Source: an uncultured Gemmatimonadaceae bacterium (GTDB taxonomy: Bacteria > Gemmatimonadota > Gemmatimonadetes > Gemmatimonadales > Gemmatimonadaceae). From it: a stretch of 55,106 bases of DNA. Of this stretch, positions 1 through 55,106 are shown in pieces. The first letter of the stretch is position 1. Each line of letters opens with the position of its first letter. Below the pieces are notes generated by a model. It ran no database searches, was not told the origin of the DNA, and saw nothing but the letters and a program-made list of their open reading frames with translations. The position numbers were made by a program, and so were the translations under genes. The stretch covers positions 1-55,106 of the forward strand of contig CAWGJO010000043.1 in assembly GCA_963822945.1 (NCBI GenBank). Reading direction: 5' to 3'.

Positions 1-15
1 GTGCTGACGGGTCAT
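1..15 (-). CDS. 5' end of a gene running off the left edge
   Basis: ATG at 15-13 preceded by GAAGGAG RBS on the minus strand. Confidence 0.4.
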
Positions 16-235
16 GGGGCACTCCTTCGCAATTCACGGCGGCAGCGCTTCGCCTGCCGCCGGCGCTCTTGGGTCGTTCGCAATCACGAGTCACTCTCCA
101 CGGGGTTCCGCCCTTCACTGCCCCGTGACGCTGCTGGGGCGTGAGCGCGGACCCGACCGGGCACCGAATCGCACTGCTCAAGCGGCCTGCAGTGCCCGTT
201 TGCCACTCCTCTCCCGAGATTCGTACATTCGCTCC

Positions 236-802
236 GTGGCAACCGACCCCACCCGACTCTCCACGATCGTCGGCGCCGTCAACCTCAGCGACCCCGAACA
301 GGCGGCGCGGGTGATGCCGCTCGTATACGACGAGTTGCGACAACTCGCGCGCCGCCGCCTTCGCGGCGAACGCGCGGACCATACGTTGCGCCCCACGGCC
401 CTGGTGCACGAGGTGTACGTCCGCCTCGCCGACGCCGGCACCCTCTCCGTCACCGGCCGCCGCCACTTCCTGCAACTCGCCGCGCGGGCCATGCGTCAGA
501 TCCTGGTGGATGCCGCGCGAACGCGGAAGGCCGAGAAGCGCGGGGGCGACTGGCAGCGCGTCACGCTCGACGGCGACCTGGCCGGCGCGGAGCAGAACCC
601 CTGGGACGTGATCGACCTGCACGACGCCCTCTCCCGGCTGGCCGAGCTGGCCCCTGAACTCGAGCGTCTGGTGGAACTGCGCTTCTTCACGGGACTTACG
701 GTCGACGAGGCCGCCGAAACGCTCGGCATCTCCCCCCGAAAGGCCGCCAAGGACTGGGCCGCCGTCCGCCTCTGGCTTCGCCGGGAGTTGTCCGCCGGCT
801 GA
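236..802 (+). CDS. ECF RNA polymerase sigma factor (STK-associated, TIGR02999-like)
   Basis: Motifs PLVYDELRQLA, HTLRPTALVHEVY, RQILVDAAR..KRGG, VELRFFTGLT..EAAETLGIS; GTG 236 chosen as start. Confidence 0.9.
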   Translation: MATDPTRLSTIVGAVNLSDPEQAARVMPLVYDELRQLARRRLRGERADHTLRPTALVHEVYVRLADAGTLSVTGRRHFLQLAARAMRQILVDAARTRKAEKRGGDWQRVTLDGDLAGAEQNPWDVIDLHDALSRLAELAPELERLVELRFFTGLTVDEAAETLGISPRKAAKDWAAVRLWLRRELSAG

Positions 803-894
803 GCCGGGGCGTGCAGTCTCCTGCTCGTTTTTCCGCATCAGGTAGGTAGCGGCCTCCCGCCCGCCGCAGCACACCCGATGCAGAGGAGCAGACC

Positions 895-2829
895 ATGTCC
901 CCGCACACACCTCGTCACCACGCCACGCGCGCCGCCGCGCCCCGCACGAATTCCTTCACCGCACTGGCCGCCGCGCTCGCCGTGCTGCTCGTCGCGGCCT
1001 GCAGCAGCGCGACCTCGGAGCCGTCCACGTCCAAGACGCCTCCCCCGCCGCCGGTGATCAAGGCTGCGCCGTTCACCTGGTCCATGCCCGCCCGCTTCGG
1101 CCAGGACGCGAACCACGATGGTCTGATCGACTATCCCGACTCGGCGCAGATCCACCCCGCGTCGTGGACCGTGAACTTCGACGCCTGCAACACCACGGGC
1201 AGCAAGTACGAGTGGTACGTGGACAGCGCCTCGGTGGGGTCGACGAGCAACTGCAAGTTCTCGCACCAGTTCCCGGCCGAGGGGAGCTACGACGTGGCGG
1301 TCAACGTCACCGGCGTCGCCGATACGACGCTGCGCTCCGAGGAGAAGGTGGTGGTGCAGGACTTCCTCATCCTCTCCATCGGCGACTCGTATGGATCCGG
1401 CGAGGGGAATCCGGACGTCCCCGTGGAGACCGACGCGGCCATTGCCAAGGTCGAGGCGGCGATGACCCAGCTCGCGGACGCGCAGCAGCAATTGCAGGCC
1501 GCGCAGCAGAGCCTTCAGAGCGCGCTGTCGGCCAAGGGACTCGCCCAGACCGCATACGACAACGCCGTCCAGACGTACAACGCGTTCAAGTCTGCCTGCA
1601 GTACGCTCATCTCGTCGTCGTGCGTGACCTTCCTGGCAGCGAAGGCGCTGTCGTTTCTCAGCCTGGATGCGGCCCGCACCTACTTCAATCAGATCGTCGC
1701 CAACACGAAACAGCGCCTGACCGATGCGGAGACTGCCGTCACACATGCGCAGCAGGCCGTGAGCAGTGCGCAGGCCGCCGTGACCAGCGGGCAGGCCGCC
1801 ATCGCCACGCTGCAAGCCGGCCTCCCCGCCGCGCGGTGGCACGCCAAGTACCCCGTCGAGACGTACGATCAGGCCGATCTGTGCCACCGCTCGGCAAACG
1901 CGGCCTCGGCGCAGGCCGCGCTCGCGCTCGAGAACGCCGATCCGCACACGTCCGTGACGTTCGTGCATCTGGCCTGCTCCGGCGCCAAGATCGAGGGCGG
2001 CGGCCAGGCCATCGACCAGCAGATTCGCTGGGCAGACGCGCTCATCGGGCACCGGGAGATCGACGCGGTCATCGTCTCCATTGGGGGCAATGACCTCGGA
2101 TTCTCCAAGCTGGCCACCGCGTGTGTCGAGCAGCAACCCTGCTACTCCCTCAAGCCGGTCATCGACCCCACGAACTGGGTGAAAGCGTGTGCGCTGCTCT
2201 CCCTCCTGCCCAACAGTGGCAGCAAGTGCACCGACTTCTTCCAGAAGAACACCATTGCGATTTCGGCCAAGCAGTTCGTGGACAGTACGACCGCGACGCT
2301 CCCCTCGCATTACGCAACGCTGGGTACCGCGGACCTTCCCAACCTCTGGGGACTCATCCGTCCGGGCACGACCACCGACACCGTTCGCGACAACCGGGTG
2401 TACATCACGGAGTACGGGAACCTCACCAAGGACGATGCCGGCAACTACTGCACCATCGACCCGACCGATCCGCTGGGCACCATGGCCGGCGTCTCCGTGA
2501 AGGAGATGGCGTGGCTGGACACGACGGCCGAGGCGGACCTCAACGGGGACATGCGGGCGGCGGCGAACACGTACGGGTGGAACTTCGTGAGCGGCATCTA
2601 CGCGGGGTACACGGACCACGGCTACTGCGCCCACGACCACTGGATCACGCGGCTGGACGAGACGTTCCTGCGACAGGGCGACATGCAGGGCATGGCCCAC
2701 CCCGACGCCGAGGGTCAGCAGTTCACCGGCGGAGCCATCTACCAGGCGCTGATCAAGGATCTCTATCCCAACGGCATCCACGCGCTGCCGCGCGCGCCCG
2801 ACCAGGCCGGCTCGCGCGCCGGAGGGTAA
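895..2829 (+). CDS. Lipoprotein with PKD-like domain and SGNH/GDSL hydrolase with coiled-coil insertion
   Basis: Lipobox LVAAC; GDSYGSGEG (block I), ACSGA, SIGGND (block III), AHP (block V); RBS GAGGAG. Confidence 0.75.
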   Translation: MSPHTPRHHATRAAAPRTNSFTALAAALAVLLVAACSSATSEPSTSKTPPPPPVIKAAPFTWSMPARFGQDANHDGLIDYPDSAQIHPASWTVNFDACNTTGSKYEWYVDSASVGSTSNCKFSHQFPAEGSYDVAVNVTGVADTTLRSEEKVVVQDFLILSIGDSYGSGEGNPDVPVETDAAIAKVEAAMTQLADAQQQLQAAQQSLQSALSAKGLAQTAYDNAVQTYNAFKSACSTLISSSCVTFLAAKALSFLSLDAARTYFNQIVANTKQRLTDAETAVTHAQQAVSSAQAAVTSGQAAIATLQAGLPAARWHAKYPVETYDQADLCHRSANAASAQAALALENADPHTSVTFVHLACSGAKIEGGGQAIDQQIRWADALIGHREIDAVIVSIGGNDLGFSKLATACVEQQPCYSLKPVIDPTNWVKACALLSLLPNSGSKCTDFFQKNTIAISAKQFVDSTTATLPSHYATLGTADLPNLWGLIRPGTTTDTVRDNRVYITEYGNLTKDDAGNYCTIDPTDPLGTMAGVSVKEMAWLDTTAEADLNGDMRAAANTYGWNFVSGIYAGYTDHGYCAHDHWITRLDETFLRQGDMQGMAHPDAEGQQFTGGAIYQALIKDLYPNGIHALPRAPDQAGSRAGG

Positions 2830-2959
2830 CGACGGCCTGACACCCGGGCCCCCGCGCCCGGCGCGATTGCGGCACGAGAAGGGGAGGGATACGTTCGGGC
2901 CACGGGGCCGCGGCCCGCATCCGGGGCCCCGTTCCCTTCCCTTTTCCGTCGCGCTCGCC

Positions 2960-5399
2960 ATGGACCGTGACACGTTTCGGCGCCTCATCGACGCCGTGGG
3001 TCAGGCAATGGAACGGAGTCCGGACGACCGCGACGGCTTTCTCGCCGACGCGCTCGCCGACGACCCCGGGCTCCTGGCGGAAGCACGGGCGCTGGCCGCC
3101 GAGGCCGACGCAACTTCGCTCGACCTGGCGACGGCGCGGGTGGAGTCCATGGTGGACCGCGCGGCCGCCACCGCCCTGCCGGCGCCGATTCCGCCGCCCG
3201 CGCACATCGGCCCCTACGAGATCGTCCGCCAACTCGGCCACGGCGGCATGGGCGTGGTGTATCTCGGGCGGCAGAGCGCCCCCCTCCAACGCGACGTCGC
3301 CATCAAGGTCATCCGGCCGGGCACGGCGGATCCGGAAACGCTCGCCCGCTTCTCCATCGAGCGGCAGGCGCTGGCGCGCATGGCGCACCCCGCCATCGCC
3401 CGCGTGTTCGACGCGGGAACCACGGAGGCCGGCCTGCCCTATTTCGTCATGGAGTTGGCGCAGGGGCCGCCGATTACCGATTACTGCGACGAGGACCAAC
3501 TGGATCTCGATGCGCGGCTCGACGCTCTTCCGAACCGTGTGCGAGGCGGTCCACCACGGGCATCAGCGCGGAATCATCCACCGCGACCTCAAGCCCTCCA
3601 ACGTGCTCGTGACCCGGGTGGAGGGGCGCGCGATGCCGAAGGTGATCGATTTCGGCATCGCCAAGGCGGTGAACGGTGCGCAGGACGGCGAGAGCGTCCA
3701 CACCCGCGCCGGCGCCATCGTCGGCACGCTGGACTTCATGAGCCCCGAACAGATCCGCGGAGACGGCGACGCAGTGGACGTCCGCTCGGACGTCTACTCG
3801 CTCGGCGTGATCCTCTATCAACTCGTTTCCGGGCGGCATCCCTACGACGATTCGGGGATTCACCGCGTCGGGTTGCTCGAGGCGCAGCGCATCATTCTGG
3901 AAACGGATCCACCGCGCCCGAGCCGCCACCCGCACAGCGATCCGCGCGTCGCGTCGCCGGAACGCGGGTCCCGGATCGGGCGGCAGCGCCGGCGCCGGCA
4001 GGAGCTGGACTGGATCGTGATGAAGGCGCTGGAGAAGGACCCCCAGCGCCGCTACCAGTCCGCCCTCGCGCTGGCCGAAGACCTGGACCGGTACGCGCAC
4101 GATCGTCCGGTGCGCGCGGGACCGCCGGGGCTCGCCTACCGCACGCGCAAATTCGCCCGGCGCCACCGGCTCGGCATCACGGCGGGCGGCGTCATGGCGT
4201 TCGCACTCGCCGCCGGCACGGTGGCCGCCTCCACGGGCTTCGTGCGCGCCCGGGCCGAGGCGCGGCGCGCCCAGGCCACCAGCGACTTCCTCGCCAACCT
4301 CCTCGCCTCGGTGAGCCCCGACAAGCAGGGGCGCGCGGTGACCGTGCGCCAGGTGCTCGACTCCGCGCGGCGCCGCCTGCTGGCCGGCGAGTTCGCCAAC
4401 GATCCCGAAACGGAGGCGTCGCTGGCGCTGGTCATCGGTCAGAGCTACGGCGGCCTGGGACAGTACCGGGAGGCCCGCCCCCTGATCCAGCGCTCGCTCG
4501 ACCTGCGCCGCACCCTGTACGCGCCCGACGACCCGCGCGTCGTGGAATCCCTCTACGCGCTCGGCACCGTGGAATGGCATCAGGGCGACCTCACGCATGC
4601 CCTGGCCGTGCGCCAGGAACTCGCGCGACTCACGGCGCGCCATGCCGACACCGATCCCATCGACCACGCCGAGTCGCTGAGCAATCTCGGCAACACATAC
4701 GCCGACCTGGGACAGTCCGACCGCGCGGTGACGTATCTGCGCCAGGCGGTGGCGCTGGCGCGCCGTGCGCACGGCGACAGCGCGCAACTCGGCCTCGCCC
4801 GGTTCCTCAACAACCTGGGCTCGGTGTACTTCGACCAGCAGCGCTTCGACAGCGCCGCCCATGCCTTCGAAGACGCGCGGCAGATTCGCGCGCGGCTGCT
4901 CGGCGAGCACAGCGACGTCTATGCCATCACCCTGATGAACCTCGGCAACGCGACGCTGCATCTCGGCAAGCTCGCCGACGCCGAGCGGATCCTGCGCCAC
5001 GACGTGAGCCTCGAGGAACAGATCTTCGGCAGCGACCACCCCACCACGGCGTACGCGTACGCGGGGCTCGCCGAGACGCTCCTGCGCCAGGGACATCCGG
5101 ACAGCGCCGAGGTGTACATCCGGCGCGCGCTCGCCATTCGGGTGGCGCACGCCACCGACCCGTACTGGCGGGTGGCCATCGCGCGCCGCCAGTTGGCCGA
5201 TGTGCTCATTGCCGAGCACCGGCTGGCCGACGCGGAAACCCAGCTCCGCACCGCGTGGCAGGGGCTGGCTGCGGCCGGCGAGACGTCGATGCCCCAGGCC
5301 CGGGATGTCGCGCGCGACATGGCGCGGGTGCAACAGCTGCGCGGCGATTCGGCGCAGGCGACGACCTGGGAGGAGCGGGCCGCCGACGTGAGATACTAG
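2960..5399 (+). pseudogene. Ser/Thr protein kinase with C-terminal TPRs, frameshifted near 3520 (possibly sequencing error)
   Basis: LGHGGMGVVY and VAIK in one frame; HRDLKPSN, DFGIAK, DVYSLG, TM and TPRs in the other frame. Confidence 0.85.
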
Positions 5400-5490
5400 G
5401 CGGCGCTCAAGACCGAGACGCGCGTGCACGTGAAGGCGGCCATCGAGCGGGCGCGCGCGGAAGTCGCGACGCGTCGAGCGTGGGCCGGCC

Positions 5491-6138
5491 CTACGCCTCC
5501 AACACCAGTACTTCCGACGGCACGCCGAAGGGAGCAACTACGCGCCGGTGCACGATCTGCCACCGTCGGGCGTCGACGAACGCCTCGAGGTGGATAGGGC
5601 GGCACCCGCCGACGATGGCCGGGCGCAAGCTGAACACCGCCGACCAGAGAGACGAGACCATTCGTGACGGGAGGTGCTCGCCCCGCGTGAGACTCGCGAG
5701 GCAGAGCCGGCCGTGCGGCGTCAGCGCACGGTGCGCCTCCGAGAAGAAGCGCCCGATGTCTTCCGCCGAGAGCAGATCCAGCACGTAGCAGCAGACGACG
5801 CGGTCAACCGAATGATCCGCAAGCGGGAACCGCACCGCGCCATCGACCCGCGCCACCTCCGAGCGCTCGCCGTACGCCGCCAGCCGGTGTTTCGCGAGTT
5901 CGACCATCACGGGGCTGATGTCGCAGCCGAGGTAGGTGGCCGACGACGGCAGGTGACGTTCGAGCAGTCGGGCGGCCAGCTTGCCCGTGCCGCAGCCGAA
6001 CTCGAACACCCGTTGCGCCGTCTCGAAGCCGGCATGGGCGATCAGGTCGTCGAGCGCCGGATCCTCGTAGAAGCCCTGGCTGTCCTGCTTCTTCCCGAAG
6101 CGATCGTAGTACGCCTGCGCCGCCGCCGGACTCAGCAC
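5491..6138 (-). CDS. Class I SAM-dependent methyltransferase
   Basis: VFEFGCGTG motif I, GCDISP, FPLADHSVD. Confidence 0.85.
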   Translation of the reverse strand: MLSPAAAQAYYDRFGKKQDSQGFYEDPALDDLIAHAGFETAQRVFEFGCGTGKLAARLLERHLPSSATYLGCDISPVMVELAKHRLAAYGERSEVARVDGAVRFPLADHSVDRVVCCYVLDLLSAEDIGRFFSEAHRALTPHGRLCLASLTRGEHLPSRMVSSLWSAVFSLRPAIVGGCRPIHLEAFVDARRWQIVHRRVVAPFGVPSEVLVLEA

Positions 6139-6201
6139 CCGACCACGGGCGCGGGGGCCTGGGTGTCCGGAACTCCGCTCATCCAGCCGTCCTCGGTCAC
6201 C

Positions 6202-6963
6202 TCAGAAGCCCCGGGAGACCGAAACGACCGCATAGTGGAGCCACGCGAAGGTGTACACCGACGACACGTCGGCCCCGCCTTCCACGGTGCGGTATCCCGC
6301 CGCCAGGGTCCACTGCCTCCCCACGTCGTATCCGACCTTCAGCGCCACGTCCTCGGCGCGGCCGGGTCCTCCCGCCAGCGCGTCGGCGTCGACAATGAAA
6401 TGCCAACGCCCGCCCAGGCGCCCGTCGCCCGCCACGTGGAGAAGCGGAACGAAGCCAAAGTCGTCCTTCCGACTCGTGGTGCTCCCCTGCCGCAACTCGA
6501 TCCTGGCATCGCGGATCTTGGCCGTGCCGCCCACCCACCAGGTCCAGCGCGGGTCGTGGTGAAACCGCCAACTATACGTCAGGCGGTACGAGTTGAACCG
6601 GTACGTGGCCCGGGTCGGGACGGCCGGCGCGTACTGGGCGCCGGCGAAGTCGATGGTCCGGTCGAGAACGCCCGTCCCCGAGATGGAGAGGGGAGCCACC
6701 AGCAGGCGCAGCGCGTGGCGGTCGTTGATGTTCCACCTGAAATACACCCGCCCCACCGCCCAGGGACCGCTTCCCACTACGCTGCGCAGGGAGAACTTCG
6801 TGGCCGGCGGCTCGTTGGGGATGCGCACGTCATTGCGCGTCTGCCAGACCGGCGACGCCTCGACCTCGACGACGAACCGGGGGGTGGGGGGCGACTGCGC
6901 GGCGGCCCGGTGCGGCAACAGCCAGGCCCCCGCGACGATGACGACGGACACCAGCGTTCGCAT
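6202..6963 (-). CDS. Putative outer-membrane beta-barrel protein
   Basis: Signal peptide (..AAA-Q), alternating beta-strand pattern, C-terminal Phe. Confidence 0.6.
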   Translation of the reverse strand: MRTLVSVVIVAGAWLLPHRAAAQSPPTPRFVVEVEASPVWQTRNDVRIPNEPPATKFSLRSVVGSGPWAVGRVYFRWNINDRHALRLLVAPLSISGTGVLDRTIDFAGAQYAPAVPTRATYRFNSYRLTYSWRFHHDPRWTWWVGGTAKIRDARIELRQGSTTSRKDDFGFVPLLHVAGDGRLGGRWHFIVDADALAGGPGRAEDVALKVGYDVGRQWTLAAGYRTVEGGADVSSVYTFAWLHYAVVSVSRGF

Positions 6964-7094
6964 ACCCTGAACCATGCGGGGCACCCGCTCAGAAAGCAAA
7001 CGTCATCCCGCCCCGAGCGCGTGTACGGCGGCCCCCAGGTCGCCATGATCCACGCGCACGTGCCGTGCCCGGCCCCAAGCCGGGCCCACCCACG

Positions 7095-8508
7095 TCAGGG
7101 GAAGATTCCCAATTCCGAATATGAGAGGGCAATCTTGTCGATGACGTGTACGAACGCCGCGGTGCGAAGACTACTTCCGTTCGGGAGCCGGCGCTGCGAT
7201 TCCACGATCTCACGATACGCGACCACCATCGTCTCTTCCAGGCCGGAGTTCACGAGGTCTGCTTCGTCCGCTCCGTGTACGATCGCGTCTCGATCCGCTC
7301 CGGAAAAGTGCGTACCCGTTGCTTGCTCAATGGCGCCCAGGAGACGGTTCTCCGCCATCTCCTCGTAACGCTTTCCGATTCGGCCAAACCGCACATGAGA
7401 CAGGTTCTTGAGCCATTCGAAATAGGAGACGGTGACCCCACCGGCGTTCGCATAGAAATCCGGAATCACCAGGATCCCCTTCCCCGCGAGGATGTCTTCC
7501 GCTTCGGGGGTCGTTGGGCCGTTGGCGCCTTCGAGCACGATCCTGGCCTTTACTCTGGGCGCATTTTCGGCGGTCAACTGCCGCTCCAGCGCCGCAGGAA
7601 TCAGCACATCACACTCCAACTCCAGCGCGTGGGCCGTGTCGGGGATATTGGTGGCGCCAGGGAAGTTCAGGATCGATCCCGTCGCTTTGCGATGTTGAAA
7701 CACCTCCGCCTCATTCAAGCCTTTCCAGTCAAGGATGGCGCCTTCCATCTCCGCGATCGCGACGACGGTGGCGCCCGCCTCGCGGCAGAACTTCGCCGCG
7801 TGATATCCAACATTGCCAAGCCCCTGCACGACCAGACGCTTGCCCTCGATTCCCGGCGATAGCCCGAGTTGCCGCATTCCCTCTTCTTGTGCACACGCTT
7901 CCCGCAGCGCGTAGTACAGGCCCCGTCCCGTTGCTTCACGACGGCCGCGAATACCGGATTGCGATACGGGTTTGCCCGTCACGCAGGCCGAGCCGTTGAT
8001 CTCTCCGGGATTCAGGCGCCATGTAGGTATCGACAATCCAGGCCATTTCCCGTTCGCCGGTTCCGTAGTCGGGCGCCGGAACATCGAGGCCGGGTCCGAT
8101 CAGATTCTTCTTCATGAGTTCGTGCGTGTACCGCCTGGTGATGCGCTCGAGTTCCTCCATGCCGTAGTTCTTGGGATCGATCCGTATCGCTCCCTTCGCG
8201 CCGCCGAAGGGCACGTCCACGAGCGCGCACTTGTAGGTCATGAGCGCCGCAAGGGCCATGACCTCGTCTTCGTCCGCCGCCGAGCTGTAGCGGATTCCGC
8301 CCTTCACCGGAAGCTTGTGGTGGCTGTGCTCGGCCCGCCATGCAGTGATGACCTCGACGCTGCCGTCCGCCTTCCGGTGCGGAAACTCGAAGCGGTAGAC
8401 GCTGTTGCACGCCTTGATGTGGTCCAGCAGGCCCCGGGGATGGTTGGTGAGCGACGCGGCGCGATCAAACGCGCGCTGGACGCCATCGAGAAAACTGGGA
8501 TTCGGCAT
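7095..8508 (-). pseudogene. gdhA: Glu/Leu/Phe/Val (glutamate) dehydrogenase, frameshifted near 8017
   Basis: [20 protein letters not shown] in 5' frame; [32 protein letters not shown] in 3' frame. Confidence 0.9.
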
Positions 8509-8770
8509 GACATGCCCCCGCATGTAGGCAGCGTGCAGGTTCGAGCGCCCGACTCTCACAGGCAGTTCAATCGCACCCGTGAGAGTATGGGGGACACCGC
8601 AGACAGCGGCAACTGACGGGGATTCTTCGTCTTGGACGGCGAGACGCGACGCCGCGCACCTGGCCATCGCGCGATAGGCGCCATCGTACCAGCGGTTGCC
8701 CTCCTCGGCCTCGTCCCGCCATATCTCATGGGCGTGATTCACCTTCCTGACCCCGGGATCCCAGACGCAC

Positions 8771-11110
8771 ATGGCCCACGTCTCCCATCGGCTCTCCAAC
8801 GCCTTCCAGGGCGCCCTCGCCGGTGGCGGCGACCCGGCCACCTCCCCCCTCTACGTCTTCGGCCCCTTCCTCAAGCTGATCGTGGTCGCCGGGGTCGCCG
8901 AGGTCACCTTCGGCGCCAGCATCTGGCTCGTGGTCTTCACGGTCGTCATGGTGTCGGCGATGTACCGGCTGGTGATGCGCTGGGTGGTGGACGGGAGCGG
9001 TGGCAGCGGCCTCACGGAGGAGGAGTTCGGTTCGTGGGCGGTCAAGGTGAATGCCGGCATCACATTTGTCGAATACACCCTGACCTTCCTGGTGAGCATC
9101 GCCGCGCTGGTCACCTTCCTGGCGGACCGCGCGCCCGCCCTCAACGACGCGCTGGCGGGGCTGCCGCTCCGGACCGTCGTGGCGATCCTCTTCAGCCTCG
9201 GGATCGGAGTCCTGGTCAACCGTGGTCCGAAAACAGCCGCGCGCGCCTTCGGTCCCGCCACGCTGGCCGTGCTGGTTCTCCTCTGGGTGATGATCGGGGC
9301 GACGATCTGGCAGCGCGGCTTTCACCTGCCCCCGTTCAACATCCGGGCGTTTCACGCGGACTACCTCCACTTCACGCTGGCCGGGTACGCCCGGATCCTG
9401 GCGCTGATGACGGGCATCGAGATCTTCGCCAACATGGTGGCGGCCTATGACGGTCCCGCCGCGGAGCGGAGCCGGAAGGCGTTCGGTAGCCTGATCATCA
9501 TCATGGGGACGACGTGCCTCACGATGCTCATCGTCGGACCGGACATCCTCGCCGGAGCCGACGTGGCGAACACGCACGTCTCGGTGTTCACCCAGGCCAT
9601 GGATCACCTGCTGCCCAAACCGCTGCCGTGGGTGGGCACGATGATCGGGGTGCTGGTGCTCGCCTCCGCCGCCGCCGCGAGCGCGCAGGGCATCCAGAAC
9701 CTCGCTCTCGGGCTTCGCTACCGGCACTACATCCCCGGCTGGCTCGGCGCCCGCAACCACTTCGACGTGGCCGATGCGCCGGTCTGGGTCGAGGTCGGCC
9801 TCGTCGCCCTCTGCTTCCTGGCGTTCGGCACCCACGAGGAGACCTACCTCGCCATCTACGCCGCCGGCGTCTTCATTCTGCTCAGCATGACGGGATGGGC
9901 GGCGGCGAAGCGGCTGCACCGCGAGATGGGCACGAAGTTTTCGGCGGGCGCCGCGGCTACCCTGGCGGGCACCATCCTGGCCGCGCTCCTCACCAGCGCC
10001 GCGACCCTCATCATTTTCGACGAGCGGTTTGTCGATGGGGCATGGACCTACCTCGTGTTCATCCCGGTGCTCTATTTCGTGTTCAGCCGCTACCGAAGCC
10101 AGATGGGCCCGCCGAAGCCGCTCGATGAGCACCTGGGTCGGTTCTTCGCGAGTCAGTACCTGCTGCCGCTCCAGCGGCACGACATCCCGACGGAGAATTT
10201 CGCCATCGAGCGGATCATGGTCCCGCTCGACGGGTCCGCCCTCGCCGAACACGCCCTCACGGTGGCCGAGCTGCTGGCGCGGACCACGGCCGGGCAGCTG
10301 GACCTGATGTCGGTGAGCGCGGGGGGCGGGGGCGGCGTCGCGGACGCCGCTGAGCCGACGTCGGCCCCCGAGACCTACCTCACCCGCATGGCCGAGACCC
10401 TGGGGCAGCGCGGCATTACGGTGGGAACCAGTTTTCGCAGCGGCAGCGTTGCCGAGGAGATCGGGCGCCACGGCATCGAGAGTCAGGCCGACGTGATCGT
10501 GATGGCCACGCACGGGCGCTCGCGGGTGGACAAGATCCTGGGCCGGAACATCGCCATGGCGGTGGTGCGGCAGACCGAGTTGCCGGTGCTGTTGATCCGC
10601 CCCACCGACGCCTGGCCCAGCCGGCACACCGCCTTCAAGCGGCTCCTGGTCTCCGTGGACGGGTCCGCCGACTCGGAGGACGTGCTGCCATGGGCGCGGG
10701 TCCTCGCGCGGTCGTTCCAAAGCACGCTCGTCCTCCTCACCGTCCCGGAGGCCGAGGGCGAGGTGCCGCGCCTCCGGCAATATCTCGAGTCGGTGGCCAT
10801 GGCGCTGCGGGGGATCGGCATCCCGGTGGAGATCCGGGTGACCGGCTCGGGCGCGAGCCGGACGATCGTCGACGTCGCGCAGACGGAGGAATGCGACCTG
10901 ATCATGATGGCCACCCGCGGTCGTGGCGGGCCGGAAGAGATCGGCATCGAGGTCGGTAGCGTCACCGAGCGGGTAGCGCTTTCGGCCCACTGCCCCGTCT
11001 TCACGGTGACCGTGACCGGCCTCGCGAAGCGGGGGCGCGGGGCCCGCGACGATGATCCTTCGTTGACGACGCCGTCTTCAGCGGAAGTGGCTGCGCGCGT
11101 ACGCGAGTGA
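8771..11110 (+). CDS. APC-family permease fused to two universal stress protein domains
   Basis: About 12 hydrophobic segments, then [16 protein letters not shown] and [19 protein letters not shown]. Confidence 0.8.
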
Positions 11111-11227
11111 TCCGAAGGACGCGTTCCCCGGTCAGGGCCGGCAGAAGCCGGACCAGGCGGAGCTCACCTGGCCGATCGAGTTCGCATGCGAGGCGCTCGG
11201 GATCTCGCGCCGTGGGTTCTACGCGTG

Positions 11228-11367
11228 GCACCGACGCGTTCGACCACATCGAGCGGTTCTACAATCCGATCCGACGGCATTCCACCTTGGGCAATCGCAG
11301 TCCCGTCGCGTTCGAGCAGGCAGCAGCAGTCGCTCAACTCACCGTGCACGGAATCCAGTACCGCTCA
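11228..11367 (+). mobile_element. IS3-family remnant (transposase C-terminus and probable right end)
   Basis: Translates FDHIERFYNPIRRHSTLGNRSPVAFE, a typical IS3 OrfB end; followed by GTGCACGGAA...CTCA. Confidence 0.7.
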
Positions 11368-11628
11368 CTTCTTCGACTTCTTCCTGGAAGGCGTCTGAGA
11401 GAGAGCGCTCCCCGCCGCGGACTTCGAAGACTTGGACGTTCGGCCGTCACGGAGAGTTCTCGAGGCCGCACGCGCTGCCTTGGGTCTTGTCTGCCGCTTG
11501 GGAGTCCCCGTCTGAGACAAGGCGCTCCCGGCAGCACTCTTCGTGGCCTTGCCTGTCTTCTTGCTCCTCAGCGCTTTCGACGCACTGGTCGATGCCTTCT
11601 TGCCGGTAGTCCGCGTATTCGCTGCCAT
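11365..11628 (-). CDS. Small basic protein with duplicated KSAAGSALSQT motif
   Basis: 87 aa, Lys/Arg/Ser/Ala rich, RBS GAGGAGG. Confidence 0.75.
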   Translation of the reverse strand: MAANTRTTGKKASTSASKALRSKKTGKATKSAAGSALSQTGTPKRQTRPKAARAASRTLRDGRTSKSSKSAAGSALSQTPSRKKSKK

Positions 11629-11753
11629 GGTGTTCCTCCTCGGAATGTACCTGCCAGCTACTATGCCCCAGAGTTGCGACTCCTCTCGGCCATAGAATGG
11701 CTACTGGGTCTACGGCGCCACCGCCAGCAGCGAATGGATGTCGGGCGACGCGC

Positions 11754-12158
11754 TCAGGCACCTTTGTTCTTGTCGTCCCACAATTTCGGCTCCCAGAGTT
11801 CGATCTTGTTGCCGTCCGGATCCATGATCCACGCAAACTTTCCATTCTCGTGCGATTCGGGTCCCTGGATGACTTCAACACCCCCCGAACGCAGCTGCTC
11901 CAGCATCTCACCGAGGTTGTCCACTCGGTAGTTGATCATGAAGGACGATTTGCTTGGGCTGAACCACTGGCTGTCGTTCGCCGCCACGTGCCACACGGTG
12001 AGACCGCGATCCTCGGCCGTGTCCTCCGGCCATCTGAGGATGGCGCCGCCAAAGTCCTCCAGTGGCATGCCCAGGTGCGTCCGATACCACGCGGCCAGTG
12101 CAGCGCTGTCGCCTGTGCTCTTGAAGAACACGCCGCCTACTCCGGTAATTTTCGCCAT
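11754..12158 (-). CDS. VOC/glyoxalase family protein
   Basis: ITGVGGVFF, FMINYRVDNL, DPDGNKIELWEP. Confidence 0.9.
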   Translation of the reverse strand: MAKITGVGGVFFKSTGDSAALAAWYRTHLGMPLEDFGGAILRWPEDTAEDRGLTVWHVAANDSQWFSPSKSSFMINYRVDNLGEMLEQLRSGGVEVIQGPESHENGKFAWIMDPDGNKIELWEPKLWDDKNKGA

Positions 12159-12233
12159 CGGTCCCCTCCCATTTGTCTGGTCGCACGGTGCCCAACAACG
12201 GTCAGTGCCGGCGGACATGAAGCGCCTCGCCCT

Positions 12234-12722
12234 CTATAATAGGCCCGCCTCATCGGGCCACTCGGCGCGCAGCGCCTGCGTCGCCACCGGATCATCGGCC
12301 ATCAGCTGAAAATCGGCAAACTCGAATCCCGGGCCAACGGTGCAGCCCACGAGTGTATAGGGGCCGAGCGATCGCGCCGCCTGCCAGCGTCCCGCGGCGA
12401 TGACGCACGTGGGCCGAGCGGCAGCGCCGGCGACGGTCGCGAGCCGATGCCGCTCGAGCCGACGTGCGTCCAGATCGAGGTCAAGGACCTCGAGCGGACC
12501 ACCTTCATAGAGATGCCAGACTTCGTCCGAACGGACCCGATGCCAGCGACTCAGCGCGTCGCCAGTGAGCAGGAAGTAGATCGTGGTGAGCGCCGCGCGC
12601 TCACCCCGATCGTCATCCGGCATCACCGTTTTCGCCGAGCGAAACAGCTCCCGATAGAATCCACCCTCGGGATGCGGTTTGAGATCGAGCGTCCGGATCA
12701 GCTCGGCGGCGCGGGCGTGCAT
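12234..12722 (-). CDS. Cupin_5 (DUF985) protein
   Basis: HPEGGFYRE, TTIYFLL, WHRVRSDEVWH, CTVGPGFEF. Confidence 0.9.
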   Translation of the reverse strand: MHARAAELIRTLDLKPHPEGGFYRELFRSAKTVMPDDDRGERAALTTIYFLLTGDALSRWHRVRSDEVWHLYEGGPLEVLDLDLDARRLERHRLATVAGAAARPTCVIAAGRWQAARSLGPYTLVGCTVGPGFEFADFQLMADDPVATQALRAEWPDEAGLL

Positions 12723-12741
12723 CTGTCGGAAGTGAGGCGCG

Positions 12742-13420
12742 CTAGGGATTGGAGAGCAGCTTCACCGCACGCTCGGCAATCGCCTCCATCTGCCGCTCGC
12801 GCTCACGCGCCCAGCGCGGCAACCGGACCAGGTTGGCCCCGAACGCGGCGAGCGCCATTCCGGCGAACATGCCGGCCACCACCAGCGCCTTCCCCGGCTT
12901 GCCGGAGGCGGCGACCACGGCACCCATCAGGATCGACATCCCACCCATCACGACCCCCAGCGCGTTGAGGGCCATGGCGTCGTCCTTGCGCGTGCTGAGC
13001 CGGAGTTGTTCGCCATGCTCGGTCGGCTCACACGGAAATGTGCAGGTTGCCCTGCGACCATTCGCGGAGCCCGCCGGAACGCGTCGCGCGGCCCTGCGTC
13101 TCGAACGTCGTCCGGAATTCAGCAATCAGTTGCTCCCACTCCCGATCCGTTGGGGCTCGCGGAAGATCGACCACCCGCGACACACCGATCGGCAGCCCGA
13201 ACGATCGCCGGATGGGCGCCGGCTTTCCGAGAGCATCGAGACTCGCCGCGGCCTGCACGACCCGCGCCGGCTCGATGCCCGCCTCCTGACCGATGCGCTG
13301 GAGATCATCGAGGGTCAGGCCACCGGACTCGGCGGGGAGCGACCCATCGCGCGGGTCGCCCGTCGTCGCGAGACTGAAGATCTCACGTACCTCGTCGTCC
13401 CCGTATCGACGTGTCGACAT
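12742..13420 (-). pseudogene. Membrane protein, frameshifted near 13030
   Basis: ORF 13028-13420 (LTLDDLQRIGQEAGI) continues in ORF 12742-13125, which has two TMs. Confidence 0.6.
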
Positions 13421-13574
13421 AGTGAGCGATAATACGGTAGCCGGTTCCCCCGCGCCACCGTCCCACCGACGCCTTCAAGCTGCAGCCACCGTCACCGGGA
13501 GCGCGACCGAACGCACCGCAGGAACAGCGGACCGTACCAGCGACCGGTGAGCACTCCTGACATGGTTCGTTGCG

Positions 13575-13772
13575 TTACTTCCTTTTCATGAGATAGGCAG
13601 CGCCGATGACGACGACTATCAAGACAATGATCCAAGGGCCCCATCCGCAACCCATTCCCCATCCGCGCGCAGCGCCCGTCATGTGACCACCTTGACCGCC
13701 GCCCATCTGGGCAAATCCCGCTGCCGGTGTCAACAGAAGTGCTGTCGTTGTTGTTAGTAGTACCTTTCCCAT
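13575..13772 (-). CDS. Small exported/membrane protein, Gly/Met-rich
   Basis: Signal-like N-terminus, C-terminal TM, RBS GAGAGG. Confidence 0.55.
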   Translation of the reverse strand: MGKVLLTTTTALLLTPAAGFAQMGGGQGGHMTGAARGWGMGCGWGPWIIVLIVVVIGAAYLMKRK

Positions 13773-13853
13773 TGTAACCCTCTCAAGTGGGAATCCGGCC
13801 ATCGAACGGCAGCGCTTAGGCGCTGCCGCGCCTTCACCCAGAAGTGTCGTCCG

Positions 13854-14171
13854 TTACCGCGTATCCAACCGCCCGAGAGTGCTGTCGAGGGAATGCTTCA
13901 ACTTCTCGATCGCGCCGTCGACGGCCTGGTCCAGCGTCGCCGCCTCATAGCTCACCGCGATTGGCTGAAGGCCGGCGAGCCGGGCCTCCAGCAGGCAGCG
14001 CTTGTCCTCGGTGCCGACCTTCTTGTCGCTGTTCTCGTCGCTGAGGTGGACCTCCACCCGTGTGATCTGCGCGCCGAACCGATCCAACGCGTCCCTCACC
14101 ACCGCTTCCACCTGTTGAGCCAGCCGTTCGTTACCCTCGATATTGCTATCGGTGTTGATCTGAATCTGCAT
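13854..14171 (-). CDS. HPF/RaiA family ribosome-associated protein
   Basis: MQIQINTD, ITRVEVHLSDEN, DKRCLLEARLAG. Confidence 0.85.
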   Translation of the reverse strand: MQIQINTDSNIEGNERLAQQVEAVVRDALDRFGAQITRVEVHLSDENSDKKVGTEDKRCLLEARLAGLQPIAVSYEAATLDQAVDGAIEKLKHSLDSTLGRLDTR

Positions 14172-14338
14172 GAGTTCGTCTTCCTGTGGCTACGGTTACC
14201 CTCGAAGACCTTGATCTCCTTTCGGTTCACGCCGAGCCCGTGACAGAGGCCGGGTGACTGAAGGATACGCCTCAAGGGTCTGTCGGCGAAGCGACATCTT
14301 TCGCCACGTGCGTTGCCGTCTCGAGCGGTCCGGCATGT

Positions 14339-15157
14339 TTAGACCTCGTCTCGCACCTGCGCGTAGGTGAGCACGGCGAACATCCCAGTACCTCCCAGGG
14401 CATTGCCGAGAAAGGCCGGCAGGATTCCATGACCCACGGCCGCGAACGCACCGAGATCCCCGTGCAAGACCAACACGAACAACTCAGTGGAACCTACGAC
14501 CACGTGGGACAGGCCGCCGAGCCCGATCATATAGGTCAGGATCAGGATCGCGAGCACCGCTCCAGCACCGTCCATCCCCGGCAAGATCCACACGATCGCG
14601 GCAATCAGAAACCCGGCCGGCATACCCCAGGTTAAATATTGGGCGGCGGTGGCGCTCCCATAGTGCCGCGCGATCGTCAGGATGCTCTCCAGATGTGGCG
14701 CGGGGACGATATGCCCAAAGACCAGCAAGGCCGCGGCCAGCAAGCAGCCCGTCATGTTCGCGCCAAAGACGATCCCCCAGAGGCGCACCGTCCGCAAGAA
14801 GTTCTTGCGCGTTGGGTGGTGGAACAGCGAGAGGATCGGTGTAACGGTGTTTTCCGTGAATAGTTGCATCCGGCCGAGGATAACGATGAGAAATCCGACC
14901 GGATACCCGAGGCTGACCACGGCAGGGGTCCAGGGCGCGTCGGGCAGGAATGTCCGGAGAAAGCCCATACAGACCAGCGACAAGCTGATGGCGACCCCGG
15001 CGGTGACGCCCGACCACCAGAGCGCACCAAACGAGCGGGACAACTCATGGTCGCCCTAGGTGCGGATCGCTTCATAGATGACGGAGGTCTTGACGCCCGT
15101 CATCTCCTCGGCCTGGGCGCGCTCCTCTTTATCCAGCGCCGATCGCTTCTCTGTCAT
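14339..15157 (-). pseudogene. Formate/nitrite transporter family (YfdC-like) with in-frame TAG at 15058-15056
   Basis: IYEAIRT*GDHEL, LGRMQLFTENT, HVVVGS. Confidence 0.75.
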
Positions 15158-15267
15158 CGCTGACCGTGTTCCGGGGAACTTTAGCGCCTCTCGGCTCGAC
15201 CATTCGTCGATCTGCGGACCATCGAGCCGGACACCAGCCACGCCGGGACCGCCGCGACGACTGCGAA

Positions 15268-16881
15268 TCAGCCGGGATTGCGCGCGAACTCCCGCTGCCA
15301 CGCCGCCAGAATATCCGTCAGCCCCTCGGCCGGCTCCTGCCCGGCCTCCCAGTCGTGCGGCGAACCGGCCGCCAGCAAGAGCTGTCCCACCGCCGCATGG
15401 TCGCGCCCGTCGCGAGTGTCGCGCCCGTCGCGCCCATTAGGTCCGTGCATACGCGCCCCCTCGGCGGCCCACACCAGCGGCTGCCCGTGGAATTCGCGGT
15501 CGCGCACCGTCACCGACGCCCCGTGCGCCAGCAGCATGCGCACCGCATCGGGCCACCCTTCCATCGCTGCCGCGTGCAGCGGCGTCTTGCCGATCTCGTC
15601 GTCGCCGCGGTTGATGTCGAACCCGCACAACAGGAGCACGTCCAGCGCCGCCGCATCGCCCCGCTCCGCCGCCTGGATCAACACCAGATAGTGCTCCGGC
15701 GCGATCTCGTCGCGAAGCTGCGGGCGAGCGGCGAGCATCGACTCCGCCGTCGGCCGATCGCCGCGGCTGCATGCCGCCACCAGTCGGTCCACGTCCGACA
15801 CGTCGTCCGACGCCCCGTGCGCCAGCAGCCAGTCGGCCACGGCGCTGTTCCCATTCAGTGTCGCGACGGCGAACGGTGACCGTCCGTCGGCACGGCGACG
15901 CGTGACGTCGGCGCCCCGCGCCACCAGCCGCTCCACCATTTCCACGTCCCACCCACGCGCCGCCATGTGCAACGGCGTCTCACCGTTGGCATCGAACACC
16001 GGGTCGGCGTCGGCGCCATGGTCGAGCAGCCAATAGATCCCTGCTGGTGTGCGCGACCACTGCATGATCGCGTAGAGTGGCGCGGCTCCGTCGGTGGCCC
16101 ACGGGTGATTCACGTCCACGCCGTACTTGAGCAGCAGGTCGAGCGACGGGATCATGCCGCCCGACGCCGCGATGGGCAGCGTCACACCGTCGCTGGGATT
16201 CGCTCCGGCCTCCAGCAGCACCTCGGCAAGTTCCAGATTGCGCGTCGAGCAGACGGCGCCCCACAGGACCGGACGATGCACTCCATGGTGCAGCCAGGGC
16301 ACACGCGTGTTCGGGTCGACGCCGAGCGCGATGAGTTGGCGGCCGATCGCCACGGCGCCCTCGCGCCGGGCGTCGGAGTCGGAGCGCAGCGCATTGTGGC
16401 AGAGGTAGACGATCGGCGGCCACTCGCGGGGGCCGCCCGCCTTCGTGGCGAGCGATGGATCCTTGGCCAGCCGCACTTCCACCGCGGCGGCGTCGCCCAC
16501 CAGCAACTCGGTGTGAAAGTTCGCGCCGGCGATCCCGGCGTGCAGCGCCAGCAACCGTTCGGCGCGGTCGGTGCGTTCGTCGGTGCACGCCTCGATGAAC
16601 TGCGTCACCGCGGAGCCGAATTCGAGGGTGAGTTCCTCCACGCGTTCGCGCAGGGCATTCCACGAGTCGAAACCGAGTTCGCGCGCGATCACCGACTGGG
16701 CGTCGTGCAGGGCCACCGGCGCACGCGCAAGTTCGTCGTCGGAGCTGGCGGCGAAGGCGGGGAGCGTGCGGAAGCGCGCGAGCGCGGCGGGGTCTCCGGC
16801 GGTGCCGGAGCGGAGCAGGTCCTTGGCCTGGCGCTTGAGCTGGTCGAGGCTGGGACGTGCGGGTAGCTGCTGGGCCGTCAT
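15268..16881 (-). CDS. Ankyrin-repeat protein with LPxRPxLxxLKxQAK N-terminal domain
   Basis: GETPLHMAA, GKTPLHAAA and LL..GA repeats; RBS GGAGGT. Confidence 0.85.
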   Translation of the reverse strand: MTAQQLPARPSLDQLKRQAKDLLRSGTAGDPAALARFRTLPAFAASSDDELARAPVALHDAQSVIARELGFDSWNALRERVEELTLEFGSAVTQFIEACTDERTDRAERLLALHAGIAGANFHTELLVGDAAAVEVRLAKDPSLATKAGGPREWPPIVYLCHNALRSDSDARREGAVAIGRQLIALGVDPNTRVPWLHHGVHRPVLWGAVCSTRNLELAEVLLEAGANPSDGVTLPIAASGGMIPSLDLLLKYGVDVNHPWATDGAAPLYAIMQWSRTPAGIYWLLDHGADADPVFDANGETPLHMAARGWDVEMVERLVARGADVTRRRADGRSPFAVATLNGNSAVADWLLAHGASDDVSDVDRLVAACSRGDRPTAESMLAARPQLRDEIAPEHYLVLIQAAERGDAAALDVLLLCGFDINRGDDEIGKTPLHAAAMEGWPDAVRMLLAHGASVTVRDREFHGQPLVWAAEGARMHGPNGRDGRDTRDGRDHAAVGQLLLAAGSPHDWEAGQEPAEGLTDILAAWQREFARNPG

Positions 16882-16906
16882 GTAACCTCCATGCTGAATG
16901 CCAGCG

Positions 16907-17039
16907 GTCCGCAAGCCGGCCAGCACGGAGACAGCCGTGCAGTCATTCGATCGGGAGGGGTGGACTCAGTCCTTCGCGCGGACCCGCGGGCGCCCCAGGC
17001 GCACGCTCGAATGTTGAAAAGGACCGCCGATCAAGTCAA
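16907..17039 (-). promoter_or_regulatory. Putative promoter plus conserved structured 5' leader (copy 1)
   Basis: TTGACT-N18-AACATT, GCGCC hairpin, GTCCGC-GCGAA-GGAC-TGA-GTCC-ACC...GCGGAC; shared with 29632-29767. Confidence 0.6.
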
Positions 17040-17286
17040 GCGCCGGCGGCAAGCATTGTCAGGCCGGTGCTGCCCGGCGGTTGCGAGCCGATGGGCCGCC
17101 CGGGCAGTTGACGTACGACAGGGCGCGGTAGTTCCAGGTCGTTCGGCGGCTGGTTACGCGAGTCCCCCCGTCTCGCATGCTTCGACGGTGGCGACCCGGC
17201 CGGCCGATCGGAGGCGCCGCGGTAGACGAATACGTTCTGTCCGCCAAGCTGGACTGGCTGCCCGCATCCGGCGACTGCGACCTCGC

Positions 17287-17595
17287 TCATTCGGCGAGCT
17301 GAAAACTGATGGCCTGAGCACCATCCCTGAGCAATCTGGTCCCAACGTCGGCGAGCCCGCCGCGTTCGTCGAGGATCGTCAGAAAGTGGTTGCCCGCCAG
17401 TTGGCCGACGCGGCTGGAGAAACGCGTACCGCCGTACGGCACCAACAGCTCGGCCTCACCGCTCCAGCGCGCCTGGACGAGGTGACCTTCAAAGGGAAGG
17501 CGCGCCAGAAACGCGGCCGTGGTCCGTGGGGCGCGTTCGGATTCGAGCGTCGCCGTGAACGACGTCGGACCGATGTGTACGGTCAGCACGGTCAT
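17287..17595 (-). pseudogene. DUF3830 (cyclophilin-like) protein with probable internal deletion
   Basis: APRT..LP..QARWSGE joined directly to ELLVPYGG..SRVGQLAGNHF. Confidence 0.6.
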
Positions 17596-17608
17596 GGTGC
17601 GCCACATC

Positions 17609-17870
17609 TCATGGAGTTCCGCCTGGCCGCGGTTGCCGAACGATATCTACTGAAATCTCCACCGCCGCCGTGGTGCCTCTATTCTCGAGCCAGTGCGTGG
17701 TGTGCTTGTCCTCGGGCCAGCCCAGTCCCGGCCCATACGCCGTGGACACGCCGTTGCGATGGTCGGTGATCGTTCCCTGCAGTACGTAGACCATGCCCGG
17801 CCGGTCCGTGTGGTCGTGCACCGGACCGAACACGCCGCCCGGTTCGATGGTCACCATGCGCATCCGCCGG
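17609..17870 (-). pseudogene. 5'-truncated cupin, paralog of 22452-22796
   Basis: MRMVTIEPGGVFGP.HDH..WPED..HWLENRGT; N-terminal ~30 aa absent. Confidence 0.75.
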
Positions 17871-18041
17871 CGCGTGAGCGCGGCGAGCCGGCCCCCGCGC
17901 GCTGGTTGGCACTCCTATGGGACGTCCCACGTTACCCCGCCGCAACTCCGGCACCCCGCAACCGGTCTTGCGCGGGGGCAAAATCCGCACAAGAGTTGGG
18001 AGTCGCCCGCAGCCTCCTATCCCCCCATCAGGAGTTGCCGG

Positions 18042-18942
18042 ATGTCTACCCATCCCCTCGCTCGCGCCTCGCGCGTCCCGATCCTCCTCGCGCTCACGCT
18101 CCTCGCCGTATCGCCGGCCCCCGCCCAGCCCCAGGTGGGTGGATTGATTCGCAGGGCCAAGCAGGCCCTCCAGAAACCGGCGGACTCGTCCAGCAACGTC
18201 AAGGGCAAGGCATTCACCGAGACGTCGATCACGGCCCTGCTCAAAGGACTCCGAGCGGCTTCGGCCAAGGCGAAGTGAGCGCGACGCCCTCCGCGCGCAA
18301 CAGCAGGCCAAGCAGACCCGCCTCTCCGCGCTGCTGGAGCAGCACCCCGAGCAGGAGGTGGACCACTACAATGACGTCTCCCAACGGGCCAGAAACTGCC
18401 AGGACGATTTCTTCGACAAGCGGGAAGAGGGACACGACGCCACGGCGAGGGCCGCCGGCATGTCGCTCATGGCCGATCCCGCCAAGCAGCAGAAGTATAT
18501 TCAGATACAGTCCACGTATTCCCAGCAGATTCAGGCGGCGCAAGCCAGGGGCGACACGGCCGCCGCCGCCGCACTCACGATCAAGCAGTTCAACGAGATC
18601 GCGAAGCTGCTCGGCGTCGACTTCCATGCGGATACCGTCGCGGCAATCAAGGAATGCGGACCGGTGCCCGACAAGCCGGCCTGGCTCGTCGAGCAAGAAG
18701 CGCTGCGCTCGGAGATCGACAAGCTGGGCGGCCAGATCCGTGATGCCGAATTCGGCATGCAGCAGGTCGGCGCCAAGGAGAGCGGCATGACGCCTAAGGA
18801 TTACGCGCTGGCCCGCGAGCGCGTGCTCCAGTGGCTGACCGCGTCCGAGAACGGCAACACGCCGTCCGGCTTCAGCCCCGAAGAGCACAAGGCGCTCTCG
18901 GCGCATCGCAACGACTTCAACCAGGTCAAGAACGCGCTGTGA
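18042..18942 (+). pseudogene. Secreted helical protein, frameshifted near 18272
   Basis: RBS AGGAG, signal peptide, continuation in ORF 18358-18942. Confidence 0.55.
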
Positions 18943-19907
18943 CCCGCCGGCTGCGCGCCGCGCTGACGCTGCTCGTCGTCGGCAGCGGCGCCGCGGCCTG
19001 GGCACATTCGTCGGCGCCGGCCGATGCCCGCGAGCCGGTATCCGCCCGGCGGGCGCTCCCGATGTCCACGCTCGCGCTCCGGCACGGGAGCGGCTGGCGC
19101 GTGTGGTGGCGCTCGGACCGCGCTCCCACGCACTGGATGGATTCCGCCACGGTCCTGGCGCGCGCGATCACCTGGCACGCGGCGGGCGCGGGCCTGGAGT
19201 GGGGCGACGTGCTCCTGGCGGGATCCGGCGAGGCATGGCGGACGCGGCTCGTCGTGGCACGCGTGGACCCGCGGCGATTTCGCGTTCGACTGGACACCGC
19301 ATTCTCGCGCGACGGCTCCGCCGCGTGGCGCCTCGACCGGGCGCCGCCGGATGCCGCCGTCGCCCTGAATGCCGGTCAGTTCCTGCAGTCCATGCCCTGG
19401 GGCTGGGTGGTGCTCGATGGACACCAGTTCCTGTCGCGCGGCAAGGGTCCACTCACCACCGCCGTGGTGGTGGACTCCGACGGCGTGTTCCATTGGATTC
19501 ATGGCGACACCCGGGTTCCTGCGGGCATCGCCGTGGCGTTCGCGTTCCAATCGTACCCGACGCTGCTGCGCGGTGGCGACGTGCCAGCCGACCTTCAGGC
19601 GGCGGGCGGCATGCTCGACGTGGCACACCGGGACGCGCGGCTGGCACTCGGCGCCTTGCCCGACGGCCGCATCGTGGTGGCCATGACCCGTTTCGACGCA
19701 TTCGGCTCCGGCCTCGGCTTCGTCCCCTTCGGCCTGACGACGCCCGAGATGGCGGCGGTGATGGGAGCACTGGGCGCGCGCGACGCCGTGATGCTCGACG
19801 GAGGGATCTCGGCGCAACTGCTCCTGCGCAGCGGCGCCCCCGGCGGCGAGCAGCGGTGGCCCGGACTGCGGTCCGTTCCCCTGGCCATGGTGCTCACGCG
19901 GCGGTGA
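18939..19907 (+). CDS. Phosphodiester glycosidase (NAGPA/DUF2233) family protein
   Basis: ALNAG, RLALG, AVMLDGGIS; start overlaps the upstream stop (GTGA). Confidence 0.7.
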   Translation: MTRRLRAALTLLVVGSGAAAWAHSSAPADAREPVSARRALPMSTLALRHGSGWRVWWRSDRAPTHWMDSATVLARAITWHAAGAGLEWGDVLLAGSGEAWRTRLVVARVDPRRFRVRLDTAFSRDGSAAWRLDRAPPDAAVALNAGQFLQSMPWGWVVLDGHQFLSRGKGPLTTAVVVDSDGVFHWIHGDTRVPAGIAVAFAFQSYPTLLRGGDVPADLQAAGGMLDVAHRDARLALGALPDGRIVVAMTRFDAFGSGLGFVPFGLTTPEMAAVMGALGARDAVMLDGGISAQLLLRSGAPGGEQRWPGLRSVPLAMVLTRR

Positions 19908-19994
19908 CGGCGGACCGGGTCGAGGCCGGTCTCGGTCGGCACGGCGCGCACTACTGGCACGAACACCGTCGACGCGAAGCGGCCGCAATCGCCG

Positions 19995-20781
19995 TCAGCT
20001 CGCGACCCGCAGGATTTCCGGCATTCGCTTCTGCGCGGCTTCGTACCCCGCCGCCTCGATCGCCGCGGTGTGCTGCGAATCGAACAGGCCATACGCGTTG
20101 AGGCCGTCCGGTATGACGACCACGTCGCACTCGGCGAAGCGCTCGCGCGCATGCGCGAACATGCCGATGTCGAATGCCCGGGCGACCACCTTGAGCGACG
20201 AGTCCAGCTCGCCGGGCTGCACGTCGTGAATCGGACTCAGGTACGATCCGAGAATCGCGTCGCACCGTTCGGCCAGCAGCCGCGTGGGAAAGTTGTCCAC
20301 CACGCCGCCGTCCGTATACCACCGCCCGTCGATGATCGTCGGGGAGTAGACCATCGGCAACGACGCCGAGGCGAGCAGCGGCAGCACCAGCGGCCCGGAG
20401 TCGAACACCGTCGCCTGGCCGCTCAGCAGGTCCGTCGCCACCACGTAGAGCTTGCGGGTGAAGCGCCTCGAACCGGTCGTCGGGCAGGTAGCGCCGGAAC
20501 AGCGGTTCGAACTTCATCGAGTCCAGCAGCCCCGGCTTCCGGAGCGTCACTCGCCCCAGCGAGGCGGGATGGAGTTCCCTGAAGAACTCGACCATTCGCT
20601 CCGGCGTGTGCCCGGCCGCGTAGAGCGCCCCGACCAGGGCGCCGGCGCTCGCGCCCGCGACCACGGCCGGCTCGATCCCATGCTCCAGCAGCGCGCGCAG
20701 CACGCCGATGTGCGCGGCGCCGCGCGAGCCGCCGCCCGACAGGGCGAGTCCGATGGTTTTGGGCGGGTGGCTGGATGGCAT
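19995..20781 (-). pseudogene. Patatin-like phospholipase, frameshifted near 20457
   Basis: [17 protein letters not shown] split across two frames. Confidence 0.85.
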
Positions 20782-20980
20782 GCGGGAACGTTACACGCCG
20801 ACTGTGGCGCGCGCTTGCCGAAGCCGCCTCCCCGAACGTCGCCTTGCCGGGAGCAAATTGGTCGCTGTCCGCCGACGCGATGGACCAGGCGGTCGTTCCA
20901 GCGACGGGCTGCTCATCGGCGTCGGTCCACAGGGAGGCTTCACCGCCTCGATGGTGGCGATGTCGATCTTCTTCACTACC

Positions 20981-22398
20981 CTACCCTGCGCGGCCGGCGG
21001 CGCGCCAACGCCCCACCGCGTACGTCCCCGCGCCGCTTACCACCAGCAATGCGCTCAGCCCCACGACCTTGAGCACGTAGCGATCCGGATGCGGCTCGTC
21101 CGCCGGTGGAATCGCCGCCAGCACCACGGCCACCGCCGACGTGAAGAACCCCACCGCGCCGCAGACTATCGCCGCCGGCTTCCCACCGGGCACCCGGATG
21201 ACCTCCGGGCCCGCCGGTTCGCGCTGCAGACGGATCATTGCCGGGAACATCACGAGATACGGCAGGAAGTACGCGATGATGCCCAGACTCACCAGGATGT
21301 CGTACGCCTTCTTCGGCGTCTCGCCGGCCTGACCCAGCACCGCGCAGAGCGCCGCCACGCCCACCTGCAGAAGCAGCGCCACGTACGGCGTGCCGAAGCG
21401 CGGGTGCAGCTTCCCGAACGCGCGCGGCAGATAGTGATCGATGCCCGCCACGAACGGCAGCCGCGCCGGCGCCGCCAGCCACACGCCCACTCCCCCCATG
21501 GCGCTCAGCACGATCAGCGCCGCCGCGAACGGCCCGAGCCCCGGCACGCCCACGCGGTCGCCCGTGCGCACGATCGCATCCATGATCCCCTGCAGTCCGG
21601 TGGCCTGCCCCTGCGGCAGCGCCAGCAGAATGGCCAGGGTGCCCAGGATGTAGATCGCGGGGATGATCAACCCCGCAATCAGCACCGCGCGCGGCACGGT
21701 GCGCTGCGGGTCCTCGATCTCCTCGCCCATGAACGAGCCGGCCTCGAGTCCGCTGTAGCCGAACGCCAGCGTGGCCCAGAAGATCATCTCCTTGAACCCC
21801 ATGCCCGGCACCAGACTGTCCATCGTGATCGGCGTCGCCGCCCCGTATTTCGCCGCCGCCACGAACCCCATCACCACCAGCACCGCCATCGGAATCCACG
21901 TGGCGATAGGCGCCGATGTTCGTGAGCCACTTTCCGAACTGCAGGCCCGACGATGTTGAGCGCGGCGGCCAGCAGCAACCCGGCCAGAGAGAACGTGATG
22001 AAGTAGGTCGCCGCTGGTCTGCAGATGGGCGAAGCGCGGTGCCGAAGATGTAGAGCGCCGAGCTGGCCGTGAAGTACAGGAGGCCCGGCAGGTAGCTGAG
22101 GTTCGAGCCCCAGTACGTCCAGCCGGTCATGAACCCCGCGAAATCGCCGAACGCCTGCTTGGTCCAGACGTAGATGCCGCCTTCCTGCGGATACCGCGAG
22201 GAGAGCTCGAGCACCGTGAACGCCAGCGGAACGAACAGGCGCGACGGCGCCGAGCACCCAGACGACGAGCGAACTGGGGCCCGCCGCCGCGGCCACCGCC
22301 ACCCAGCGCATGCCCACCACGCCCACCACATAGAACAGCACCAGGTCGCGCAGGCGGAGGACGCGGCGCAGTCCTGGTCCTTCGGTCGATTCGCTCAC
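20981..22398 (-). pseudogene. APC-family amino-acid permease with several frameshifts (~21900-22250)
   Basis: LRRVL, ELSSRYPQEGGIYVW, GEEIEDP, FGKLHPRFGTPY in different frames. Confidence 0.8.
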
Positions 22399-22451
22399 GG
22401 ACTCTCCAGTGTTGGGGCGCGTGCGTGGCCCGAGTGCGATCGGGCCTCCAA

Positions 22452-22796
22452 TCAGTCCTGCCTGACGATATCGACCGAGATCTCGACCGCCGGGATCGTT
22501 CCCCGGTTCTCGAGCCAGTGCAGGGTGTTCCTGTCCTCGGGCCAGCCAACGCCCGGCCCATAGTCCGTGGCGACGCCGTCTCGATGGTCGGTGATCGTTC
22601 CCTGCAGGATGTAGACGATGCCCGGCCTGCCCTTGTGGTCGTGAAGCGGGCCGAAGACGCCGCCGGGCTCGATGGTCACCATGCGCATGCGGAGCTGGCG
22701 CCCCGCCATGCCCTCGATCTCGGGGCCGAGGTCGACCGTCGCCAGCAGCTGCACCGCAACACCCTTCGTCTCGGGTACCACCTGTTCGTTGCTCAT
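22452..22796 (-). CDS. Cupin domain protein
   Basis: HDHKGRPGIVYILQG, HWLENRG; RBS GAGGAG. Confidence 0.85.
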   Translation of the reverse strand: MSNEQVVPETKGVAVQLLATVDLGPEIEGMAGRQLRMRMVTIEPGGVFGPLHDHKGRPGIVYILQGTITDHRDGVATDYGPGVGWPEDRNTLHWLENRGTIPAVEISVDIVRQD

Positions 22797-22817
22797 CGGA
22801 GTCGTCTCTCTCCTCTC

Positions 22818-23381
22818 TTAGATCCCCGCGTACCACGCGTAACCGTACTTCAGGTCGGAGGAGCCTTTGGCCGGGAACTCGTCCAGGTTGTCGGCGACCA
22901 CCAGACGCTCCAGGAACTTCACACTCTTGTAGCCGAGCTGTCGCGGCACCCGCAGGCGGAGCGGGCCGCCGAAGGGCACCGGAAGTTCGCGGCCATTCAT
23001 CCCCCACGCCAGCAACGTCTGGGAGTGCATGGCCTCGTCGATGTCGATGCTCTCATACCACTCGGGATCCGTCGAGTAGTACACGAGATACTTCGCCTCG
23101 GGGCGCACGCCCGCCGCGTTCAATACCGCGGTGGGCGGGTCGATCTCGTTCGCGAACGGCTTCGCCGAGATCATGCTCGGCGGAAACTCGCGCGCCATGG
23201 CGTGGCGGCCGAAAATGCGGTGCGAGGCGTAGGCGAGCGTCTCCCCGGCCCCGTGCACCCCACCGGCGTCGGGCGGCACGAGCCCGAAGCGATGGCCAAC
23301 GGCGTTCAGCGCCGCGCCGAGCGCGGCGCCCGCAGCCACCACGCCGCCGGCCAGGAATCCACGGCGGGTCAGGTTGTTCAT
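22818..23381 (-). pseudogene. Molybdopterin-dependent oxidoreductase (sulfite oxidase/MsrP-like) with internal deletion
   Basis: Tat motif TRRGFL; GGPLRLRVPRQLGYKSVK; the Cys-containing Mo-ligand segment is absent. Confidence 0.7.
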
Positions 23382-23790
23382 GAGCGCGTCTCCGTCTTTC
23401 CGGTAACCATCGCCATCACCCGCGCGCGGAACCCCGCGAGGACGATCATCGCGACGTGCACCACGAGGAACCCGACGAGCACGATCGTGGTGATGAAATG
23501 CAGCGTTCGCGCCGACTGGCGCCCGCCGAGACCGTTCACCACCCACGGACACACGGCGTTGAACGCCGGCGCCAGCGCGAGCCCCGTCGCGATCATGAGC
23601 GGGAATACCAGAAATACGATGCCGAGATACGACAGCCGCTGCAGCGCGTTGTACGAGGAGGCGTCGGCGAATGCCGATGCGGCCAGGCGGAGGTGCTCGC
23701 CGATGCTGGCGCGAAGTGCTCGCCACGACAGCTCCTCGCGGGACGGGACGAGGTTGTGTTGGAAATGGCGCCGGCGCAGCCCAGCGAGAG
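23378..23790 (-). pseudogene. Cytochrome b/b6-like membrane subunit, 5'-truncated
   Basis: YNALQRLSY..PLMIATGLA..GGRQSARTLHF..HV; no start or N-terminal part. Confidence 0.7.
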
Positions 23791-23864
23791 AGGACGGAGC
23801 GGGTCATCGAGAAGCTCCAGGCGGCGGGAACCGCCGCGCCTTCTCACGCCCGATGCGGAGCGCG

Positions 23865-23968
23865 GTCCGGCGCCGCGGGAGGTGCGGCGGCGTCCTATAA
23901 TAGCTTCGGCTGGCCGGCGCGGCGAGTTGGCGCTCGGCCCCCGGCCGAGCGTGCCGCCCTCGCTCAGT
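23865..23968 (-). repeat. Degenerate copy of the ~110-bp attC family
   Basis: gccgcgg...gcggcgtcctataatag..cggc...gcgcggcgag...cctcgctcag aligns with the array repeat. Confidence 0.6.
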
Positions 23969-23996
23969 CGTCCGGCTCGATTCCGTCTTGTGTCGC

Positions 23997-24842
23997 CTAC
24001 GCGATCCCGTCGAACGTGACCACCTTCTGCACGTTCTCCAGCGGCGTCCGCACCTCGCCGGTGCCTGTGGGCGCCACGGCGGTGCCGACGGCGAAGAACT
24101 CGATCGCGTTGGCGCCCCATCCCCAATTCGATTCCTCCACGCGCGCGCCCACCACGCCCACGCCGCCCCGCGCCAACGCCTCGGCCTGCATCCGCTCCAG
24201 CGCCAGCTCCCGGGCGGCGTAGGTCGCCTCGGTGTAGACCACCATTTCCTGATTGCGCCCCATCTGCTTGAGCGCCTGCATGAAACTCAGATGCGCGATG
24301 TGGTACACGCACGCGCCCATCGCGAGGCTGACCGGACGGTAGCCGCCCTGCAACAGCTTCCACAGGTCCTGTCCGCTCAGGTCCGACGTGAAGGGACGGT
24401 TGTCCTTGGTGCGAAGCGAGCCGCTGTTCTCGCGGTGGCGGATCGCGGTGCCGATGGCCTGAAACTCCAGCACGCCCTCGTCCATGGCGTACTGCTTGAA
24501 CACCAGTCGCACACCCACCACTCCGTCCGCGCCCAGCAGGTCCGCCTCCTCCTCCATCCGCGTCATTGCCAGCTCGCGCGCCTGGTACATCGCGTGCGTG
24601 AGTACCGGCAGCTCCTGGCTCACGCTCCACTTCTGCCACTGGAAGCCCACGTGATAGATGGACGAGCCGAGCACGAGTCCCAATGCTTCGAAGCCCGCCT
24701 GCTCGACGAGCAGGAACTCGTCGATCGAGAGATCGCTCGTGAAGAACGCGGGACGGGGGCCGGTTCCGCGCATGCCGCGAAGCCGTTCCGCCGCTCCGGG
24801 AGGCAGGTTGGCGGTAGACCCGGGGGCGTAGTTCGGCGTCAT
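23997..24842 (-). CDS. Tandem YbjQ/UPF0145 heavy-metal-binding domain protein
   Basis: Two FTSDLS...ARELA..RM..EA...G..GVVG repeats. Confidence 0.8.
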   Translation of the reverse strand: MTPNYAPGSTANLPPGAAERLRGMRGTGPRPAFFTSDLSIDEFLLVEQAGFEALGLVLGSSIYHVGFQWQKWSVSQELPVLTHAMYQARELAMTRMEEEADLLGADGVVGVRLVFKQYAMDEGVLEFQAIGTAIRHRENSGSLRTKDNRPFTSDLSGQDLWKLLQGGYRPVSLAMGACVYHIAHLSFMQALKQMGRNQEMVVYTEATYAARELALERMQAEALARGGVGVVGARVEESNWGWGANAIEFFAVGTAVAPTGTGEVRTPLENVQKVVTFDGIA

Positions 24843-24894
24843 GAAGTCTCCTGGCAAGGGCATTGAAGAATGGACATTGCGGGCATCGGCGGCG

Positions 24895-25290
24895 TCAGGC
24901 CGAGTCCATCGACGCGAGCCAGTCGCGCAGCGCCTGCCGTCCTCGCTCGCTGCGCTGCAGCTCCGCGTCGATGGCGGGCCCCAACTCGGCGAGGAACGCG
25001 TCGATCTCCATAGGCTCGGTCCGGATGACCACGCCGCGCACCTCATGCTGCCGGCTCGCCTCGTAGCGCCCGCCGGCACCGCGGCGAAGGACGTACGCCA
25101 CACCCGTCAGCGGAATGCGCACCTCCGTGACGTGGCGGCGCAGGAGGGAACGCCGCACCTGCGCCCCGGGCATCACGCCGGGCAGCAGACCCACGAGCTC
25201 GCCGAGCAGATCGGTGAGATCGTCGCGGCTGCGCCGGGCGAGGATGGCGGCGACGCTGGTGGATTCCCAGGACGCGGGTGGTTGGCTCAT
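24895..25290 (-). CDS. Hypothetical protein
   Basis: Protein-like ORF co-oriented upstream of the YbjQ-like gene. Confidence 0.6.
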   Translation of the reverse strand: MSQPPASWESTSVAAILARRSRDDLTDLLGELVGLLPGVMPGAQVRRSLLRRHVTEVRIPLTGVAYVLRRGAGGRYEASRQHEVRGVVIRTEPMEIDAFLAELGPAIDAELQRSERGRQALRDWLASMDSA

Positions 25291-25424
25291 GACGGGAAAG
25301 TCTGCATCCGATTCCGGCCTGGCGCCACTCCGCCACACCCGGCTTACCGGCTCTTTAGTGCGGGCGGGAGGGGGGGCGAACTCAGCGCAGCACGAACACG
25401 AGTTCCACCACGTCGTTGCCGGCG

Positions 25425-25847
25425 TCATCGCGTGCTTTCCTGGCGTTCGAGGCGGAAGCCGCACTTCTCCAGCACGCGGATCGAGCCGACGTTGTGCTTC
25501 ACCACGTGCGCGCGCAGAGGCCGCTCGGTCTCGAGGCGCAGGAACGCGGCGAGTGCCCGGGTGGCCACGCCCCGGCCCCAATACGTCTTGCCGATCCAGT
25601 AGCCCACCAGGCGGACGCCGTCCTGTGACCAACTCCCGATGTTGCCCGCCACCTGACCGTCGAGAAGTATCGTCTGCTTGCTCGTTGCCGGGTTGCCGAG
25701 AATGTTCGCCGCCCAATGGGCGTCGAACGAGGCGCGGTCGCGGGCGGGAAACGCCGCCATGCGCGTGGCGTCCGGGTCGAGCTGCTGCTCGTAGAAGATG
25801 GGGAGGTCGTCAGGCTCGACGTCGCGGAGTCGCACCTCGTCACTCAT
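25425..25847 (-). CDS. GNAT (RimJ/RimL-like) acetyltransferase; true C-terminus probably frameshifted to 25382
   Basis: VGYWIGKTYWGRGVAT, NVGSIRVLEKCGF. Confidence 0.85.
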   Translation of the reverse strand: MSDEVRLRDVEPDDLPIFYEQQLDPDATRMAAFPARDRASFDAHWAANILGNPATSKQTILLDGQVAGNIGSWSQDGVRLVGYWIGKTYWGRGVATRALAAFLRLETERPLRAHVVKHNVGSIRVLEKCGFRLERQESTR

Positions 25848-25915
25848 CGTTCCATTCTCGTTCGGCCTTCACGGGCCGTCCAGGTCCTTGTCCTCATTCG
25901 CGCATCCCCACGACG

Positions 25916-26353
25916 CTAGTCTTCCGCGGGCATCGCGGGGTTGAAGACGATCTCCCACAGGTGCCCGTCAGGATCCGCGAAGTACCCCGAGTAGATCCCC
26001 CAATCCCTCTCGCGGGGCGCCTCGGTGACACGCGCATTCGCGGCAACCGCCTGTCGAATGATCTCGTCCACTTCCGCTCGACTCTTCGTCAGATAGCCCA
26101 GGCTGAACTCCACCTGGCTCGGCGGGGCGTCAGGGAGTCCAGCATCTTTGGTCAGGTCGCTGCGTGGATAGAGCGCGAGTATCAGACCGCCCCGCAGCTC
26201 GAAGAACGCGACGGCGCCCGACGCGCCGCTCACGGAATCCGTGTATTCCGTGCCGATGATCTTCCCGGGCAGGCCGAGTCCGTCTCGATAGAACCGCAGA
26301 GCGGCGTCCAGGTTGCGGACGGCGAGGGTGACGACGTTCAGGCGTGGGTGCAT
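25916..26353 (-). CDS. VOC family protein
   Basis: VTLAVRNL..FYRDGLG, YSGYFADPDGHLWE. Confidence 0.9.
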   Translation of the reverse strand: MHPRLNVVTLAVRNLDAALRFYRDGLGLPGKIIGTEYTDSVSGASGAVAFFELRGGLILALYPRSDLTKDAGLPDAPPSQVEFSLGYLTKSRAEVDEIIRQAVAANARVTEAPRERDWGIYSGYFADPDGHLWEIVFNPAMPAED

Positions 26354-26662
26354 CGGTTCGAGCCCTCAGCTTCAATGTGACGCTCATGATGTGGATGTCT
26401 GGGTGCCGGACGTTCCGCGGATCCCATCGCGTTCCTCGCTACCTGGTCGGGCCCATGACGAAGATGGTGTTGCCAAAGGGATCGCTCAGATCGCCGGACA
26501 TGGGACAATCGATGGTCAGTGCAATCGTTCCGCGCTCGAGCACGAGCAAGCCGGTCTTTCCGTCTTCGGTCCCCTCGAACGATACGCGACATACGATAGT
26601 GACCGGACGTCGCACACGAATCTGAGAAGCCCTGGAGCACTTGCGAAGGCTGTCGTTGAGGC

Positions 26663-27061
26663 TCAGTCGGAGCCGATTCGAAACGCTTCGCCCGCCGCGT
26701 AGGTGTCGAAGAACTCCTGGAAGCGCACGATCTTGCCGCCGCGAAACGTGACGACGTGCACGAAGTCTGACTCGTAGACCCGTCCCGTCTGCTTCGCCCG
26801 GCACCGCATGTGACCGACGACGGCAACGGCATTCTCGTTGGAAAGGAACTGGGTCGGCTCGAGGACGTCGATATCTTCGGCCTCGCGACCGATCCGAACC
26901 CATTCCAGAAAGCCCTCGTGACCGCGATGCACGCCGGCAGCCGGATTGAACGGATTGTCAGGCTCGCACCACACGACATCGGGAGCCAGGCATGCCAACA
27001 TGCCTTGGATGTCGCGCCGCGCGAACGCGGCATACAATTCTCGCACCACGTCGAGACTCAT
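26663..27061 (-). CDS. SnoaL/NTF2-like protein
   Basis: VRELYAAFARRD, APDVVW, GGKIVRFQEFFDT. Confidence 0.85.
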   Translation of the reverse strand: MSLDVVRELYAAFARRDIQGMLACLAPDVVWCEPDNPFNPAAGVHRGHEGFLEWVRIGREAEDIDVLEPTQFLSNENAVAVVGHMRCRAKQTGRVYESDFVHVVTFRGGKIVRFQEFFDTYAAGEAFRIGSD

Positions 27062-27234
27062 CTTCGCCTCCGCCCTGCCTCTGACGATTGCCCGGTGCCA
27101 CGCTGGCCCTGTGTGTTCGGTGCGCCCCACGCCGTGCCATGGGGCGGCCGCGTACTATACTAGCCAAGGCCTCCGACAACGCTAGCTTACCCGACCATGA
27201 CCCCCCGTCTCTCCCACGCGAGCGGGAGCGCCGC

Positions 27235-28053
27235 ATGACGCCCGCCCTCGTCGCGCTCCGCGCGCTCGACGACGGCAAGCACCGCGCCGAGTTCTACGAG
27301 ATGTGGCGGACGATGTACTCCGCCGGCTTTCCGCATCCCAAGGCGTTCGAGACCATGGGGGTGCGGCAGTCGGCGCTCACCGAGCAAATCCGGCTGTGGT
27401 TGCTGGCCGGGACCAAGCGCCGGCGGTCCATCGCCGAAATCGTCAAGGCCGGCGGCACGCGCTTCGAGGAGTTCGAAGCGGCGCTCCTCACGCTCGGCGA
27501 GGACTCGGGACGCCTCGAGCAATCCCTGCGGCTGCTCGGCTCCTTCTATACGAAGAAGCACCAGCTGATGCTCTGGGTGAAGAAGAAGATGGCGTATCCC
27601 TTCCTCACCGGGTTCTTCGCCTGCCTCATCGCGCCCTTCCCGCTGCTGTTCTTCGGCCACCCGCGCGCGTATTTCGCGGTCGCCGCCACCGGCATCGCGG
27701 TCGTGCTGCTCGGCGCCGGCGCGATCGTGGCCGCGGCGTCGGCGCACTACGGGCGGACGCCCGCGCTGGTGCGCGCCCGGATGGCGCGGGCGCTCGCCAC
27801 GGCCATCGAGGCCGGGCTCACGCTGCCGCGCGCGCTGCGCCTTGCCGCCGACGCCTCCGCGAGTCCCGAGGTTCAGGCGTTCGTGTCGCGCCTGGGCGAG
27901 CGGCAGCTGGCCACGCAGTCCATCGCGACCACGCTCGCGGGGTGCCCGAACATGACCCCCGAGTTCGCGGAGATCGTCTCGACGTCGGAGCGAACGGGCG
28001 ACTTCAGCGGCCTCGCGAAGCTGGCGGATCTGTACGAGGACGGGTTCCGGTAG
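27235..28053 (+). CDS. Type II secretion F / PilC family protein (short)
   Basis: GEDSGRLEQSL, KMAYP, LATAIEAGLTL, SERTG. Confidence 0.75.
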   Translation: MTPALVALRALDDGKHRAEFYEMWRTMYSAGFPHPKAFETMGVRQSALTEQIRLWLLAGTKRRRSIAEIVKAGGTRFEEFEAALLTLGEDSGRLEQSLRLLGSFYTKKHQLMLWVKKKMAYPFLTGFFACLIAPFPLLFFGHPRAYFAVAATGIAVVLLGAGAIVAAASAHYGRTPALVRARMARALATAIEAGLTLPRALRLAADASASPEVQAFVSRLGERQLATQSIATTLAGCPNMTPEFAEIVSTSERTGDFSGLAKLADLYEDGFR

Positions 28054-28175
28054 AGCGCCGTCGGCGCCGCGCCTTCCAACGGAATGCAGGGCGGCGGACG
28101 GCAACGAGGCGTGCTTGCCGTGCGTCACCGCCCGCCCGTCAACCTTCCCTCTCGCAACCCGCGACGCTCACCGCC

Positions 28176-29606
28176 CTACCCTTCGCCTCCCAGCGCCGCC
28201 CGCACCGCATCATAGTCCCCCTCCTCCCGACGCCAGCTGTTCCGCTCGCCATGCTCCGCCCACCCGAGCGGCGTGCCGCCGAAGTGGCGCTCTTCGACCG
28301 TGGGATCGGCACCGGCGGAGAGAAGCGCACGGACCAGCGCGGCGTTCCCGTGCCAGGCGGCCCAGTGCAGCGGCGTCGCTCCGGCTTCGTCGCTGACGGT
28401 CGCCGGCCACCCCGCCTTCAGCATGAGCCGCACCGCCGCCGCATCGTCCTGCGACGCCGCGGAGAGTATCCGCTGGCGCGCCTGGTCGGTGAGCGACGCC
28501 GCCGCAGCGTCTCCCGCCGCGAGTTGACGCTCCACCTCCGCCTCGTCCCCGGCATCACAGGCCGCGGCGAGCCGCAAGTCCTCCGGAGAACGCTCCATCA
28601 ACAGGGCGTACACGTCGTCGTGCCCGGCACGACGCGCCACGGCGTGCGCACTGCGGTAGTTGCCGAGCGTCCAGATGTAGATCGTTCCGCCGGCGCGCGG
28701 GTTCCGCATCGGGAACCAGCGCGGGGACACCATGGTGTACACCGACGCGGGATCGCGGTCCAGGTGCTCGCGCACGAGCGCGACATCGCCTACGGCGCAG
28801 GCCAACAAGACGTCGGTGCGGCACCCCCGCGCAATCAGCATCCTCACGATCTCCGGATGGTCGCCCACCAGATACTGTGCCGGCGTCGATTCGTGATCTA
28901 CGTCGAGGGCGTCGATATCGGCGCCGTGCGCGAGCAACAGTTCGGCAATCTCCACCGTCGACGCCACGTGCAGCGGCGTCTGGCCGTCGCCGTAGCGCGC
29001 CGTGACCACGGATGGATCGGCCTCGATCAGTTCCCGCAGACGGTCGATCATGCCGAGCTGCGCGGCGTCGTGCGCATCGACCATCGCGCCACGGGCGATA
29101 AGATGGGCATTCACCTCGGCGTGTGGCCCGAAGGCACTGAAACCGCCCGCCCACCAATGCGACCGCTGATCGATGTTCGCGCCCGCCTCGAGCAGTACGT
29201 CGATCATCGCGAGGTTGCGTTGTTTTGCTGCCGTGATCAGCGGTGTGGCGCCGAACGCGCCGCCGGGCAGCGCCTCGTCGAGCCGGCGCTTCACCGCCGG
29301 AAAGCGGGCGATCACATCGCGCACGCGTTGGGCGTCGTTGAGGAACACGGCCGCCTCGAGCGCGGCCGCCGGGTCCTCTCCCGCCAGCGAGAGCACGTGG
29401 TGCTTGAGCTGGGCCCAGTTCGAAAACTCGTACGAACGCGCGAGCGCATGCTGGGCATCGGCGAGCGTGGGAGCGGGCGCCCCGACGCGGCGCGGTCCGA
29501 ATGCCTCGACGGCTTCGGCCTTTCCGGCGGCGAAATCACGAAGCAGCGCCTTGGCCTGCTTCTTCAGGTGTTCGAGGTTCGGCCGCTCGGGCAGTGCACG
29601 AGACAT
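28176..29606 (-). CDS. Ankyrin-repeat protein with LPERPNLEHLKKQAK N-terminal domain
   Basis: GQTPLHVA, GATPLHWAA, GGTPLGWA; RBS GGAGG. Confidence 0.85.
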   Translation of the reverse strand: MSRALPERPNLEHLKKQAKALLRDFAAGKAEAVEAFGPRRVGAPAPTLADAQHALARSYEFSNWAQLKHHVLSLAGEDPAAALEAAVFLNDAQRVRDVIARFPAVKRRLDEALPGGAFGATPLITAAKQRNLAMIDVLLEAGANIDQRSHWWAGGFSAFGPHAEVNAHLIARGAMVDAHDAAQLGMIDRLRELIEADPSVVTARYGDGQTPLHVASTVEIAELLLAHGADIDALDVDHESTPAQYLVGDHPEIVRMLIARGCRTDVLLACAVGDVALVREHLDRDPASVYTMVSPRWFPMRNPRAGGTIYIWTLGNYRSAHAVARRAGHDDVYALLMERSPEDLRLAAACDAGDEAEVERQLAAGDAAAASLTDQARQRILSAASQDDAAAVRLMLKAGWPATVSDEAGATPLHWAAWHGNAALVRALLSAGADPTVEERHFGGTPLGWAEHGERNSWRREEGDYDAVRAALGGEG

Positions 29607-29631
29607 CTTGCCTCCTTCCATGAAGCCCGGT

Positions 29632-29767
29632 GTCCGCTGGTGTCGGGCAGAAGAGAGGTCGATGCTCGGAACCGCGAGAATCGCTCAGGTGGGATGATCC
29701 CTTTCCGCGGACGGGGGGCGACCTGCGGCGCCTGCCGGAATCTTCCACGGCGAACGTTGGAGATCAA
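29632..29767 (-). promoter_or_regulatory. Putative promoter plus conserved structured 5' leader (copy 2)
   Basis: TTGATC-N17-AAGATT, GGCGCC hairpin, GTCCGC-GGAAA-GGGA-TCA-TCCC-ACC...GCGGAC. Confidence 0.6.
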
Positions 29768-29864
29768 GGCCGTTGGGCAGGGCACGCCGCTGCCGCATCC
29801 TGCAGGGCAGTTTTCACCCGCAATGGTACGGCGCGGCACGATCAGGACCTCGACGGCCGGCCGA

Positions 29865-31277
29865 TCAATTGGAGACGGACTTCCCGCTGTAAGCCACGCC
29901 AAGTCTGAACAGGGCCCACATCACGCCGGTCACGGCGGTCGCGATCATCGTCAGCGCCAGATCGGGCTGGAAGATGCGCAACGTCCTCATGGATACGCCG
30001 GAGAGCGGCGGGATCACGAAGAAGAAGCTCCAGGCGATCGCGAGCGTCGTGAGGAGCGGAAACCACAGGCTGAACAGGCCGAATGCGCCCGTTTTGGCAC
30101 GCAGGGCATCGCGATGAAGCCATGCCCAGACCATGCTGAGTACGAACGCAATCGGCAGGAGCACCAACGCCACGAAGATGCGCCTTCTGTTGCCATCGGC
30201 TCCCTTCGCCGGCATAGCCAGGCCGAGGGCTCTGGCCGTGATGCCGTTCCGGAGCGCGGCCGTTTCTCCAAACCCGATTCCACTCCCTGCGTTCACGAGC
30301 ACCACTGCGCCCTTCCGTTCCGCCGGAACCATGGTGGCGAGCGTCTCGATTCCGGGGCTGGAGCCCGAGTGGAACACGGTTCCCTTGGCGGTGTCGACGA
30401 ACCAGCCGAAGCCATAGAAGGGAGACGCCGCGCCGGCCGGGCGCATCATCTCGGCCTTGCTCTCGGCGCTGATGACGTCGTCCGCGCCATTCATCATGAT
30501 CGCCAGATATCTGGCCACGTCACGGGCGCTTGCGATGACCCCGCCGGCCGGAGCAGTCACCCGGTCGGTTCTGGTCGCTTCGAATGGGCGCTTGCTGCCG
30601 AACCACGGCCGATGCCCCGTCGCCATCTCATCATGGCGCCCTCCGTCGGCGACGAAGCTGTCGTCCATGCCGATCGGCTCGAGGATCTTCGTCTTGATGT
30701 AGTTCGCGTACGTCTCACCGCTCACCGCCTCGATGAGGGCGCCGAGAATCTGGTAGTTGGCGTTCGAGTACTCCCACCTCGCACCAGGTTCATGAGCCGG
30801 CGTCCATTGCGCAATCTGCTCGACCTGGCGCGACAACTCGTCTCCGTTCCGGGTCGGGTCGGCGTGCCTGCTGTTGCCCTGGAGGGTGGAATACCCGCTC
30901 GTGTGGCTGAGCAGTTGCCGGATCGTGATCGCGCCCGATGGGTGACCTGAGAATGCGGGCAGGTAGTGCGCAATCCCGGTGTCCAGCTCCACCTTGCCGG
31001 CCTCCACCAGTTGCATCACGGCCATTGCGGTGAAGCTCTTGGTAATGGAGCCGAGCATGAACGGCGTTTCCGGCGTGACCTTCCGGCCGCTGCCGATCAG
31101 GACCTCTCCGCGTGCCTCCGCGTGAATCTCGCCATGATCGACGACCGCATAGGCGAGGCCCGGGGCTCCGGACTTCGGCATCTCGGCCGCAATGAAGCGA
31201 TCAATCGATCCCGGCGGCACGTTCGCCTGAAATCCGGTGGACATTCCCAATGCGAGCCAGGCCAGGACACGCCGCAT
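29865..31277 (-). CDS. Serine hydrolase (beta-lactamase/PBP family) with C-terminal TMs
   Basis: SITK (SxxK), YSN, HSG. Confidence 0.85.
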   Translation of the reverse strand: MRRVLAWLALGMSTGFQANVPPGSIDRFIAAEMPKSGAPGLAYAVVDHGEIHAEARGEVLIGSGRKVTPETPFMLGSITKSFTAMAVMQLVEAGKVELDTGIAHYLPAFSGHPSGAITIRQLLSHTSGYSTLQGNSRHADPTRNGDELSRQVEQIAQWTPAHEPGARWEYSNANYQILGALIEAVSGETYANYIKTKILEPIGMDDSFVADGGRHDEMATGHRPWFGSKRPFEATRTDRVTAPAGGVIASARDVARYLAIMMNGADDVISAESKAEMMRPAGAASPFYGFGWFVDTAKGTVFHSGSSPGIETLATMVPAERKGAVVLVNAGSGIGFGETAALRNGITARALGLAMPAKGADGNRRRIFVALVLLPIAFVLSMVWAWLHRDALRAKTGAFGLFSLWFPLLTTLAIAWSFFFVIPPLSGVSMRTLRIFQPDLALTMIATAVTGVMWALFRLGVAYSGKSVSN

Positions 31278-31625
31278 ACCGTCGCCCCTCCGTTCAGTGT
31301 CGAGTCGTTCGAATTTCGCGACCACTCTTGTACGCGTGTTGGCCGAATCGCAGCTCGGCTAGCCACTGTCCGAGACGAAGCAGCTAATGGTCACGGCATA
31401 TCGGTTCTCAGGGATATACGCGGGATCTGAATCGTGCGGATGGTCCCACGTGCCTCGGTGGCGCTTATGTGGGGCTGCTGGAAGGGCGACGGCACGTGAA
31501 TGCCTACGTCGCAGTCCACCTTCGTCGCTTGCGCCAGCGCGATGCCGGGGATCGCCGCAACGCTCGTGCCGACGGCGAGTGCGACGAGCAGGAGATTCGT
31601 AAGGCGTCGGGCTGACGCCGCGCCG

Positions 31626-31889
31626 CTATTCCACACGATTGGGCGTCTGCGCGAACCACTGGATGTTGCCGCATTCGGCGCACAGAAGCGTCGACGCCGA
31701 CTTGTCGGCCCAGTCCAACCCGAAGAACGTCATGCCCGCCGTGTTCAGTTGCGCCCGCCCAATGCCAAAATGCTCACCGCCGCAGTGCGGGCAGCGCACC
31801 GGACGGCCGTCGATGCTGAACCGCGCCGGGCCTTCCCGGGCGTTGGCAGCGTGGACGCCATTCCGGAGTGCTTCGAAGAACCGTGCCAT
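31626..31889 (-). CDS. Zinc-ribbon protein
   Basis: CPHC...CAEC. Confidence 0.7.
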   Translation of the reverse strand: MARFFEALRNGVHAANAREGPARFSIDGRPVRCPHCGGEHFGIGRAQLNTAGMTFFGLDWADKSASTLLCAECGNIQWFAQTPNRVE

Positions 31890-31960
31890 GCTCAATCTCC
31901 CATTGTGACCCGTTCGGCTCCCGAACGCCGACTATACGGTACCCTGCTCGCGGATGGCGC

Positions 31961-32112
31961 TCACCGCCGCGCGGTCGCTGACACGACGCGCACCCGAAGC
32001 ACCAACGCGCGATCCTTCACGAACTCCTGCCGCTGGTCGCCGGGACGAGCAAACGCTCGTAATCGACCGGTGGATTCTTGCCGTAGGTTCCAGTGAAGTG
32101 TCGTTCGGCCAT
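31961..32112 (-). pseudogene. Collapsed gene remnant, N-terminus resembling a SAM methyltransferase
   Basis: RBS GGAGG, MAERHFTGTYGKNPPVDYERLLVPA joined to a C-terminal VLRVRVVSATARR* fragment. Confidence 0.45.
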
Positions 32113-32239
32113 CTTCTACCCTCCTTCCACTGTACTACGAATACGGGGCAGCGGATCTGGTCGCCGGTCCGCCCTCCAGTGCGCCGGTTCCGCGGCGCGT
32201 GCGCGCGGCCGATGATCCGTTGCGGTCGTGAGGCCGCCG

Positions 32240-32878
32240 TTACTCACGCACATATCGCAAGTGCGTCGCGGCAGATCCGTCAAGTACCGTGTCCAATCGA
32301 AAGCGAGGCACCGGTTCGCGCAAGTTCTCGAACAGGCGTCGCCCCGCACCGAACATCACCGGCGCGAGTGCGATCTCCAACTCGTCGATCACACCCAGGT
32401 TCAGATATTGCTGGATGACGTTCGCGCCGCCCGAGATGCGAACGTCGCGATCGCCGGCAGCCTGTCTGGCCTGCTCGAGCGCGCGCTCCGGACCGTCGTT
32501 CACGAAGTGGAAGGTCGTCCCGCCCGGCCGGACCCAGGGTTCGCGCTTCTCGTGGGTGAGCACGAACACCGGCGTGTGGAACGGCGCCTCCTCGGGCCAC
32601 GAGATCTCGCCCTGCTCGAACATCCGCTTGCCCATGATGCTTGCGCCGCTGCGCTCCATGGTGCGACGCACCATGTCGTTCACCGGACCGGTCTCGCCGC
32701 CCGGCCCGAACGTCAGCATCTCGCGGAAGTATTGCGTCTTCAGGATCCAGCCCATCATCGCGCCCCACTTCGCGCCCCAATCCTTGTACTCGGGGGTGCC
32801 CCAGTGCTCGATGGTCATGCCTTCCGGCGCCATGTAGCCGTCGAGACTGAGCCCGATGTTCACGAATACCCTGCTCAC
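32240..32878 (-). CDS. Dihydrofolate reductase/RibD C-terminal family protein
   Basis: SLDGY, IMGKRMF, GGANVIQQYL..G.IDE..P..G.G..LF. Confidence 0.9.
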   Translation of the reverse strand: MSRVFVNIGLSLDGYMAPEGMTIEHWGTPEYKDWGAKWGAMMGWILKTQYFREMLTFGPGGETGPVNDMVRRTMERSGASIMGKRMFEQGEISWPEEAPFHTPVFVLTHEKREPWVRPGGTTFHFVNDGPERALEQARQAAGDRDVRISGGANVIQQYLNLGVIDELEIALAPVMFGAGRRLFENLREPVPRFRLDTVLDGSAATHLRYVRE

Positions 32879-32960
32879 GATTCTCCTCCCGCAGTTGTCT
32901 TGTCGGCAGTCACGACGTGCATGCTATCCGCGGGGGCGGGGCGTTCGCCAGTCATGCCGC

Positions 32961-34370
32961 TCAATCGTGGATCAGCAGCGACGACCGGTCGACGATCCTT
33001 CCCCCCTGAACCACGACTTCGAGCGTTCGCGTATTGCGGATATCCGCCAGCGGATCGCCTCCCAGAATGAGGAGGTCCGCGCGCTTTCCCGGCTCCACCG
33101 TGCCGAAGGTGTCGGTGGCGTTGACCATCTCCGCGGCGCGACGCGTGGCCGACACCAGCGCCTCCATCGGCGTGAGGCCTGCCTCGACCATCAGTGCCAG
33201 TTCCTCGTGCATACTGTAGCCCGGAAAGACGAATGGGTTGCCCGTGTCGGACCCGCCCACGATCGGTACGCCGGCGTCGTACGCCGACTTGAGCGCCCCG
33301 AGCAGACCGCGGCGCCACGCCCAGTCATCCGCCGACGGGGGCGTCTTCGGCGCGAGCGGAGATGCGACGAGGCTCTGGATGACCCGCGCCTCCACCCCGC
33401 TCCGCAGGAACGGGTCCGTCAGGACCTGCGACGGCGCGCCCCAGGTTCCGGTCCAGATGAAGAGCGACAGCGTCGGGACGCAGTACATGCCCTCCTGCGC
33501 CATGACCGCGAGCAGCTTCGCGCTGGGAGGCCCGGGATCGGCGACGAGGTGCATGACCCCGCGCACGTGGTGTGCGACCGCCTCCTCCAGTTCGTCGAGC
33601 GAGGTGGCGTGCGCGAACACCGGAAGCCCGTGCCGCGTCGCTTCCGTCACCGCCGCCGAGACCAGCGCCGGCGGCATCTGCGGATGATCGTCGCCGAACG
33701 CCGTCGGTCCCGACTCGATGACGATCTTGATCCCGTCCATCTTCGCCGCCGCCAGTCGGGCGACCGTCCGGCGGACGTCGTCCGGCGTCCGGACGACCCA
33801 CACGCCACGCCGCGACCAATCGAAGGTGGCGGAGTCCGCTCCGTCCGGCAGATGCATGATCGTCCCGATGGGATGGCTGCCCGGTACCGTCAGCAAGCCG
33901 CCCGTCGCGTAGATCCGGGGCCCGGTCAGGCGCCCCTCGGCCCGCATCGCGCGCAGGCGAAGCACATCGTCGAGCCCGCCGCCCGTGGCCCCGACATTGA
34001 AGATCGTGGTCACGCCGTAGAAGAGGAATTGCCGCAGCACCCGGTCCACCGTGGCCGAGTCGAAGGGCAGGAGTCCGCCGGTGCCGAAGTGAACGTGCAT
34101 GTCGGCCAGACCGGGGATGACGAACTTGCCGGTGGCGTCGATCAGGCGAACGCCGTCGGGAACGACGGCCTCGTCGGCGTCCATCACTCGCGCGATCGTG
34201 CCGTCGCGGATGAGGATGGTCACGTTCGCCCGGGCCGCCGCCCCCGTGCCGTCGATGAGCGTGGCATGGGCGATCGCGAGGTTCCCGTCCTGGGCCAGAA
34301 CCGGCCGTACCTGAAGCATCGCCGTGATCGCTACAAGGACAGCCAGCGATCGAATCGTGTCGCGGGTCAT
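32961..34370 (-). CDS. Secreted amidohydrolase family protein
   Basis: PGLADMHVH, GSDTGN, GKRADLLIL..DP. Confidence 0.85.
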   Translation of the reverse strand: MTRDTIRSLAVLVAITAMLQVRPVLAQDGNLAIAHATLIDGTGAAARANVTILIRDGTIARVMDADEAVVPDGVRLIDATGKFVIPGLADMHVHFGTGGLLPFDSATVDRVLRQFLFYGVTTIFNVGATGGGLDDVLRLRAMRAEGRLTGPRIYATGGLLTVPGSHPIGTIMHLPDGADSATFDWSRRGVWVVRTPDDVRRTVARLAAAKMDGIKIVIESGPTAFGDDHPQMPPALVSAAVTEATRHGLPVFAHATSLDELEEAVAHHVRGVMHLVADPGPPSAKLLAVMAQEGMYCVPTLSLFIWTGTWGAPSQVLTDPFLRSGVEARVIQSLVASPLAPKTPPSADDWAWRRGLLGALKSAYDAGVPIVGGSDTGNPFVFPGYSMHEELALMVEAGLTPMEALVSATRRAAEMVNATDTFGTVEPGKRADLLILGGDPLADIRNTRTLEVVVQGGRIVDRSSLLIHD

Positions 34371-34456
34371 GGGGGTGTCTCCGCGGTGATGTAATAAGGA
34401 ATGGAGCCACGCGAGCCGGCCGCGGCACCCGATCGTTCGACGCGGACTCTCTGCGC

Positions 34457-35905
34457 TCACCGTTCGATTCTCCGAACTCCCTGCGCGAAGTATCCGAGTG
34501 CCACCTCCATCGCGCGCCCGTCGACGGGCGTGAACGAAATCTCTCGCCATTCCGGCGCGCCCTCGGCGACGAATTCGCCCCCGCCCTGGAACGACAACGG
34601 CCGTCGGTCGAAGACCTCGGCAGAGTCCGCAGCGCCAGCCAATCGCATGATGAGGTCCACTCGCGGGCCGTCGGGCACGACGTCGAACCGAAAGGCGCCC
34701 GCGTCGTAGGTGCCCACGAACCGCGCCACCTCTTCCGGACGCAGGGGGCGGTCGCGAACCCGGGGTTCGTCGAGCCCGAGAAACAGGCGCGCGATCCGCG
34801 GCTCGAGCGCGGTGGCGACCTCGCTCGCCCCGTCGAGGTTCGCCAGGATGGCGATCGTGAGCGAATCGTCCGGATAGTGCGACAGCACCGCGTAGAAGCC
34901 GAGCACCCGTCCCGTGTGCACGATCCGGGGCCGGCCATCGAGCTTCGACAGGCCCAGCCCGAACCCATACGGCCACGAGCGGCCATCGTTCAACCGTGCA
35001 GGCGTGGTCATCCGCTGGTAACTCGACTTCGATACGACCCTGCCGCCCGCGAGCGCCTCGCTCCAGCGCGCCAAGTCCAGAGCGGTGGTCCATGCCGATC
35101 CCAGGTTGGGTTCCCACGCCACTTCGGGGCCATCGCTCGCCAGGCGGTACCCCCCGGCCACGTCTGGGTCGTCCGCCGACGGCCGGGGAGTCCAGGCAGC
35201 ATGGAACCGCTCCAGCCCTGCCGACTTCGCGACGTCGCCAATGGCCTCGTAGTACGTCTTGCCCGTCAACGAGGCGATGGCGTAGCAGAGCAGGTCGTAG
35301 TTGGGCTGGCTATATGAGAATCGTTCGCCCGGCGGAAAGTAGAGCGCTTTTCCGTAGAGCCCGCCAATGTCCTCCGCCGAGCTGAACCCCGCGCCGACGG
35401 CCGCATCCGGCACCGGACCCCACTGCCCGACATTCGGGCGCGCTGCGGCTGCGGCCCCATCCTCGCTCATCGTGCGCAGGCCCGAGATCTGGTGAAGCAT
35501 CTGCTCGATCCGGACCACGCGATTCCCCGTGTACAGACGGGGCAGAAACTTCGTGATCGGGTCGTCGAGCGAGAGCTTGCCCTGCTCGACCAGCCGCATC
35601 GTGGCGGCGGCGGTGAACTGCTTCTCGACTGAACCGATCGGAAACATCGTCCGCGGCGTGACCGGCGTCTGGCGATCCAGATCTGCCCAGCCGAACCCCC
35701 GAACCAACGCAACTCGCCCACCCTCGAGTACCGCCACCGATAGCCCGGGTATGTGGTGAGATACCCGGAAGCCATCCGCCTCGCGCTCGACGGCAGCCTG
35801 CACCTCGCGGTCGGCCGGCCGGCGGCCCGCCGCGGTGCAACTCGCACCTGCGACAAGCGCGACAAGCGACGTGATGCCGACCGCGGCGCACAGGCGGGGC
35901 TTCAT
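34457..35905 (-). CDS. Serine hydrolase (beta-lactamase family), probable lipoprotein
   Basis: SVEK, YSQ, HTG; hydrophobic signal ending AGASC. Confidence 0.8.
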   Translation of the reverse strand: MKPRLCAAVGITSLVALVAGASCTAAGRRPADREVQAAVEREADGFRVSHHIPGLSVAVLEGGRVALVRGFGWADLDRQTPVTPRTMFPIGSVEKQFTAAATMRLVEQGKLSLDDPITKFLPRLYTGNRVVRIEQMLHQISGLRTMSEDGAAAAARPNVGQWGPVPDAAVGAGFSSAEDIGGLYGKALYFPPGERFSYSQPNYDLLCYAIASLTGKTYYEAIGDVAKSAGLERFHAAWTPRPSADDPDVAGGYRLASDGPEVAWEPNLGSAWTTALDLARWSEALAGGRVVSKSSYQRMTTPARLNDGRSWPYGFGLGLSKLDGRPRIVHTGRVLGFYAVLSHYPDDSLTIAILANLDGASEVATALEPRIARLFLGLDEPRVRDRPLRPEEVARFVGTYDAGAFRFDVVPDGPRVDLIMRLAGAADSAEVFDRRPLSFQGGGEFVAEGAPEWREISFTPVDGRAMEVALGYFAQGVRRIER

Positions 35906-36061
35906 CTTGCCGCCGCTCCCGCGCGGATAGGGGTGAGGGATGGTGAGGGTCGTATCGGCGACCGCACGTTCTCCAGCGAGGCGCTCAACTTCGTCGCCGT
36001 CGGACGGGAAGAATGGGCGGAGCAGGAGCCGTTCGGTGGCCAGCCGGGGGATGTCTTTCAT
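35906..36061 (-). pseudogene. N-terminal fragment of a RimJ/RimL GNAT, in frame with the downstream hydrolase
   Basis: LATERLLLRPF..D...IPHPYP only. Confidence 0.65.
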
Positions 36062-36154
36062 GAACGTGAAACGATGGTGGTCACCTCGCGTCGCGATGCC
36101 CAGCTGCGGACTTTCATGAGCGTGGCGGCCGGTGAGCTCGACGGGTCGGCCGCG

Positions 36155-36562
36155 TCAAACCACGACCGTTGAAGAAATGGTGAACCGGAACCCGTCCGGG
36201 TCCCGGAGCCGGAAAGCACGAACACCATGCGGCATCGTCACCGGCTCGCTGTCCAGGGGCCAGTCGTGACTCCTGACCCGCTCGGCGAGTGCGTCTGCGC
36301 TCTGCCCGGTCGTGATCTGAAGTGAGAGCCCGGCCCCCTTGGCCCGATCCCACCCTTTGGCGCCGTTGTCCTGCGTGAGCAGAATGCGCACTGCTCCGGC
36401 CCGCAGCGACACCGCGATCAATCGACCCTCGCGTTCATGCCTCCGATCCTCTGTGAACCCCAGAACGTTCACATACCAGGTGGCGCTCTGCTCGAGGTCG
36501 CGCACCGTCAGTGAAGCTCCCAGGCTTTCGCCCTGCAACTGCGTATTGAGATTGGTGGACAC
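36155..36562 (-). CDS. VOC family protein
   Basis: LTVRDL..WY..VLGF, RDPDGF. Confidence 0.85.
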   Translation of the reverse strand: MSTNLNTQLQGESLGASLTVRDLEQSATWYVNVLGFTEDRRHEREGRLIAVSLRAGAVRILLTQDNGAKGWDRAKGAGLSLQITTGQSADALAERVRSHDWPLDSEPVTMPHGVRAFRLRDPDGFRFTISSTVVV

Positions 36563-36601
36563 AAAAAAGCCCTCACGTCCGAAGAGTTATGACGGGAGGG
36601 C
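36563..36601 (-). terminator. Intrinsic terminator-like hairpin abutting the VOC start codon
   Basis: GCCCTC-C-CGTC...GACG-T-GAGGGC followed by T6 and then GTG. Confidence 0.7.
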
Positions 36602-36625
36602 GGACAACGCGGGCTGCGTCTCCGT

Positions 36626-36670
36626 CTACCTGATCTGCTCCCGCCGGTCGAATCGAGGGATGGTTGCCAT
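36626..36670 (-). CDS. Putative leader peptide MATIPRFDRREQIR
   Basis: GGAGGT RBS, ATG..TAG, ending 24 nt before the hairpin. Confidence 0.55.
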   Translation of the reverse strand: MATIPRFDRREQIR

Positions 36671-36799
36671 GGGACCTCCATTTCAGAAGAACGCCGCCGC
36701 GATGCGCTCGTGCTTCTCCAAGCGCGCCGTACCGCGACACGGTATGACGCAAGGACAGCGGTGTCAAGAGGATCGGGCGGCTCGAGCGCGGTCAATGCC

Positions 36800-36925
36800 T
36801 CCGCGATATCAGGCGCTCGACTGTTCGATGCCGTCTCGAATCGCCGCTTCGAGAACCTCGAGATTGATGTTGCGCAGCGCCCTGAACTTGATGCAGTACC
36901 CCGTCACGCTCGCCTTGCCGAGTTC
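36800..36925 (-). pseudogene. 3' fragment of a DUF1801 paralog
   Basis: LGKASVTGYCIKFR..VLEAAIRDGIEQS, nearly identical to 38570-38672. Confidence 0.75.
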
Positions 36926-36937
36926 ACCGGCGCCGCA

Positions 36938-37471
36938 TCAGGCGGTACCCACCTCGTACTCGCTCTGCACGAGGCCGCCGCGGAAGGCCTTCGTGGCAAC
37001 GTGGCGAAGCGGCACGTCCCGCGGCAGCGCGCCGAACAGAGGGATGCCGCTCCCGATGAGGACGGGCACCCGGCTGATGATGAGACGCTGAATCAGGCCG
37101 GCGCGAAGGAAGCCCTGGATCGTGACGCCGCCGTCCACGTAGACGTGTTCGGCCCCCTCGGCCTCCAGCATGGCAACGATCCGGGCAGGTGGCCCGCCCG
37201 CCTGCGCGACTCGCCCGCCGCGGGCAGACGCGGCAGACAGGTCCAGCGGCTGGCTGCTCAGAATCACGACGCGCCGATCGCCGTACGGCCAGGAGTCGAA
37301 GCTCATCACGAACTCGAAAGTCTTTCGGCCGATAACGATCGTATCCACGGAAGAGATGAACTCCTCGTAGCCGTGGGCCTCGGATCCGGCTGCATCCAGG
37401 AAGTCGAGATCACCGTTGGCGCGGGCAAGAAAGCCATCCACGCTCACACCCACGAACACCGACGTCTTCAT
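36938..37471 (-). CDS. Dihydrofolate reductase family protein
   Basis: SVDGFLA, IGRKTFE, VDGG..IQ.FL, GSGIPLFG. Confidence 0.9.
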   Translation of the reverse strand: MKTSVFVGVSVDGFLARANGDLDFLDAAGSEAHGYEEFISSVDTIVIGRKTFEFVMSFDSWPYGDRRVVILSSQPLDLSAASARGGRVAQAGGPPARIVAMLEAEGAEHVYVDGGVTIQGFLRAGLIQRLIISRVPVLIGSGIPLFGALPRDVPLRHVATKAFRGGLVQSEYEVGTA

Positions 37472-37492
37472 CGCGCTTCCTCCCATGTCGGC

Positions 37493-37810
37493 CTACGCCG
37501 CGCCGTGCTGCTCCGGCCCGGCAACTTCGATCTCCCCTTCCCGCTCGGCCTTGAGTTCGCGGATCGCGCCCTCGAGGTCATCGCCAACGAGTCTGGCGTT
37601 GGGGCCGACCTCCTTCAACGACCGCGAGACCACCCATTTCGGCTGCTTCCGCCATGCCGCCCAAGGCTTTCCCGCTCCCTTCAGTCTCTCTCCCTCCTCC
37701 CCCTGCGCCTGCTCCACGAAGTGACGGAACAGCGTTGGGCCCGGCGCGAACCGCATGTGGTCGACGTACCCGTCGAGCGACTGATTCATTCCGAACACGA
37801 GCTTGGCCAT
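37493..37810 (-). pseudogene. DHFR-family remnant with internal and 3' deletions
   Basis: MAKLVFGMNQSLDGYVDH..KWVVSRSL..EIEVAGP; lacks the GR motif and the C-terminus. Confidence 0.7.
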
Positions 37811-37823
37811 ACACGCTTCCTCG

Positions 37824-38405
37824 TCAACGCCGCTCCAGAAACCCTCGGCCCTCGAATATCGCGGGCATCGCCTTCTCGATTCGCGCCGTCCGCGTCGCCG
37901 ACTGCTTGGCGGCTGCAAAGTGGTACAGGTAGCTCCGCTGCCGCCCCGGCGTCAGCGCCTCGAAGGCGCGCTTGAACCGCGGGTCCCTCCGGAACCGCTC
38001 GCGCAACTCCTCGGGCACCGGATAGTCCGAGGTCTTCTTCGGCTTCATCCGCCGCCCCGCCTTCTCGACGGCAATGGCCTCGCGCACGTAGGACTTGATG
38101 GTGGCGGCCCTGGCCGTGATCTCCTTCGCACTCGCGAACTTCATCACGCGCGCGGCGTGCACCTGGCCGAGTTGCACCAGCACGTGCTTGGGATCCCTGA
38201 GCAGGGCGCCCTGGAAGAATCCCAGGGCGAAGTACTCCTTGAAGCCCTGCATGATGACGACGTTCTTCCCGTCGATCGTGTAGGTGGGCTTCCCCCACTT
38301 GCGCTCCTCCTTCAGCGACAGGCCGGCGAGCACGCGCCGCATCGCCGCTATCTCCGCTTTCCACCGGTCTCGATACGCCATTTCCATACGAGTGCGACCC
38401 TCCAC
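37824..38405 (-). CDS. YdeI/OmpD-associated (DUF1801) family protein
   Basis: KWGKP.Y, FF.GALL.DP, FEALTPGRQRSY. Confidence 0.85.
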   Translation of the reverse strand: MEGRTRMEMAYRDRWKAEIAAMRRVLAGLSLKEERKWGKPTYTIDGKNVVIMQGFKEYFALGFFQGALLRDPKHVLVQLGQVHAARVMKFASAKEITARAATIKSYVREAIAVEKAGRRMKPKKTSDYPVPEELRERFRRDPRFKRAFEALTPGRQRSYLYHFAAAKQSATRTARIEKAMPAIFEGRGFLERR

Positions 38406-38557
38406 GATCGGCTGACACGAATCCTTATTCCTTGGCGTCGCGCCCTACCCCCTCCTCCACTCGCCGCGAGTTCCGCATGCAGTCGATCATGAGGCCGCCT
38501 GCCCGCAGCTGCAGTGCGCCTACATACACACCAGGCGAAGCGTGCCCGAACTCGACC

Positions 38558-38986
38558 TCAACCGCCGGACTGTTCAATCCCGTCTCGAATGGCCGCTTCG
38601 AGAACATCGATGTCGATGTTGCCGAGTGTCCTGAACTTGATGCAGTACCCCGTCACGCTCGCCTTGCCGAGTTGCTTGCCGTACGTCTCGGCCAGGTACT
38701 TCTTGTCCTCGAGCCCCATGATGTAGACGGAAATACCCGTGGTGTTTGCACTCATGCCGATCTGATAGAACACCCTGGTACTGCCATCGGCGTACTTCTT
38801 CGTCTGGGATCCATACCCGATGTTCGGGTTGGAGATCGTTCGACCGCGCTCGTCCTTGCCATCCAGGAACCACAGCCGGCAGTCCGGCATCAACCCTTGG
38901 ACGATGCCATGCAGCGCTTCCATGTCACTGCGCTTGCGCTCTGGTTGAGCGGCAATGTAGCCGGCGATCGCCTTGCGCACGTTCAT
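38558..38986 (-). CDS. DUF1801 domain protein
   Basis: NPNIGYG, IGMSANTTGISVY, GKASVTGYCIKF. Confidence 0.8.
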   Translation of the reverse strand: MNVRKAIAGYIAAQPERKRSDMEALHGIVQGLMPDCRLWFLDGKDERGRTISNPNIGYGSQTKKYADGSTRVFYQIGMSANTTGISVYIMGLEDKKYLAETYGKQLGKASVTGYCIKFRTLGNIDIDVLEAAIRDGIEQSGG

Positions 38987-39080
38987 TTCGCGCTCCGTAT
39001 CACGAATCAACGGAAAGTCGCGGCATTCCGAAACCTTGGCAATATGGCCCAAGAGCCTTGACGGATCTGCCCTGTCATTG

Positions 39081-39118
39081 TATATAACCTGAACTTTATA
39101 CAACCTATCGGTTATGTA
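39081..39118 (+). promoter_or_regulatory. Putative ArsR operator
   Basis: Imperfect palindrome ACAACC-TATC-GGTTAT over the start codon, preceded by a TATAACC half-site. Confidence 0.5.
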
Positions 39119-39470
39119 CTCTTCCGATCGCCTCGATCTGACCTTCGCCGCTCTGGCTGACCCCACCCGCCGCGCCATCCTGGCGCGTCTGGCGACCGGG
39201 GAGGCGACGGTGACGGACCTCGCCGCGCCGTTCGAGATGAGCCAGCCCGCCATTTCCAAGCATCTGAAAGTGCTGGAGCGCGCCGGCCTCATCTCGATGG
39301 ACGTCGACGCGCAACGGCGTCCACGCAAACTGGAACCGAAGGCCTTGGAGGAGGCCGTGGACTGGATCGAACGTTACCGCGAGATCTTCGAACGGAACTA
39401 CCAGCGCCTCGATGCGTTGCTCGCAGAACTCCAGGCCAAACCGTCCGGGCGCAGACGAACGAAGAAGTAG
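39114..39470 (+). CDS. ArsR/SmtB family regulator
   Basis: FAALADPTRRAIL, SQPAISKHLKVLE. Confidence 0.9.
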   Translation: MYSSDRLDLTFAALADPTRRAILARLATGEATVTDLAAPFEMSQPAISKHLKVLERAGLISMDVDAQRRPRKLEPKALEEAVDWIERYREIFERNYQRLDALLAELQAKPSGRRRTKK

Positions 39471-39549
39471 TGCGGACATGTCGGCGCGCTGTTCGCTCGA
39501 TCGTCCTCGGGGCGGCGCGCAATCACGATGCAGCACCAAGGAGAAGCCA

Positions 39550-40080
39550 ATGCCCAAGCCTGCAGAAGTCACGTTGCCGAGTGACCGCGAAGTTCGCGTC
39601 ACCCGTTCGTTCCATGCCCCCCGCCAATTGGTGTGGGAAGCGCATACCAAGCCCGAACTCGTGCGGAGATGGCAGTGCGGCTACGATGGCTGGGATATGC
39701 CGGTGTGCGACATGGATGTCCGCGTCGGCGGCAAGTACAGGTGGCAGTGGAGAAACCGCGAAGACGGCAAGCAGTTCGGCTTCTTCGGCACGTACACCGA
39801 AGTCGACGGCCCGTCGAAGCTGGTCCAGGAAGAATACTTCGACCCGGGCGATGTCGGCGGCCCGGACGGTATCGGGGGCGCCATGCCGGTCGGCGATCCC
39901 TGCATTGGCTCACTCGAGTTCAGTGAGCACAACGGCGTCACGACGCTCATCTGCAATTTGAGGTACGTGTCGAAGGAAGCGCGTGATGCCGCCGTCTCCA
40001 CCGGGATGACCGAGGGCATGGAGTATAGCTACGCCCGCCTCGACGATATGCTTGTCAGCCGCCAGTCCGACGCCACGTGA
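39550..40080 (+). CDS. SRPBCC/AHSA1 domain protein
   Basis: TRSFHAPRQLVWEA, DVRVGGKYR. Confidence 0.85.
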   Translation: MPKPAEVTLPSDREVRVTRSFHAPRQLVWEAHTKPELVRRWQCGYDGWDMPVCDMDVRVGGKYRWQWRNREDGKQFGFFGTYTEVDGPSKLVQEEYFDPGDVGGPDGIGGAMPVGDPCIGSLEFSEHNGVTTLICNLRYVSKEARDAAVSTGMTEGMEYSYARLDDMLVSRQSDAT

Positions 40081-40139
40081 GGACGAGATGCTCAGACGCG
40101 ATTTCGTGAAGACTGCCACAGCGAGCGCCGTGCTGACGG

Positions 40140-40193
40140 AGCGAGCAGAGCCCTGCTGAACCCCACGCCGGCAGCAGCGGCGCCTCGTTAACT
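40140..40193 (-). repeat. Collapsed attC-family copy (R''/L'' arm intact, centre deleted)
   Basis: cccacgccggcagcagcggcgcctcgttaac; HigA stop codon lies in R''. Confidence 0.7.
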
Positions 40194-40493
40194 GGCCGGG
40201 GCGAGAACGGCGACCTCGCTCTCCAGGAGCTTCCCCAGCAGATCTCGTTGCACCTCAAGGTCGAAGCGCGCCTGAAGATTCAGCCAGAAACGGTCGCTCG
40301 TCCCGAAATAGCGCGCCAACCGCAAGGCCGTATCGGCCGACACCGCGCGCTTCCCATGCACGATCTCGTTCACCCGGCGCGCCGGGACGCTGATGTCGTG
40401 AGCCAAGCGATACTGGGACAGCCCGAACGGCTCGAGGAAGTCGTGCAGGAGCACTCCCCCCGGGTGAATCGCAGCCAGTTTGCGCGTCGTCAT
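40188..40493 (-). CDS. higA: HigA family antitoxin
   Basis: IHPG..L..FL, RRVNEIVHGKRAVSADTALRLARYFGTS..FWLNLQ. Confidence 0.9.
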   Translation of the reverse strand: MTTRKLAAIHPGGVLLHDFLEPFGLSQYRLAHDISVPARRVNEIVHGKRAVSADTALRLARYFGTSDRFWLNLQARFDLEVQRDLLGKLLESEVAVLAPAS

Positions 40494-40700
40494 TCCTTCT
40501 CCTACTTGATAGTCGACGATCTCGACTTCGTACGCATTGCCCCCTTGCCGTCGGAAACAGATCCGCCATTGATCGTTGACACGGATACTGTGCTGGCCGG
40601 CTCGGTCCCCGTGCAGCTTCGCCAGGCGGTTTCCGGGCGGGACCCGCAAGTCGTCGAGCCGCTCTGCAGCGTCTACCGCAACGAACTGAGGCAGCGCGCT
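40494..40700 (-). pseudogene. higB: HigB/RelE toxin remnant (no N-terminus, stop lost)
   Basis: DLRVPPGNRL..L.GDRAGQHSIRVNDQWRICF..VEIVDY. Confidence 0.8.
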
Positions 40701-40766
40701 CTGCTGAGATCGTAGGGCGCATCGATATTCGCCGCCCCCTTGCCATGCCGGAACGCTTTGCGTTAG

Positions 40767-40790
40767 ATACTGAACCGTATGGTTCAGCAT
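40767..40790. promoter_or_regulatory. Putative ArsR operator palindrome
   Basis: CTGAACC-GTAT-GGTTCAG overlapping the ATG. Confidence 0.6.
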
Positions 40791-41144
40791 TTGACGACCC
40801 GACTTGATACCTCGTTCGCCGCGCTCTCGGACGCCACGCGGCGCGGCGTGCTGGAGCAGCTCGGACGAGCCGACGCTTCGATCACGGACCTGGCCGAGAC
40901 GTTCCACATGACGCTCACGGGCATGAAGAAGCACGTCGGCGTCCTGGAGCGGGCGGGGTTCGTCACCACGAGGAAGATCGGGCGCGTGCGGACGTGCCGA
41001 CTGGGCCCGCGCCAAGTGGAGGAGGAGACGGCGTGGCTCGAGCGGTACCGCCGGCGCTGGGACGAACGCTTCGACGAGTTGGACAAGGTGGTCAGGGAAC
41101 TGACACTCAAGGAGAAGAGCGATGAACGCAGGAAGCGAAGGTAA
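40779..41144 (+). CDS. ArsR family regulator
   Basis: FAALSDATRRGVL, KKHVGVLE. Confidence 0.85.
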   Translation: MVQHLTTRLDTSFAALSDATRRGVLEQLGRADASITDLAETFHMTLTGMKKHVGVLERAGFVTTRKIGRVRTCRLGPRQVEEETAWLERYRRRWDERFDELDKVVRELTLKEKSDERRKRR

Positions 41145-41637
41145 GCCCGGCCCCGCGAAGAACCGCACCACGGTGGAGCGGACGTCGGACCGCGAGGTGG
41201 TCGTCACGCGGACCATCAACGGCCCGGCGCGCATCGTGTTCGAGGCCTTTACCAAGGCCGACCTGTTCACACGTTGGTGGGTGCCCAAGTCGATTCCCAT
41301 GACCCTGCTGTCCTGCGAGATCGACGCGCGTGTCGGGGGCAAGTACCGCCTGGTATTCGACCACGACCCCGAGCCTGTTGCGTTCTTCGGCACGTACGTC
41401 GAGGTGCAGCCCTACTCGCGTCTCGCGTGGACCAATGAAGAAGGCGGCGAGGGCGTGCCGGTCACCACGGTGACGTTCGAGGAACAGGGCGGGAAGACGC
41501 TGGTGGTCCTGCGCGAGACCCATCCGTCAAAGGAATCCCTGGACGAGGCCGGCACGGGAGCGGCCGAGGCGATGATCGAGACCTTCGATCAGTTGGAAGA
41601 GCTGCTCGTGGCGCTGGGTGAGAGCTCGGGAGGGTAA
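41122..41637 (+). CDS. SRPBCC/AHSA1 domain protein
   Basis: TRTINGPARIVFEA, DARVGGKYR. Confidence 0.85.
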   Translation: MNAGSEGKPGPAKNRTTVERTSDREVVVTRTINGPARIVFEAFTKADLFTRWWVPKSIPMTLLSCEIDARVGGKYRLVFDHDPEPVAFFGTYVEVQPYSRLAWTNEEGGEGVPVTTVTFEEQGGKTLVVLRETHPSKESLDEAGTGAAEAMIETFDQLEELLVALGESSGG

Positions 41638-41681
41638 CCGCGAGATTGCAGGCGCCCGTCGCGCTTCCGCACCCGCACCCC

Positions 41682-42089
41682 TCACTTCTTCGCTGTCAGC
41701 CGTGCCTCGGGGACCGTCGGCTCGAACAACTCGATCGGGTTGCCCGACGGATCTTCGACGAGGATCTGCTTTCCGCCGACACCGGTCACGATTTCGTTGC
41801 GGAAGTGGGCGCCGGCCTTCCGCAACCGGTCGACGGTGGCGCCGAGATCCTCGACTTCAATGGCAAAGCGATTCCACCCTCCGGGCTCGGGCTTCCGGCC
41901 ATCCGGCATGGCCTGACCGCCCCCGCCCATCGGGTTGGGAGCACTGAGCACGAGTCGGAGGTCGCCCCGGGACAGCATGGCAAACGGGGGAGCCGGATGC
42001 ATGTCGAGCGTGAAGCCGAGCTGCTCCGTGTAGAATCCGATCGCTGCGTCCACGTCGTGGACGATGTAGCGGACCTGGACCGTGGTCAT
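41682..42089 (-). CDS. VOC family protein
   Basis: VRYIVHDV, GGWNRF, EDPSGNPIELF. Confidence 0.9.
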   Translation of the reverse strand: MTTVQVRYIVHDVDAAIGFYTEQLGFTLDMHPAPPFAMLSRGDLRLVLSAPNPMGGGGQAMPDGRKPEPGGWNRFAIEVEDLGATVDRLRKAGAHFRNEIVTGVGGKQILVEDPSGNPIELFEPTVPEARLTAKK

Positions 42090-42118
42090 GATGGTGTCCT
42101 CCCTTGGCTCTGTGGCAT

Positions 42119-42385
42119 TCACCGCCCGTGCTTCCTTGCTGCCCGCTGCCGCTCGCGTTGCTTGGCCAACGTCACCTTGAGATAGCGCCGATACCCATCG
42201 GGGCTCATCCAACCGCTCGGGCACTCGACCCGCGACAGCTCGCTCCCGCGGAGGCGGAGGAACTGGTGCGTCTTGCTCGTCCGGCGCTGGACCCGAACGC
42301 GGTACTGGCCCGTCTCCACGGCCCGGATGCGCCCAATGCGCCCGTCCGGCACCCGCACACAGTCTCCGACGGTGAAGCGATGCAT
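42119..42385 (-). CDS. Small basic hypothetical protein (KOW/SH3-like N-terminus)
   Basis: FTVGDCVRVPDGRIGRI. Confidence 0.55.
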   Translation of the reverse strand: MHRFTVGDCVRVPDGRIGRIRAVETGQYRVRVQRRTSKTHQFLRLRGSELSRVECPSGWMSPDGYRRYLKVTLAKQRERQRAARKHGR

Positions 42386-42459
42386 ATCGGTCCGATCTCG
42401 CGATGGAGGGGTGTCGTCACCCGGCGCCTCGTCAGGACGCCGGCTCACGGAAGCAGGCG

Positions 42460-43239
42460 CTAGGACCCGATACCGCGAGCGAGCGTCGCCAGGCGCAGAG
42501 TCCGCAACGGCGGTGCCCCGTCAGTTGGTGCTGCACCTCCGGGATCTGTTGCAGGAGGCGCGGTCAACGGTTCAGCCGATCGGTTGAGCGCCCCCTTCAT
42601 GTCCGGCTTGCGCTTGGCGAGCCATCCGATTGCCGCGCCGAGAATACCGGCTGTCAGAACCGCAAAGTGTGTGGGCCCGCCCTGCACCGACTGCAATCCG
42701 AAGACGAGGTGAATCAACAGCTCGGCGGCCTCGAATGCAGCGAAGCCCATGAGGCCGACTTCGGCGAGCCGAGCTTTGAGCCTGCGCGCGATGCCCACCC
42801 CCATGATGGAACCGACGAGAATCGCGGCCTCCATCGCTTGCCACCCAAAGTTCGTCGCGACCCTTGTGACCAGGAACGTGAAGACCCAGAAGAGCGTGAC
42901 CGCGACGGCGTTCGACACCACTGCGTCGCCAACGCCGGTTCTCCGCGTGTCAGCGCCACGTAGTCGGTGCCAGAACCGGCTGACGACATTGGAGGGCTTA
43001 TCCCTCGCTGAGTCGGCTTCGCCTGCGACCGGCGTACGCGCCAACGCACTGAGCTCGCGAAATGCCGCATCGAAGGCCTGTGCCGAAATGCCGGCCTCGC
43101 GCGCGATATCACGCAGTTCCGCGATCGTGGTCTCGGACCCGCGCGAGTCATCGAGCTCGATGGCCCGGGCAAGAAGCCGGTGGGCGGAGTCCTCCGACAG
43201 GCGCACGAGCTCGGCATCGGACAACGGTTCATGAGGCAT
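42460..43239 (-). CDS. Membrane protein (LRDIAREAGI N-terminal motif, ~4 TMs)
   Basis: RBS GGAGG; motif similar to the 12742-13420 gene. Confidence 0.65.
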   Translation of the reverse strand: MPHEPLSDAELVRLSEDSAHRLLARAIELDDSRGSETTIAELRDIAREAGISAQAFDAAFRELSALARTPVAGEADSARDKPSNVVSRFWHRLRGADTRRTGVGDAVVSNAVAVTLFWVFTFLVTRVATNFGWQAMEAAILVGSIMGVGIARRLKARLAEVGLMGFAAFEAAELLIHLVFGLQSVQGGPTHFAVLTAGILGAAIGWLAKRKPDMKGALNRSAEPLTAPPATDPGGAAPTDGAPPLRTLRLATLARGIGS

Positions 43240-43288
43240 CGTCTCACCCTCCGGCCATGGGGTTGTGATCCGGCCATTGCGTATGGCG

Positions 43289-43399
43289 TCCTGCGGCCGC
43301 GGCGCCCTGCTGCGGCGTTCTATAATAACTGCGGCCCGCGAGCGCAGCGTGCCGGCCGCTTCATCAGCCCACGCCGCCGGCAGCACGGCCTCGTTCGTC
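43289..43399 (-). repeat. attC, long family (R' degenerate)
   Basis: Family body conserved, GTT core lost. Confidence 0.8.
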
Positions 43400-43488
43400 A
43401 GCGGCAAGCCAACGGTCCAGCGCACCAGACGGACCCTGTGGCGGTCCAATCTGCAACGCCGTGGCTCTGAGAATGTCAATCCGACTCC

Positions 43489-43890
43489 CTATCCGGCTCC
43501 CATGACGTCCTGGAGCTTCGCCGTATCGACGTACTGCTGAAACCTGGTCACCTTGCCGTCTTTAACGTCCCAGACGTGGCAGACCTGCGCGTCCATGCCC
43601 TTCCCGGTCGCCTTGTACGTTCCGGTATAGCGGGCTTCGACGATGACGCTATCGCCGGCACTGTGAAACGACTTCGGATGGACGGAGAAGCCGTCCCACT
43701 CCGCCCCTAGTTTCACGAACAGATTGTTCAGCACGGCGTCCGGGCCTACCCAGGCCTCGCCGCTTGGCATGTAAGGGTTGCTCTCCGCCTCATGCCAGTT
43801 GATGGCCGGGCTCATCGCCCCGAGAACGGTCGGCATATCTCCGCGACCAAACGCATCGTAGAGATTCTTCAGCAGGTTTACGTTGTCCAT
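43489..43890 (-). CDS. SnoaL/NTF2-like cassette protein
   Basis: LYDAFGRGD, KDGKVTRFQQYVDT. Confidence 0.85.
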   Translation of the reverse strand: MDNVNLLKNLYDAFGRGDMPTVLGAMSPAINWHEAESNPYMPSGEAWVGPDAVLNNLFVKLGAEWDGFSVHPKSFHSAGDSVIVEARYTGTYKATGKGMDAQVCHVWDVKDGKVTRFQQYVDTAKLQDVMGAG

Positions 43891-43998
43891 GCTCCCTCCT
43901 CGGATGTGAATTGTTGCCCACCTGTCGACCGCCGATGCCATTCACACGCACCGCGGACTGCTCTCAGGCCGGCCCATAGGAGCGTAGTTCGATGGTCT

Positions 43999-44070
43999 GG
44001 CCAACGCCTGAGCTCAGCCGCCGGTAGCCCGCGTAGCAGGATGATGGTCGGCTGCAGCGATTTGTTGGGC
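43999..44070 (-). repeat. Canonical short attC (72 bp)
   Basis: GCCCAAC-AAATC-GCTGCAGC-CGAC...GCTGAGC-TCAGGC-GTTGGCC. Confidence 0.85.
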
Positions 44071-44598
44071 ACCACCGCCCACTTGCGCGAGAATGAATGC
44101 CACGCGCTCCTGAACCGAAACCTTGGGCAGGACACAAGCTTCATACCCTGATTGCAGATACGCTGCAATTGTTGGCCCATAGGATTTGGCTGCCCTGTCG
44201 AAGCTATGTGTGCGCTCGTGGTCGCACACATAAATATCGGGCCACGGTTCTGCCACGAATATCGTACTGGCATAACGGCACGATGCAGCCGTTTGGCAAT
44301 TCGGCTCGCCTGGATCCAGGAACCGTAGCCATTCGGGGATGCCGCGATCAAAGAACACAGGTGCCTGGAGAGATTTGGCCGCTGCATAGTCCTGGATGCT
44401 GCGAGCAAGAACGGCTTTCATGAACGCAATGCGATCCGTTGCAGGGAGGATTTTGCCGTTGCACTCCAACTGTTCTCGCATGACGGCTAGGGCTGCTTCT
44501 GGAATGGTGGAATATCCAAGATCGTCCAGCGCAGCTATGAGGGTTGATTTGCCAGCTCCAGACGCGCCGGTGATGACGTAAAAATGTTGGCTACTCAT
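44014..44598 (-). CDS. AAA_28-type ATPase cassette protein
   Basis: ITGASGAGKST, FFDRGIP. Confidence 0.8.
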   Translation of the reverse strand: MSSQHFYVITGASGAGKSTLIAALDDLGYSTIPEAALAVMREQLECNGKILPATDRIAFMKAVLARSIQDYAAAKSLQAPVFFDRGIPEWLRFLDPGEPNCQTAASCRYASTIFVAEPWPDIYVCDHERTHSFDRAAKSYGPTIAAYLQSGYEACVLPKVSVQERVAFILAQVGGGAQQIAAADHHPATRATGG

Positions 44599-44613
44599 GA
44601 TGCAGGTTCTGGC

Positions 44614-44724
44614 GCCCAACGCCGCGACGCGCTGCGGCGGCGCCCTATCATAATCACGGCCAGCGAGCGCAGCGAGTCGGCCGCTTCCAACGCCCGCACC
44701 GGCGGCAGCGGCGCCTCGCTAGGT
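44614..44724 (-). repeat. attC, long family
   Basis: + strand gcccaac...gctaggt. Confidence 0.85.
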
Positions 44725-44922
44725 TGGCCGCCCACCTGACCGACGTTCCCCATGCTTCCGCCAGTACGTGAGCCCAGCCAACCCGATACCCGCGCCAATC
44801 GCTCCCGGCCAGGAGATATGCGAGGACCAACCCAACTGCATGCTGATGGCTTCCAGCCCCACAAACACCAGAAAGGTGAATACGCCAGCACGGATGGCGT
44901 TCAAGCCATAGAGTGTCTGCAT
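44719..44922 (-). CDS. Small two-TM cassette protein
   Basis: RBS GAGGTG; stop in R''. Confidence 0.65.
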   Translation of the reverse strand: MQTLYGLNAIRAGVFTFLVFVGLEAISMQLGWSSHISWPGAIGAGIGLAGLTYWRKHGERRSGGRPT

Positions 44923-44950
44923 TCACACCTCGATGCGGAGATCGGTGCCA

Positions 44951-45062
44951 ACCTAACGCCGCGGCAGCTCTGCTGCGGCGTCCTATCATAATCGCGGCCC
45001 GCGAGCGAAGCGAGCCGACCGCTTCCCTACCCCACGCCGGCACCAGCAGCGCCTCGTTAGGG
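44951..45062 (-). repeat. attC, long family
   Basis: acctaac...gttaggg. Confidence 0.9.
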
Positions 45063-45078
45063 CGCCGGCCTGCGTGAC

Positions 45079-45351
45079 TCAGTTTGGGCGGCCCGGGCGA
45101 TTCCACAGCATGCCGCCCGCCGGAGCAGTCAGGTCAGCGATACCGCTATCGAGGACCACGTGCACCACGCGCCCGTTCACTGTGGCCGTGGGCCTCCTGC
45201 CCTCGATCGCCTTCGCCCGGAGAAAGATCACGCGCAACTCGGCGGGGCTCACCCAGCGTAGGTCCACCCCGTAGGCGCTGCCGGACCGCAGGGCTCCGTA
45301 GAGGGACACTACCGGCTGGCTACCGGGCGGGATCGCTCGGCCGGGGCGCAC
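45079..45351 (-). CDS. Hypothetical cassette ORF (possibly 5'-damaged)
   Basis: Only sense-strand ORF filling this cassette. Confidence 0.4.
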   Translation of the reverse strand: MRPGRAIPPGSQPVVSLYGALRSGSAYGVDLRWVSPAELRVIFLRAKAIEGRRPTATVNGRVVHVVLDSGIADLTAPAGGMLWNRPGRPN

Positions 45352-45402
45352 GAGGAAGAGCCCGAGCTGTCACCACCCTGTCCGTCCTCTATATGCGGTG
45401 CG

Positions 45403-45466
45403 CCCTGACCCGCCGGTTCAGCGGCGGCCCGCCCAACGCACCGTACGCCGCAACCGGTTGTGAGCC
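45403..45466 (-). repeat. Canonical-type short attC, degenerate cores
   Basis: GGCTCAC-AACCG-GTTGCGGC...GCTGAAC-CGGCGG-GTCAGGG. Confidence 0.7.
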
Positions 45467-46432
45467 TCAGCCTTCCCGACCATGGGCTTGCTGCTCGGCA
45501 CGGCGGTCCCGGTACCAGGAGATCGTGCGATCGATGGCGACCGGTATCGGCGTGGCAGACAGGCTGAACTGGCGCTCGAATCGCGACGAATCGACCACGA
45601 ACGGCGCGGTGAACTCGTACATCATCTCAACGCTGGCGCGCACGACGGGGATGAACAGCCCGACCACGCGCATCATGAGCGGTGACACCGTGCGTATCCC
45701 CGGTTCGACGCCAAGGACTCGACAAGCTTCCTCGACCATTTGGCCCTGCGTTCTGGCGGGGGCATGCGGTGGAATCCACACCTGACCGAGGGCCTCATCA
45801 TGCGTGCCCAAGGTGGCCGCCCCGAGGCCGACGTCCTCGATATACGCGAAGGAATGCGGCATCGTCGACGACCCACTCAGTTCCGCCTTCTTGCCGGCGA
45901 CCAGATTACCGAACACCCTGTCGCCCAGCGCCGACGCGGTCACACCAGGTCCGAAGTAGTCGCTCGAACGCAGGGCAGTCGCGCGGACGTCGCCGCGCGC
46001 GTGAGCCGCCATGACCTCCTCTGCCATCTTCTGGCGCAGCGCCCCCTTCCTTGACACCGGTGCTACTCGCGAAGCCTCGGTCATCGGTATCGTGGAGTCA
46101 TACATGTAGAGATTTTCAATCGACACGTACCTGGCGTTCGCGGTTTTTGCGGCGGAGAGCGCGGCGGTCTGCAGGGCAGGGAAGAACTCGTGCCAGCGGT
46201 GATACGGGGGATTGAGTGCTTGGTAGACAACAGTCGCTCCGGTGGCCGCCGCCACAGCCTGAGCAGGGTCTGCGACGTCGGCCTTGGTCACCTCGACATC
46301 GGTCGGCATCAGGTCTGGCCGAAGTCCGCTTCGATTCACGGCGCGCACGGCGCGCCCCTGGCCCCGCAATGCCCGCGCCGTCCAACACCCCACCGGGCCG
46401 GTTCCGAAGATCACGTGCAACTCGGCAGACAT
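45467..46432 (-). CDS. NAD-dependent epimerase/dehydratase family
   Basis: VIFGTGPVG, ENLYMY, HSFAYIED. Confidence 0.85.
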   Translation of the reverse strand: MSAELHVIFGTGPVGCWTARALRGQGRAVRAVNRSGLRPDLMPTDVEVTKADVADPAQAVAAATGATVVYQALNPPYHRWHEFFPALQTAALSAAKTANARYVSIENLYMYDSTIPMTEASRVAPVSRKGALRQKMAEEVMAAHARGDVRATALRSSDYFGPGVTASALGDRVFGNLVAGKKAELSGSSTMPHSFAYIEDVGLGAATLGTHDEALGQVWIPPHAPARTQGQMVEEACRVLGVEPGIRTVSPLMMRVVGLFIPVVRASVEMMYEFTAPFVVDSSRFERQFSLSATPIPVAIDRTISWYRDRRAEQQAHGREG

Positions 46433-46460
46433 GAGTCGTTCTTCTCCAATCCGGGTTCGA

Positions 46461-46570
46461 GGCTAACGCCACGGCGCTCTGCTGCGGCGTCCTATCATAA
46501 TTGCGACGCGCGAGCGTAGCGAGCCGGCCGCCCTCTCACCCCACCTGCCTGCAACAGCGCCTCGTTAGCG
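46461..46570 (-). repeat. attC, long family
   Basis: ggctaac...gttagcg. Confidence 0.9.
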
Positions 46571-46587
46571 AGCGGCCGCTCACCGTG

Positions 46588-46782
46588 TCAGCGCACCAGC
46601 CTCCACATCCAGACCAGGATGCCCATGATCGCGGCGATAAGAATCAACGTGAGGACGAGCTTGGCCAGGCCCTTGACGAGCTTCCACACACCGATGAGGA
46701 CAACCAGCGCTATAGCGGCGCCGACGGCCGTCGGCACGGGATGCGCCGCGAACTGCGATAGAAGCACCTGCACCGGTATCAC
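46588..46782 (-). CDS. Small two-TM cassette protein
   Basis: Hydrophobic 64-aa ORF. Confidence 0.6.
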   Translation of the reverse strand: MIPVQVLLSQFAAHPVPTAVGAAIALVVLIGVWKLVKGLAKLVLTLILIAAIMGILVWMWRLVR

Positions 46783-46836
46783 CTCGCTCGCTTACGGCAA
46801 CGGCACCGCACCGCCCATCGCCCAAAGCCGTCGCGT

Positions 46837-46947
46837 CGACAACGCCGCGGCACACCGCTGCGGCGTCGTATCATGATTGCTTCCGGCGAGCGCAGCGAGT
46901 CGGCCGCCTCCCCACCCCTCGCCGCCACCAGCCGCGCCTCGTTGGAT
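46837..46947 (-). repeat. attC, long family (diverged)
   Basis: cgacaac...gttggat. Confidence 0.8.
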
Positions 46948-47280
46948 CGCCGGCGCAAGGCACTTCAAGATGAAATCCATCCCAAACGCGTCATCCCCAT
47001 GCCCAAGGCCATCGCGATCAGTGCAACGAGCGCGATTCGAAACCACACGGCCCCCATGCGGCCCTTTCCCCTCCACCCGGGCCCGGTGCCGAAGAGAATG
47101 CCGAGGCCGACGCTGAGTCCGATTTCCTGCGCCGCGCGCCATGGTAAGACGTACGCATAGGCGAGGCGCCGGAGAACATCGTGTCATGCGAACCGCGCCG
47201 CTACGGCGGGAAAGACACCAGCGAGCTCACCCTCGTCCCACTCCGTGCCACTGGGCTCCTTCGGCTGAGTGAGCATCGGA

Positions 47281-47883
47281 TTACCCGCCCAGCGCATCCA
47301 TGTTGCCAAACGCGTACCCGCGGATGAGGACCCAGCCGACTTGGCCCTTTTCGTTTCGCACCCGGGCCCACCACGCCGTCACGGGTAGCTGGAGAAGCGC
47401 GAGGCCGCAGCTCCGAGCATCCTTGATGCACTCATCTGTGTAGAAGCTTGTGATGTCGACGTCGGTGTAGAGCTTTCCCTTGAACCAGATCTTCGAAAAG
47501 CCCTCCCCCTGATACGTCAGTAGGTACAGCGTATCCGACGGTGACCAAACCAACGTGGTGTCGTAGGCAACCTTGAATGGCCGTGTCGTGGCAACGTTCA
47601 CTTTCCCCGGTACGACGGTCCACACGGTTCCGGTGATGGCATCTACATGCTCTTTCGGCTCGATCAGGAACGCGACGGGGGTTGTGGAGTCCGGTTGGGT
47701 GTGTGCGGCAATCTCTCTCAGGGCCACCCAATTGCGGTACGAGCATCCCTCGAAGGGGCACGCCCCCGCATCCTTGTACGGAAGGGGCGGCCCCGGATCG
47801 ACCCCGGCCTGGGCGCACAGCCTTGGGGCGACGGACGCCACGGCGATCCATGAAAACAAGAGCGAGCGGATGAGACGCGTCAT
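47281..47883 (-). CDS. Secreted hypothetical protein (SH3-like C-terminus)
   Basis: RBS AGGAG, signal peptide, ACPFEGC, WWARVRNEKGQVGWV. Confidence 0.7.
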   Translation of the reverse strand: MTRLIRSLLFSWIAVASVAPRLCAQAGVDPGPPLPYKDAGACPFEGCSYRNWVALREIAAHTQPDSTTPVAFLIEPKEHVDAITGTVWTVVPGKVNVATTRPFKVAYDTTLVWSPSDTLYLLTYQGEGFSKIWFKGKLYTDVDITSFYTDECIKDARSCGLALLQLPVTAWWARVRNEKGQVGWVLIRGYAFGNMDALGG

Positions 47884-47939
47884 ATGGTGGCTCCTGCTAC
47901 TCGAAGAAGGCGCGACGCCGATACTACGTAAGGGCTGAC

Positions 47940-48050
47940 GCCCAACGCCGCCGCGCGCTGCTGCGGCGTCCCATAGTAATCGCGGCCCGCGATCGTCGCG
48001 CGCCGGCCGCCTCCGCTGACATCGTCGCCAGCAGCGCCGCCTCGTTAGAC
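47940..48050 (-). repeat. attC, long family (diverged)
   Basis: gcccaac...gttagac. Confidence 0.85.
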
Positions 48051-48233
48051 AGTGCGGGGCTCGAGCTCTTCCTTACCCACCCGCCGCTCGAGCTGCTCAA
48101 CCCGCCGCAGCAACTCCCGCTGCCGCCGGTAGACCCCGGGCGCCACAACGATCAGCCAGAGTAGCGTGCCGATCACGTAGGCGTAGAGCAGCACGACCAA
48201 GGCGGACGTTCCCCAGTGGAATATTGAAGCCAT
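48045..48233 (-). CDS. Small single-TM cassette protein
   Basis: RBS GAGGA; stop TAA in R''. Confidence 0.65.
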   Translation of the reverse strand: MASIFHWGTSALVVLLYAYVIGTLLWLIVVAPGVYRRQRELLRRVEQLERRVGKEELEPRTV

Positions 48234-48262
48234 GTCCGGTCCTCACCAAGTGCAGGGCATCC

Positions 48263-48373
48263 ACCGAACGCCGCGGCGCTCTGCTGCGGCGTTTCCTAAT
48301 AATGGCGGCAGCCACCCGCAGAGCGCCAGCCGCCACCCCAGCCTACGCCGACGGCAGTAGCGCCTCGTTAGGG
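48263..48373 (-). repeat. attC, long family
   Basis: accgaac...gttaggg. Confidence 0.85.
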
Positions 48374-48388
48374 CGCAGGCGCCCGAAT

Positions 48389-48751
48389 CTATCCACATGC
48401 ACGGCCCAAGTATCGGAAGCTCGCATCGAGTTCCGCCACACAATCGAATTCACGCGGCGATGGCATCCCCTGGGCCCCGGCCACGACGGCGTACCCACCA
48501 CCGCGGAGCGGCAGGACGACGACGGGCTCCGCATGTCCACCCGCGTCCACGGCGCCAATCGCCTCGGCCGCTCTCCGACAACTGCCCGGATCAGTCAAGA
48601 CATCGCCCCGTGCCCGATCGCCATACTTGGCGCGAAGAATCTGAGCGACAGGATTGGTGCTGGCTACACAGAGTGCCGGCTCCGGCTTGTGCACCGGTTG
48701 GCAGGCAGCAACCGCCATCACGACAATCACGACTCTCACCGAGGCAAGCAT
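48389..48751 (-). CDS. Putative lipoprotein
   Basis: Lipobox AVAAC. Confidence 0.6.
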   Translation of the reverse strand: MLASVRVVIVVMAVAACQPVHKPEPALCVASTNPVAQILRAKYGDRARGDVLTDPGSCRRAAEAIGAVDAGGHAEPVVVLPLRGGGYAVVAGAQGMPSPREFDCVAELDASFRYLGRACG

Positions 48752-48768
48752 GCCGTGCTCACGCTCGC

Positions 48769-49566
48769 CTAGCTCGCGAGGTCGTAGAGCAGTCTGTAGA
48801 AGGTCATACGCTCAACGTCCATGGGCACCCCGTACTCAGCCAGGAACAGGTCCTCGAAACCGGGACCCAAGTTCCACGTTAGGCTCCACGTTGCGACGGC
48901 GAGGTCCCACCATCGGTCTGCAACGCCCAACTCTCCAAGGTCGACGTATCCCGTCGCTCGCTCATCCTCGATGAGGATGTTCGGTAGGCAGTAATCGCCA
49001 TGGCAGACCACCAGGTCTTCAAAGCCGGGACAGGCTGATTCCAGGAGCTGGACGGCCTCAACCGGCGTCAGATGGGAGAACTCGACATGGAAGTCGCGTT
49101 GCTGGTCGATCAGCCCTGCCTCGAGCCGCTTGCGAACATGTCTAAGGGCCGCCCCTAGGCGGAAATCAAATGGGCAAGTCGCCACCGGAGCCATCTCGTG
49201 GAAGGCACGGAGGCCCCGAGCGAGGATCCGGGCAAGCGCCGCTGGCTCCTCCGTCAGCTTCGGATCCGTGGCGTCTCGGCCGGGCAGCGCGGTCGTCATC
49301 AGCCAGTCGATGGACGCCTCCGTTCCTTGGCGAACGACGCCGGGCACGGGCAGGTGGGGGTGCGCCCACCGCATGCGGTCCGCTTCACCCGCGAGAGCCG
49401 GGTAATGGCCGGCTTCGGCCAGCTTCACGAAGAACTCCGGGCCACCGCTGCGCACCAGGCGGTAGGTAACGGAATGCTGGGCGTACTGATGGGTGAGGAC
49501 CCAGTCGAAATCCGAGTAGCTTGCCTTCAGCTGCGGCGGTGGCTGCAGCCAACCCTTCTCGTCCAT
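48769..49566 (-). CDS. Aminoglycoside 3'-phosphotransferase family protein
   Basis: FFVK, E..RM.W, VVCHGDYCLPNILI, YVDLGELGVADRWWDLA, FYRLL. Confidence 0.85.
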   Translation of the reverse strand: MDEKGWLQPPPQLKASYSDFDWVLTHQYAQHSVTYRLVRSGGPEFFVKLAEAGHYPALAGEADRMRWAHPHLPVPGVVRQGTEASIDWLMTTALPGRDATDPKLTEEPAALARILARGLRAFHEMAPVATCPFDFRLGAALRHVRKRLEAGLIDQQRDFHVEFSHLTPVEAVQLLESACPGFEDLVVCHGDYCLPNILIEDERATGYVDLGELGVADRWWDLAVATWSLTWNLGPGFEDLFLAEYGVPMDVERMTFYRLLYDLAS

Positions 49567-49610
49567 ATCGCTCCCGCCACCCCCGTGCCAGATCCGTCCA
49601 TCGGACGGCA

Positions 49611-49722
49611 CTCTAACGCCGCGGCGCTCTGCTGCGGCGTTCCCTAATAGAATGCGGCAGGCGCCCGCAGGGCGCCAGCCGCCTCCCTACCTCACGCCGC
49701 CAGCAGCAGCGCCTCGTTAGGC
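49611..49722 (-). repeat. attC, long family
   Basis: ctctaac...gttaggc. Confidence 0.9.
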
Positions 49723-49950
49723 GGTCCCCGCCTTCGAAGGCCGCCAGGTGAGCGCTAGTTTTCGCCCCGATGCCGCACAGTCGCGCAGGTAGAGGTTGAT
49801 CAACGTCTGATACGGCAGCTCCGTTTCGTCGGCCAGCCCTTTGAAATACTCGACGGTCGACTGATCTAACCGGATCGTGACCGACCGCTTGAGCCGCTTC
49901 GCATAGGGATTCTTGACCGCCTTCGAGAAATCATAGTGCTTGCGCATCAT
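49717..49950 (-). CDS. brnA: BrnA family antitoxin
   Basis: YDFSKAVKNPY, VTIRLD..VEYFK, YQTLINLYLR. Confidence 0.85.
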   Translation of the reverse strand: MMRKHYDFSKAVKNPYAKRLKRSVTIRLDQSTVEYFKGLADETELPYQTLINLYLRDCAASGRKLALTWRPSKAGTA

Positions 49951-50240
49951 CGCCTCCGATCAGCATAGAGCTCCCGTTCGCTTCGGTCTGCCTTGCGCGC
50001 CGAGATGATCCGAATCACAGCGCCGTCCCGCGTTTCGCAGTGGACGACGACGAGCACCCGGAGCCCCGAACTCACGCCGAGCAAGATGAACCGTTCCTGC
50101 CCAACCGAGTGATCGGGATCGGCCACCAAGAGGGCCTCGTCGTCCTCGAACACGGTCATCGCTTCTGTGAACGACACGTGATGCTTGCGGGCGTTCTCGG
50201 CGGCTTTGACCGGATCCCAGTCGAAACGCGGCTGACTCAT
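49947..50240 (-). CDS. brnT: BrnT family toxin
   Basis: FDWDPVKA..N.RKH.VSF.EA, RIISARKA. Confidence 0.9.
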   Translation of the reverse strand: MSQPRFDWDPVKAAENARKHHVSFTEAMTVFEDDEALLVADPDHSVGQERFILLGVSSGLRVLVVVHCETRDGAVIRIISARKADRSERELYADRRR

Positions 50241-50245
50241 GCTCA

Positions 50246-50273
50246 AATGTACGTATGTTGTACGTACAGTCAA
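50246..50273 (-). promoter_or_regulatory. brnTA promoter with overlapping palindromic operator
   Basis: TTGACT-N16-TACATT 5 nt before the ATG; TGTACGTA..TACGTACA inverted repeat. Confidence 0.65.
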
Positions 50274-50292
50274 GTCTTGAGGCCCGTGGCCC

Positions 50293-50403
50293 GCCTAACG
50301 CCGCGGCGCTCTGCTGCGGCGTTCTATCATAATTGCGGCCAGCGAGCGCAGCGAGCCGGCCGCTTCCCTAGCCCACGCCGGCAGCAGCAGCGCCTCGTTA
50401 AGT
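50293..50403 (-). repeat. attC, long family
   Basis: gcctaac...gttaagt. Confidence 0.92.
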
Positions 50404-50595
50404 GCCGCGGACACCGGTTCCATCCCTGATCCCGCCCGCCCGGAGCCGCCCGAGTTCGTCGGCGATGCGCTCGTGGGCGGCTACGCCTCGCTCCATCGCG
50501 TGCAGAAAGCGCAGCACAAAGTAGATGACGAGCGCGATGTAGACGAGGGGGAAGAACAGCACCCACAGACCACCACCATTCACGTGGAAATTCAT
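50398..50595 (-). CDS. Small single-TM cassette protein
   Basis: RBS AGGAG; stop in R''. Confidence 0.7.
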   Translation of the reverse strand: MNFHVNGGGLWVLFFPLVYIALVIYFVLRFLHAMERGVAAHERIADELGRLRAGGIRDGTGVRGT

Positions 50596-50624
50596 AGCGG
50601 CTCCTAGGTAAGCGGCGGTCGTGC

Positions 50625-50735
50625 ACCTAACGCCGCGGCGCTCTGCTGCGGCGTCCTATCATAGTTGCGGCCGGCGAGCGTAGCGAGTCGGCCGCTTCCA
50701 AAGCCCACGCCGACGGCAGCAGCGCCTCGTTGGTA
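50625..50735 (-). repeat. attC, long family
   Basis: acctaac...gttggta. Confidence 0.9.
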
Positions 50736-50761
50736 GGTTGCCCGGTCCCTCGACACGGAGT

Positions 50762-51244
50762 TCAACATCTCGTCTCGCCGCGCGACGGTCGCCGAGGTCG
50801 GCAGATGTGTGTACTCCTTCCTCGGCGAGTGGGCTGTGGACCCGACGGCTTCGCATTCCTCGCACCGTGGAGCAGTCTCGCGACCTCGCGCCGCTCTCCC
50901 GCACTTAGCTCGTGGAGCAACACGCGAATGTTCCTTTCGTACAGCCGCCGCGCAAGGAGCGGCGCCTGACGCAGGAAGCTGGGGCCGGCGGCATCGAAGA
51001 GCGCGAAATGGTCGAAGGTAACGAGGGGCCCACGGCCGCCTAAGGTCGGGATCCTATGCGCCCCGATACCGATCCACGTGATGCGTCCGTCGATGCCGTG
51101 CGACGCAGGCTCGGCACCAAACCCGCCGACACCGATGACCGCCTCGAAATCCCAAGACCGGACGCGACCCATACAGTCATGGATGCCGACCAGCCATTCG
51201 TCCGGATCACCCGTATGTGTCCGCTTATAAATGAGCGTTCGCAT
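50762..51244 (-). CDS. Hypothetical cassette protein (YKRTH.GDPD N-terminus)
   Basis: RBS AGGAG, fills the cassette. Confidence 0.65.
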   Translation of the reverse strand: MRTLIYKRTHTGDPDEWLVGIHDCMGRVRSWDFEAVIGVGGFGAEPASHGIDGRITWIGIGAHRIPTLGGRGPLVTFDHFALFDAAGPSFLRQAPLLARRLYERNIRVLLHELSAGERREVARLLHGARNAKPSGPQPTRRGRSTHICRPRRPSRGETRC

Positions 51245-51275
51245 ACTCTCCTGGAATCGCGATCCTGAGCAACTG

Positions 51276-51386
51276 GCCTAACGCCGCGGCGCTCTGCTGC
51301 GGCGTCCTATCATAATTGCGGCCCGCGAGCGCAGCGAGCCGGCCGCCTCCCAAGCCCACGCCGCCGGCAGCAGCGCCTCGTTAGAC
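51276..51386 (-). repeat. attC, long family
   Basis: gcctaac...gttagac. Confidence 0.92.
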
Positions 51387-51418
51387 GGACGCGCCAAGAC
51401 TCGCACAACTGCCGCATG

Positions 51419-51972
51419 TCAAATCATTTCCCCGAGCCAAGGGAAACACAGAACGCAAATCCAGAAGAACAACAACCAGTGGATGGCCAAACTGGCTTTC
51501 CATTTCTCAGTCTTGCGAAAGTGCAGCCACGAGAGGGCAAGCGCACCGAGTACCAGGCCATTCACGGAGATGTACTTAAGGAGCAGATCCAAGCCCTGGT
51601 ACTGCATTCCATAATGCCACCCGCGTGCAAAGTACACGATACTTGCCGCCGTGACTCCGCGCAGCCAGAACTACCGTCTTCCGTGGATATAGGTTCTCGG
51701 CCCTCGCTATTGGCCTGCACCATACCCAGAACACCCCGGCAACCAACGTCGGATAGATGAGTGTGCCAATAGTCGTCCCAATATCGTACAAAGCGGTCGT
51801 CCGCTGAGCTTCACGGCAGCGTATAGCACCACCGTTCGAATGGCGCCACCGTCGCTAAGCCGATGATCCAACCGGGGACCGGCATCGGCGGCAAGAACGG
51901 GCTTACCGCCGCGAACCCCCAAAGGGTCAGGGAGGCGACGCCAACTGCGAGATGTCGTTTCTTCCCCGTCAT
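51419..51972 (-). pseudogene. Membrane protein cassette gene broken into several frames
   Basis: Hydrophobic ORF pieces 51419-51637 and 51576-51791, plus an upstream ATG at 51972. Confidence 0.45.
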
Positions 51973-51990
51973 CGGAACACCGTTGGTGCC

Positions 51991-52101
51991 GTCTAACGCC
52001 GCGGCGCTCTGCTGCGGCGTTCCATAATAATTGCGGCCAGCGAGCGCAGCGAGCCGGCCGCTTCCCTAGCCCCCGCCGGCGGCAGCAGCGCCTCGTTAGG
52101 C
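51991..52101 (-). repeat. attC, long family
   Basis: gtctaac...gttaggc. Confidence 0.92.
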
Positions 52102-52357
52102 AGCGGCCGCGCATCGCTTCACGGAACGCGCGCCGCAGTCACTACCAGGAACAGATCGCAATGACCACTCACGACTGACTAGGCCACGCCCGGATGACGT
52201 CGCCACGACGGCAGCGGCCACACGGCAATCGTCGACCGACCACGATGCCCGCTGCGGCAGAATGCAGAACGATCTCGCGGTCGGGTCTAGGAGGGCTCGA
52301 CGAACCGATCGAAGCGGCCGACTCGCGAAAGAGTGTGGACACCGCGGACGATTCAAC

Positions 52358-52468
52358 AGCCAACGCACCGCGCGCGCTCTGCGCGATGCTATGCATGACT
52401 GCGGCCAGCGAGCGGAGCAAGGCGGCCACCACACTCGACGAGGTGTCCGCAGCAACGCCTCGTTATGG
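52358..52468 (-). repeat. attC, long family (strongly degenerate)
   Basis: agccaac..gcgctctgc..gcggccagcgagcg..cgcctcgttat. Confidence 0.7.
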
Positions 52469-52735
52469 ACGATGTGACCCGCCGAAATGCCTGCGCGCGA
52501 TCGCTGCCGGCCGTGTACACAGGATCCGCGCACCTGTGGCACCCCAACGAACGCTTCCATCGCGACGATGGCCGCACGGAGCCTCGGCAGACCGGAAACA
52601 CTCGCCATCGAGCGAATGGGCGCGCCATCGCAAGAACGCGCCCGCAGCGCGAGTCTCGCAACCAGCGCAGCGATCGCGTAGCGAGGTCTGGCGCCCCGGA
52701 TGCTTCCCTATTCGACCGTCTGGACACTCGTGCCT

Positions 52736-52846
52736 GCCTAACGCCGCGGCGCTCTGTTGCGGCGTCCTATCATAATCGCGGCCCGCGAGCGCAGCGAGCC
52801 GGCCGCTTCCAAAGCCCACGCCGACGGCAGCAGCGCCTCGTTAGGT
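52736..52846 (-). repeat. attC, long family
   Basis: gcctaac...gttaggt. Confidence 0.92.
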
Positions 52847-52902
52847 GGCCGGAGCGCCGACTGGCTCCCTCACCCAACTGGTTACCCCATCGGATTGCTC
52901 AG

Positions 52903-53466
52903 TCACTTGGGCCACGCGTATCCAATTCCAGCTCGGCTGCCGGTGAGGAATGGTTCGCGGTCAACGGGTTGTGTGAACTCGCTCTCGACGACTCCGATTC
53001 GCTCATTGAGCATGCCAAGATTGTAACTGGAACGAATTCGCTGGATCAGCGACGACTGAGCCCGGCGAATACGTACTCGCCCCATTGTTCTCCCGACTAT
53101 CGACCGCGACAAGGATATACAGGTACACGCGGTGAAAGCCCAACTCGGCGAGGCGGTTCGCCGACCAATGCCCTCTTGAAGGTTCGCCAAGCCGTTGGGC
53201 TCTCCAGTCCGAAACGCCGACGCTCCAACCTTAATTCTCTTGACTTCGACAGCGATCGCCTTCTCTGGTGCGTCGGGCGGGACGATCAGCATATCAACGT
53301 CACCCGATGGACGCCCCCGTGTACCGTGCGGCAGGGAGCGCCGCGGCAAGATTGTCGAGTCGTGCGGGGTGTCCGGCGGCAGGCCAATGAGTTGGCGCCA
53401 ACGCGGGTCTGCCACGATTCGGTCAACGAACTGGGCTTCGGTGATATTGGCGATTGACGGTTCCAT
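52903..53466 (-). CDS. Hypothetical protein with PD-(D/E)XK-like motif (possibly frameshifted)
   Basis: GDVDMLIV...AIAVEVKR. Confidence 0.5.
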   Translation of the reverse strand: MEPSIANITEAQFVDRIVADPRWRQLIGLPPDTPHDSTILPRRSLPHGTRGRPSGDVDMLIVPPDAPEKAIAVEVKRIKVGASAFRTGEPNGLANLQEGIGRRTASPSWAFTACTCISLSRSIVGRTMGRVRIRRAQSSLIQRIRSSYNLGMLNERIGVVESEFTQPVDREPFLTGSRAGIGYAWPK

Positions 53467-53473
53467 GTGGTCC

Positions 53474-53583
53474 ACCTAACGCCGCGGCGCTCTGCTGCGG
53501 CGTTCACAATTATGGCGGCAGGCGGCAACCGGCGACCAGCCGCTTCCCTAACCCACGCCGCTGGCAGCAGCGCCTCGTTAGGC
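53474..53583 (-). repeat. attC, long family
   Basis: acctaac...gttaggc. Confidence 0.9.
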
Positions 53584-53879
53584 GGCTGGTGGGCAGGATT
53601 GGCCCGCGTCCAAGGAGCGCCTTCGCAGTAACGACCGGGCCGCGCACCGTGATCCGGAACCTCACGAATTGGGGACGCCAGTGAGACTTGGCTTGTTCCA
53701 GATGAGCATCTTCTTTGGGTACGCCACACAGTCCGTCAAGACAGATACGCCGAACCGCACCTTCCATCACCGTCCTCACAAAGACTCGGCATCGTTGAGG
53801 TCACCGCCTAGTTGGACCTGCAACTGAGACTGACCATCGATAACCGTGTCGATAGTGGCAGGTTAGTCTGGCGAGTTCC

Positions 53880-54167
53880 TCACGGATAGAGGTGTATTTT
53901 CGCTTCTGCCAAGTTCCGTGCCGGCAGCAAGCCGATGAGGTCGATGGCCCCAGTCCTCGAATGTGCTTCGCGACCGTTACGAACGTGTTTCATCGCCTCT
54001 TGCTGCCACGCGCACCTCGGCACCCTCCATGCCCAGATCATGGAGGGTCTTAATGCGAGGAAGAGCGCCCCTACAAAATCCAGAGGTCGCGGAGGCGCTT
54101 TCCCCGGAGTGTAGAACCAAACCAGGAACGCGACCACGAAGACGATGGCGACAACCAGAATCCTCAC
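53880..54167 (-). CDS. Membrane protein fragment in cassette
   Basis: Two hydrophobic segments; does not fill the cassette. Confidence 0.4.
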   Translation of the reverse strand: MRILVVAIVFVVAFLVWFYTPGKAPPRPLDFVGALFLALRPSMIWAWRVPRCAWQQEAMKHVRNGREAHSRTGAIDLIGLLPARNLAEAKIHLYP

Positions 54168-54240
54168 TGTCTCTTCCCAGTTCTAATGGTGCGCGGAATC
54201 ACCCGCCTAGTGACTCAACGGTCCGACACGCTGGCAGCAC

Positions 54241-54351
54241 GCCTAACGCCGCGGCGCTCTGCTGCGGCGTTCTATCATAATTGCGGCCAGCGAGCGCAGC
54301 GAGCCGGCCGCTTCCCTAGCCCACGCCGTCGGCAGCAGCGCCTCGTTAGGT
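54241..54351 (-). repeat. attC, long family
   Basis: gcctaac...gttaggt. Confidence 0.92.
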
Positions 54352-54570
54352 TGACGCATCGCGAGCCCTGGTCGCCGCCTTCTCGCCACGCGCGATACGA
54401 ACGATCTGGGTGCCATTCACCATAGCGGCCAGCCCGATGACCACGCCGGCAATGCGGCCCCCGGGCGATCGTAGGCCGAAGACGCCAAGCGCGCCAGCAA
54501 CCACTGCGGTAGCCCCTAGCAGGCTCAACACCACTCGGCCCATCCGATCTCTACGCCGCGAAGTAGTCAC
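54346..54570 (-). CDS. Small two-TM cassette protein
   Basis: Stop TAA in R''. Confidence 0.65.
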   Translation of the reverse strand: MTTSRRRDRMGRVVLSLLGATAVVAGALGVFGLRSPGGRIAGVVIGLAAMVNGTQIVRIARGEKAATRARDAST

Positions 54571-54589
54571 GTCGGGATCTCCGGGTTCA

Positions 54590-54700
54590 ACCTAACGCCG
54601 CGGCGCTCTGCTGCGGCGGTTCATAATAGTTGCGGCCAGCGAGCGCAGCGAGCCGGCCGCTTCCATACCCCACGCCGCCAGCAGCAGCGCCTCGTTAGGC
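54590..54700 (-). repeat. attC, long family
   Basis: acctaac...gttaggc. Confidence 0.92.
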
Positions 54701-55087
54701 AGCCGAGGCACTCCACTTGACGGCATAGTCCTCGGCGAAGGCACCGGCCTGTTCGGCACCAGCAAAAGACCTATCGACCACCTTCCTCCAAGGACCTGGA
54801 CTGGTCAGCGGCTCAGTCGGCGCCGTGCTCACAGAGAGGATCCTTTCCTTGCCATCCCAATCGAATCGCATGACTTCTGGGCCGCTTGCGTTGTAGTCGC
54901 GCCGAAGCAAGGCTGCGGCGTACGCGTCCGCAGCAGGCCCTCGCTGAACCTCGAGAGTCCACGAACCAAAACTCCTCCAGTCGCAGTGAAGCACGGATAC
55001 GACCACGTCCCTGTCGGCGAGTCGCTTGGCGAGCCCGCAAAGGTAGTCAATGAATCCGACGAGCAATACGATGAGTCGAGGTGTCAA
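54695..55087 (-). CDS. Hypothetical cassette protein (start uncertain)
   Basis: Stop TAA within GCCTAAC R''. Confidence 0.6.
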   Translation of the reverse strand: MTPRLIVLLVGFIDYLCGLAKRLADRDVVVSVLHCDWRSFGSWTLEVQRGPAADAYAAALLRRDYNASGPEVMRFDWDGKERILSVSTAPTEPLTSPGPWRKVVDRSFAGAEQAGAFAEDYAVKWSASAA

Positions 55088-55106
55088 AGGCGACGACCAA
55101 TTGCTG

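Follow-up and report, generated by a model that had tools for sequence, protein, structure and literature searches.

Two genes for ankyrin-repeat proteins in the window (the whole stretch of 55,106 nucleotides analyzed here, from an uncultured Gemmatimonadaceae bacterium) are each preceded by the same arrangement of short sequence elements. The question raised by this locus is whether these elements form a cis-regulatory RNA and, if so, whether this RNA would respond to a ligand, as a riboswitch, or to the protein encoded downstream. A preliminary description, made from the sequence alone, had proposed a riboswitch-like or autoregulatory RNA-protein module tied to the two proteins' N-terminal domain.

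Leaders and genes of the window

Both copies of the leader are located on the minus strand, immediately 5' of the ankyrin-repeat genes. Gene 1 (15268–16881, minus strand) encodes a protein of 537 aa starting with the ATG at 16879–16881, and gene 2 (28176–29606, minus strand) a protein of 476 aa starting with an ATG at 29604–29606 that is preceded by a Shine-Dalgarno (SD) sequence. In each protein an N-terminal domain, hereafter NTD (encoded at about 16627–16881 and about 29382–29606, respectively), is followed by ankyrin repeats. The proteins are 28% identical overall and 38% identical within the NTD, which confirmed the common N-terminal domain that had been postulated.

Promoters were predicted upstream of both leaders. 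For copy 1 (minus strand) the -35 hexamer is TTGACT (17034–17039), at a place where the leader family is enriched in TTG[AC], and the -10 hexamer is CAACAT (17011–17016), in which the first T of the family consensus TAnnnT is degenerate. For copy 2 (minus strand) the hexamers are TTGATC (29762–29767) and GAAGAT (29740–29745), the latter also deviating from TAnnnT and lying 33 nt ahead of the kissing strand described below. The TTGAYY elements of the preliminary description stand as -35 hexamers, while CAACAT and GAAGAT, taken as -10 hexamers according to the register of the family, lie one base upstream of its AASATT.

In copy 1 (minus strand), hairpin P1 (GCGC; 16990–17002) lies at the predicted transcript start, and its loop Gs (16994–16996) pair in a pseudoknot, termed pseudoknot A. 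It is followed by P1b (16976–16987), a 2-bp stem that is G-C here, swapped relative to the C-G of the family, and presents the kissing strand GUCCGC (GTCCGC in the DNA; 16978–16983), then by the covarying hairpin P2 (GGAC-TGA-GTCC; 16962–16972), and by a conserved A with the 3' strand of pseudoknot A (16957–16961), which has 3 bp in this copy. The 3' domain (16886–16930) comprises an anti-SD strand (16921–16930), the SD-bearing strand (16886–16896) and the P4 stem (16915–16920/16900–16905), whose loop carries the kissing partner GCGGAC (16907–16912).

Copy 2 (minus strand) has the same parts: P1 (29718–29731), with the loop CAGG (29722–29725) pairing in pseudoknot A; P1b (CC/GG; 29705–29715), presenting the kissing strand GUCCGC (29707–29712); P2 (GGGA-TCA-TCCC; 29691–29701), which covaries; the conserved A and the pseudoknot A strand CCUG (after P2, down to 29686), giving 4 bp; and a 3' domain (29611–29658) with the anti-SD strand (29650–29658), the SD strand (29611–29619) and the P4 stem (29644–29648/29625–29629) with its GCGGAC (29632–29637). 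Every element named in the preliminary description was found in its place upstream of the two genes, on the minus strand, including GCGGAC 25 nt before the ATG in both copies. The 3' end had been set too short, as the element continues to the SD sequence (16886 and 29611). The structural elements stood, but the anti-SD helix, the P4 stem and, beyond the GTCCGC/GCGGAC pairing, a second pseudoknot had been overlooked.

The host genome (G000; 4.0 Mb, 88% complete) contains exactly two motifs and two NTD genes, matched one to one, which argues against a pairing by chance. Close relatives of the two proteins are labelled Gemmatimonadaceae/Gemmatimonadales and Vicinamibacterales by their sources.

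The contig (C43; window 5491–53475) is rich in accessory genes, and its GC content is 0.664 versus about 0.69 for the genome, falling to 0.62–0.65 beyond 36 kb. It carries two genes of the serine hydrolase/beta-lactamase family (29865–31325 and 34457–36061), an APH-family phosphotransferase gene (48769–49611), two VOC and two RibD_C genes, an AHSA1 domain gene, and genes for a formate/nitrite transporter and a Usp protein; no tRNA was found on the contig. One ORF (40188–41393, minus strand) matches a HigB-like toxin (residues 238–295) and then HTH_3 (residues 319–366), a HigBA-type pair in one frame, which reflects either a fusion or read-through that begins at a start further upstream. Glu/Leu/Phe/Val dehydrogenase domains extend over two overlapping ORFs in different frames (7936–8841 and 7095–8084; together 7095–8841, minus strand), suggesting a frameshift or an assembly error. 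A Ser/Thr protein kinase fused to many TPR repeats is encoded at 2967–5399 (plus strand).

Structure and distribution of the type I leader

The family to which both copies belong, here called type I, is a conserved, uncatalogued, structured 5' cis-regulatory RNA of about 125 nt, predicted to fold into two pseudoknots that are supported by covariation. Its 5' half consists of P1 at the predicted start, the 2-bp P1b whose loop shows GUCCGC, a purine linker, P2 and the conserved A; its 3' half consists of the pseudoknot A strand, a variable linker, the anti-SD strand, P4 with GCGGAC in the loop, and the SD strand. Pseudoknot A joins the P1 loop to the strand after P2 (3–5 bp), and the second pseudoknot is the kissing helix between GUCCGC and the GCGGAC of the P4 loop. 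Rfam 15 gave no match at gathering score in the window, in line with the absence of a recognized family in the preliminary description; at E ≤ 10, copy 1 had no match and copy 2 only mir-632 and M23 at chance level (E 3–4).

In a structure-free ranking by mutual information over 170 distinct leaders, the pairs of P2, pseudoknot A, P1, P1b and P4 came out on top, and the P1b pair 21-31 was CG in 149, GC in 11 and AT in 2 of these leaders. A second alignment held 48 matches of a covariance model (R1) at loci found through the protein, one of them a spurious partial match. It showed two-sided changes in 35 of 37 pairs and 92.6% of cells paired, for an alignment fitted to nested helices by a model that includes neither pseudoknot nor P1b; the pairing controls gave 0 of 500 for shuffles and 43–47% paired for slid partners. 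Mapped onto a tree built from 127 downstream proteins, independent changes from one Watson-Crick type to another number at least 25, 25 and 2 for three pairs of pseudoknot A, 4 for P1b, and 3, 4 and 3 for three kissing pairs. The kissing helix (6 bp) is nearly fixed in the leaders selected by pattern, and at the loci found through the protein matched swaps occur (ACCCGA/TCGGGT, ACCCAC/GTGGGT, GTTCGC/GCGAAC, ACTCGC/GCGAGT and GTCCGA/TCGGAC). The GTCCGC/GCGGAC pairing and the covarying P2 stem, both proposed from the two window copies, are thus borne out by strong covariation across the family alignments.

The promoter assignment draws on the same family. TAnnnT occurred at -40 to -32 in 106 of 165 leaders, versus 4 and 8 in control windows, with a peak 32 nt before GUCCGC, and TTG[AC] occurred at the matching -35 place in 74 of 165, versus 11 and 7. 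At the other end, the SD sequence is predicted to be paired in a helix, P5 (median unpaired probability 0.05 over 163 leaders), and its median unpaired probability rose to 0.41 when the upstream part was shuffled. From these predictions, the leader sits between the putative promoter and the start codon and contains a probable expression platform. The purine stretch GGAAAGGG was considered as an anti-anti-SD and dropped, there being no anti-SD covariation among the top mutual-information pairs. Two leaders look eroded: that of an NTD-VOC gene (L263, about 1420–1500), of which a short hairpin remnant remains, and that of L289 (1729–1873), in which the region of the 5' kissing strand is gone and the 3' domain is kept.

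A scan of GTDB genomes with a DNA pattern that held no protein information returned at least 120 stretches. Judging by record titles, the first 80 included Acidobacteriota, Gemmatimonadota, Actinomycetota (Streptomyces, Nonomuraea and Amycolatopsis), Verrucomicrobiota, Planctomycetota, Armatimonadota and Pseudomonadota, so that the motif is present upstream of homologues across many phyla. Among the matches listed, an NTD profile match lay directly downstream in 75 of the first 80 stretches and in 35 of 40 others; the 10 remaining stretches were three frameshifted NTD genes, four full motifs at contig ends and three matches judged by eye to be due to chance, without P1, anti-SD or SD. All 113 evaluable type I motifs among the matches listed therefore precede an NTD gene, and none another gene. 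One locus from unpublished data (L148, genome G067) is included in this count, in the panel of 28 proteins and in the neighbor screen described below, and was excluded from the RNA alignments.

Model R1 found 34 matches in 20 of 60 relatives, with up to five type I leaders in one genome; 31 lie directly before an NTD gene and three at contig ends. The NTD genes are patchy, occurring in 20 of 61 relatives and in 14 of 101, 14 of 151 and 8 of 201 genomes of three other groups. Starting from the protein, 61 loci were collected, nine of which coincide with pattern matches. R1 matched 47 of the 61 (44 at E ≤ 0.01), and two more (L014 and L296) have variant leaders recognized by eye. The 12 loci without a leader comprise two internal repeats and 10 N-terminal NTDs, four of which sit at most 80 nt behind another ORF on the same strand. 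No conserved neighbor genes were found among 177 loci; the top clusters were, as judged by eye, the NTD gene itself or apparent other frames.

Several individual loci deserve mention. A loose pattern, which proved too permissive, returned 74 stretches from viral contigs, among which a genuine leader and an NTD gene occur together only in L080 (an IMG/VR contig, 1475–1608), probably as host DNA or cargo. Behind intact leaders, the NTD genes of L134, L143, L149, L112, L161, L169 and L182 are frameshifted or stop early, and are either pseudogenes or long-read errors. L014, L294, L295, L296 and L323 encode short NTD proteins (about 170–190 aa) behind a variant leader with an altered kissing helix, that of L014 having no Pfam domain. 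At L321 (532–1036) a tRNA gene array, a typical integration neighborhood, lies just upstream of a variant leader and an NTD-DUF1835 gene.

The N-terminal domain and a second leader type

The NTD is about 80 aa long and predicted to be all-helical (pLDDT 85.7), and its profile matches 10,956 clusters at 50% identity. Ankyrin repeats follow in 24 of 28 downstream proteins chosen across clusters; behind other leaders the NTD is joined to LRR, VOC or DUF1835 domains or to no known domain, so the association is with the N-terminal domain, as had been proposed, and not with the ankyrin repeats. Members of the sequence library join it to ClpN with ClpX zinc fingers, FliM, FliG-C and winged-helix domains. 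The fusions to ClpN/ClpX zinc finger, FliM and FliG-C (P0126, P0137, P0143, P0161, P0225; P0146, P0168, P0217, P0252) and one to the Lon substrate-binding domain (L336, a type II locus, see below) present substrate-recognition modules without their enzymes, as seen in the part of the rows that was scanned. Both window proteins scored far below the cut-offs for Legionella Ank-effector families and MzaA, matching in the ankyrin repeats only.

Within many proteins the NTD is repeated. Scored with a profile built mostly from leader-linked copies, positions 15 and 19 of helix 1 are both K or R in 135 of 143 first copies behind a leader, against 7 of 83 internal repeats and 5 of 9 first copies without a leader. 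The internal copies have D or E at position 15 in 51 of 83, and keep the core Ala18 in 73 of 83. These alignments show a predicted basic face of the NTD to be maintained solely on the leader-linked copies.

No significant match to a relative of solved structure was found by sequence. Fold comparison gave a best E of 3.4 with Foldseek and a best Z of 3.9 with VIA-align (rmsd 4.5, 65 aligned), and neither these searches nor Pfam or sequence comparison matched the NTD to a known RNA-binding family or fold; the ESM Atlas held only unnamed clusters for the NTD and nothing for the type II protein. When both window NTDs were scanned against Pfam at E ≤ 10, the sole match was PF20066 (Glyoxalase_8; E 0.005, 17.4 bits versus a cut-off of 23.7). 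Alignment of the NTD with the N-terminal profile of PF20066 gave an HHalign probability of 96.9 (E 1.7e-10), and on this profile evidence the two are homologous. They share the patterns K..A[KR] and A..G..W; the window NTD differs from PF20066 in scoring below the Pfam cut-off, in an insert between helices and in its ankyrin fusion. Pfam's description of PF20066 mentions no link to RNA. The C-terminal barrel of PF20066 is weakly SH3-like (CAP-Gly/Tudor/chromo; best E 0.025).

Among 201 Pseudomonadota genomes, 15 carried PF20066, with 18 matches in all, of which 17 include the N-terminus; among 101 Actinomycetes genomes, one carried it. All 17 Pseudomonadota genes with the N-terminus, and the actinomycete one, are preceded by a leader with the same two pseudoknots, here called type II. 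It has P1 and a G(Y)4-type kissing strand (such as GCUCGC, GUCCGC, GCUUGC or GCCCGC) with a matching partner, then an optional hairpin, GGYGAA as an invariant element, the strand of pseudoknot A, and a long SD-pairing 3' hairpin. With three near-duplicates left out, pseudoknot A reached at least 5 bp in 12 of 14 non-redundant leaders, versus 37 of 182 crossed pairs. R1 scores type II weakly (best E 0.006), and it is the common architecture, kissing sequence and protein partner that suggest that the two RNA types are homologous. The leader of the PF20066 branch is distantly related and has both pseudoknots, so RNA and domain are paired in both branches. The Lys equivalent to the basic residue of the NTD is present in 66 of 66 type II proteins among the matches listed. 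Six type II-like patterns in the window's own genome were judged by eye to be chance matches in coding sequence. At G490:C1:3306327-3309240 (L332, L339) a PF20066 gene lies in two halves about 2.5 kb apart behind an intact leader, probably because of an insertion.

The type II pattern returned at least 119 stretches from metagenomes. Among the matches listed, 66 full motifs precede a PF20066-type NTD and 11 a transporter of the MATE family without an NTD (66 and 11 of 77 evaluable motifs); five others lie at contig ends and 37 were judged to be due to chance. MATE membership was confirmed on four partial proteins. The leader-linked MATE subfamily occurs in 6 of 121 genomes of one order, and all six encode PF20066. 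The order is leader-NTD-MATE in G388 and G554, and leader-MATE-NTD in G604, on Paracoccus aminophilus pAMI4 and on Rhizobium gei p2, which has a short MATE frame; G613 (three), G525 and G600 have separate leaders at distinct loci, the leader lying 220–330 nt before the MATE match in the last two. For the leader-MATE locus of the Ensifer plasmid pT173d, no NTD gene was found within 2.5 kb. The leaders that head MATE genes are the main departure from strict autoregulation; they are compatible with a small regulon run by the NTD in trans, and also with a riboswitch.

Mechanism and relation to known systems

The choice posed by the preliminary description leans, on comparative evidence, towards protein binding. 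We consider it somewhat probable (roughly 0.55) that the leader is a translational operator bound by the NTD, which would repress translation, with the fused C-terminal modules as sensors. In this mechanism, free NTD protein would bind the folded 5' junction and stabilize its docking, through the kissing helix, onto the SD hairpin, turning translation off. A signal, either a protein or a small molecule, would be bound by the C-terminal module (ankyrin, LRR, SH3-like barrel, Lon-N, ClpN/ClpX zinc finger or VOC), and the repressor would be titrated or inactivated, relieving repression. In alphaproteobacteria, a MATE efflux pump may be governed by this loop as well, either within one operon or in trans. 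Since most partners are protein- or peptide-binding modules, including the weakly SH3-like PF20066 C-terminus, a protein signal is plausible for type I; the VOC and MATE associations suggest small toxic molecules for part of type II.

Binding by the NTD is supported by the constancy of this domain beside varying C-terminal partners, by the pairing of leader and domain in the PF20066 branch as well as in type I, by the basic residues kept on leader-linked NTDs and lost in internal repeats, by the position of all 113 type I motifs among the matches listed before the NTD, by the predicted SD pairing within the leader, and by the genomes with a leader-headed MATE gene, 6 of 6 of which encode the domain, often in one operon. 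It is weakened by the lack of a match between the NTD and any known RNA-binding family or fold, by the 10 of 61 N-terminal NTDs without a leader (5 of 9 scored keep both basic residues), and by the consideration that DNA, ribosomes or membranes are equally conceivable targets of basic N-terminal helices. The coupling of RNA and protein may also partly reflect co-inheritance of adjacent DNA. The leaders of MATE exporters (11 loci among the matches listed), including that of pT173d without an NTD within 2.5 kb, weaken it further, a leader before a MATE exporter being a classic riboswitch-type association. These leaders, together with those before VOC/bleomycin-binding-like fusions, speak for an orphan translational riboswitch, in which the junction and the kissing helix would form a pocket for a toxic metabolite, a xenobiotic or an ion that gates the SD sequence, the NTD proteins and the MATE pump being merely response genes. 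The complex double-pseudoknot fold fits such a riboswitch as well, its many near-invariant nucleotides, among them those of the almost fixed 6-bp kissing helix, exceeding the obvious needs of a domain of 55–80 aa and suiting a small-molecule pocket, as do the integration of the SD sequence into the structure, the broad distribution and the presence of up to five type I leaders per genome. Riboswitches, however, usually stand before several gene families that are unrelated but belong to one pathway, whereas one domain follows all 113 evaluable type I motifs and 66 of the 77 evaluable type II motifs among the matches listed, and the MATE cases co-occur with an NTD-type domain. A riboswitch gives no reason to expect that internal repeats lose the basic residues, and a conserved alternative fold was not found. 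This explanation appears less likely, at about half the weight of NTD binding.

Two further explanations are both improbable. The leader could be static, either damping translation or shielding the mRNA 5' end for a protein sensitive to dosage, without any regulated switch. In favor of this, P1 begins exactly where transcription is predicted to start, and in the predicted ground state the SD sequence is paired; but such a damper needs neither two pseudoknots, nor a covarying isolated 2-bp stem, nor junction bases invariant across phyla, and it leaves unaccounted for why another RNA type goes with another branch of the NTD. Slightly lower still we place an RNA that is processed from the mRNA to become a stable partner of the NTD (an RNA antitoxin, a scaffold or a self-cleaving element), with the SD pairing secondary. 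Type III toxin-antitoxin and AbiF-type RNAs have pseudoknots and pair one-to-one with a gene, which the RNA-gene pairing and pseudoknots found here recall. The leader, however, is single-copy, without repeats and with the SD sequence inside its fold; the C-terminal domains are binding modules and not nucleases, leaders also stand before MATE pumps, and no Rfam ribozyme or antitoxin matched.

NTD binding would place the system beside several known ones. Ribosomal-protein leaders are autogenous leaders bound by protein, such as the pseudoknotted E. coli rpsO/S15 operator, and the present leader resembles them as a structured 5' element that includes the ribosome-binding site and a pseudoknot and precedes the gene or operon of its proposed binder. 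The regulated gene or operon encodes the candidate binder except at those MATE-first loci for which the domain lies elsewhere or was not located. Unlike in the autogenous leaders, the NTD is non-essential, patchy and fused to many modules, and the RNA has two pseudoknots with a long-range kissing helix and matches no Rfam leader family.

ANTAR is a helical output domain of small size that binds RNA and is joined to sensors of various kinds, and its target RNA is a short dual hairpin. ANTAR target RNAs are structured, recruit one protein domain, often overlap the ribosome-binding site and regulate translation (PMC8164766). The combination of a structured RNA containing the ribosome-binding site with a small, variously fused helical domain is shared, but Pfam shows no ANTAR match for the NTD, the RNA forms a double pseudoknot and not a dual hairpin, and its targets are almost exclusively its own gene or operon and the MATE gene, whereas ANTAR governs large regulons.

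In ZTP and other pseudoknot riboswitches, a 5' domain with a pseudoknot strand and then a small hairpin is joined through a variable linker to a 3' hairpin, whose loop completes a long-range pairing. The architecture of 5' domain, linker and 3' hairpin with long-range pairing is similar in the present leader, which, in contrast to ZTP (pfl), has an additional pseudoknot and an SD-pairing helix. The gene associations given for ZTP are purine and folate genes (PMC7266159); no such genes lie downstream of the present leader, which had no pfl match even at E ≤ 10.

Rfam gave no match over any leader at 20 homologous loci of both types (15 of type II). A search of full texts, titles and the beginnings of abstracts found no description of either leader type, "PF20066" was absent from the full texts searched, and "ankyrin", "glyoxalase" and "MatE" were absent from the supplements of PMC2864571. 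A preprint (bioRxiv 10.64898/2026.10.21.760802) lists, in the portion available, 20,149 candidate clusters, one of them upstream of glyoxalase, monooxygenase or NmrA genes; its main text does not contain "ankyrin", and its supplements or database may still hold either type unnamed. The sister leader type II, the homology to PF20066 and the link to MATE are new here.

The leaders thus form a real, uncatalogued clan of cis-regulatory RNAs of at least two types, found in many phyla and tied to an uncharacterized domain, and leader and NTD together are a probable new gene-control system. The explicit structure model and the named candidate partner make its mechanism testable in cultured hosts. A bolder and still tentative proposal, which we hold at less than even odds, is that these proteins are widespread, unrecognized one-component transducers acting on RNA, with an RNA-binding output domain of about 55–80 aa, interchangeable protein-binding sensors or VOC domains, and a clan of double-pseudoknot operators that co-evolve with it and control how the sensor itself and MATE pumps are translated when a protein signal or a xenobiotic stress signal arrives. 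If the leader is bound by protein, a very large family whose sole present labels are "ankyrin repeat protein" and "glyoxalase superfamily protein" would gain a function, and a new RNA-binding domain and a portable translational switch would be added. For a riboswitch, the associations with MATE and VOC would be the first clue to its ligand. Either outcome bears on the control of an efflux-pump subfamily in soil alphaproteobacteria.

Follow-up and report, generated by a model that had tools for sequence, protein, structure and literature searches.

Distal part of a probable sedentary chromosomal integron in a Gemmatimonadaceae genus with two integrase lineages at one locus

The window analysed here, 55,106 nucleotides from an uncultured Gemmatimonadaceae bacterium, is an entire contig (C43) of a 3.97-Mb assembly (G000), and its right-hand part carries an array of ~110-bp repeats. 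As the window is the whole contig, the array runs past the contig end. A genome-wide search with a profile built from 7 copies returned 22 matches, 19 of them on the window contig and all on the same strand; contig C34 holds two solo copies and C37 one. Seventeen of the 19 lie within 43,290–54,700, with partial copies at 36.1 and 40.1 kb. Mean column identity across the 17 copies is 83%, and the 16 that could be anchored measure 110–112 bp. The host belongs to the Gemmatimonadota and is high-GC and non-proteobacterial. The original prediction, made from the DNA alone, had described this repeat array as the lineage-specific attC family of a sedentary locus in a high-GC host outside the proteobacteria, and in each of these respects it was upheld.

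The 17 co-oriented repeats are confirmed as attC sites, all on the minus strand. The most proximal of the contig lies at 54,590–54,700. It is followed inwards by 54,241–54,351, where the bottom-strand hairpin is clearest (R and L boxes with the spacer between them, a pair of unpaired bases and an extended terminal structure), 53,474–53,583, with a variant terminal structure, 52,736–52,846, the degenerate 52,358–52,468 (score 58.7), 51,991–52,101, and 51,276–51,386, which at lowest energy adopts a different, non-recombinogenic fold. Further sites occupy 50,625–50,735, 50,293–50,403, 49,611–49,722 (variant terminal structure), 48,263–48,373, 47,940–48,050, 46,837–46,947 (partly decayed), 46,461–46,570, 44,951–45,062 and 44,614–44,724 (altered R'' triplet). 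In the array's last site, 43,290–43,400, the crossover triplet is missing from the R' box, and the site is probably dead. This copy and the degenerate one at 52,358 do not fold above shuffles (z +0.22 and +0.74, respectively).

The family shows every expected attC element: the boxes R''/L''/L'/R', a central spacer that stays unpaired, further unpaired bases within the R''–L'' arm and a variable terminal structure, with 91.7% of cells paired in the bottom-strand hairpin. The usual unpaired attC bases are G and T, and changing G to C costs 2.7-fold in the assay of PMC2727003; by contrast, the first unpaired base in this family is C in 85 of 90 sites, the second varies, and 6 bp separate them. 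Covariation among the window copies was not better than in shuffles (63/500). The window repeat had no Rfam match at the gathering score, and no exact match to the attC was present in the viral contigs searched.

Traces of cassette recombination are visible at the cassette ends. The 4 bases past the triplet pair perfectly with the start of their own cassette in 6 of 15 window cassettes, compared with 0 of 15 in place, and own-start pairing over positions 4–8 gave a permutation p of 0.001. When congeners were included, the cassette end paired with its own start in 67 of 87 cases and with the neighbour in 11 of 87. Such pairing would be expected if each cassette had been taken up as a circle cut at G|TT. 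Decay of attC sites along the array forms a clear gradient in congener G009 (rho −0.61) and a weak one in the window (−0.43, p = 0.07); it is absent in G006.

The longest ORF is co-oriented with the array, on the minus strand, in 14 of the 16 inter-repeat units. The predicted layout, usually one minus-strand ORF per unit, holds for orientation and needs correcting for number: no fewer than four units contain a pair of genes, and two short ones have no convincing gene. Stop codons, said to lie often in the repeat box, were found in R'' for 6 of 15 cassette-terminal ORFs, which were picked by hand. From the contig end inwards, the minus-strand cassettes begin with an ORF at 54,695–55,106 that has its stop in R'' and may run off the contig end, and continue with ORFs of 74 aa (54,346–54,570; a G001 cassette gives an 81% DNA match), 95 aa (53,880–54,167) and up to 190 aa (52,903–53,475), two to three small ORFs (51,419–51,972) and one ORF of 160 aa (50,762–51,244), all of them without a family. 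Next come a 65-aa ORF (50,398–50,595), to which a G006 cassette is 98.5% identical, and a BrnT/BrnA toxin–antitoxin cassette with its own promoter-like site (49,717–50,273), of which G006 has two copies, 99.3–99.6% identical. A gene for an APH(3')-family aminoglycoside phosphotransferase (48,769–49,566; NF033068, 222 bits, cut-off 205) shares its unit with a 120-aa ORF without a family (48,389–48,751).

In the distal half of the array, ORFs of 62 aa (48,045–48,233) and 64 aa (46,588–46,782) also occur in the sister genome G012, and ORFs of 200 aa (47,281–47,883) and 67 aa (44,719–44,922) have no family. Two units carry two genes each, one encoding an NAD-dependent epimerase-family protein and a 90-aa product (45,079–46,432; 96% identical in G012, at another position), the other an AAA_28 ATPase and a SnoaL-like protein (43,489–44,619). 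Matching cassettes of the window and G006 are 98.5–99.6% identical, compared with only 92.3% for gyrB, and cassette order differs between the window genome and G012, which together indicate recent traffic. PADLOC models matched none of 14 ORFs from the window and 4 of 91 cassette ORFs from congeners, so few that this library makes no case for a defence island.

Beyond the last attC, a distal tail of small accessory genes (29,883–43,289) encodes a glyoxalase, SRPBCC/ArsR pairs, HigBA, RibD_C, DUF1801 and a beta-lactamase-like protein. The tail is common to G009, G012 and G006 at 85–98%, and congeners carry its genes past the end of their own arrays, with the order shuffled. A half attC on the minus strand at 40,129–40,196, consisting of the R''–L'' arm only and sharing bases with a higA-type gene's stop codon, is the remnant of an old cassette. 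The tail probably includes cassettes that have lost their former attC.

Thirteen of the 16 congeners carry the attC family, as do 1 of 8 other genera and 0 of 16 genomes of other families, and it is 111 bp long in 91 of 109 sites. Outside the genus, 12 of 147 genomes gave 1–3 mostly weak matches, scoring being limited to 5 candidates in each genome. IntI is present in 87 of 151 Gemmatimonadaceae genomes. In open-licence text, supplements aside, we found no account of this attC family and no integron survey of the Gemmatimonadota; supplementary tables may list these genomes.

Among the 16 congeners, nine encode an IntI above the TIGR02249 cut-off (10 genes). In alignment against XerD, these proteins contain the integron-specific insertion, and their catalytic motif is intact. 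The gene order is fdh–fdhD–fhs–intI–attI–array on a single strand, with up to 44–49 sites. Nine of the 10 intI genes have the array downstream of them on their own strand, the contig of the tenth stopping 129 bp past the match, and fhs is the immediate upstream neighbour in 9 of the 10 cases. In 8 of 9 loci, attI is placed by 7 bp that match the R'' of the first cassette. The integrase gene is co-directional with the cassettes in all nine congener loci with an array and in all six clear arrays of other genera, and by analogy with the congeners the window integron would have the same co-directional ('inverted integrase') layout. Two congeners depart from this picture: G007 has an unrelated gene after fhs and no repeat, and G010 has only 5 sites beside intI and some 20 decayed ones at other places, in both orientations.

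The congener integrases fall into two clades, A and B, which are 49–54% identical to each other, 77–86% within A and 71–91% within B. A single IntI clade for the genus is rejected (AU p = 3e-7). Five genomes carry A and four carry B at the same locus, and grouping of the B carriers as a host clade is rejected with fhs (p = 1e-75), fdh (p = 2e-33) and gyrB (p = 0.004, from the gene alone, the 5-kb gyrB region having been dropped for misaligned flanks). The A/B distribution on the fhs tree amounts to 3 changes. Judged from these trees, A and B do not follow the host tree, with at least three changes between them.

The two platforms differ over a limited stretch. The intI leader is common to A and B up to the ATG; between G006 and G009, identity is 93–98% and drops to 59–66% at the start of intI. 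A and B platforms carry different attI sites, and B comprises two subtypes, 71% identical, with their own attI in each. B integrases carry a conserved ~30-aa C-terminal tail, for which only 3 homologues were found, all of integrase length, and no Atlas match at ≥0.9. A TTGC-17-CA.A.T pattern, identified by pattern match only, lies at −92/−93 in 5 of 5 type A and 0 of 4 type B platforms. By contrast with the integrases, the attC sites hardly separate: identity is 87.0% for A–A, 83.8% for B–B and 85.4% for A–B, and no position differs at p < 0.01, a comparison resting mostly on G006 (28 sites) and G009 (37 sites). None of 19 loci from the closest relatives of A and B in other genera lies at fhs, which gives no indication that the allele pair is older than the genus. 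Scanning metagenomes for the intI leader motif gave 3 matches, which we regard as chance since none has intI, fhs or attC.

These comparisons suggest that A and B are long-lived, interchangeable integrase–Pc–attI alleles, swapped between species and both working on one attC family, a proposal that we consider evenly balanced. The swap boundaries that go with it, one at the start codon and the other at the attI crossover, have the same even standing. A competing view is that the integron is correctly identified and that the A/B pattern, instead of repeated swapping, reflects one old acquisition combined with chimeric or mis-binned contigs, or two platforms at nearby loci, only one of which shows in each assembly. 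As every genome is a metagenome assembly, any single one could contain a chimeric fhs–intI junction; G005 has two A-type genes, one of them on a contig beginning 108 bp before the ATG, and frameshifts in the fhs of G006 and G001 are a sign of read errors. The fhs, fdh and gyrB trees also disagree among themselves, but such disagreement is itself expected under recombination. Artefact or duplication would further have to account for three different A/B sister pairs on three markers, for the division of B into subtypes with separate attI sites, and for the single IntI above the cut-off in the near-complete G010 (4 contigs, 99%). We regard this view as unlikely.

In the window's own genome, the integrase itself is missing from the assembly. 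Searches with TIGR02249, PF00589 and an IntI alignment found no IntI in this 88%-complete assembly, where XerD is the sole full-length tyrosine recombinase; the only other match, a weak recombinase-like ORF on C6, has no repeat nearby. Contig C5 breaks off inside the fdh operon at its end, and neither an intact fdhD nor fhs was found in the assembly. The sister G012 (gyrB 97.6%) shows the same break, and five further IntI-less congeners end their contigs at the same place. Because the conserved flank stops at a contig edge exactly where congeners carry intI and attI, these two elements and the newest cassettes most likely lie in the gap between C5 and C43. The original prediction had put intI and attI beyond the right edge; the congeners bear out that position, and for this genome it is reached by analogy. 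Of the two-part refuting condition attached to that prediction, dispersed REP/MITE-like copies and a genome lacking IntI, the second half formally applies to this assembly. Among public sequencing runs the best share of words was 0.16 and none of those listed holds RNA, so these runs inform neither habitat nor expression; no public contig over the window's right end was linked to a platform. The co-directional intI and the presence of two integrase lineages at the locus go beyond what had been predicted.

Alternatively, the lineage of G000 and G012 may have lost intI, perhaps together with fdhD and fhs, leaving a true CALIN whose cassettes are frozen or moved only by homologous recombination. 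Both assemblies lack intI, fhs and an intact fdhD, and several window attC sites are decayed, as such a loss would predict. Against it, the flank breaks inside genes at a contig end in both genomes, the array starts at a contig end, five other congeners stop at the same place, and the near-identical cassettes shared with another species, together with the changed order relative to G012, point to recent traffic. We consider this loss improbable. That the repeats are REP- or MITE-like palindromes inserted near gene ends and merely resembling attC is highly improbable: the solo copies on C34 and C37, and in G010 the copies that are scattered in both orientations and partly truncated, would suit such elements, but in the window genome 19 of 22 copies share one contig and one orientation, the scattered G010 copies mostly come after accessory-type ORFs of their own orientation, and neither own-start complementarity nor arrays starting right behind intI–attI, as in 9 loci, are features of such elements.

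We are confident that the window is the distal part of the genus's sedentary chromosomal integron, most likely with a co-directional layout and with intI and attI in the C5–C43 gap; across the genus, the platform is exchanged between A and B. On known integron biochemistry, IntI would recombine the folded attC bottom strand with attI; since it acts between these two sites, new cassettes would enter beside intI, and older ones would shift outward and decay. Type A platforms would express cassettes from the candidate promoter 92–93 bp before the crossover, and cassettes would move from one species of the genus to another. Everything between the start codon of intI and the crossover point of attI exists as two unrelated alleles, A and B, which have changed places repeatedly; homologous recombination between the fhs/leader side and the attC/cassette side is the likeliest route, and the attC family has remained unchanged.

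The Vibrio VCR arrays and the Xanthomonas arrays at the ilvD locus (PMC8618304, PMC5371416 and bioRxiv 2025.06.18.660453) resemble the window in their long homogeneous attC sites and tens of small, co-oriented, mostly uncharacterised cassettes. They also share with the present genus the toxin–antitoxin cassettes, a fixed locus behind a housekeeping gene and secondary attC clusters elsewhere. The genus differs in its own 111-bp attC family, where C is the first unpaired base and the second varies, in the co-directional integrase and in the Gemmatimonadota host. As in the congeners, intI of the Treponema denticola type is transcribed toward attI, in the cassette direction (PMC3607928 and PMC4889954); that system is described as one acquisition with vertical descent, whereas the present locus alternates between two integrase lineages. 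An in-place replacement of intI, read as recombination at the locus, is reported in Xanthomonas arboricola, where the adjacent housekeeping gene is 97.1% and intI 68.2% identical (bioRxiv 10.1101/2025.06.18.660453). That swap is presented there as a rare exception to vertical descent, whereas in the present genus both alleles are common, with at least three changes and a separate attI for each, and the attC sites of the two types have been set side by side directly. The window contig alone would earn the CALIN label of Cury et al. 2016 (PMC4889954); unlike a CALIN, its lack of intI coincides with an assembly gap where congeners carry the gene.

Taken alone, the array is a system of an ordinary kind from a phylum that has been little studied, and the natural experiment in its relatives matters more. 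Proposed reasons for homogeneous attC sites are the resident integrase as cassette maker (Cury 2016, PMC4889954) and integrase–attC co-evolution that refuses foreign sites (Debatisse 2025, PMC12614218). Two ~50%-identical integrases with one attC family at one locus make such co-evolution testable. If the allele reading is true, attC homogeneity would be set by the host lineage or a shared cassette pool, not by one integrase's co-evolution or cassette-making, and the Gemmatimonadaceae would be among the most integron-rich families known. The survey suggests a large cassette reservoir in this widespread soil and sediment family, and the window carries its APH(3')-family gene in cassette form.

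Two minor observations concern the array as DNA. The A/T-rich attC loop has a −10-like hexamer with no −35 partner, and a promoter scan returned 2 promoter-like sites against 2.3 expected, none inside an attC; a promoter role for attC is not supported. The attC bottom strand lies on the template of the leading strand in 25 of 30 SCIs (PMC5371416); here, genome skew is weak and the origin was not located, and the cassette strand is G-rich in the window genome and four congeners.

Running a profile built from seven repeat copies over the G000 genome (3.97 Mb, 88% complete, 68% G+C; the window is all of its contig C43) yielded 22 matches, of which 17 form the array between 43,290 and 54,700, the copy number originally noted. 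Mean column identity among these 17 is 83%, and site length is 111 bp in 91 of 109 anchored sites from the window and its congeners. The repeats flank minus-strand ORFs as noted, the longest ORF being co-oriented in 14 of 16 units, while stop codons, described as often lying in the RYYYAAC box, fall in the R'' box in 6 of 15 hand-picked terminal ORFs. Cassette DNA has 62.5% G+C, compared with 67.9% in the window's first 30 kb. Decay is evident in two array sites, 43,290 and 52,358, and weak attC-like remnants in the array's orientation occur far to its left, at 23866-23977 and 36083-36163.

The reading of the ~110-bp palindrome as attC was upheld by the fold of the bottom strand, here the plus strand, and by complementarity of cassette ends to their own starts. 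In IntI recombination as described in the cited papers, a cassette enters in circular form, opened at G|TT, so its end is expected to be complementary to its own start. This, the strongest test of attC identity, is independent of the fold. Perfect pairing over four bases was found for 6 of 15 window cassettes with their own start versus 0 of 15 for the site in place (positions 4-8, permutation p=0.001, 15 window cassettes); with congeners added, the counts were 67/87 and 11/87. The bottom strand of site 54,241 folds with its R box paired and the spacer open; next comes an L stem, which has two unpaired bases spaced by 6 bp on the R''-L'' arm, and then a terminal structure of some length. Fold z-scores ranged from -1.2 to -5.4 for five intact bottom strands, one of which favours an alternative fold. 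This structure is 91.7% paired across 16 copies, among which covariation showed no excess over shuffles; 90 gap-free sites contain 6-14 compensatory changes at each of three pairs. C occupies the first unpaired position in 85 of these 90, and any base the second, whose neighbours are 96-100% paired. By contrast, passages of PMC2727003 describe attC unpaired bases as usually G and T, with a 2.7-fold cost for a G-to-C change in a V. cholerae site. The attC loop (for example, 54271-54283) is A/T-rich and unpaired within an otherwise G+C-rich site, and attC families of other Gemmatimonadota genera have similar loops.

A scattered REP/MITE-like palindrome, dispersed in both orientations in a genome without IntI, would match the G000 assembly in its lack of IntI, but not in dispersal: 19 of the 22 copies, two of them partial (36.1 and 40.1 kb), lie on one contig and one strand, leaving two on contig C34 and one on C37. 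The most complete congener, G010, has five sites at intI and ~20 decayed copies that are spread over several regions in either orientation, as such a palindrome might be; these copies, however, lie mostly behind accessory-type ORFs. We consider this explanation highly improbable compared with an attC array. Secondary attC clusters are noted for about half of Xanthomonas genomes in part of bioRxiv 2025.06.18.660453. In congener G016, attC sites and genes are mirrored in an inverted duplication (L191:6586-10240), perhaps an assembly fold-back.

The proposed non-proteobacterial, high-GC host was confirmed: in a species-level genome collection, an exact 28-base pattern matched 43 stretches from 8 assemblies, all titled Gemmatimonadaceae or Gemmatimonadota. 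The repeat is present in 13 of 16 congeners and, weakly, in one of eight other genera, and is absent from all 16 genomes drawn from other families; when the sample outside the genus was enlarged to 147 genomes, 12 had one to three mostly weak matches. Other genera possess distinct attC families, and the family described here is genus-specific. IntI exceeded the cut-off in 87 of 151 Gemmatimonadaceae genomes (including two unpublished, G022 and G065). Complete integrons, a stricter measure, are given for 20% of Gamma- and 10% of Betaproteobacteria in a review (PMC8618304), where Gemmatimonadota are already among the phyla listed with integrons. The integron of this window is of a kind already known.

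The original prediction also placed intI and attI beyond the right edge. No IntI was found in the 88% complete G000 assembly, whose full tyrosine recombinase is XerD, and it is the congeners that locate the expected position. Nine of 16 congeners have IntI over the TIGR02249 cut-off (10 genes); nine genes are followed by a same-strand array (the largest reach 44 and 49 sites if weak remnants are counted), and nine are preceded by fhs, with fdh and fdhD further upstream. A 7-bp stretch shared with the first cassette placed attI in 8 of 9 congener cases. Contig C5 of G000 matches the congener fdh flank at 78-88% and stops inside the fdh operon, ~5 kb short of the intI position; fdhD and fhs were not found in the assembly. 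Contigs end at the same place in six of seven IntI-less congeners; in the seventh, G007, fhs is followed by another gene and the repeat is absent. To the left of its array, the window has a tail that matches DNA on the distal side of the G009, G012 and G006 arrays. We infer that intI and attI of G000 sit in the gap after C5, which no read set among public runs bridges. The window system is most likely a sedentary, inverted-layout integron. A co-directional intI layout, as in the genus, is described for Treponema in parts of PMC3607928 and PMC4889954. Of 19 loci examined in other genera, six have clear arrays, and all six show it. In family member G157, three attC-like sites lie downstream of intI on the opposite strand (L177). 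Contig C6 of G000 carries a divergent tyrosine-recombinase-like ORF at ~58000-59400 (PF00589 below cut-off, no attC nearby).

Congener integrases fall into clades A (G003, G004, G005 twice, G006, G011) and B (G001, G009, G010, G016), which are 49-54% identical and each nearer to integrases of other genera; a single IntI clade for the genus was rejected (AU p=3e-7). A hairpin-forming leader is common to both up to the ATG, beyond which divergence is immediate. G006 and G009 are 93-98% identical across fdhD-fhs, and their identity drops to 59-66% within intI. The attI regions also differ, with a promoter-like pattern match at -92/-93 in 5/5 type A loci. B carriers as a host clade were rejected on gyrB (p=0.004), fdh (p=2e-33) and fhs (three changes). 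These comparisons point to an integrase-attI module that is interchangeable among relatives. In both types, a conserved inverted repeat in the leader ends ~9 bases before the start codon (L032-L042) and could be an operator, an fhs terminator or a translational control element. At its C terminus, type B IntI (L039:1267-2457, L033:1474-2601) has a tail of ~30 aa after a Gly/Ala/Pro linker, in which changes fall mostly at third positions; this tail is under protein-level constraint and occurs in the nearest other-genus relative too. The attC loop resembles type A attI over 12 bases.

Both types share one attC family. In data from nine genomes, all metagenome assemblies and two dominating the comparison, attC identity was 87.0% (A-A), 83.8% (B-B) and 85.4% (A-B), no position differed between types at p<0.01, and nearest-neighbour sites were of the same type in 16.8 of 79 cases versus 15.8 expected. 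In B arrays, the family sites of first-position cassettes reach 91-96% of consensus, and some cassettes are common to A and B arrays at 97.5-98.9%. In-place intI replacement in Xanthomonas arboricola, outlined in bioRxiv 2025.06.18.660453, is a precedent for such a swap. The repeated exchange and the direct comparison of attC sites are relevant to the idea, put forward in PMC12614218, that co-evolution accounts for homogeneous attC sites.

G006, with a gyrB identity of 92.3%, has counterparts of two window cassettes at 98.5% and 99.3-99.6%. Three units are shared with the sister genome G012 (89-96%) in a different order, and a gene at 42,119, without attC in the window, lies by an attC there. 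The further a site lies from intI, the lower its quality in G009 (rho -0.61) and, weakly, in the window (rho -0.43, p=0.07); the G006 array showed no such fall. Family matches in the window cargo comprise BrnT/BrnA, an epimerase-family gene, AAA_28, SnoaL and one gene of the APH(3') family, which scores above the NF033068 cut-off and has at most 43% identity to plasmid-borne relatives. Most ORFs lack a family assignment (Pfam match in 18 of 115 congener ORFs). At 40188-40760, HigB-like and HigA-like sequences share one open frame; the HigB-like toxin part lacks start and stop, and a half attC ends the pair, which is a decayed toxin-antitoxin cassette. The distal tail holds a beta-lactamase-family gene (PF00144, 34457-36061), and the stretch containing it matches G009 at 93-94%; since this exceeds their gyrB identity (90%), it suggests recent exchange of tail DNA. 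Congener cassettes at L050:14503-15189, L050:11709-12437 and L047:4766-5494 match defence models (NucC-like, PD-Lambda-3/HEPN-like and PD-T7-4), and barstar-like cassettes are duplicated in G009.

Follow-up and report, generated by a model that had tools for sequence, protein, structure and literature searches.

The stretch of DNA analysed here (the window; 55,106 nucleotides, from an uncultured Gemmatimonadaceae bacterium) contains, in the span 49611–54700, ten minus-strand (top-strand) copies of a 110–112 nt repeat. Nine of these are intact (54590–54700, 54241–54351, 53474–53583, 52736–52846, 51991–52101, 51276–51386, 50625–50735, 50293–50403 and 49611–49722) and the tenth (52358–52468, 28.8 bits to model R1) is degenerate. 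Seven further copies of the family, on the same strand, lie at 43289–48373: one is intact (48263–48373, R' GTTCGGT, outside the span of the preliminary description), one has a 9-nt L'–R' spacer and is predicted to misfold (44951–45062, pfold 0.001), and the others are decayed (47940–48050, 46837–46947, 44614–44724, the partly decayed 46461–46570 and the distal 43289–43399, which has lost GTT). The window thus holds 17 family copies, 7 of them decayed, together with two short minus-strand sites at 43999–44070 and 45403–45466. The sites separate short same-strand cassettes, among them a small cassette at 50404–50624, a BrnT/BrnA toxin–antitoxin cassette at 49723–50292 and, in the next cassette, an open reading frame for an APH(3')-family aminoglycoside phosphotransferase (48769–49611, 222 bits against a cut-off of 205), all on the minus strand. 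At 55106 the array is cut off by the end of the contig.

All nine intact copies in the span share the layout R''-GAGGC-GCTGCTGC ... L'-GCCGCGGC-R', with 5 nt between R'' and L'' and 8 nt between L' and R' (5/8), confirming the long spacer claimed in the preliminary description; spacer arms of 5–6 nt are typical of attC sites, though not strictly defining, and none of the nine has them. In the copy at 54590–54700, for example, R'' occupies 54700–54694, its spacer 54693–54689 and L'' 54688–54681, and on the other arm L' occupies 54611–54605, the 8-nt spacer 54604–54597 and R' 54596–54590. AAC and GTT are kept in all nine (tested as RYYYAAC for R'' and GTTRRRY for R'). The box consensus given earlier is sound overall, with small exceptions in L' at 52736 (ACAGAGC), in R'' at 50625 (TACCAAC) and 50293 (ACTTAAC) and in R' at 49611 (GTTAGAG). 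The 5/6 spacing ascribed to the two short sites is correct for 43999–44070, a clean canonical attC in the same array (40.1 bits), but not for 45403–45466, which scores 1 bit and is decayed at best since AAC and GTT are both absent.

In all 11 of the 5/8 sites of this genome, the 8-nt register exceeds the best 5-nt register in stability by 3–10 kcal/mol and the best 6-nt register by 7–12 kcal/mol, and no alternative with 5/5 or 5/6 spacing, the possibility against which the earlier reading was to be judged, folds equally well. All seven L-box bases are paired in it, compared with 6, 5 and 3 when spacers of 6, 5 and 7 nt are forced. L'' and L' are complementary (7/7 pairs) save for one extrahelical base at position 16 (54685 in the copy at 54590–54700), and covariation is seen over 41 L-box pairs. 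When 17 sites of our choosing, 11 of them from this genome, are aligned in this register, 96.7% of cells are paired and 11 of 23 pairs show two-sided changes, a level reached in 0 of 500 shuffles. The same L'' and L' appear, with a 5-nt L'–R' spacer, in the published table for a Gemmatimonadetes integron (Cury et al. 2016, PMC4889954). The site finder gave one match in 818 kb of shuffled sequence, 12 in this array and nine isolated matches elsewhere in the 3.97-Mb genome.

Comparison of 88 distinct spacer pairs revealed a clamp of three spacer base pairs next to the L box, with Watson–Crick pairing at u5:v1 in 98%, at u4:v2 in 91% and at u3:v3 in 95%. All three are paired in 75 of the 88 (partner shuffle mean 28.6, maximum 38), and the clamp is found in 0/22 of the 5/6 and 0/16 of the 5/5 comparison sites from IMG/VR. 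The general loop that it leaves is 2 × 5 (u2:v4 pairs in 3% of the 88), and 1 × 4 here. The 1-versus-4 bulge described previously is therefore specific to this family, where it is predicted for the bottom strand in four of the five copies folded; the fifth, at 51991–52101, has intact boxes and prefers a local hairpin. The position of a second extrahelical base, 23/24 after a 6-bp stem (~54678 in the copy at 54590–54700), is found in the predicted folds, and this base, read on the bottom strand, is T in 49 of the 232 5/8 sites, compared with 49 of the 62 5/6 sites. The bottom-strand hairpin has a predicted pfold of 0.14–0.63 in eight of the nine intact copies and of 0.002 in that at 51991–52101. 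Under constrained folding, the bottom strand of this family comes out less stable than the top strand (median +1.3 kcal/mol), the opposite of attC sites of mobile integrons (PMC5027507), whereas correct folding is commoner on the bottom strand (median 0.50 versus 0.14). Full spacer pairing is reported to cost 27-fold in recombination and C at position 16 only 2.7-fold (PMC2727003); in VCR, spacer shape shifts recombination by orders of magnitude, which we count against the explanation preferred below.

Of 401 genomes of the phylum, 41 have the 5/8 pattern, 20 the 5/5–6 pattern and none a control pattern, and the relatives counted include kin that are not independent of each other. Arrays of 5/8 sites reach dozens of sites. 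Stretches of 25 genomes yielded 331 sites of which 232 are 5/8, a proportion that is no frequency because the genomes were partly picked for holding 5/8 matches. The divergent attC class proposed earlier is supported and is wider than proposed: it is order-wide, covers several unrelated sequence types and carries a covarying 3-bp extension. Arrays of mixed spacing are found in this genome and in five others (G101, G300, G057, G003 and G010). Rfam contained no match to the attC repeat and PLSDB plasmids no match to the attC over 44% of its length; IMG/VR gave no match to the 5/8 clamp pattern and no 5/8 site among 45, and three named plasmid loci had none among six. Beside IntI1-like integrases 1 of 47 sites is 5/8; a looser finder threshold gave doubtful calls in class 1 and 2 loci, which were left uncounted.

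The default IntegronFinder attC model, in our re-implementation (covariance model without Infernal's HMM filters or IntegronFinder's local_max step), penalises 5/8 sites by 10–11 bits, and therefore three of the nine intact copies pass at genome scale and seven at contig scale. At the 4-Mb threshold, 19 of 70 sampled 5/8 sites pass, compared with 38 of 40 5/6 sites. The suggestion that standard models miss these sites accordingly applies to most of them at genome scale, whereas at contig scale it does not. Spacers of 8 nt occur in 0 of the 96 sites of IntegronFinder's training set, so that 5/8 spacing is not common among those catalogued attCs, though long spacers do have precedents in publications. 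Given this difference in detection, cassettes of this phylum, which is abundant in soil, are likely to be undercounted, including the APH(3')-family cassette here.

No intI was found in this 88%-complete assembly, in which the only matches were Xer-like (contig C24). On contig C34, an attI-like region is accompanied by a different gene at the place where intI stands in relatives; since the array reaches the contig end, intI could lie past 55106. In relatives that carry this family of attC sites, intI and attI both adjoin the array, and full-length, stop-free IntI matches stand directly upstream of 5/8 arrays. Two such proxy proteins score 410 and 419 bits with TIGR02249 (cut-off 265) and have the catalytic motifs and the IntI-specific insertion region, and the relatives' integrases align over their full length with IntI1 and VchIntIA with no large indels. 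The layout is inverted (reverse), with intI in the cassette direction and attI downstream of it, in G101, G103, G106, G002/G107, G110, G402, G386 and G320 and also beside the 6-nt arrays of G039 and G099. In the integrons of this family, the attI-like cores mostly have 5 nt between AAT and GTT.

All 23 of the Gemmatimonadota integrases tested fall into a single group (support 99/95), separate from 15 outside sequences, which leaves room for a clade-wide adaptation. Integrases of 8-nt arrays are not one clade within it; this label needs five changes on the tree, at least two of them forced by starred branches. No residue or indel distinguishes 8-nt-array from 6-nt-array integrases, a comparison that includes only three pure 6-nt arrays; L versus M at IntI1 position 129 was rejected as a signature, L occurring also in four of the six mixed rows and in four of the 15 outside ones. 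The same attC family adjoins integrases only 51–52% identical, and one 5/8 clamp site lies in the array of a 76% IntI1-like integrase (L279). The matched divergent integrase proposed in the preliminary description thus finds no support in sequence, as the neighbouring enzymes pass the IntI cut-off, make up no single clade, lack a diagnostic residue and also stand beside mixed arrays.

The cassettes carry the signature of circularisation and reinsertion: among 197 cassettes, R'' is complementary to the 5' end of its own cassette in 169 and to the in-array R' in 55 (mean of shuffles 64, maximum 86), from which it is likely that 5/8 sites have recombined in the past. In this genome the signature is seen in six of nine cassettes. 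Two window cassettes recur in relatives at other array positions with 97–99.6% identity, the small cassette in the arrays of G101 and G104 (97–99%) and the BrnT/BrnA cassette twice, differently placed, in the array of G101 (99%). Each of the 13 sequencing runs contains a small share. Contigs from four runs, placed along the array, cover mainly the attC copies and also the BrnTA cassette, and loose ends fall close to the borders of sites (among the 24 listed of 108 loose ends); their joints were dropped as evidence of excision because they fall at 88% likeness between repeats.

We consider it probable that the repeats are integron attC sites with an 8-nt L'–R' spacer, widespread in Gemmatimonadales and recombined as folded single strands by ordinary IntI. 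The 5/8 spacing and its register, the covarying three-base pairing next to the L box, the order-wide spread and the adjacency to IntI in relatives are all directly observed. According to the folding model, the bottom strand would fold with extrahelical bases at 16 and 23, like canonical sites, and the three extra pairs would lengthen the L stem, leaving the 2 × 5 loop (1 × 4 in this family) just 3' of AAC. The uncleaved 5-nt arm would then set the distance between the two integrase boxes, and the extra bases on the cleaved strand would loop out, keeping an unpaired bulge at the point of strand exchange; with box distance and extra bases so accommodated, no special integrase should be needed. 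Cassettes would have been excised and reinserted at G/TT (between 54596 and 54595 in the copy at 54590–54700, a position taken from PMC2811028), and strand exchange needs only one base of homology (PMC2811028).

An alternative, which we regard as unlikely, is that 5/8 sites need a co-adapted Gemmatimonadota IntI clade accepting long spacers, on which IntI1-type enzymes are poor, giving a partly separate cassette pool. The single integrase group is consistent with this, as is the near absence of 5/8 sites from the training, IMG/VR, plasmid-locus and IntI1-like-adjacent sets, and the single linker change P109L alters the tolerance of IntI1 for spacer shape (PMC2095811). Against it stand the lack of any residue or indel separating the arrays, the distant integrases beside one attC family and the 5/8 site captured in the IntI1-like array, and the rarity outside the phylum may be ecological rather than enzymatic. 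Only tentatively can one envisage a Gemmatimonadales clamp-and-bulge class (three covarying pairs and a 2 × 5 loop, with 4/7, 4/8 and 5/9 relatives) recombined well by its own integrase clade and poorly by class 1; if this were true, a large pool of soil cassettes, with resistance-like genes among them, would be walled off and largely missed by default detection, and the sites would form a natural series in which the measuring of box spacing by integrases could be tested. It is much less probable that the repeats are relics, once attC-like and since copied or maintained with no recombination, their 8-nt spacer being a defect that is tolerated. Such a history would suit the missing intI and the decayed window copies, but it conflicts with the compensatory changes that L boxes and clamp show in sequence types unrelated to one another, with the circle signature and the near-identical cassettes reordered in relatives, with the stop-free integrases directly upstream there and with decay gathering at the distal end, as arrays would predict. 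That the boxes are mis-assigned and the sites are ordinary 5/6 attCs is scarcely credible, for although 6 of 7 L-box bases of this family still pair in the forced 6-nt register, that form is computationally refuted by its lower stability with a broken upper stem, by the 41 distinct covarying L-box pairs and by the published box assignment.

The preferred reading, of attC sites served by ordinary IntI, can be set beside known systems. Like a CALIN (an attC cluster without integrase), this assembly has no intI, and it differs in that the array exits the contig. The Gemmatimonadetes integron of Cury et al. 2016 (PMC4889954, supplementary table) differs in having 5-nt L'–R' spacers at the sites given there; a 5/7 site, absent from the table, lies between two of them and scores 8.7 bits in our re-implementation. 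The taxon-specific set of 11 attC models (PMC8352920) includes none for Gemmatimonadota. In its supplementary file 4, the transitions of the Acidobacteria and Planctomycetes models imply ~13% of spacers of at least 8 nt each; long spacers are a minority there, passed over in the parts consulted, and the spacer is modelled as unpaired. With this, and spacers of up to 10 nt allowed in another paper (PMC7370490), the novelty of a long spacer as such is limited. Canonical attC sites (attCaadA7, VCR and the IntegronFinder attC_4 set) have in common with the present ones the AAC/GTT boxes, the 5-nt R''–L'' spacer, the 8-nt L'', the extrahelical base at 16 and a second at 23 past a 6-bp stem, the conserved base beside the R' AAC and a long variable terminal structure, and 110–112 nt falls in their known length range. 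The differences are the 8-nt L'–R' spacer, typically five to six in canonical sites (PMC5027507), the three covarying spacer pairs, a C as bottom-strand base 16 and the lack of a conserved T at 23. The design rules for attC derive from 5/5 and 5/6 sites, and a natural family in which one arm is 8 nt long and a 3-bp clamp covaries bears on the questions of which arm is measured by the integrase and how large a bulge it tolerates.

The span 49611–54700 holds ten copies of a 110–112 nt repeat on the minus strand, nine of them intact, and all nine have the layout first described, R''–5 nt–L''...L'–8 nt–R' (termed 5/8, with other spacings written likewise), with minor box variants. Seven more copies of the family lie outside the span, at 43289–48373, increasingly decayed toward the distal end. 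The array reaches the contig end at 55106 and runs off it. Both short sites were described as having 5/6 spacing; this holds for 43999, a clean 5/6 attC, but the site at 45403 lacks AAC and GTT. A half attC, left arm only, at 40080–40200 (minus strand), after a HigBA-like toxin–antitoxin pair (by eye) and 3 kb past the array end, suggests that the array was formerly longer. The gene at 48769–49611 (minus strand) passes the NCBIfam family cut-off for an APH(3')-family aminoglycoside phosphotransferase; its cassette ends in a 5/8 attC, and none of the loci compared has a close copy of this gene. Repeats resembling ankyrin-type protein repeats at 15561–15994 and 28357–29262 are unrelated to the attC finding.

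The alternative that another box register gives 5/6 spacing is not borne out, because the 8-nt register pairs fully, is the more stable at all 11 sites and agrees with published boxes. It pairs 7/7 L-box bases, and its stability exceeds that of the best 5-nt register by 3–10 kcal/mol and that of the best 6-nt register by 7–12 kcal/mol (11/11 sites in each case). The same L'' and L' assignment appears in a table for a Gemmatimonadetes integron (PMC4889954 supplement).

The three spacer bases beside the L box form a clamp across the two arms. In 88 distinct 5/8 spacer pairs they have Watson–Crick partners in 98%, 91% and 95%, and all three pair together in 75, compared with a mean of 28.6 and a maximum of 38 when partners are shuffled. 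Covariation is free at two of the positions (G-C, C-G, A-T) and the third is mostly G-C. The same test gave 0/22 for 5/6 and 0/16 for 5/5 sites from IMG/VR, and 6/37 for Gemmatimonadota 5/6 sites. The 1-versus-4 loop of the preliminary description does not stand as the general form: the R-box-adjacent pair that closes it is Watson–Crick in only 12/88 (wobble in 33 more), and the general form is therefore a 2x5 loop. In a 17-site alignment, which includes kin and whose structure was derived from the same sequences, 96.7% of cells are paired (slid controls, 29–59%).

For 84 sites of the window's family the predicted probability of the recombinogenic fold has a median of 0.50 on the bottom strand versus 0.14 on the top, and the constrained bottom fold is predicted to be less stable than the top by a median of 1.3 kcal/mol. 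Two window copies (51991–52101 and 44951–45062) are predicted to favour a local hairpin; the right arm of the family can self-fold into an 11-bp hairpin, in which R' AAC pairs with a nearby GTT, and which wins in these two copies. On modelled folds, this hairpin might tune the excision rate. On the bottom strand, base 16 is C in 224/232 8-nt sites and 62/62 5/6 sites of the phylum, and base 23 is T in only 49/232 8-nt sites.

On the bottom strand the R' AAC is cut between A and C, and one base of homology is needed (PMC2811028). Because the 8-nt arm comes after this C, its extra bases belong to the strand that is exchanged. The 5-nt arm would fix the box spacing, the clamp would set the register beside the L box, and the loop would preserve the unpaired bulge; in VCR, losing that bulge lowers recombination 27-fold (PMC2727003).

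A search of GTDB contigs with 19 nt of the right arm gave exact matches in 58 stretches, all titled Gemmatimonadaceae or Gemmatimonadota. Using one L-box pattern, which covers some L boxes only, on 401 genomes of the phylum, many of them fragmented assemblies, we found the 5/8 version in 41 (reversed control, 0) and the 5/5–6 version in 20. The 5/8 matches comprise 20/93, 16/166 and 2/5 genomes of three families, and single matches in two other families of the class. Our finder called 331 sites in stretches from 25 genomes, picked partly for their matches, with L'–R' spacers of 8 nt (232), 6 nt (62), 9 nt (24), 7 nt (9) and 5 nt (4). Some arrays are nearly pure for 8 nt (48/49 in G386, 36/36 in G102), others are pure for 6 nt (30/30 in G197, 17/17 in G039), and several are mixed. 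When the R''–L'' spacer was left free to vary, 4/6, 4/7 and 4/8 sites were found as well, in arrays at L112 2671–6640 (G071), L118 3579–7707 (G010) and L196, where the register of some sites is ambiguous between 4/7 and 5/8. Both spacer arms vary in Gemmatimonadota, and the 5/8 form is real and order-wide.

In 169/197 cassettes ending in a site with a spacer of at least 8 nt, the first four R'' bases complement the cassette's own 5' end; the R' adjoining in the array gives 55/197, and within-genome shuffling a mean of 64 and a maximum of 86. By the established integron mechanism, cassettes are cut out as circles and reinserted at G/TT (PMC4889954), which leaves this kind of complementarity. 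A BrnTA cassette and its small neighbour, adjacent in the window, lie apart in G101 at 98.6–99.6% identity, and BrnTA occurs there twice.

No intI was found in the 88%-complete assembly; 61/101 genomes of the family have an integrase match. On another contig (C34; L003 5838–6090), an attI-like and promoter-like region aligned with those after intI in four relatives' integrons is followed by one intact 5/8 cassette and decayed sites, and the position of intI holds a GNAT-like reading frame instead (by eye). C34 thus resembles an integron platform whose integrase has been lost. A single decayed copy of the attC family lies away from both arrays (contig C37, 73191–73290). In relatives intI has the array's orientation and lies upstream of it; an attI-like core follows 100–300 nt past the intI stop. 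The same inverted layout is seen next to 6-nt arrays, and the PMC4889954 supplement already records it for Gemmatimonadota.

The proposed matching of 8-nt sites to a divergent integrase finds no support in the sequences. Against TIGR02249, two proxy integrases from relatives reach 410 and 419 bits. We built a tree of 38 integrases with every row retained, in which IntI2 has a long branch. A branch with 99/95 support separates the 23 Gemmatimonadota integrases from the rest, five changes are required for the 8-nt label, and no alignment column among the 38 is diagnostic for 8-nt arrays. The same attC family stands beside integrases only 51–52% identical, and a metagenome contig (L279) has one 5/8 clamp site in the array of an integrase 76% IntI1-like. 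In a second attI-like type, AAT and GTT are separated by only 4 nt; it lies downstream of intI in L103, L106, L107, L109, L116, L119 and L196, and includes G002, of the same genus as the window's genome. A long-branched IntI subgroup (G101, G103 and G110; L101, L105, L108 and L110) has an altered start of the IntI-specific insertion, yet its attC family also accompanies another IntI subgroup of the same genus.

Whether standard models miss these sites depends on scale. We re-implemented attC_4, the IntegronFinder default, from the published supplement, with Infernal filters and the local_max step outside the re-implementation; it gives E-values of 0.0751, 0.00965 and 0.00825 (published: 0.075, 0.0096, 0.0082). 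Intact window copies score 6.4–19.5 bits, and shortening the spacer in silico adds 9–12 bits. At E ≤ 1, 6/9 fail and 3/9 pass for a 3.97-Mb replicon, but 7/9 pass for a 55-kb contig. In samples from relatives, 19/70 8-nt, 4/15 9-nt and 38/40 6-nt sites pass 18.7 bits. The published table lacks a 5/7 site that lies between two of its entries; this site scores 8.7 bits.

Review schematics reportedly show 5–8 bp for the L'–R' spacer. Each arm is given as 'usually five to six bases' (PMC5027507), and older counting has 7 and 7-or-8 bp (PMC5454043), which we read as 5 and 5–6 in present counting; spacers 'up to 10 nucleotides' are also allowed (PMC7370490). The IntegronFinder training alignment, counted by eye, has 8 nt in 0/96, 7 nt in two and 10 nt in one, and attC_4 implies 0.2% 8-nt spacers. 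Independent baselines are 0/45 (IMG/VR) and 1/47 (beside IntI1-like integrases). In the literature searched, which excluded subscription journals and bioRxiv supplements, we found no paper on a 5/8 class or paired clamp. By a rough Markov estimate, the Acidobacteria and Planctomycetes models in PMC8352920 supplement 4, recognised there by position and window size, imply ~13% spacers of at least 8 nt. The 5/8 finding is testable and useful to integron specialists, and long attC spacers are partly anticipated in print.
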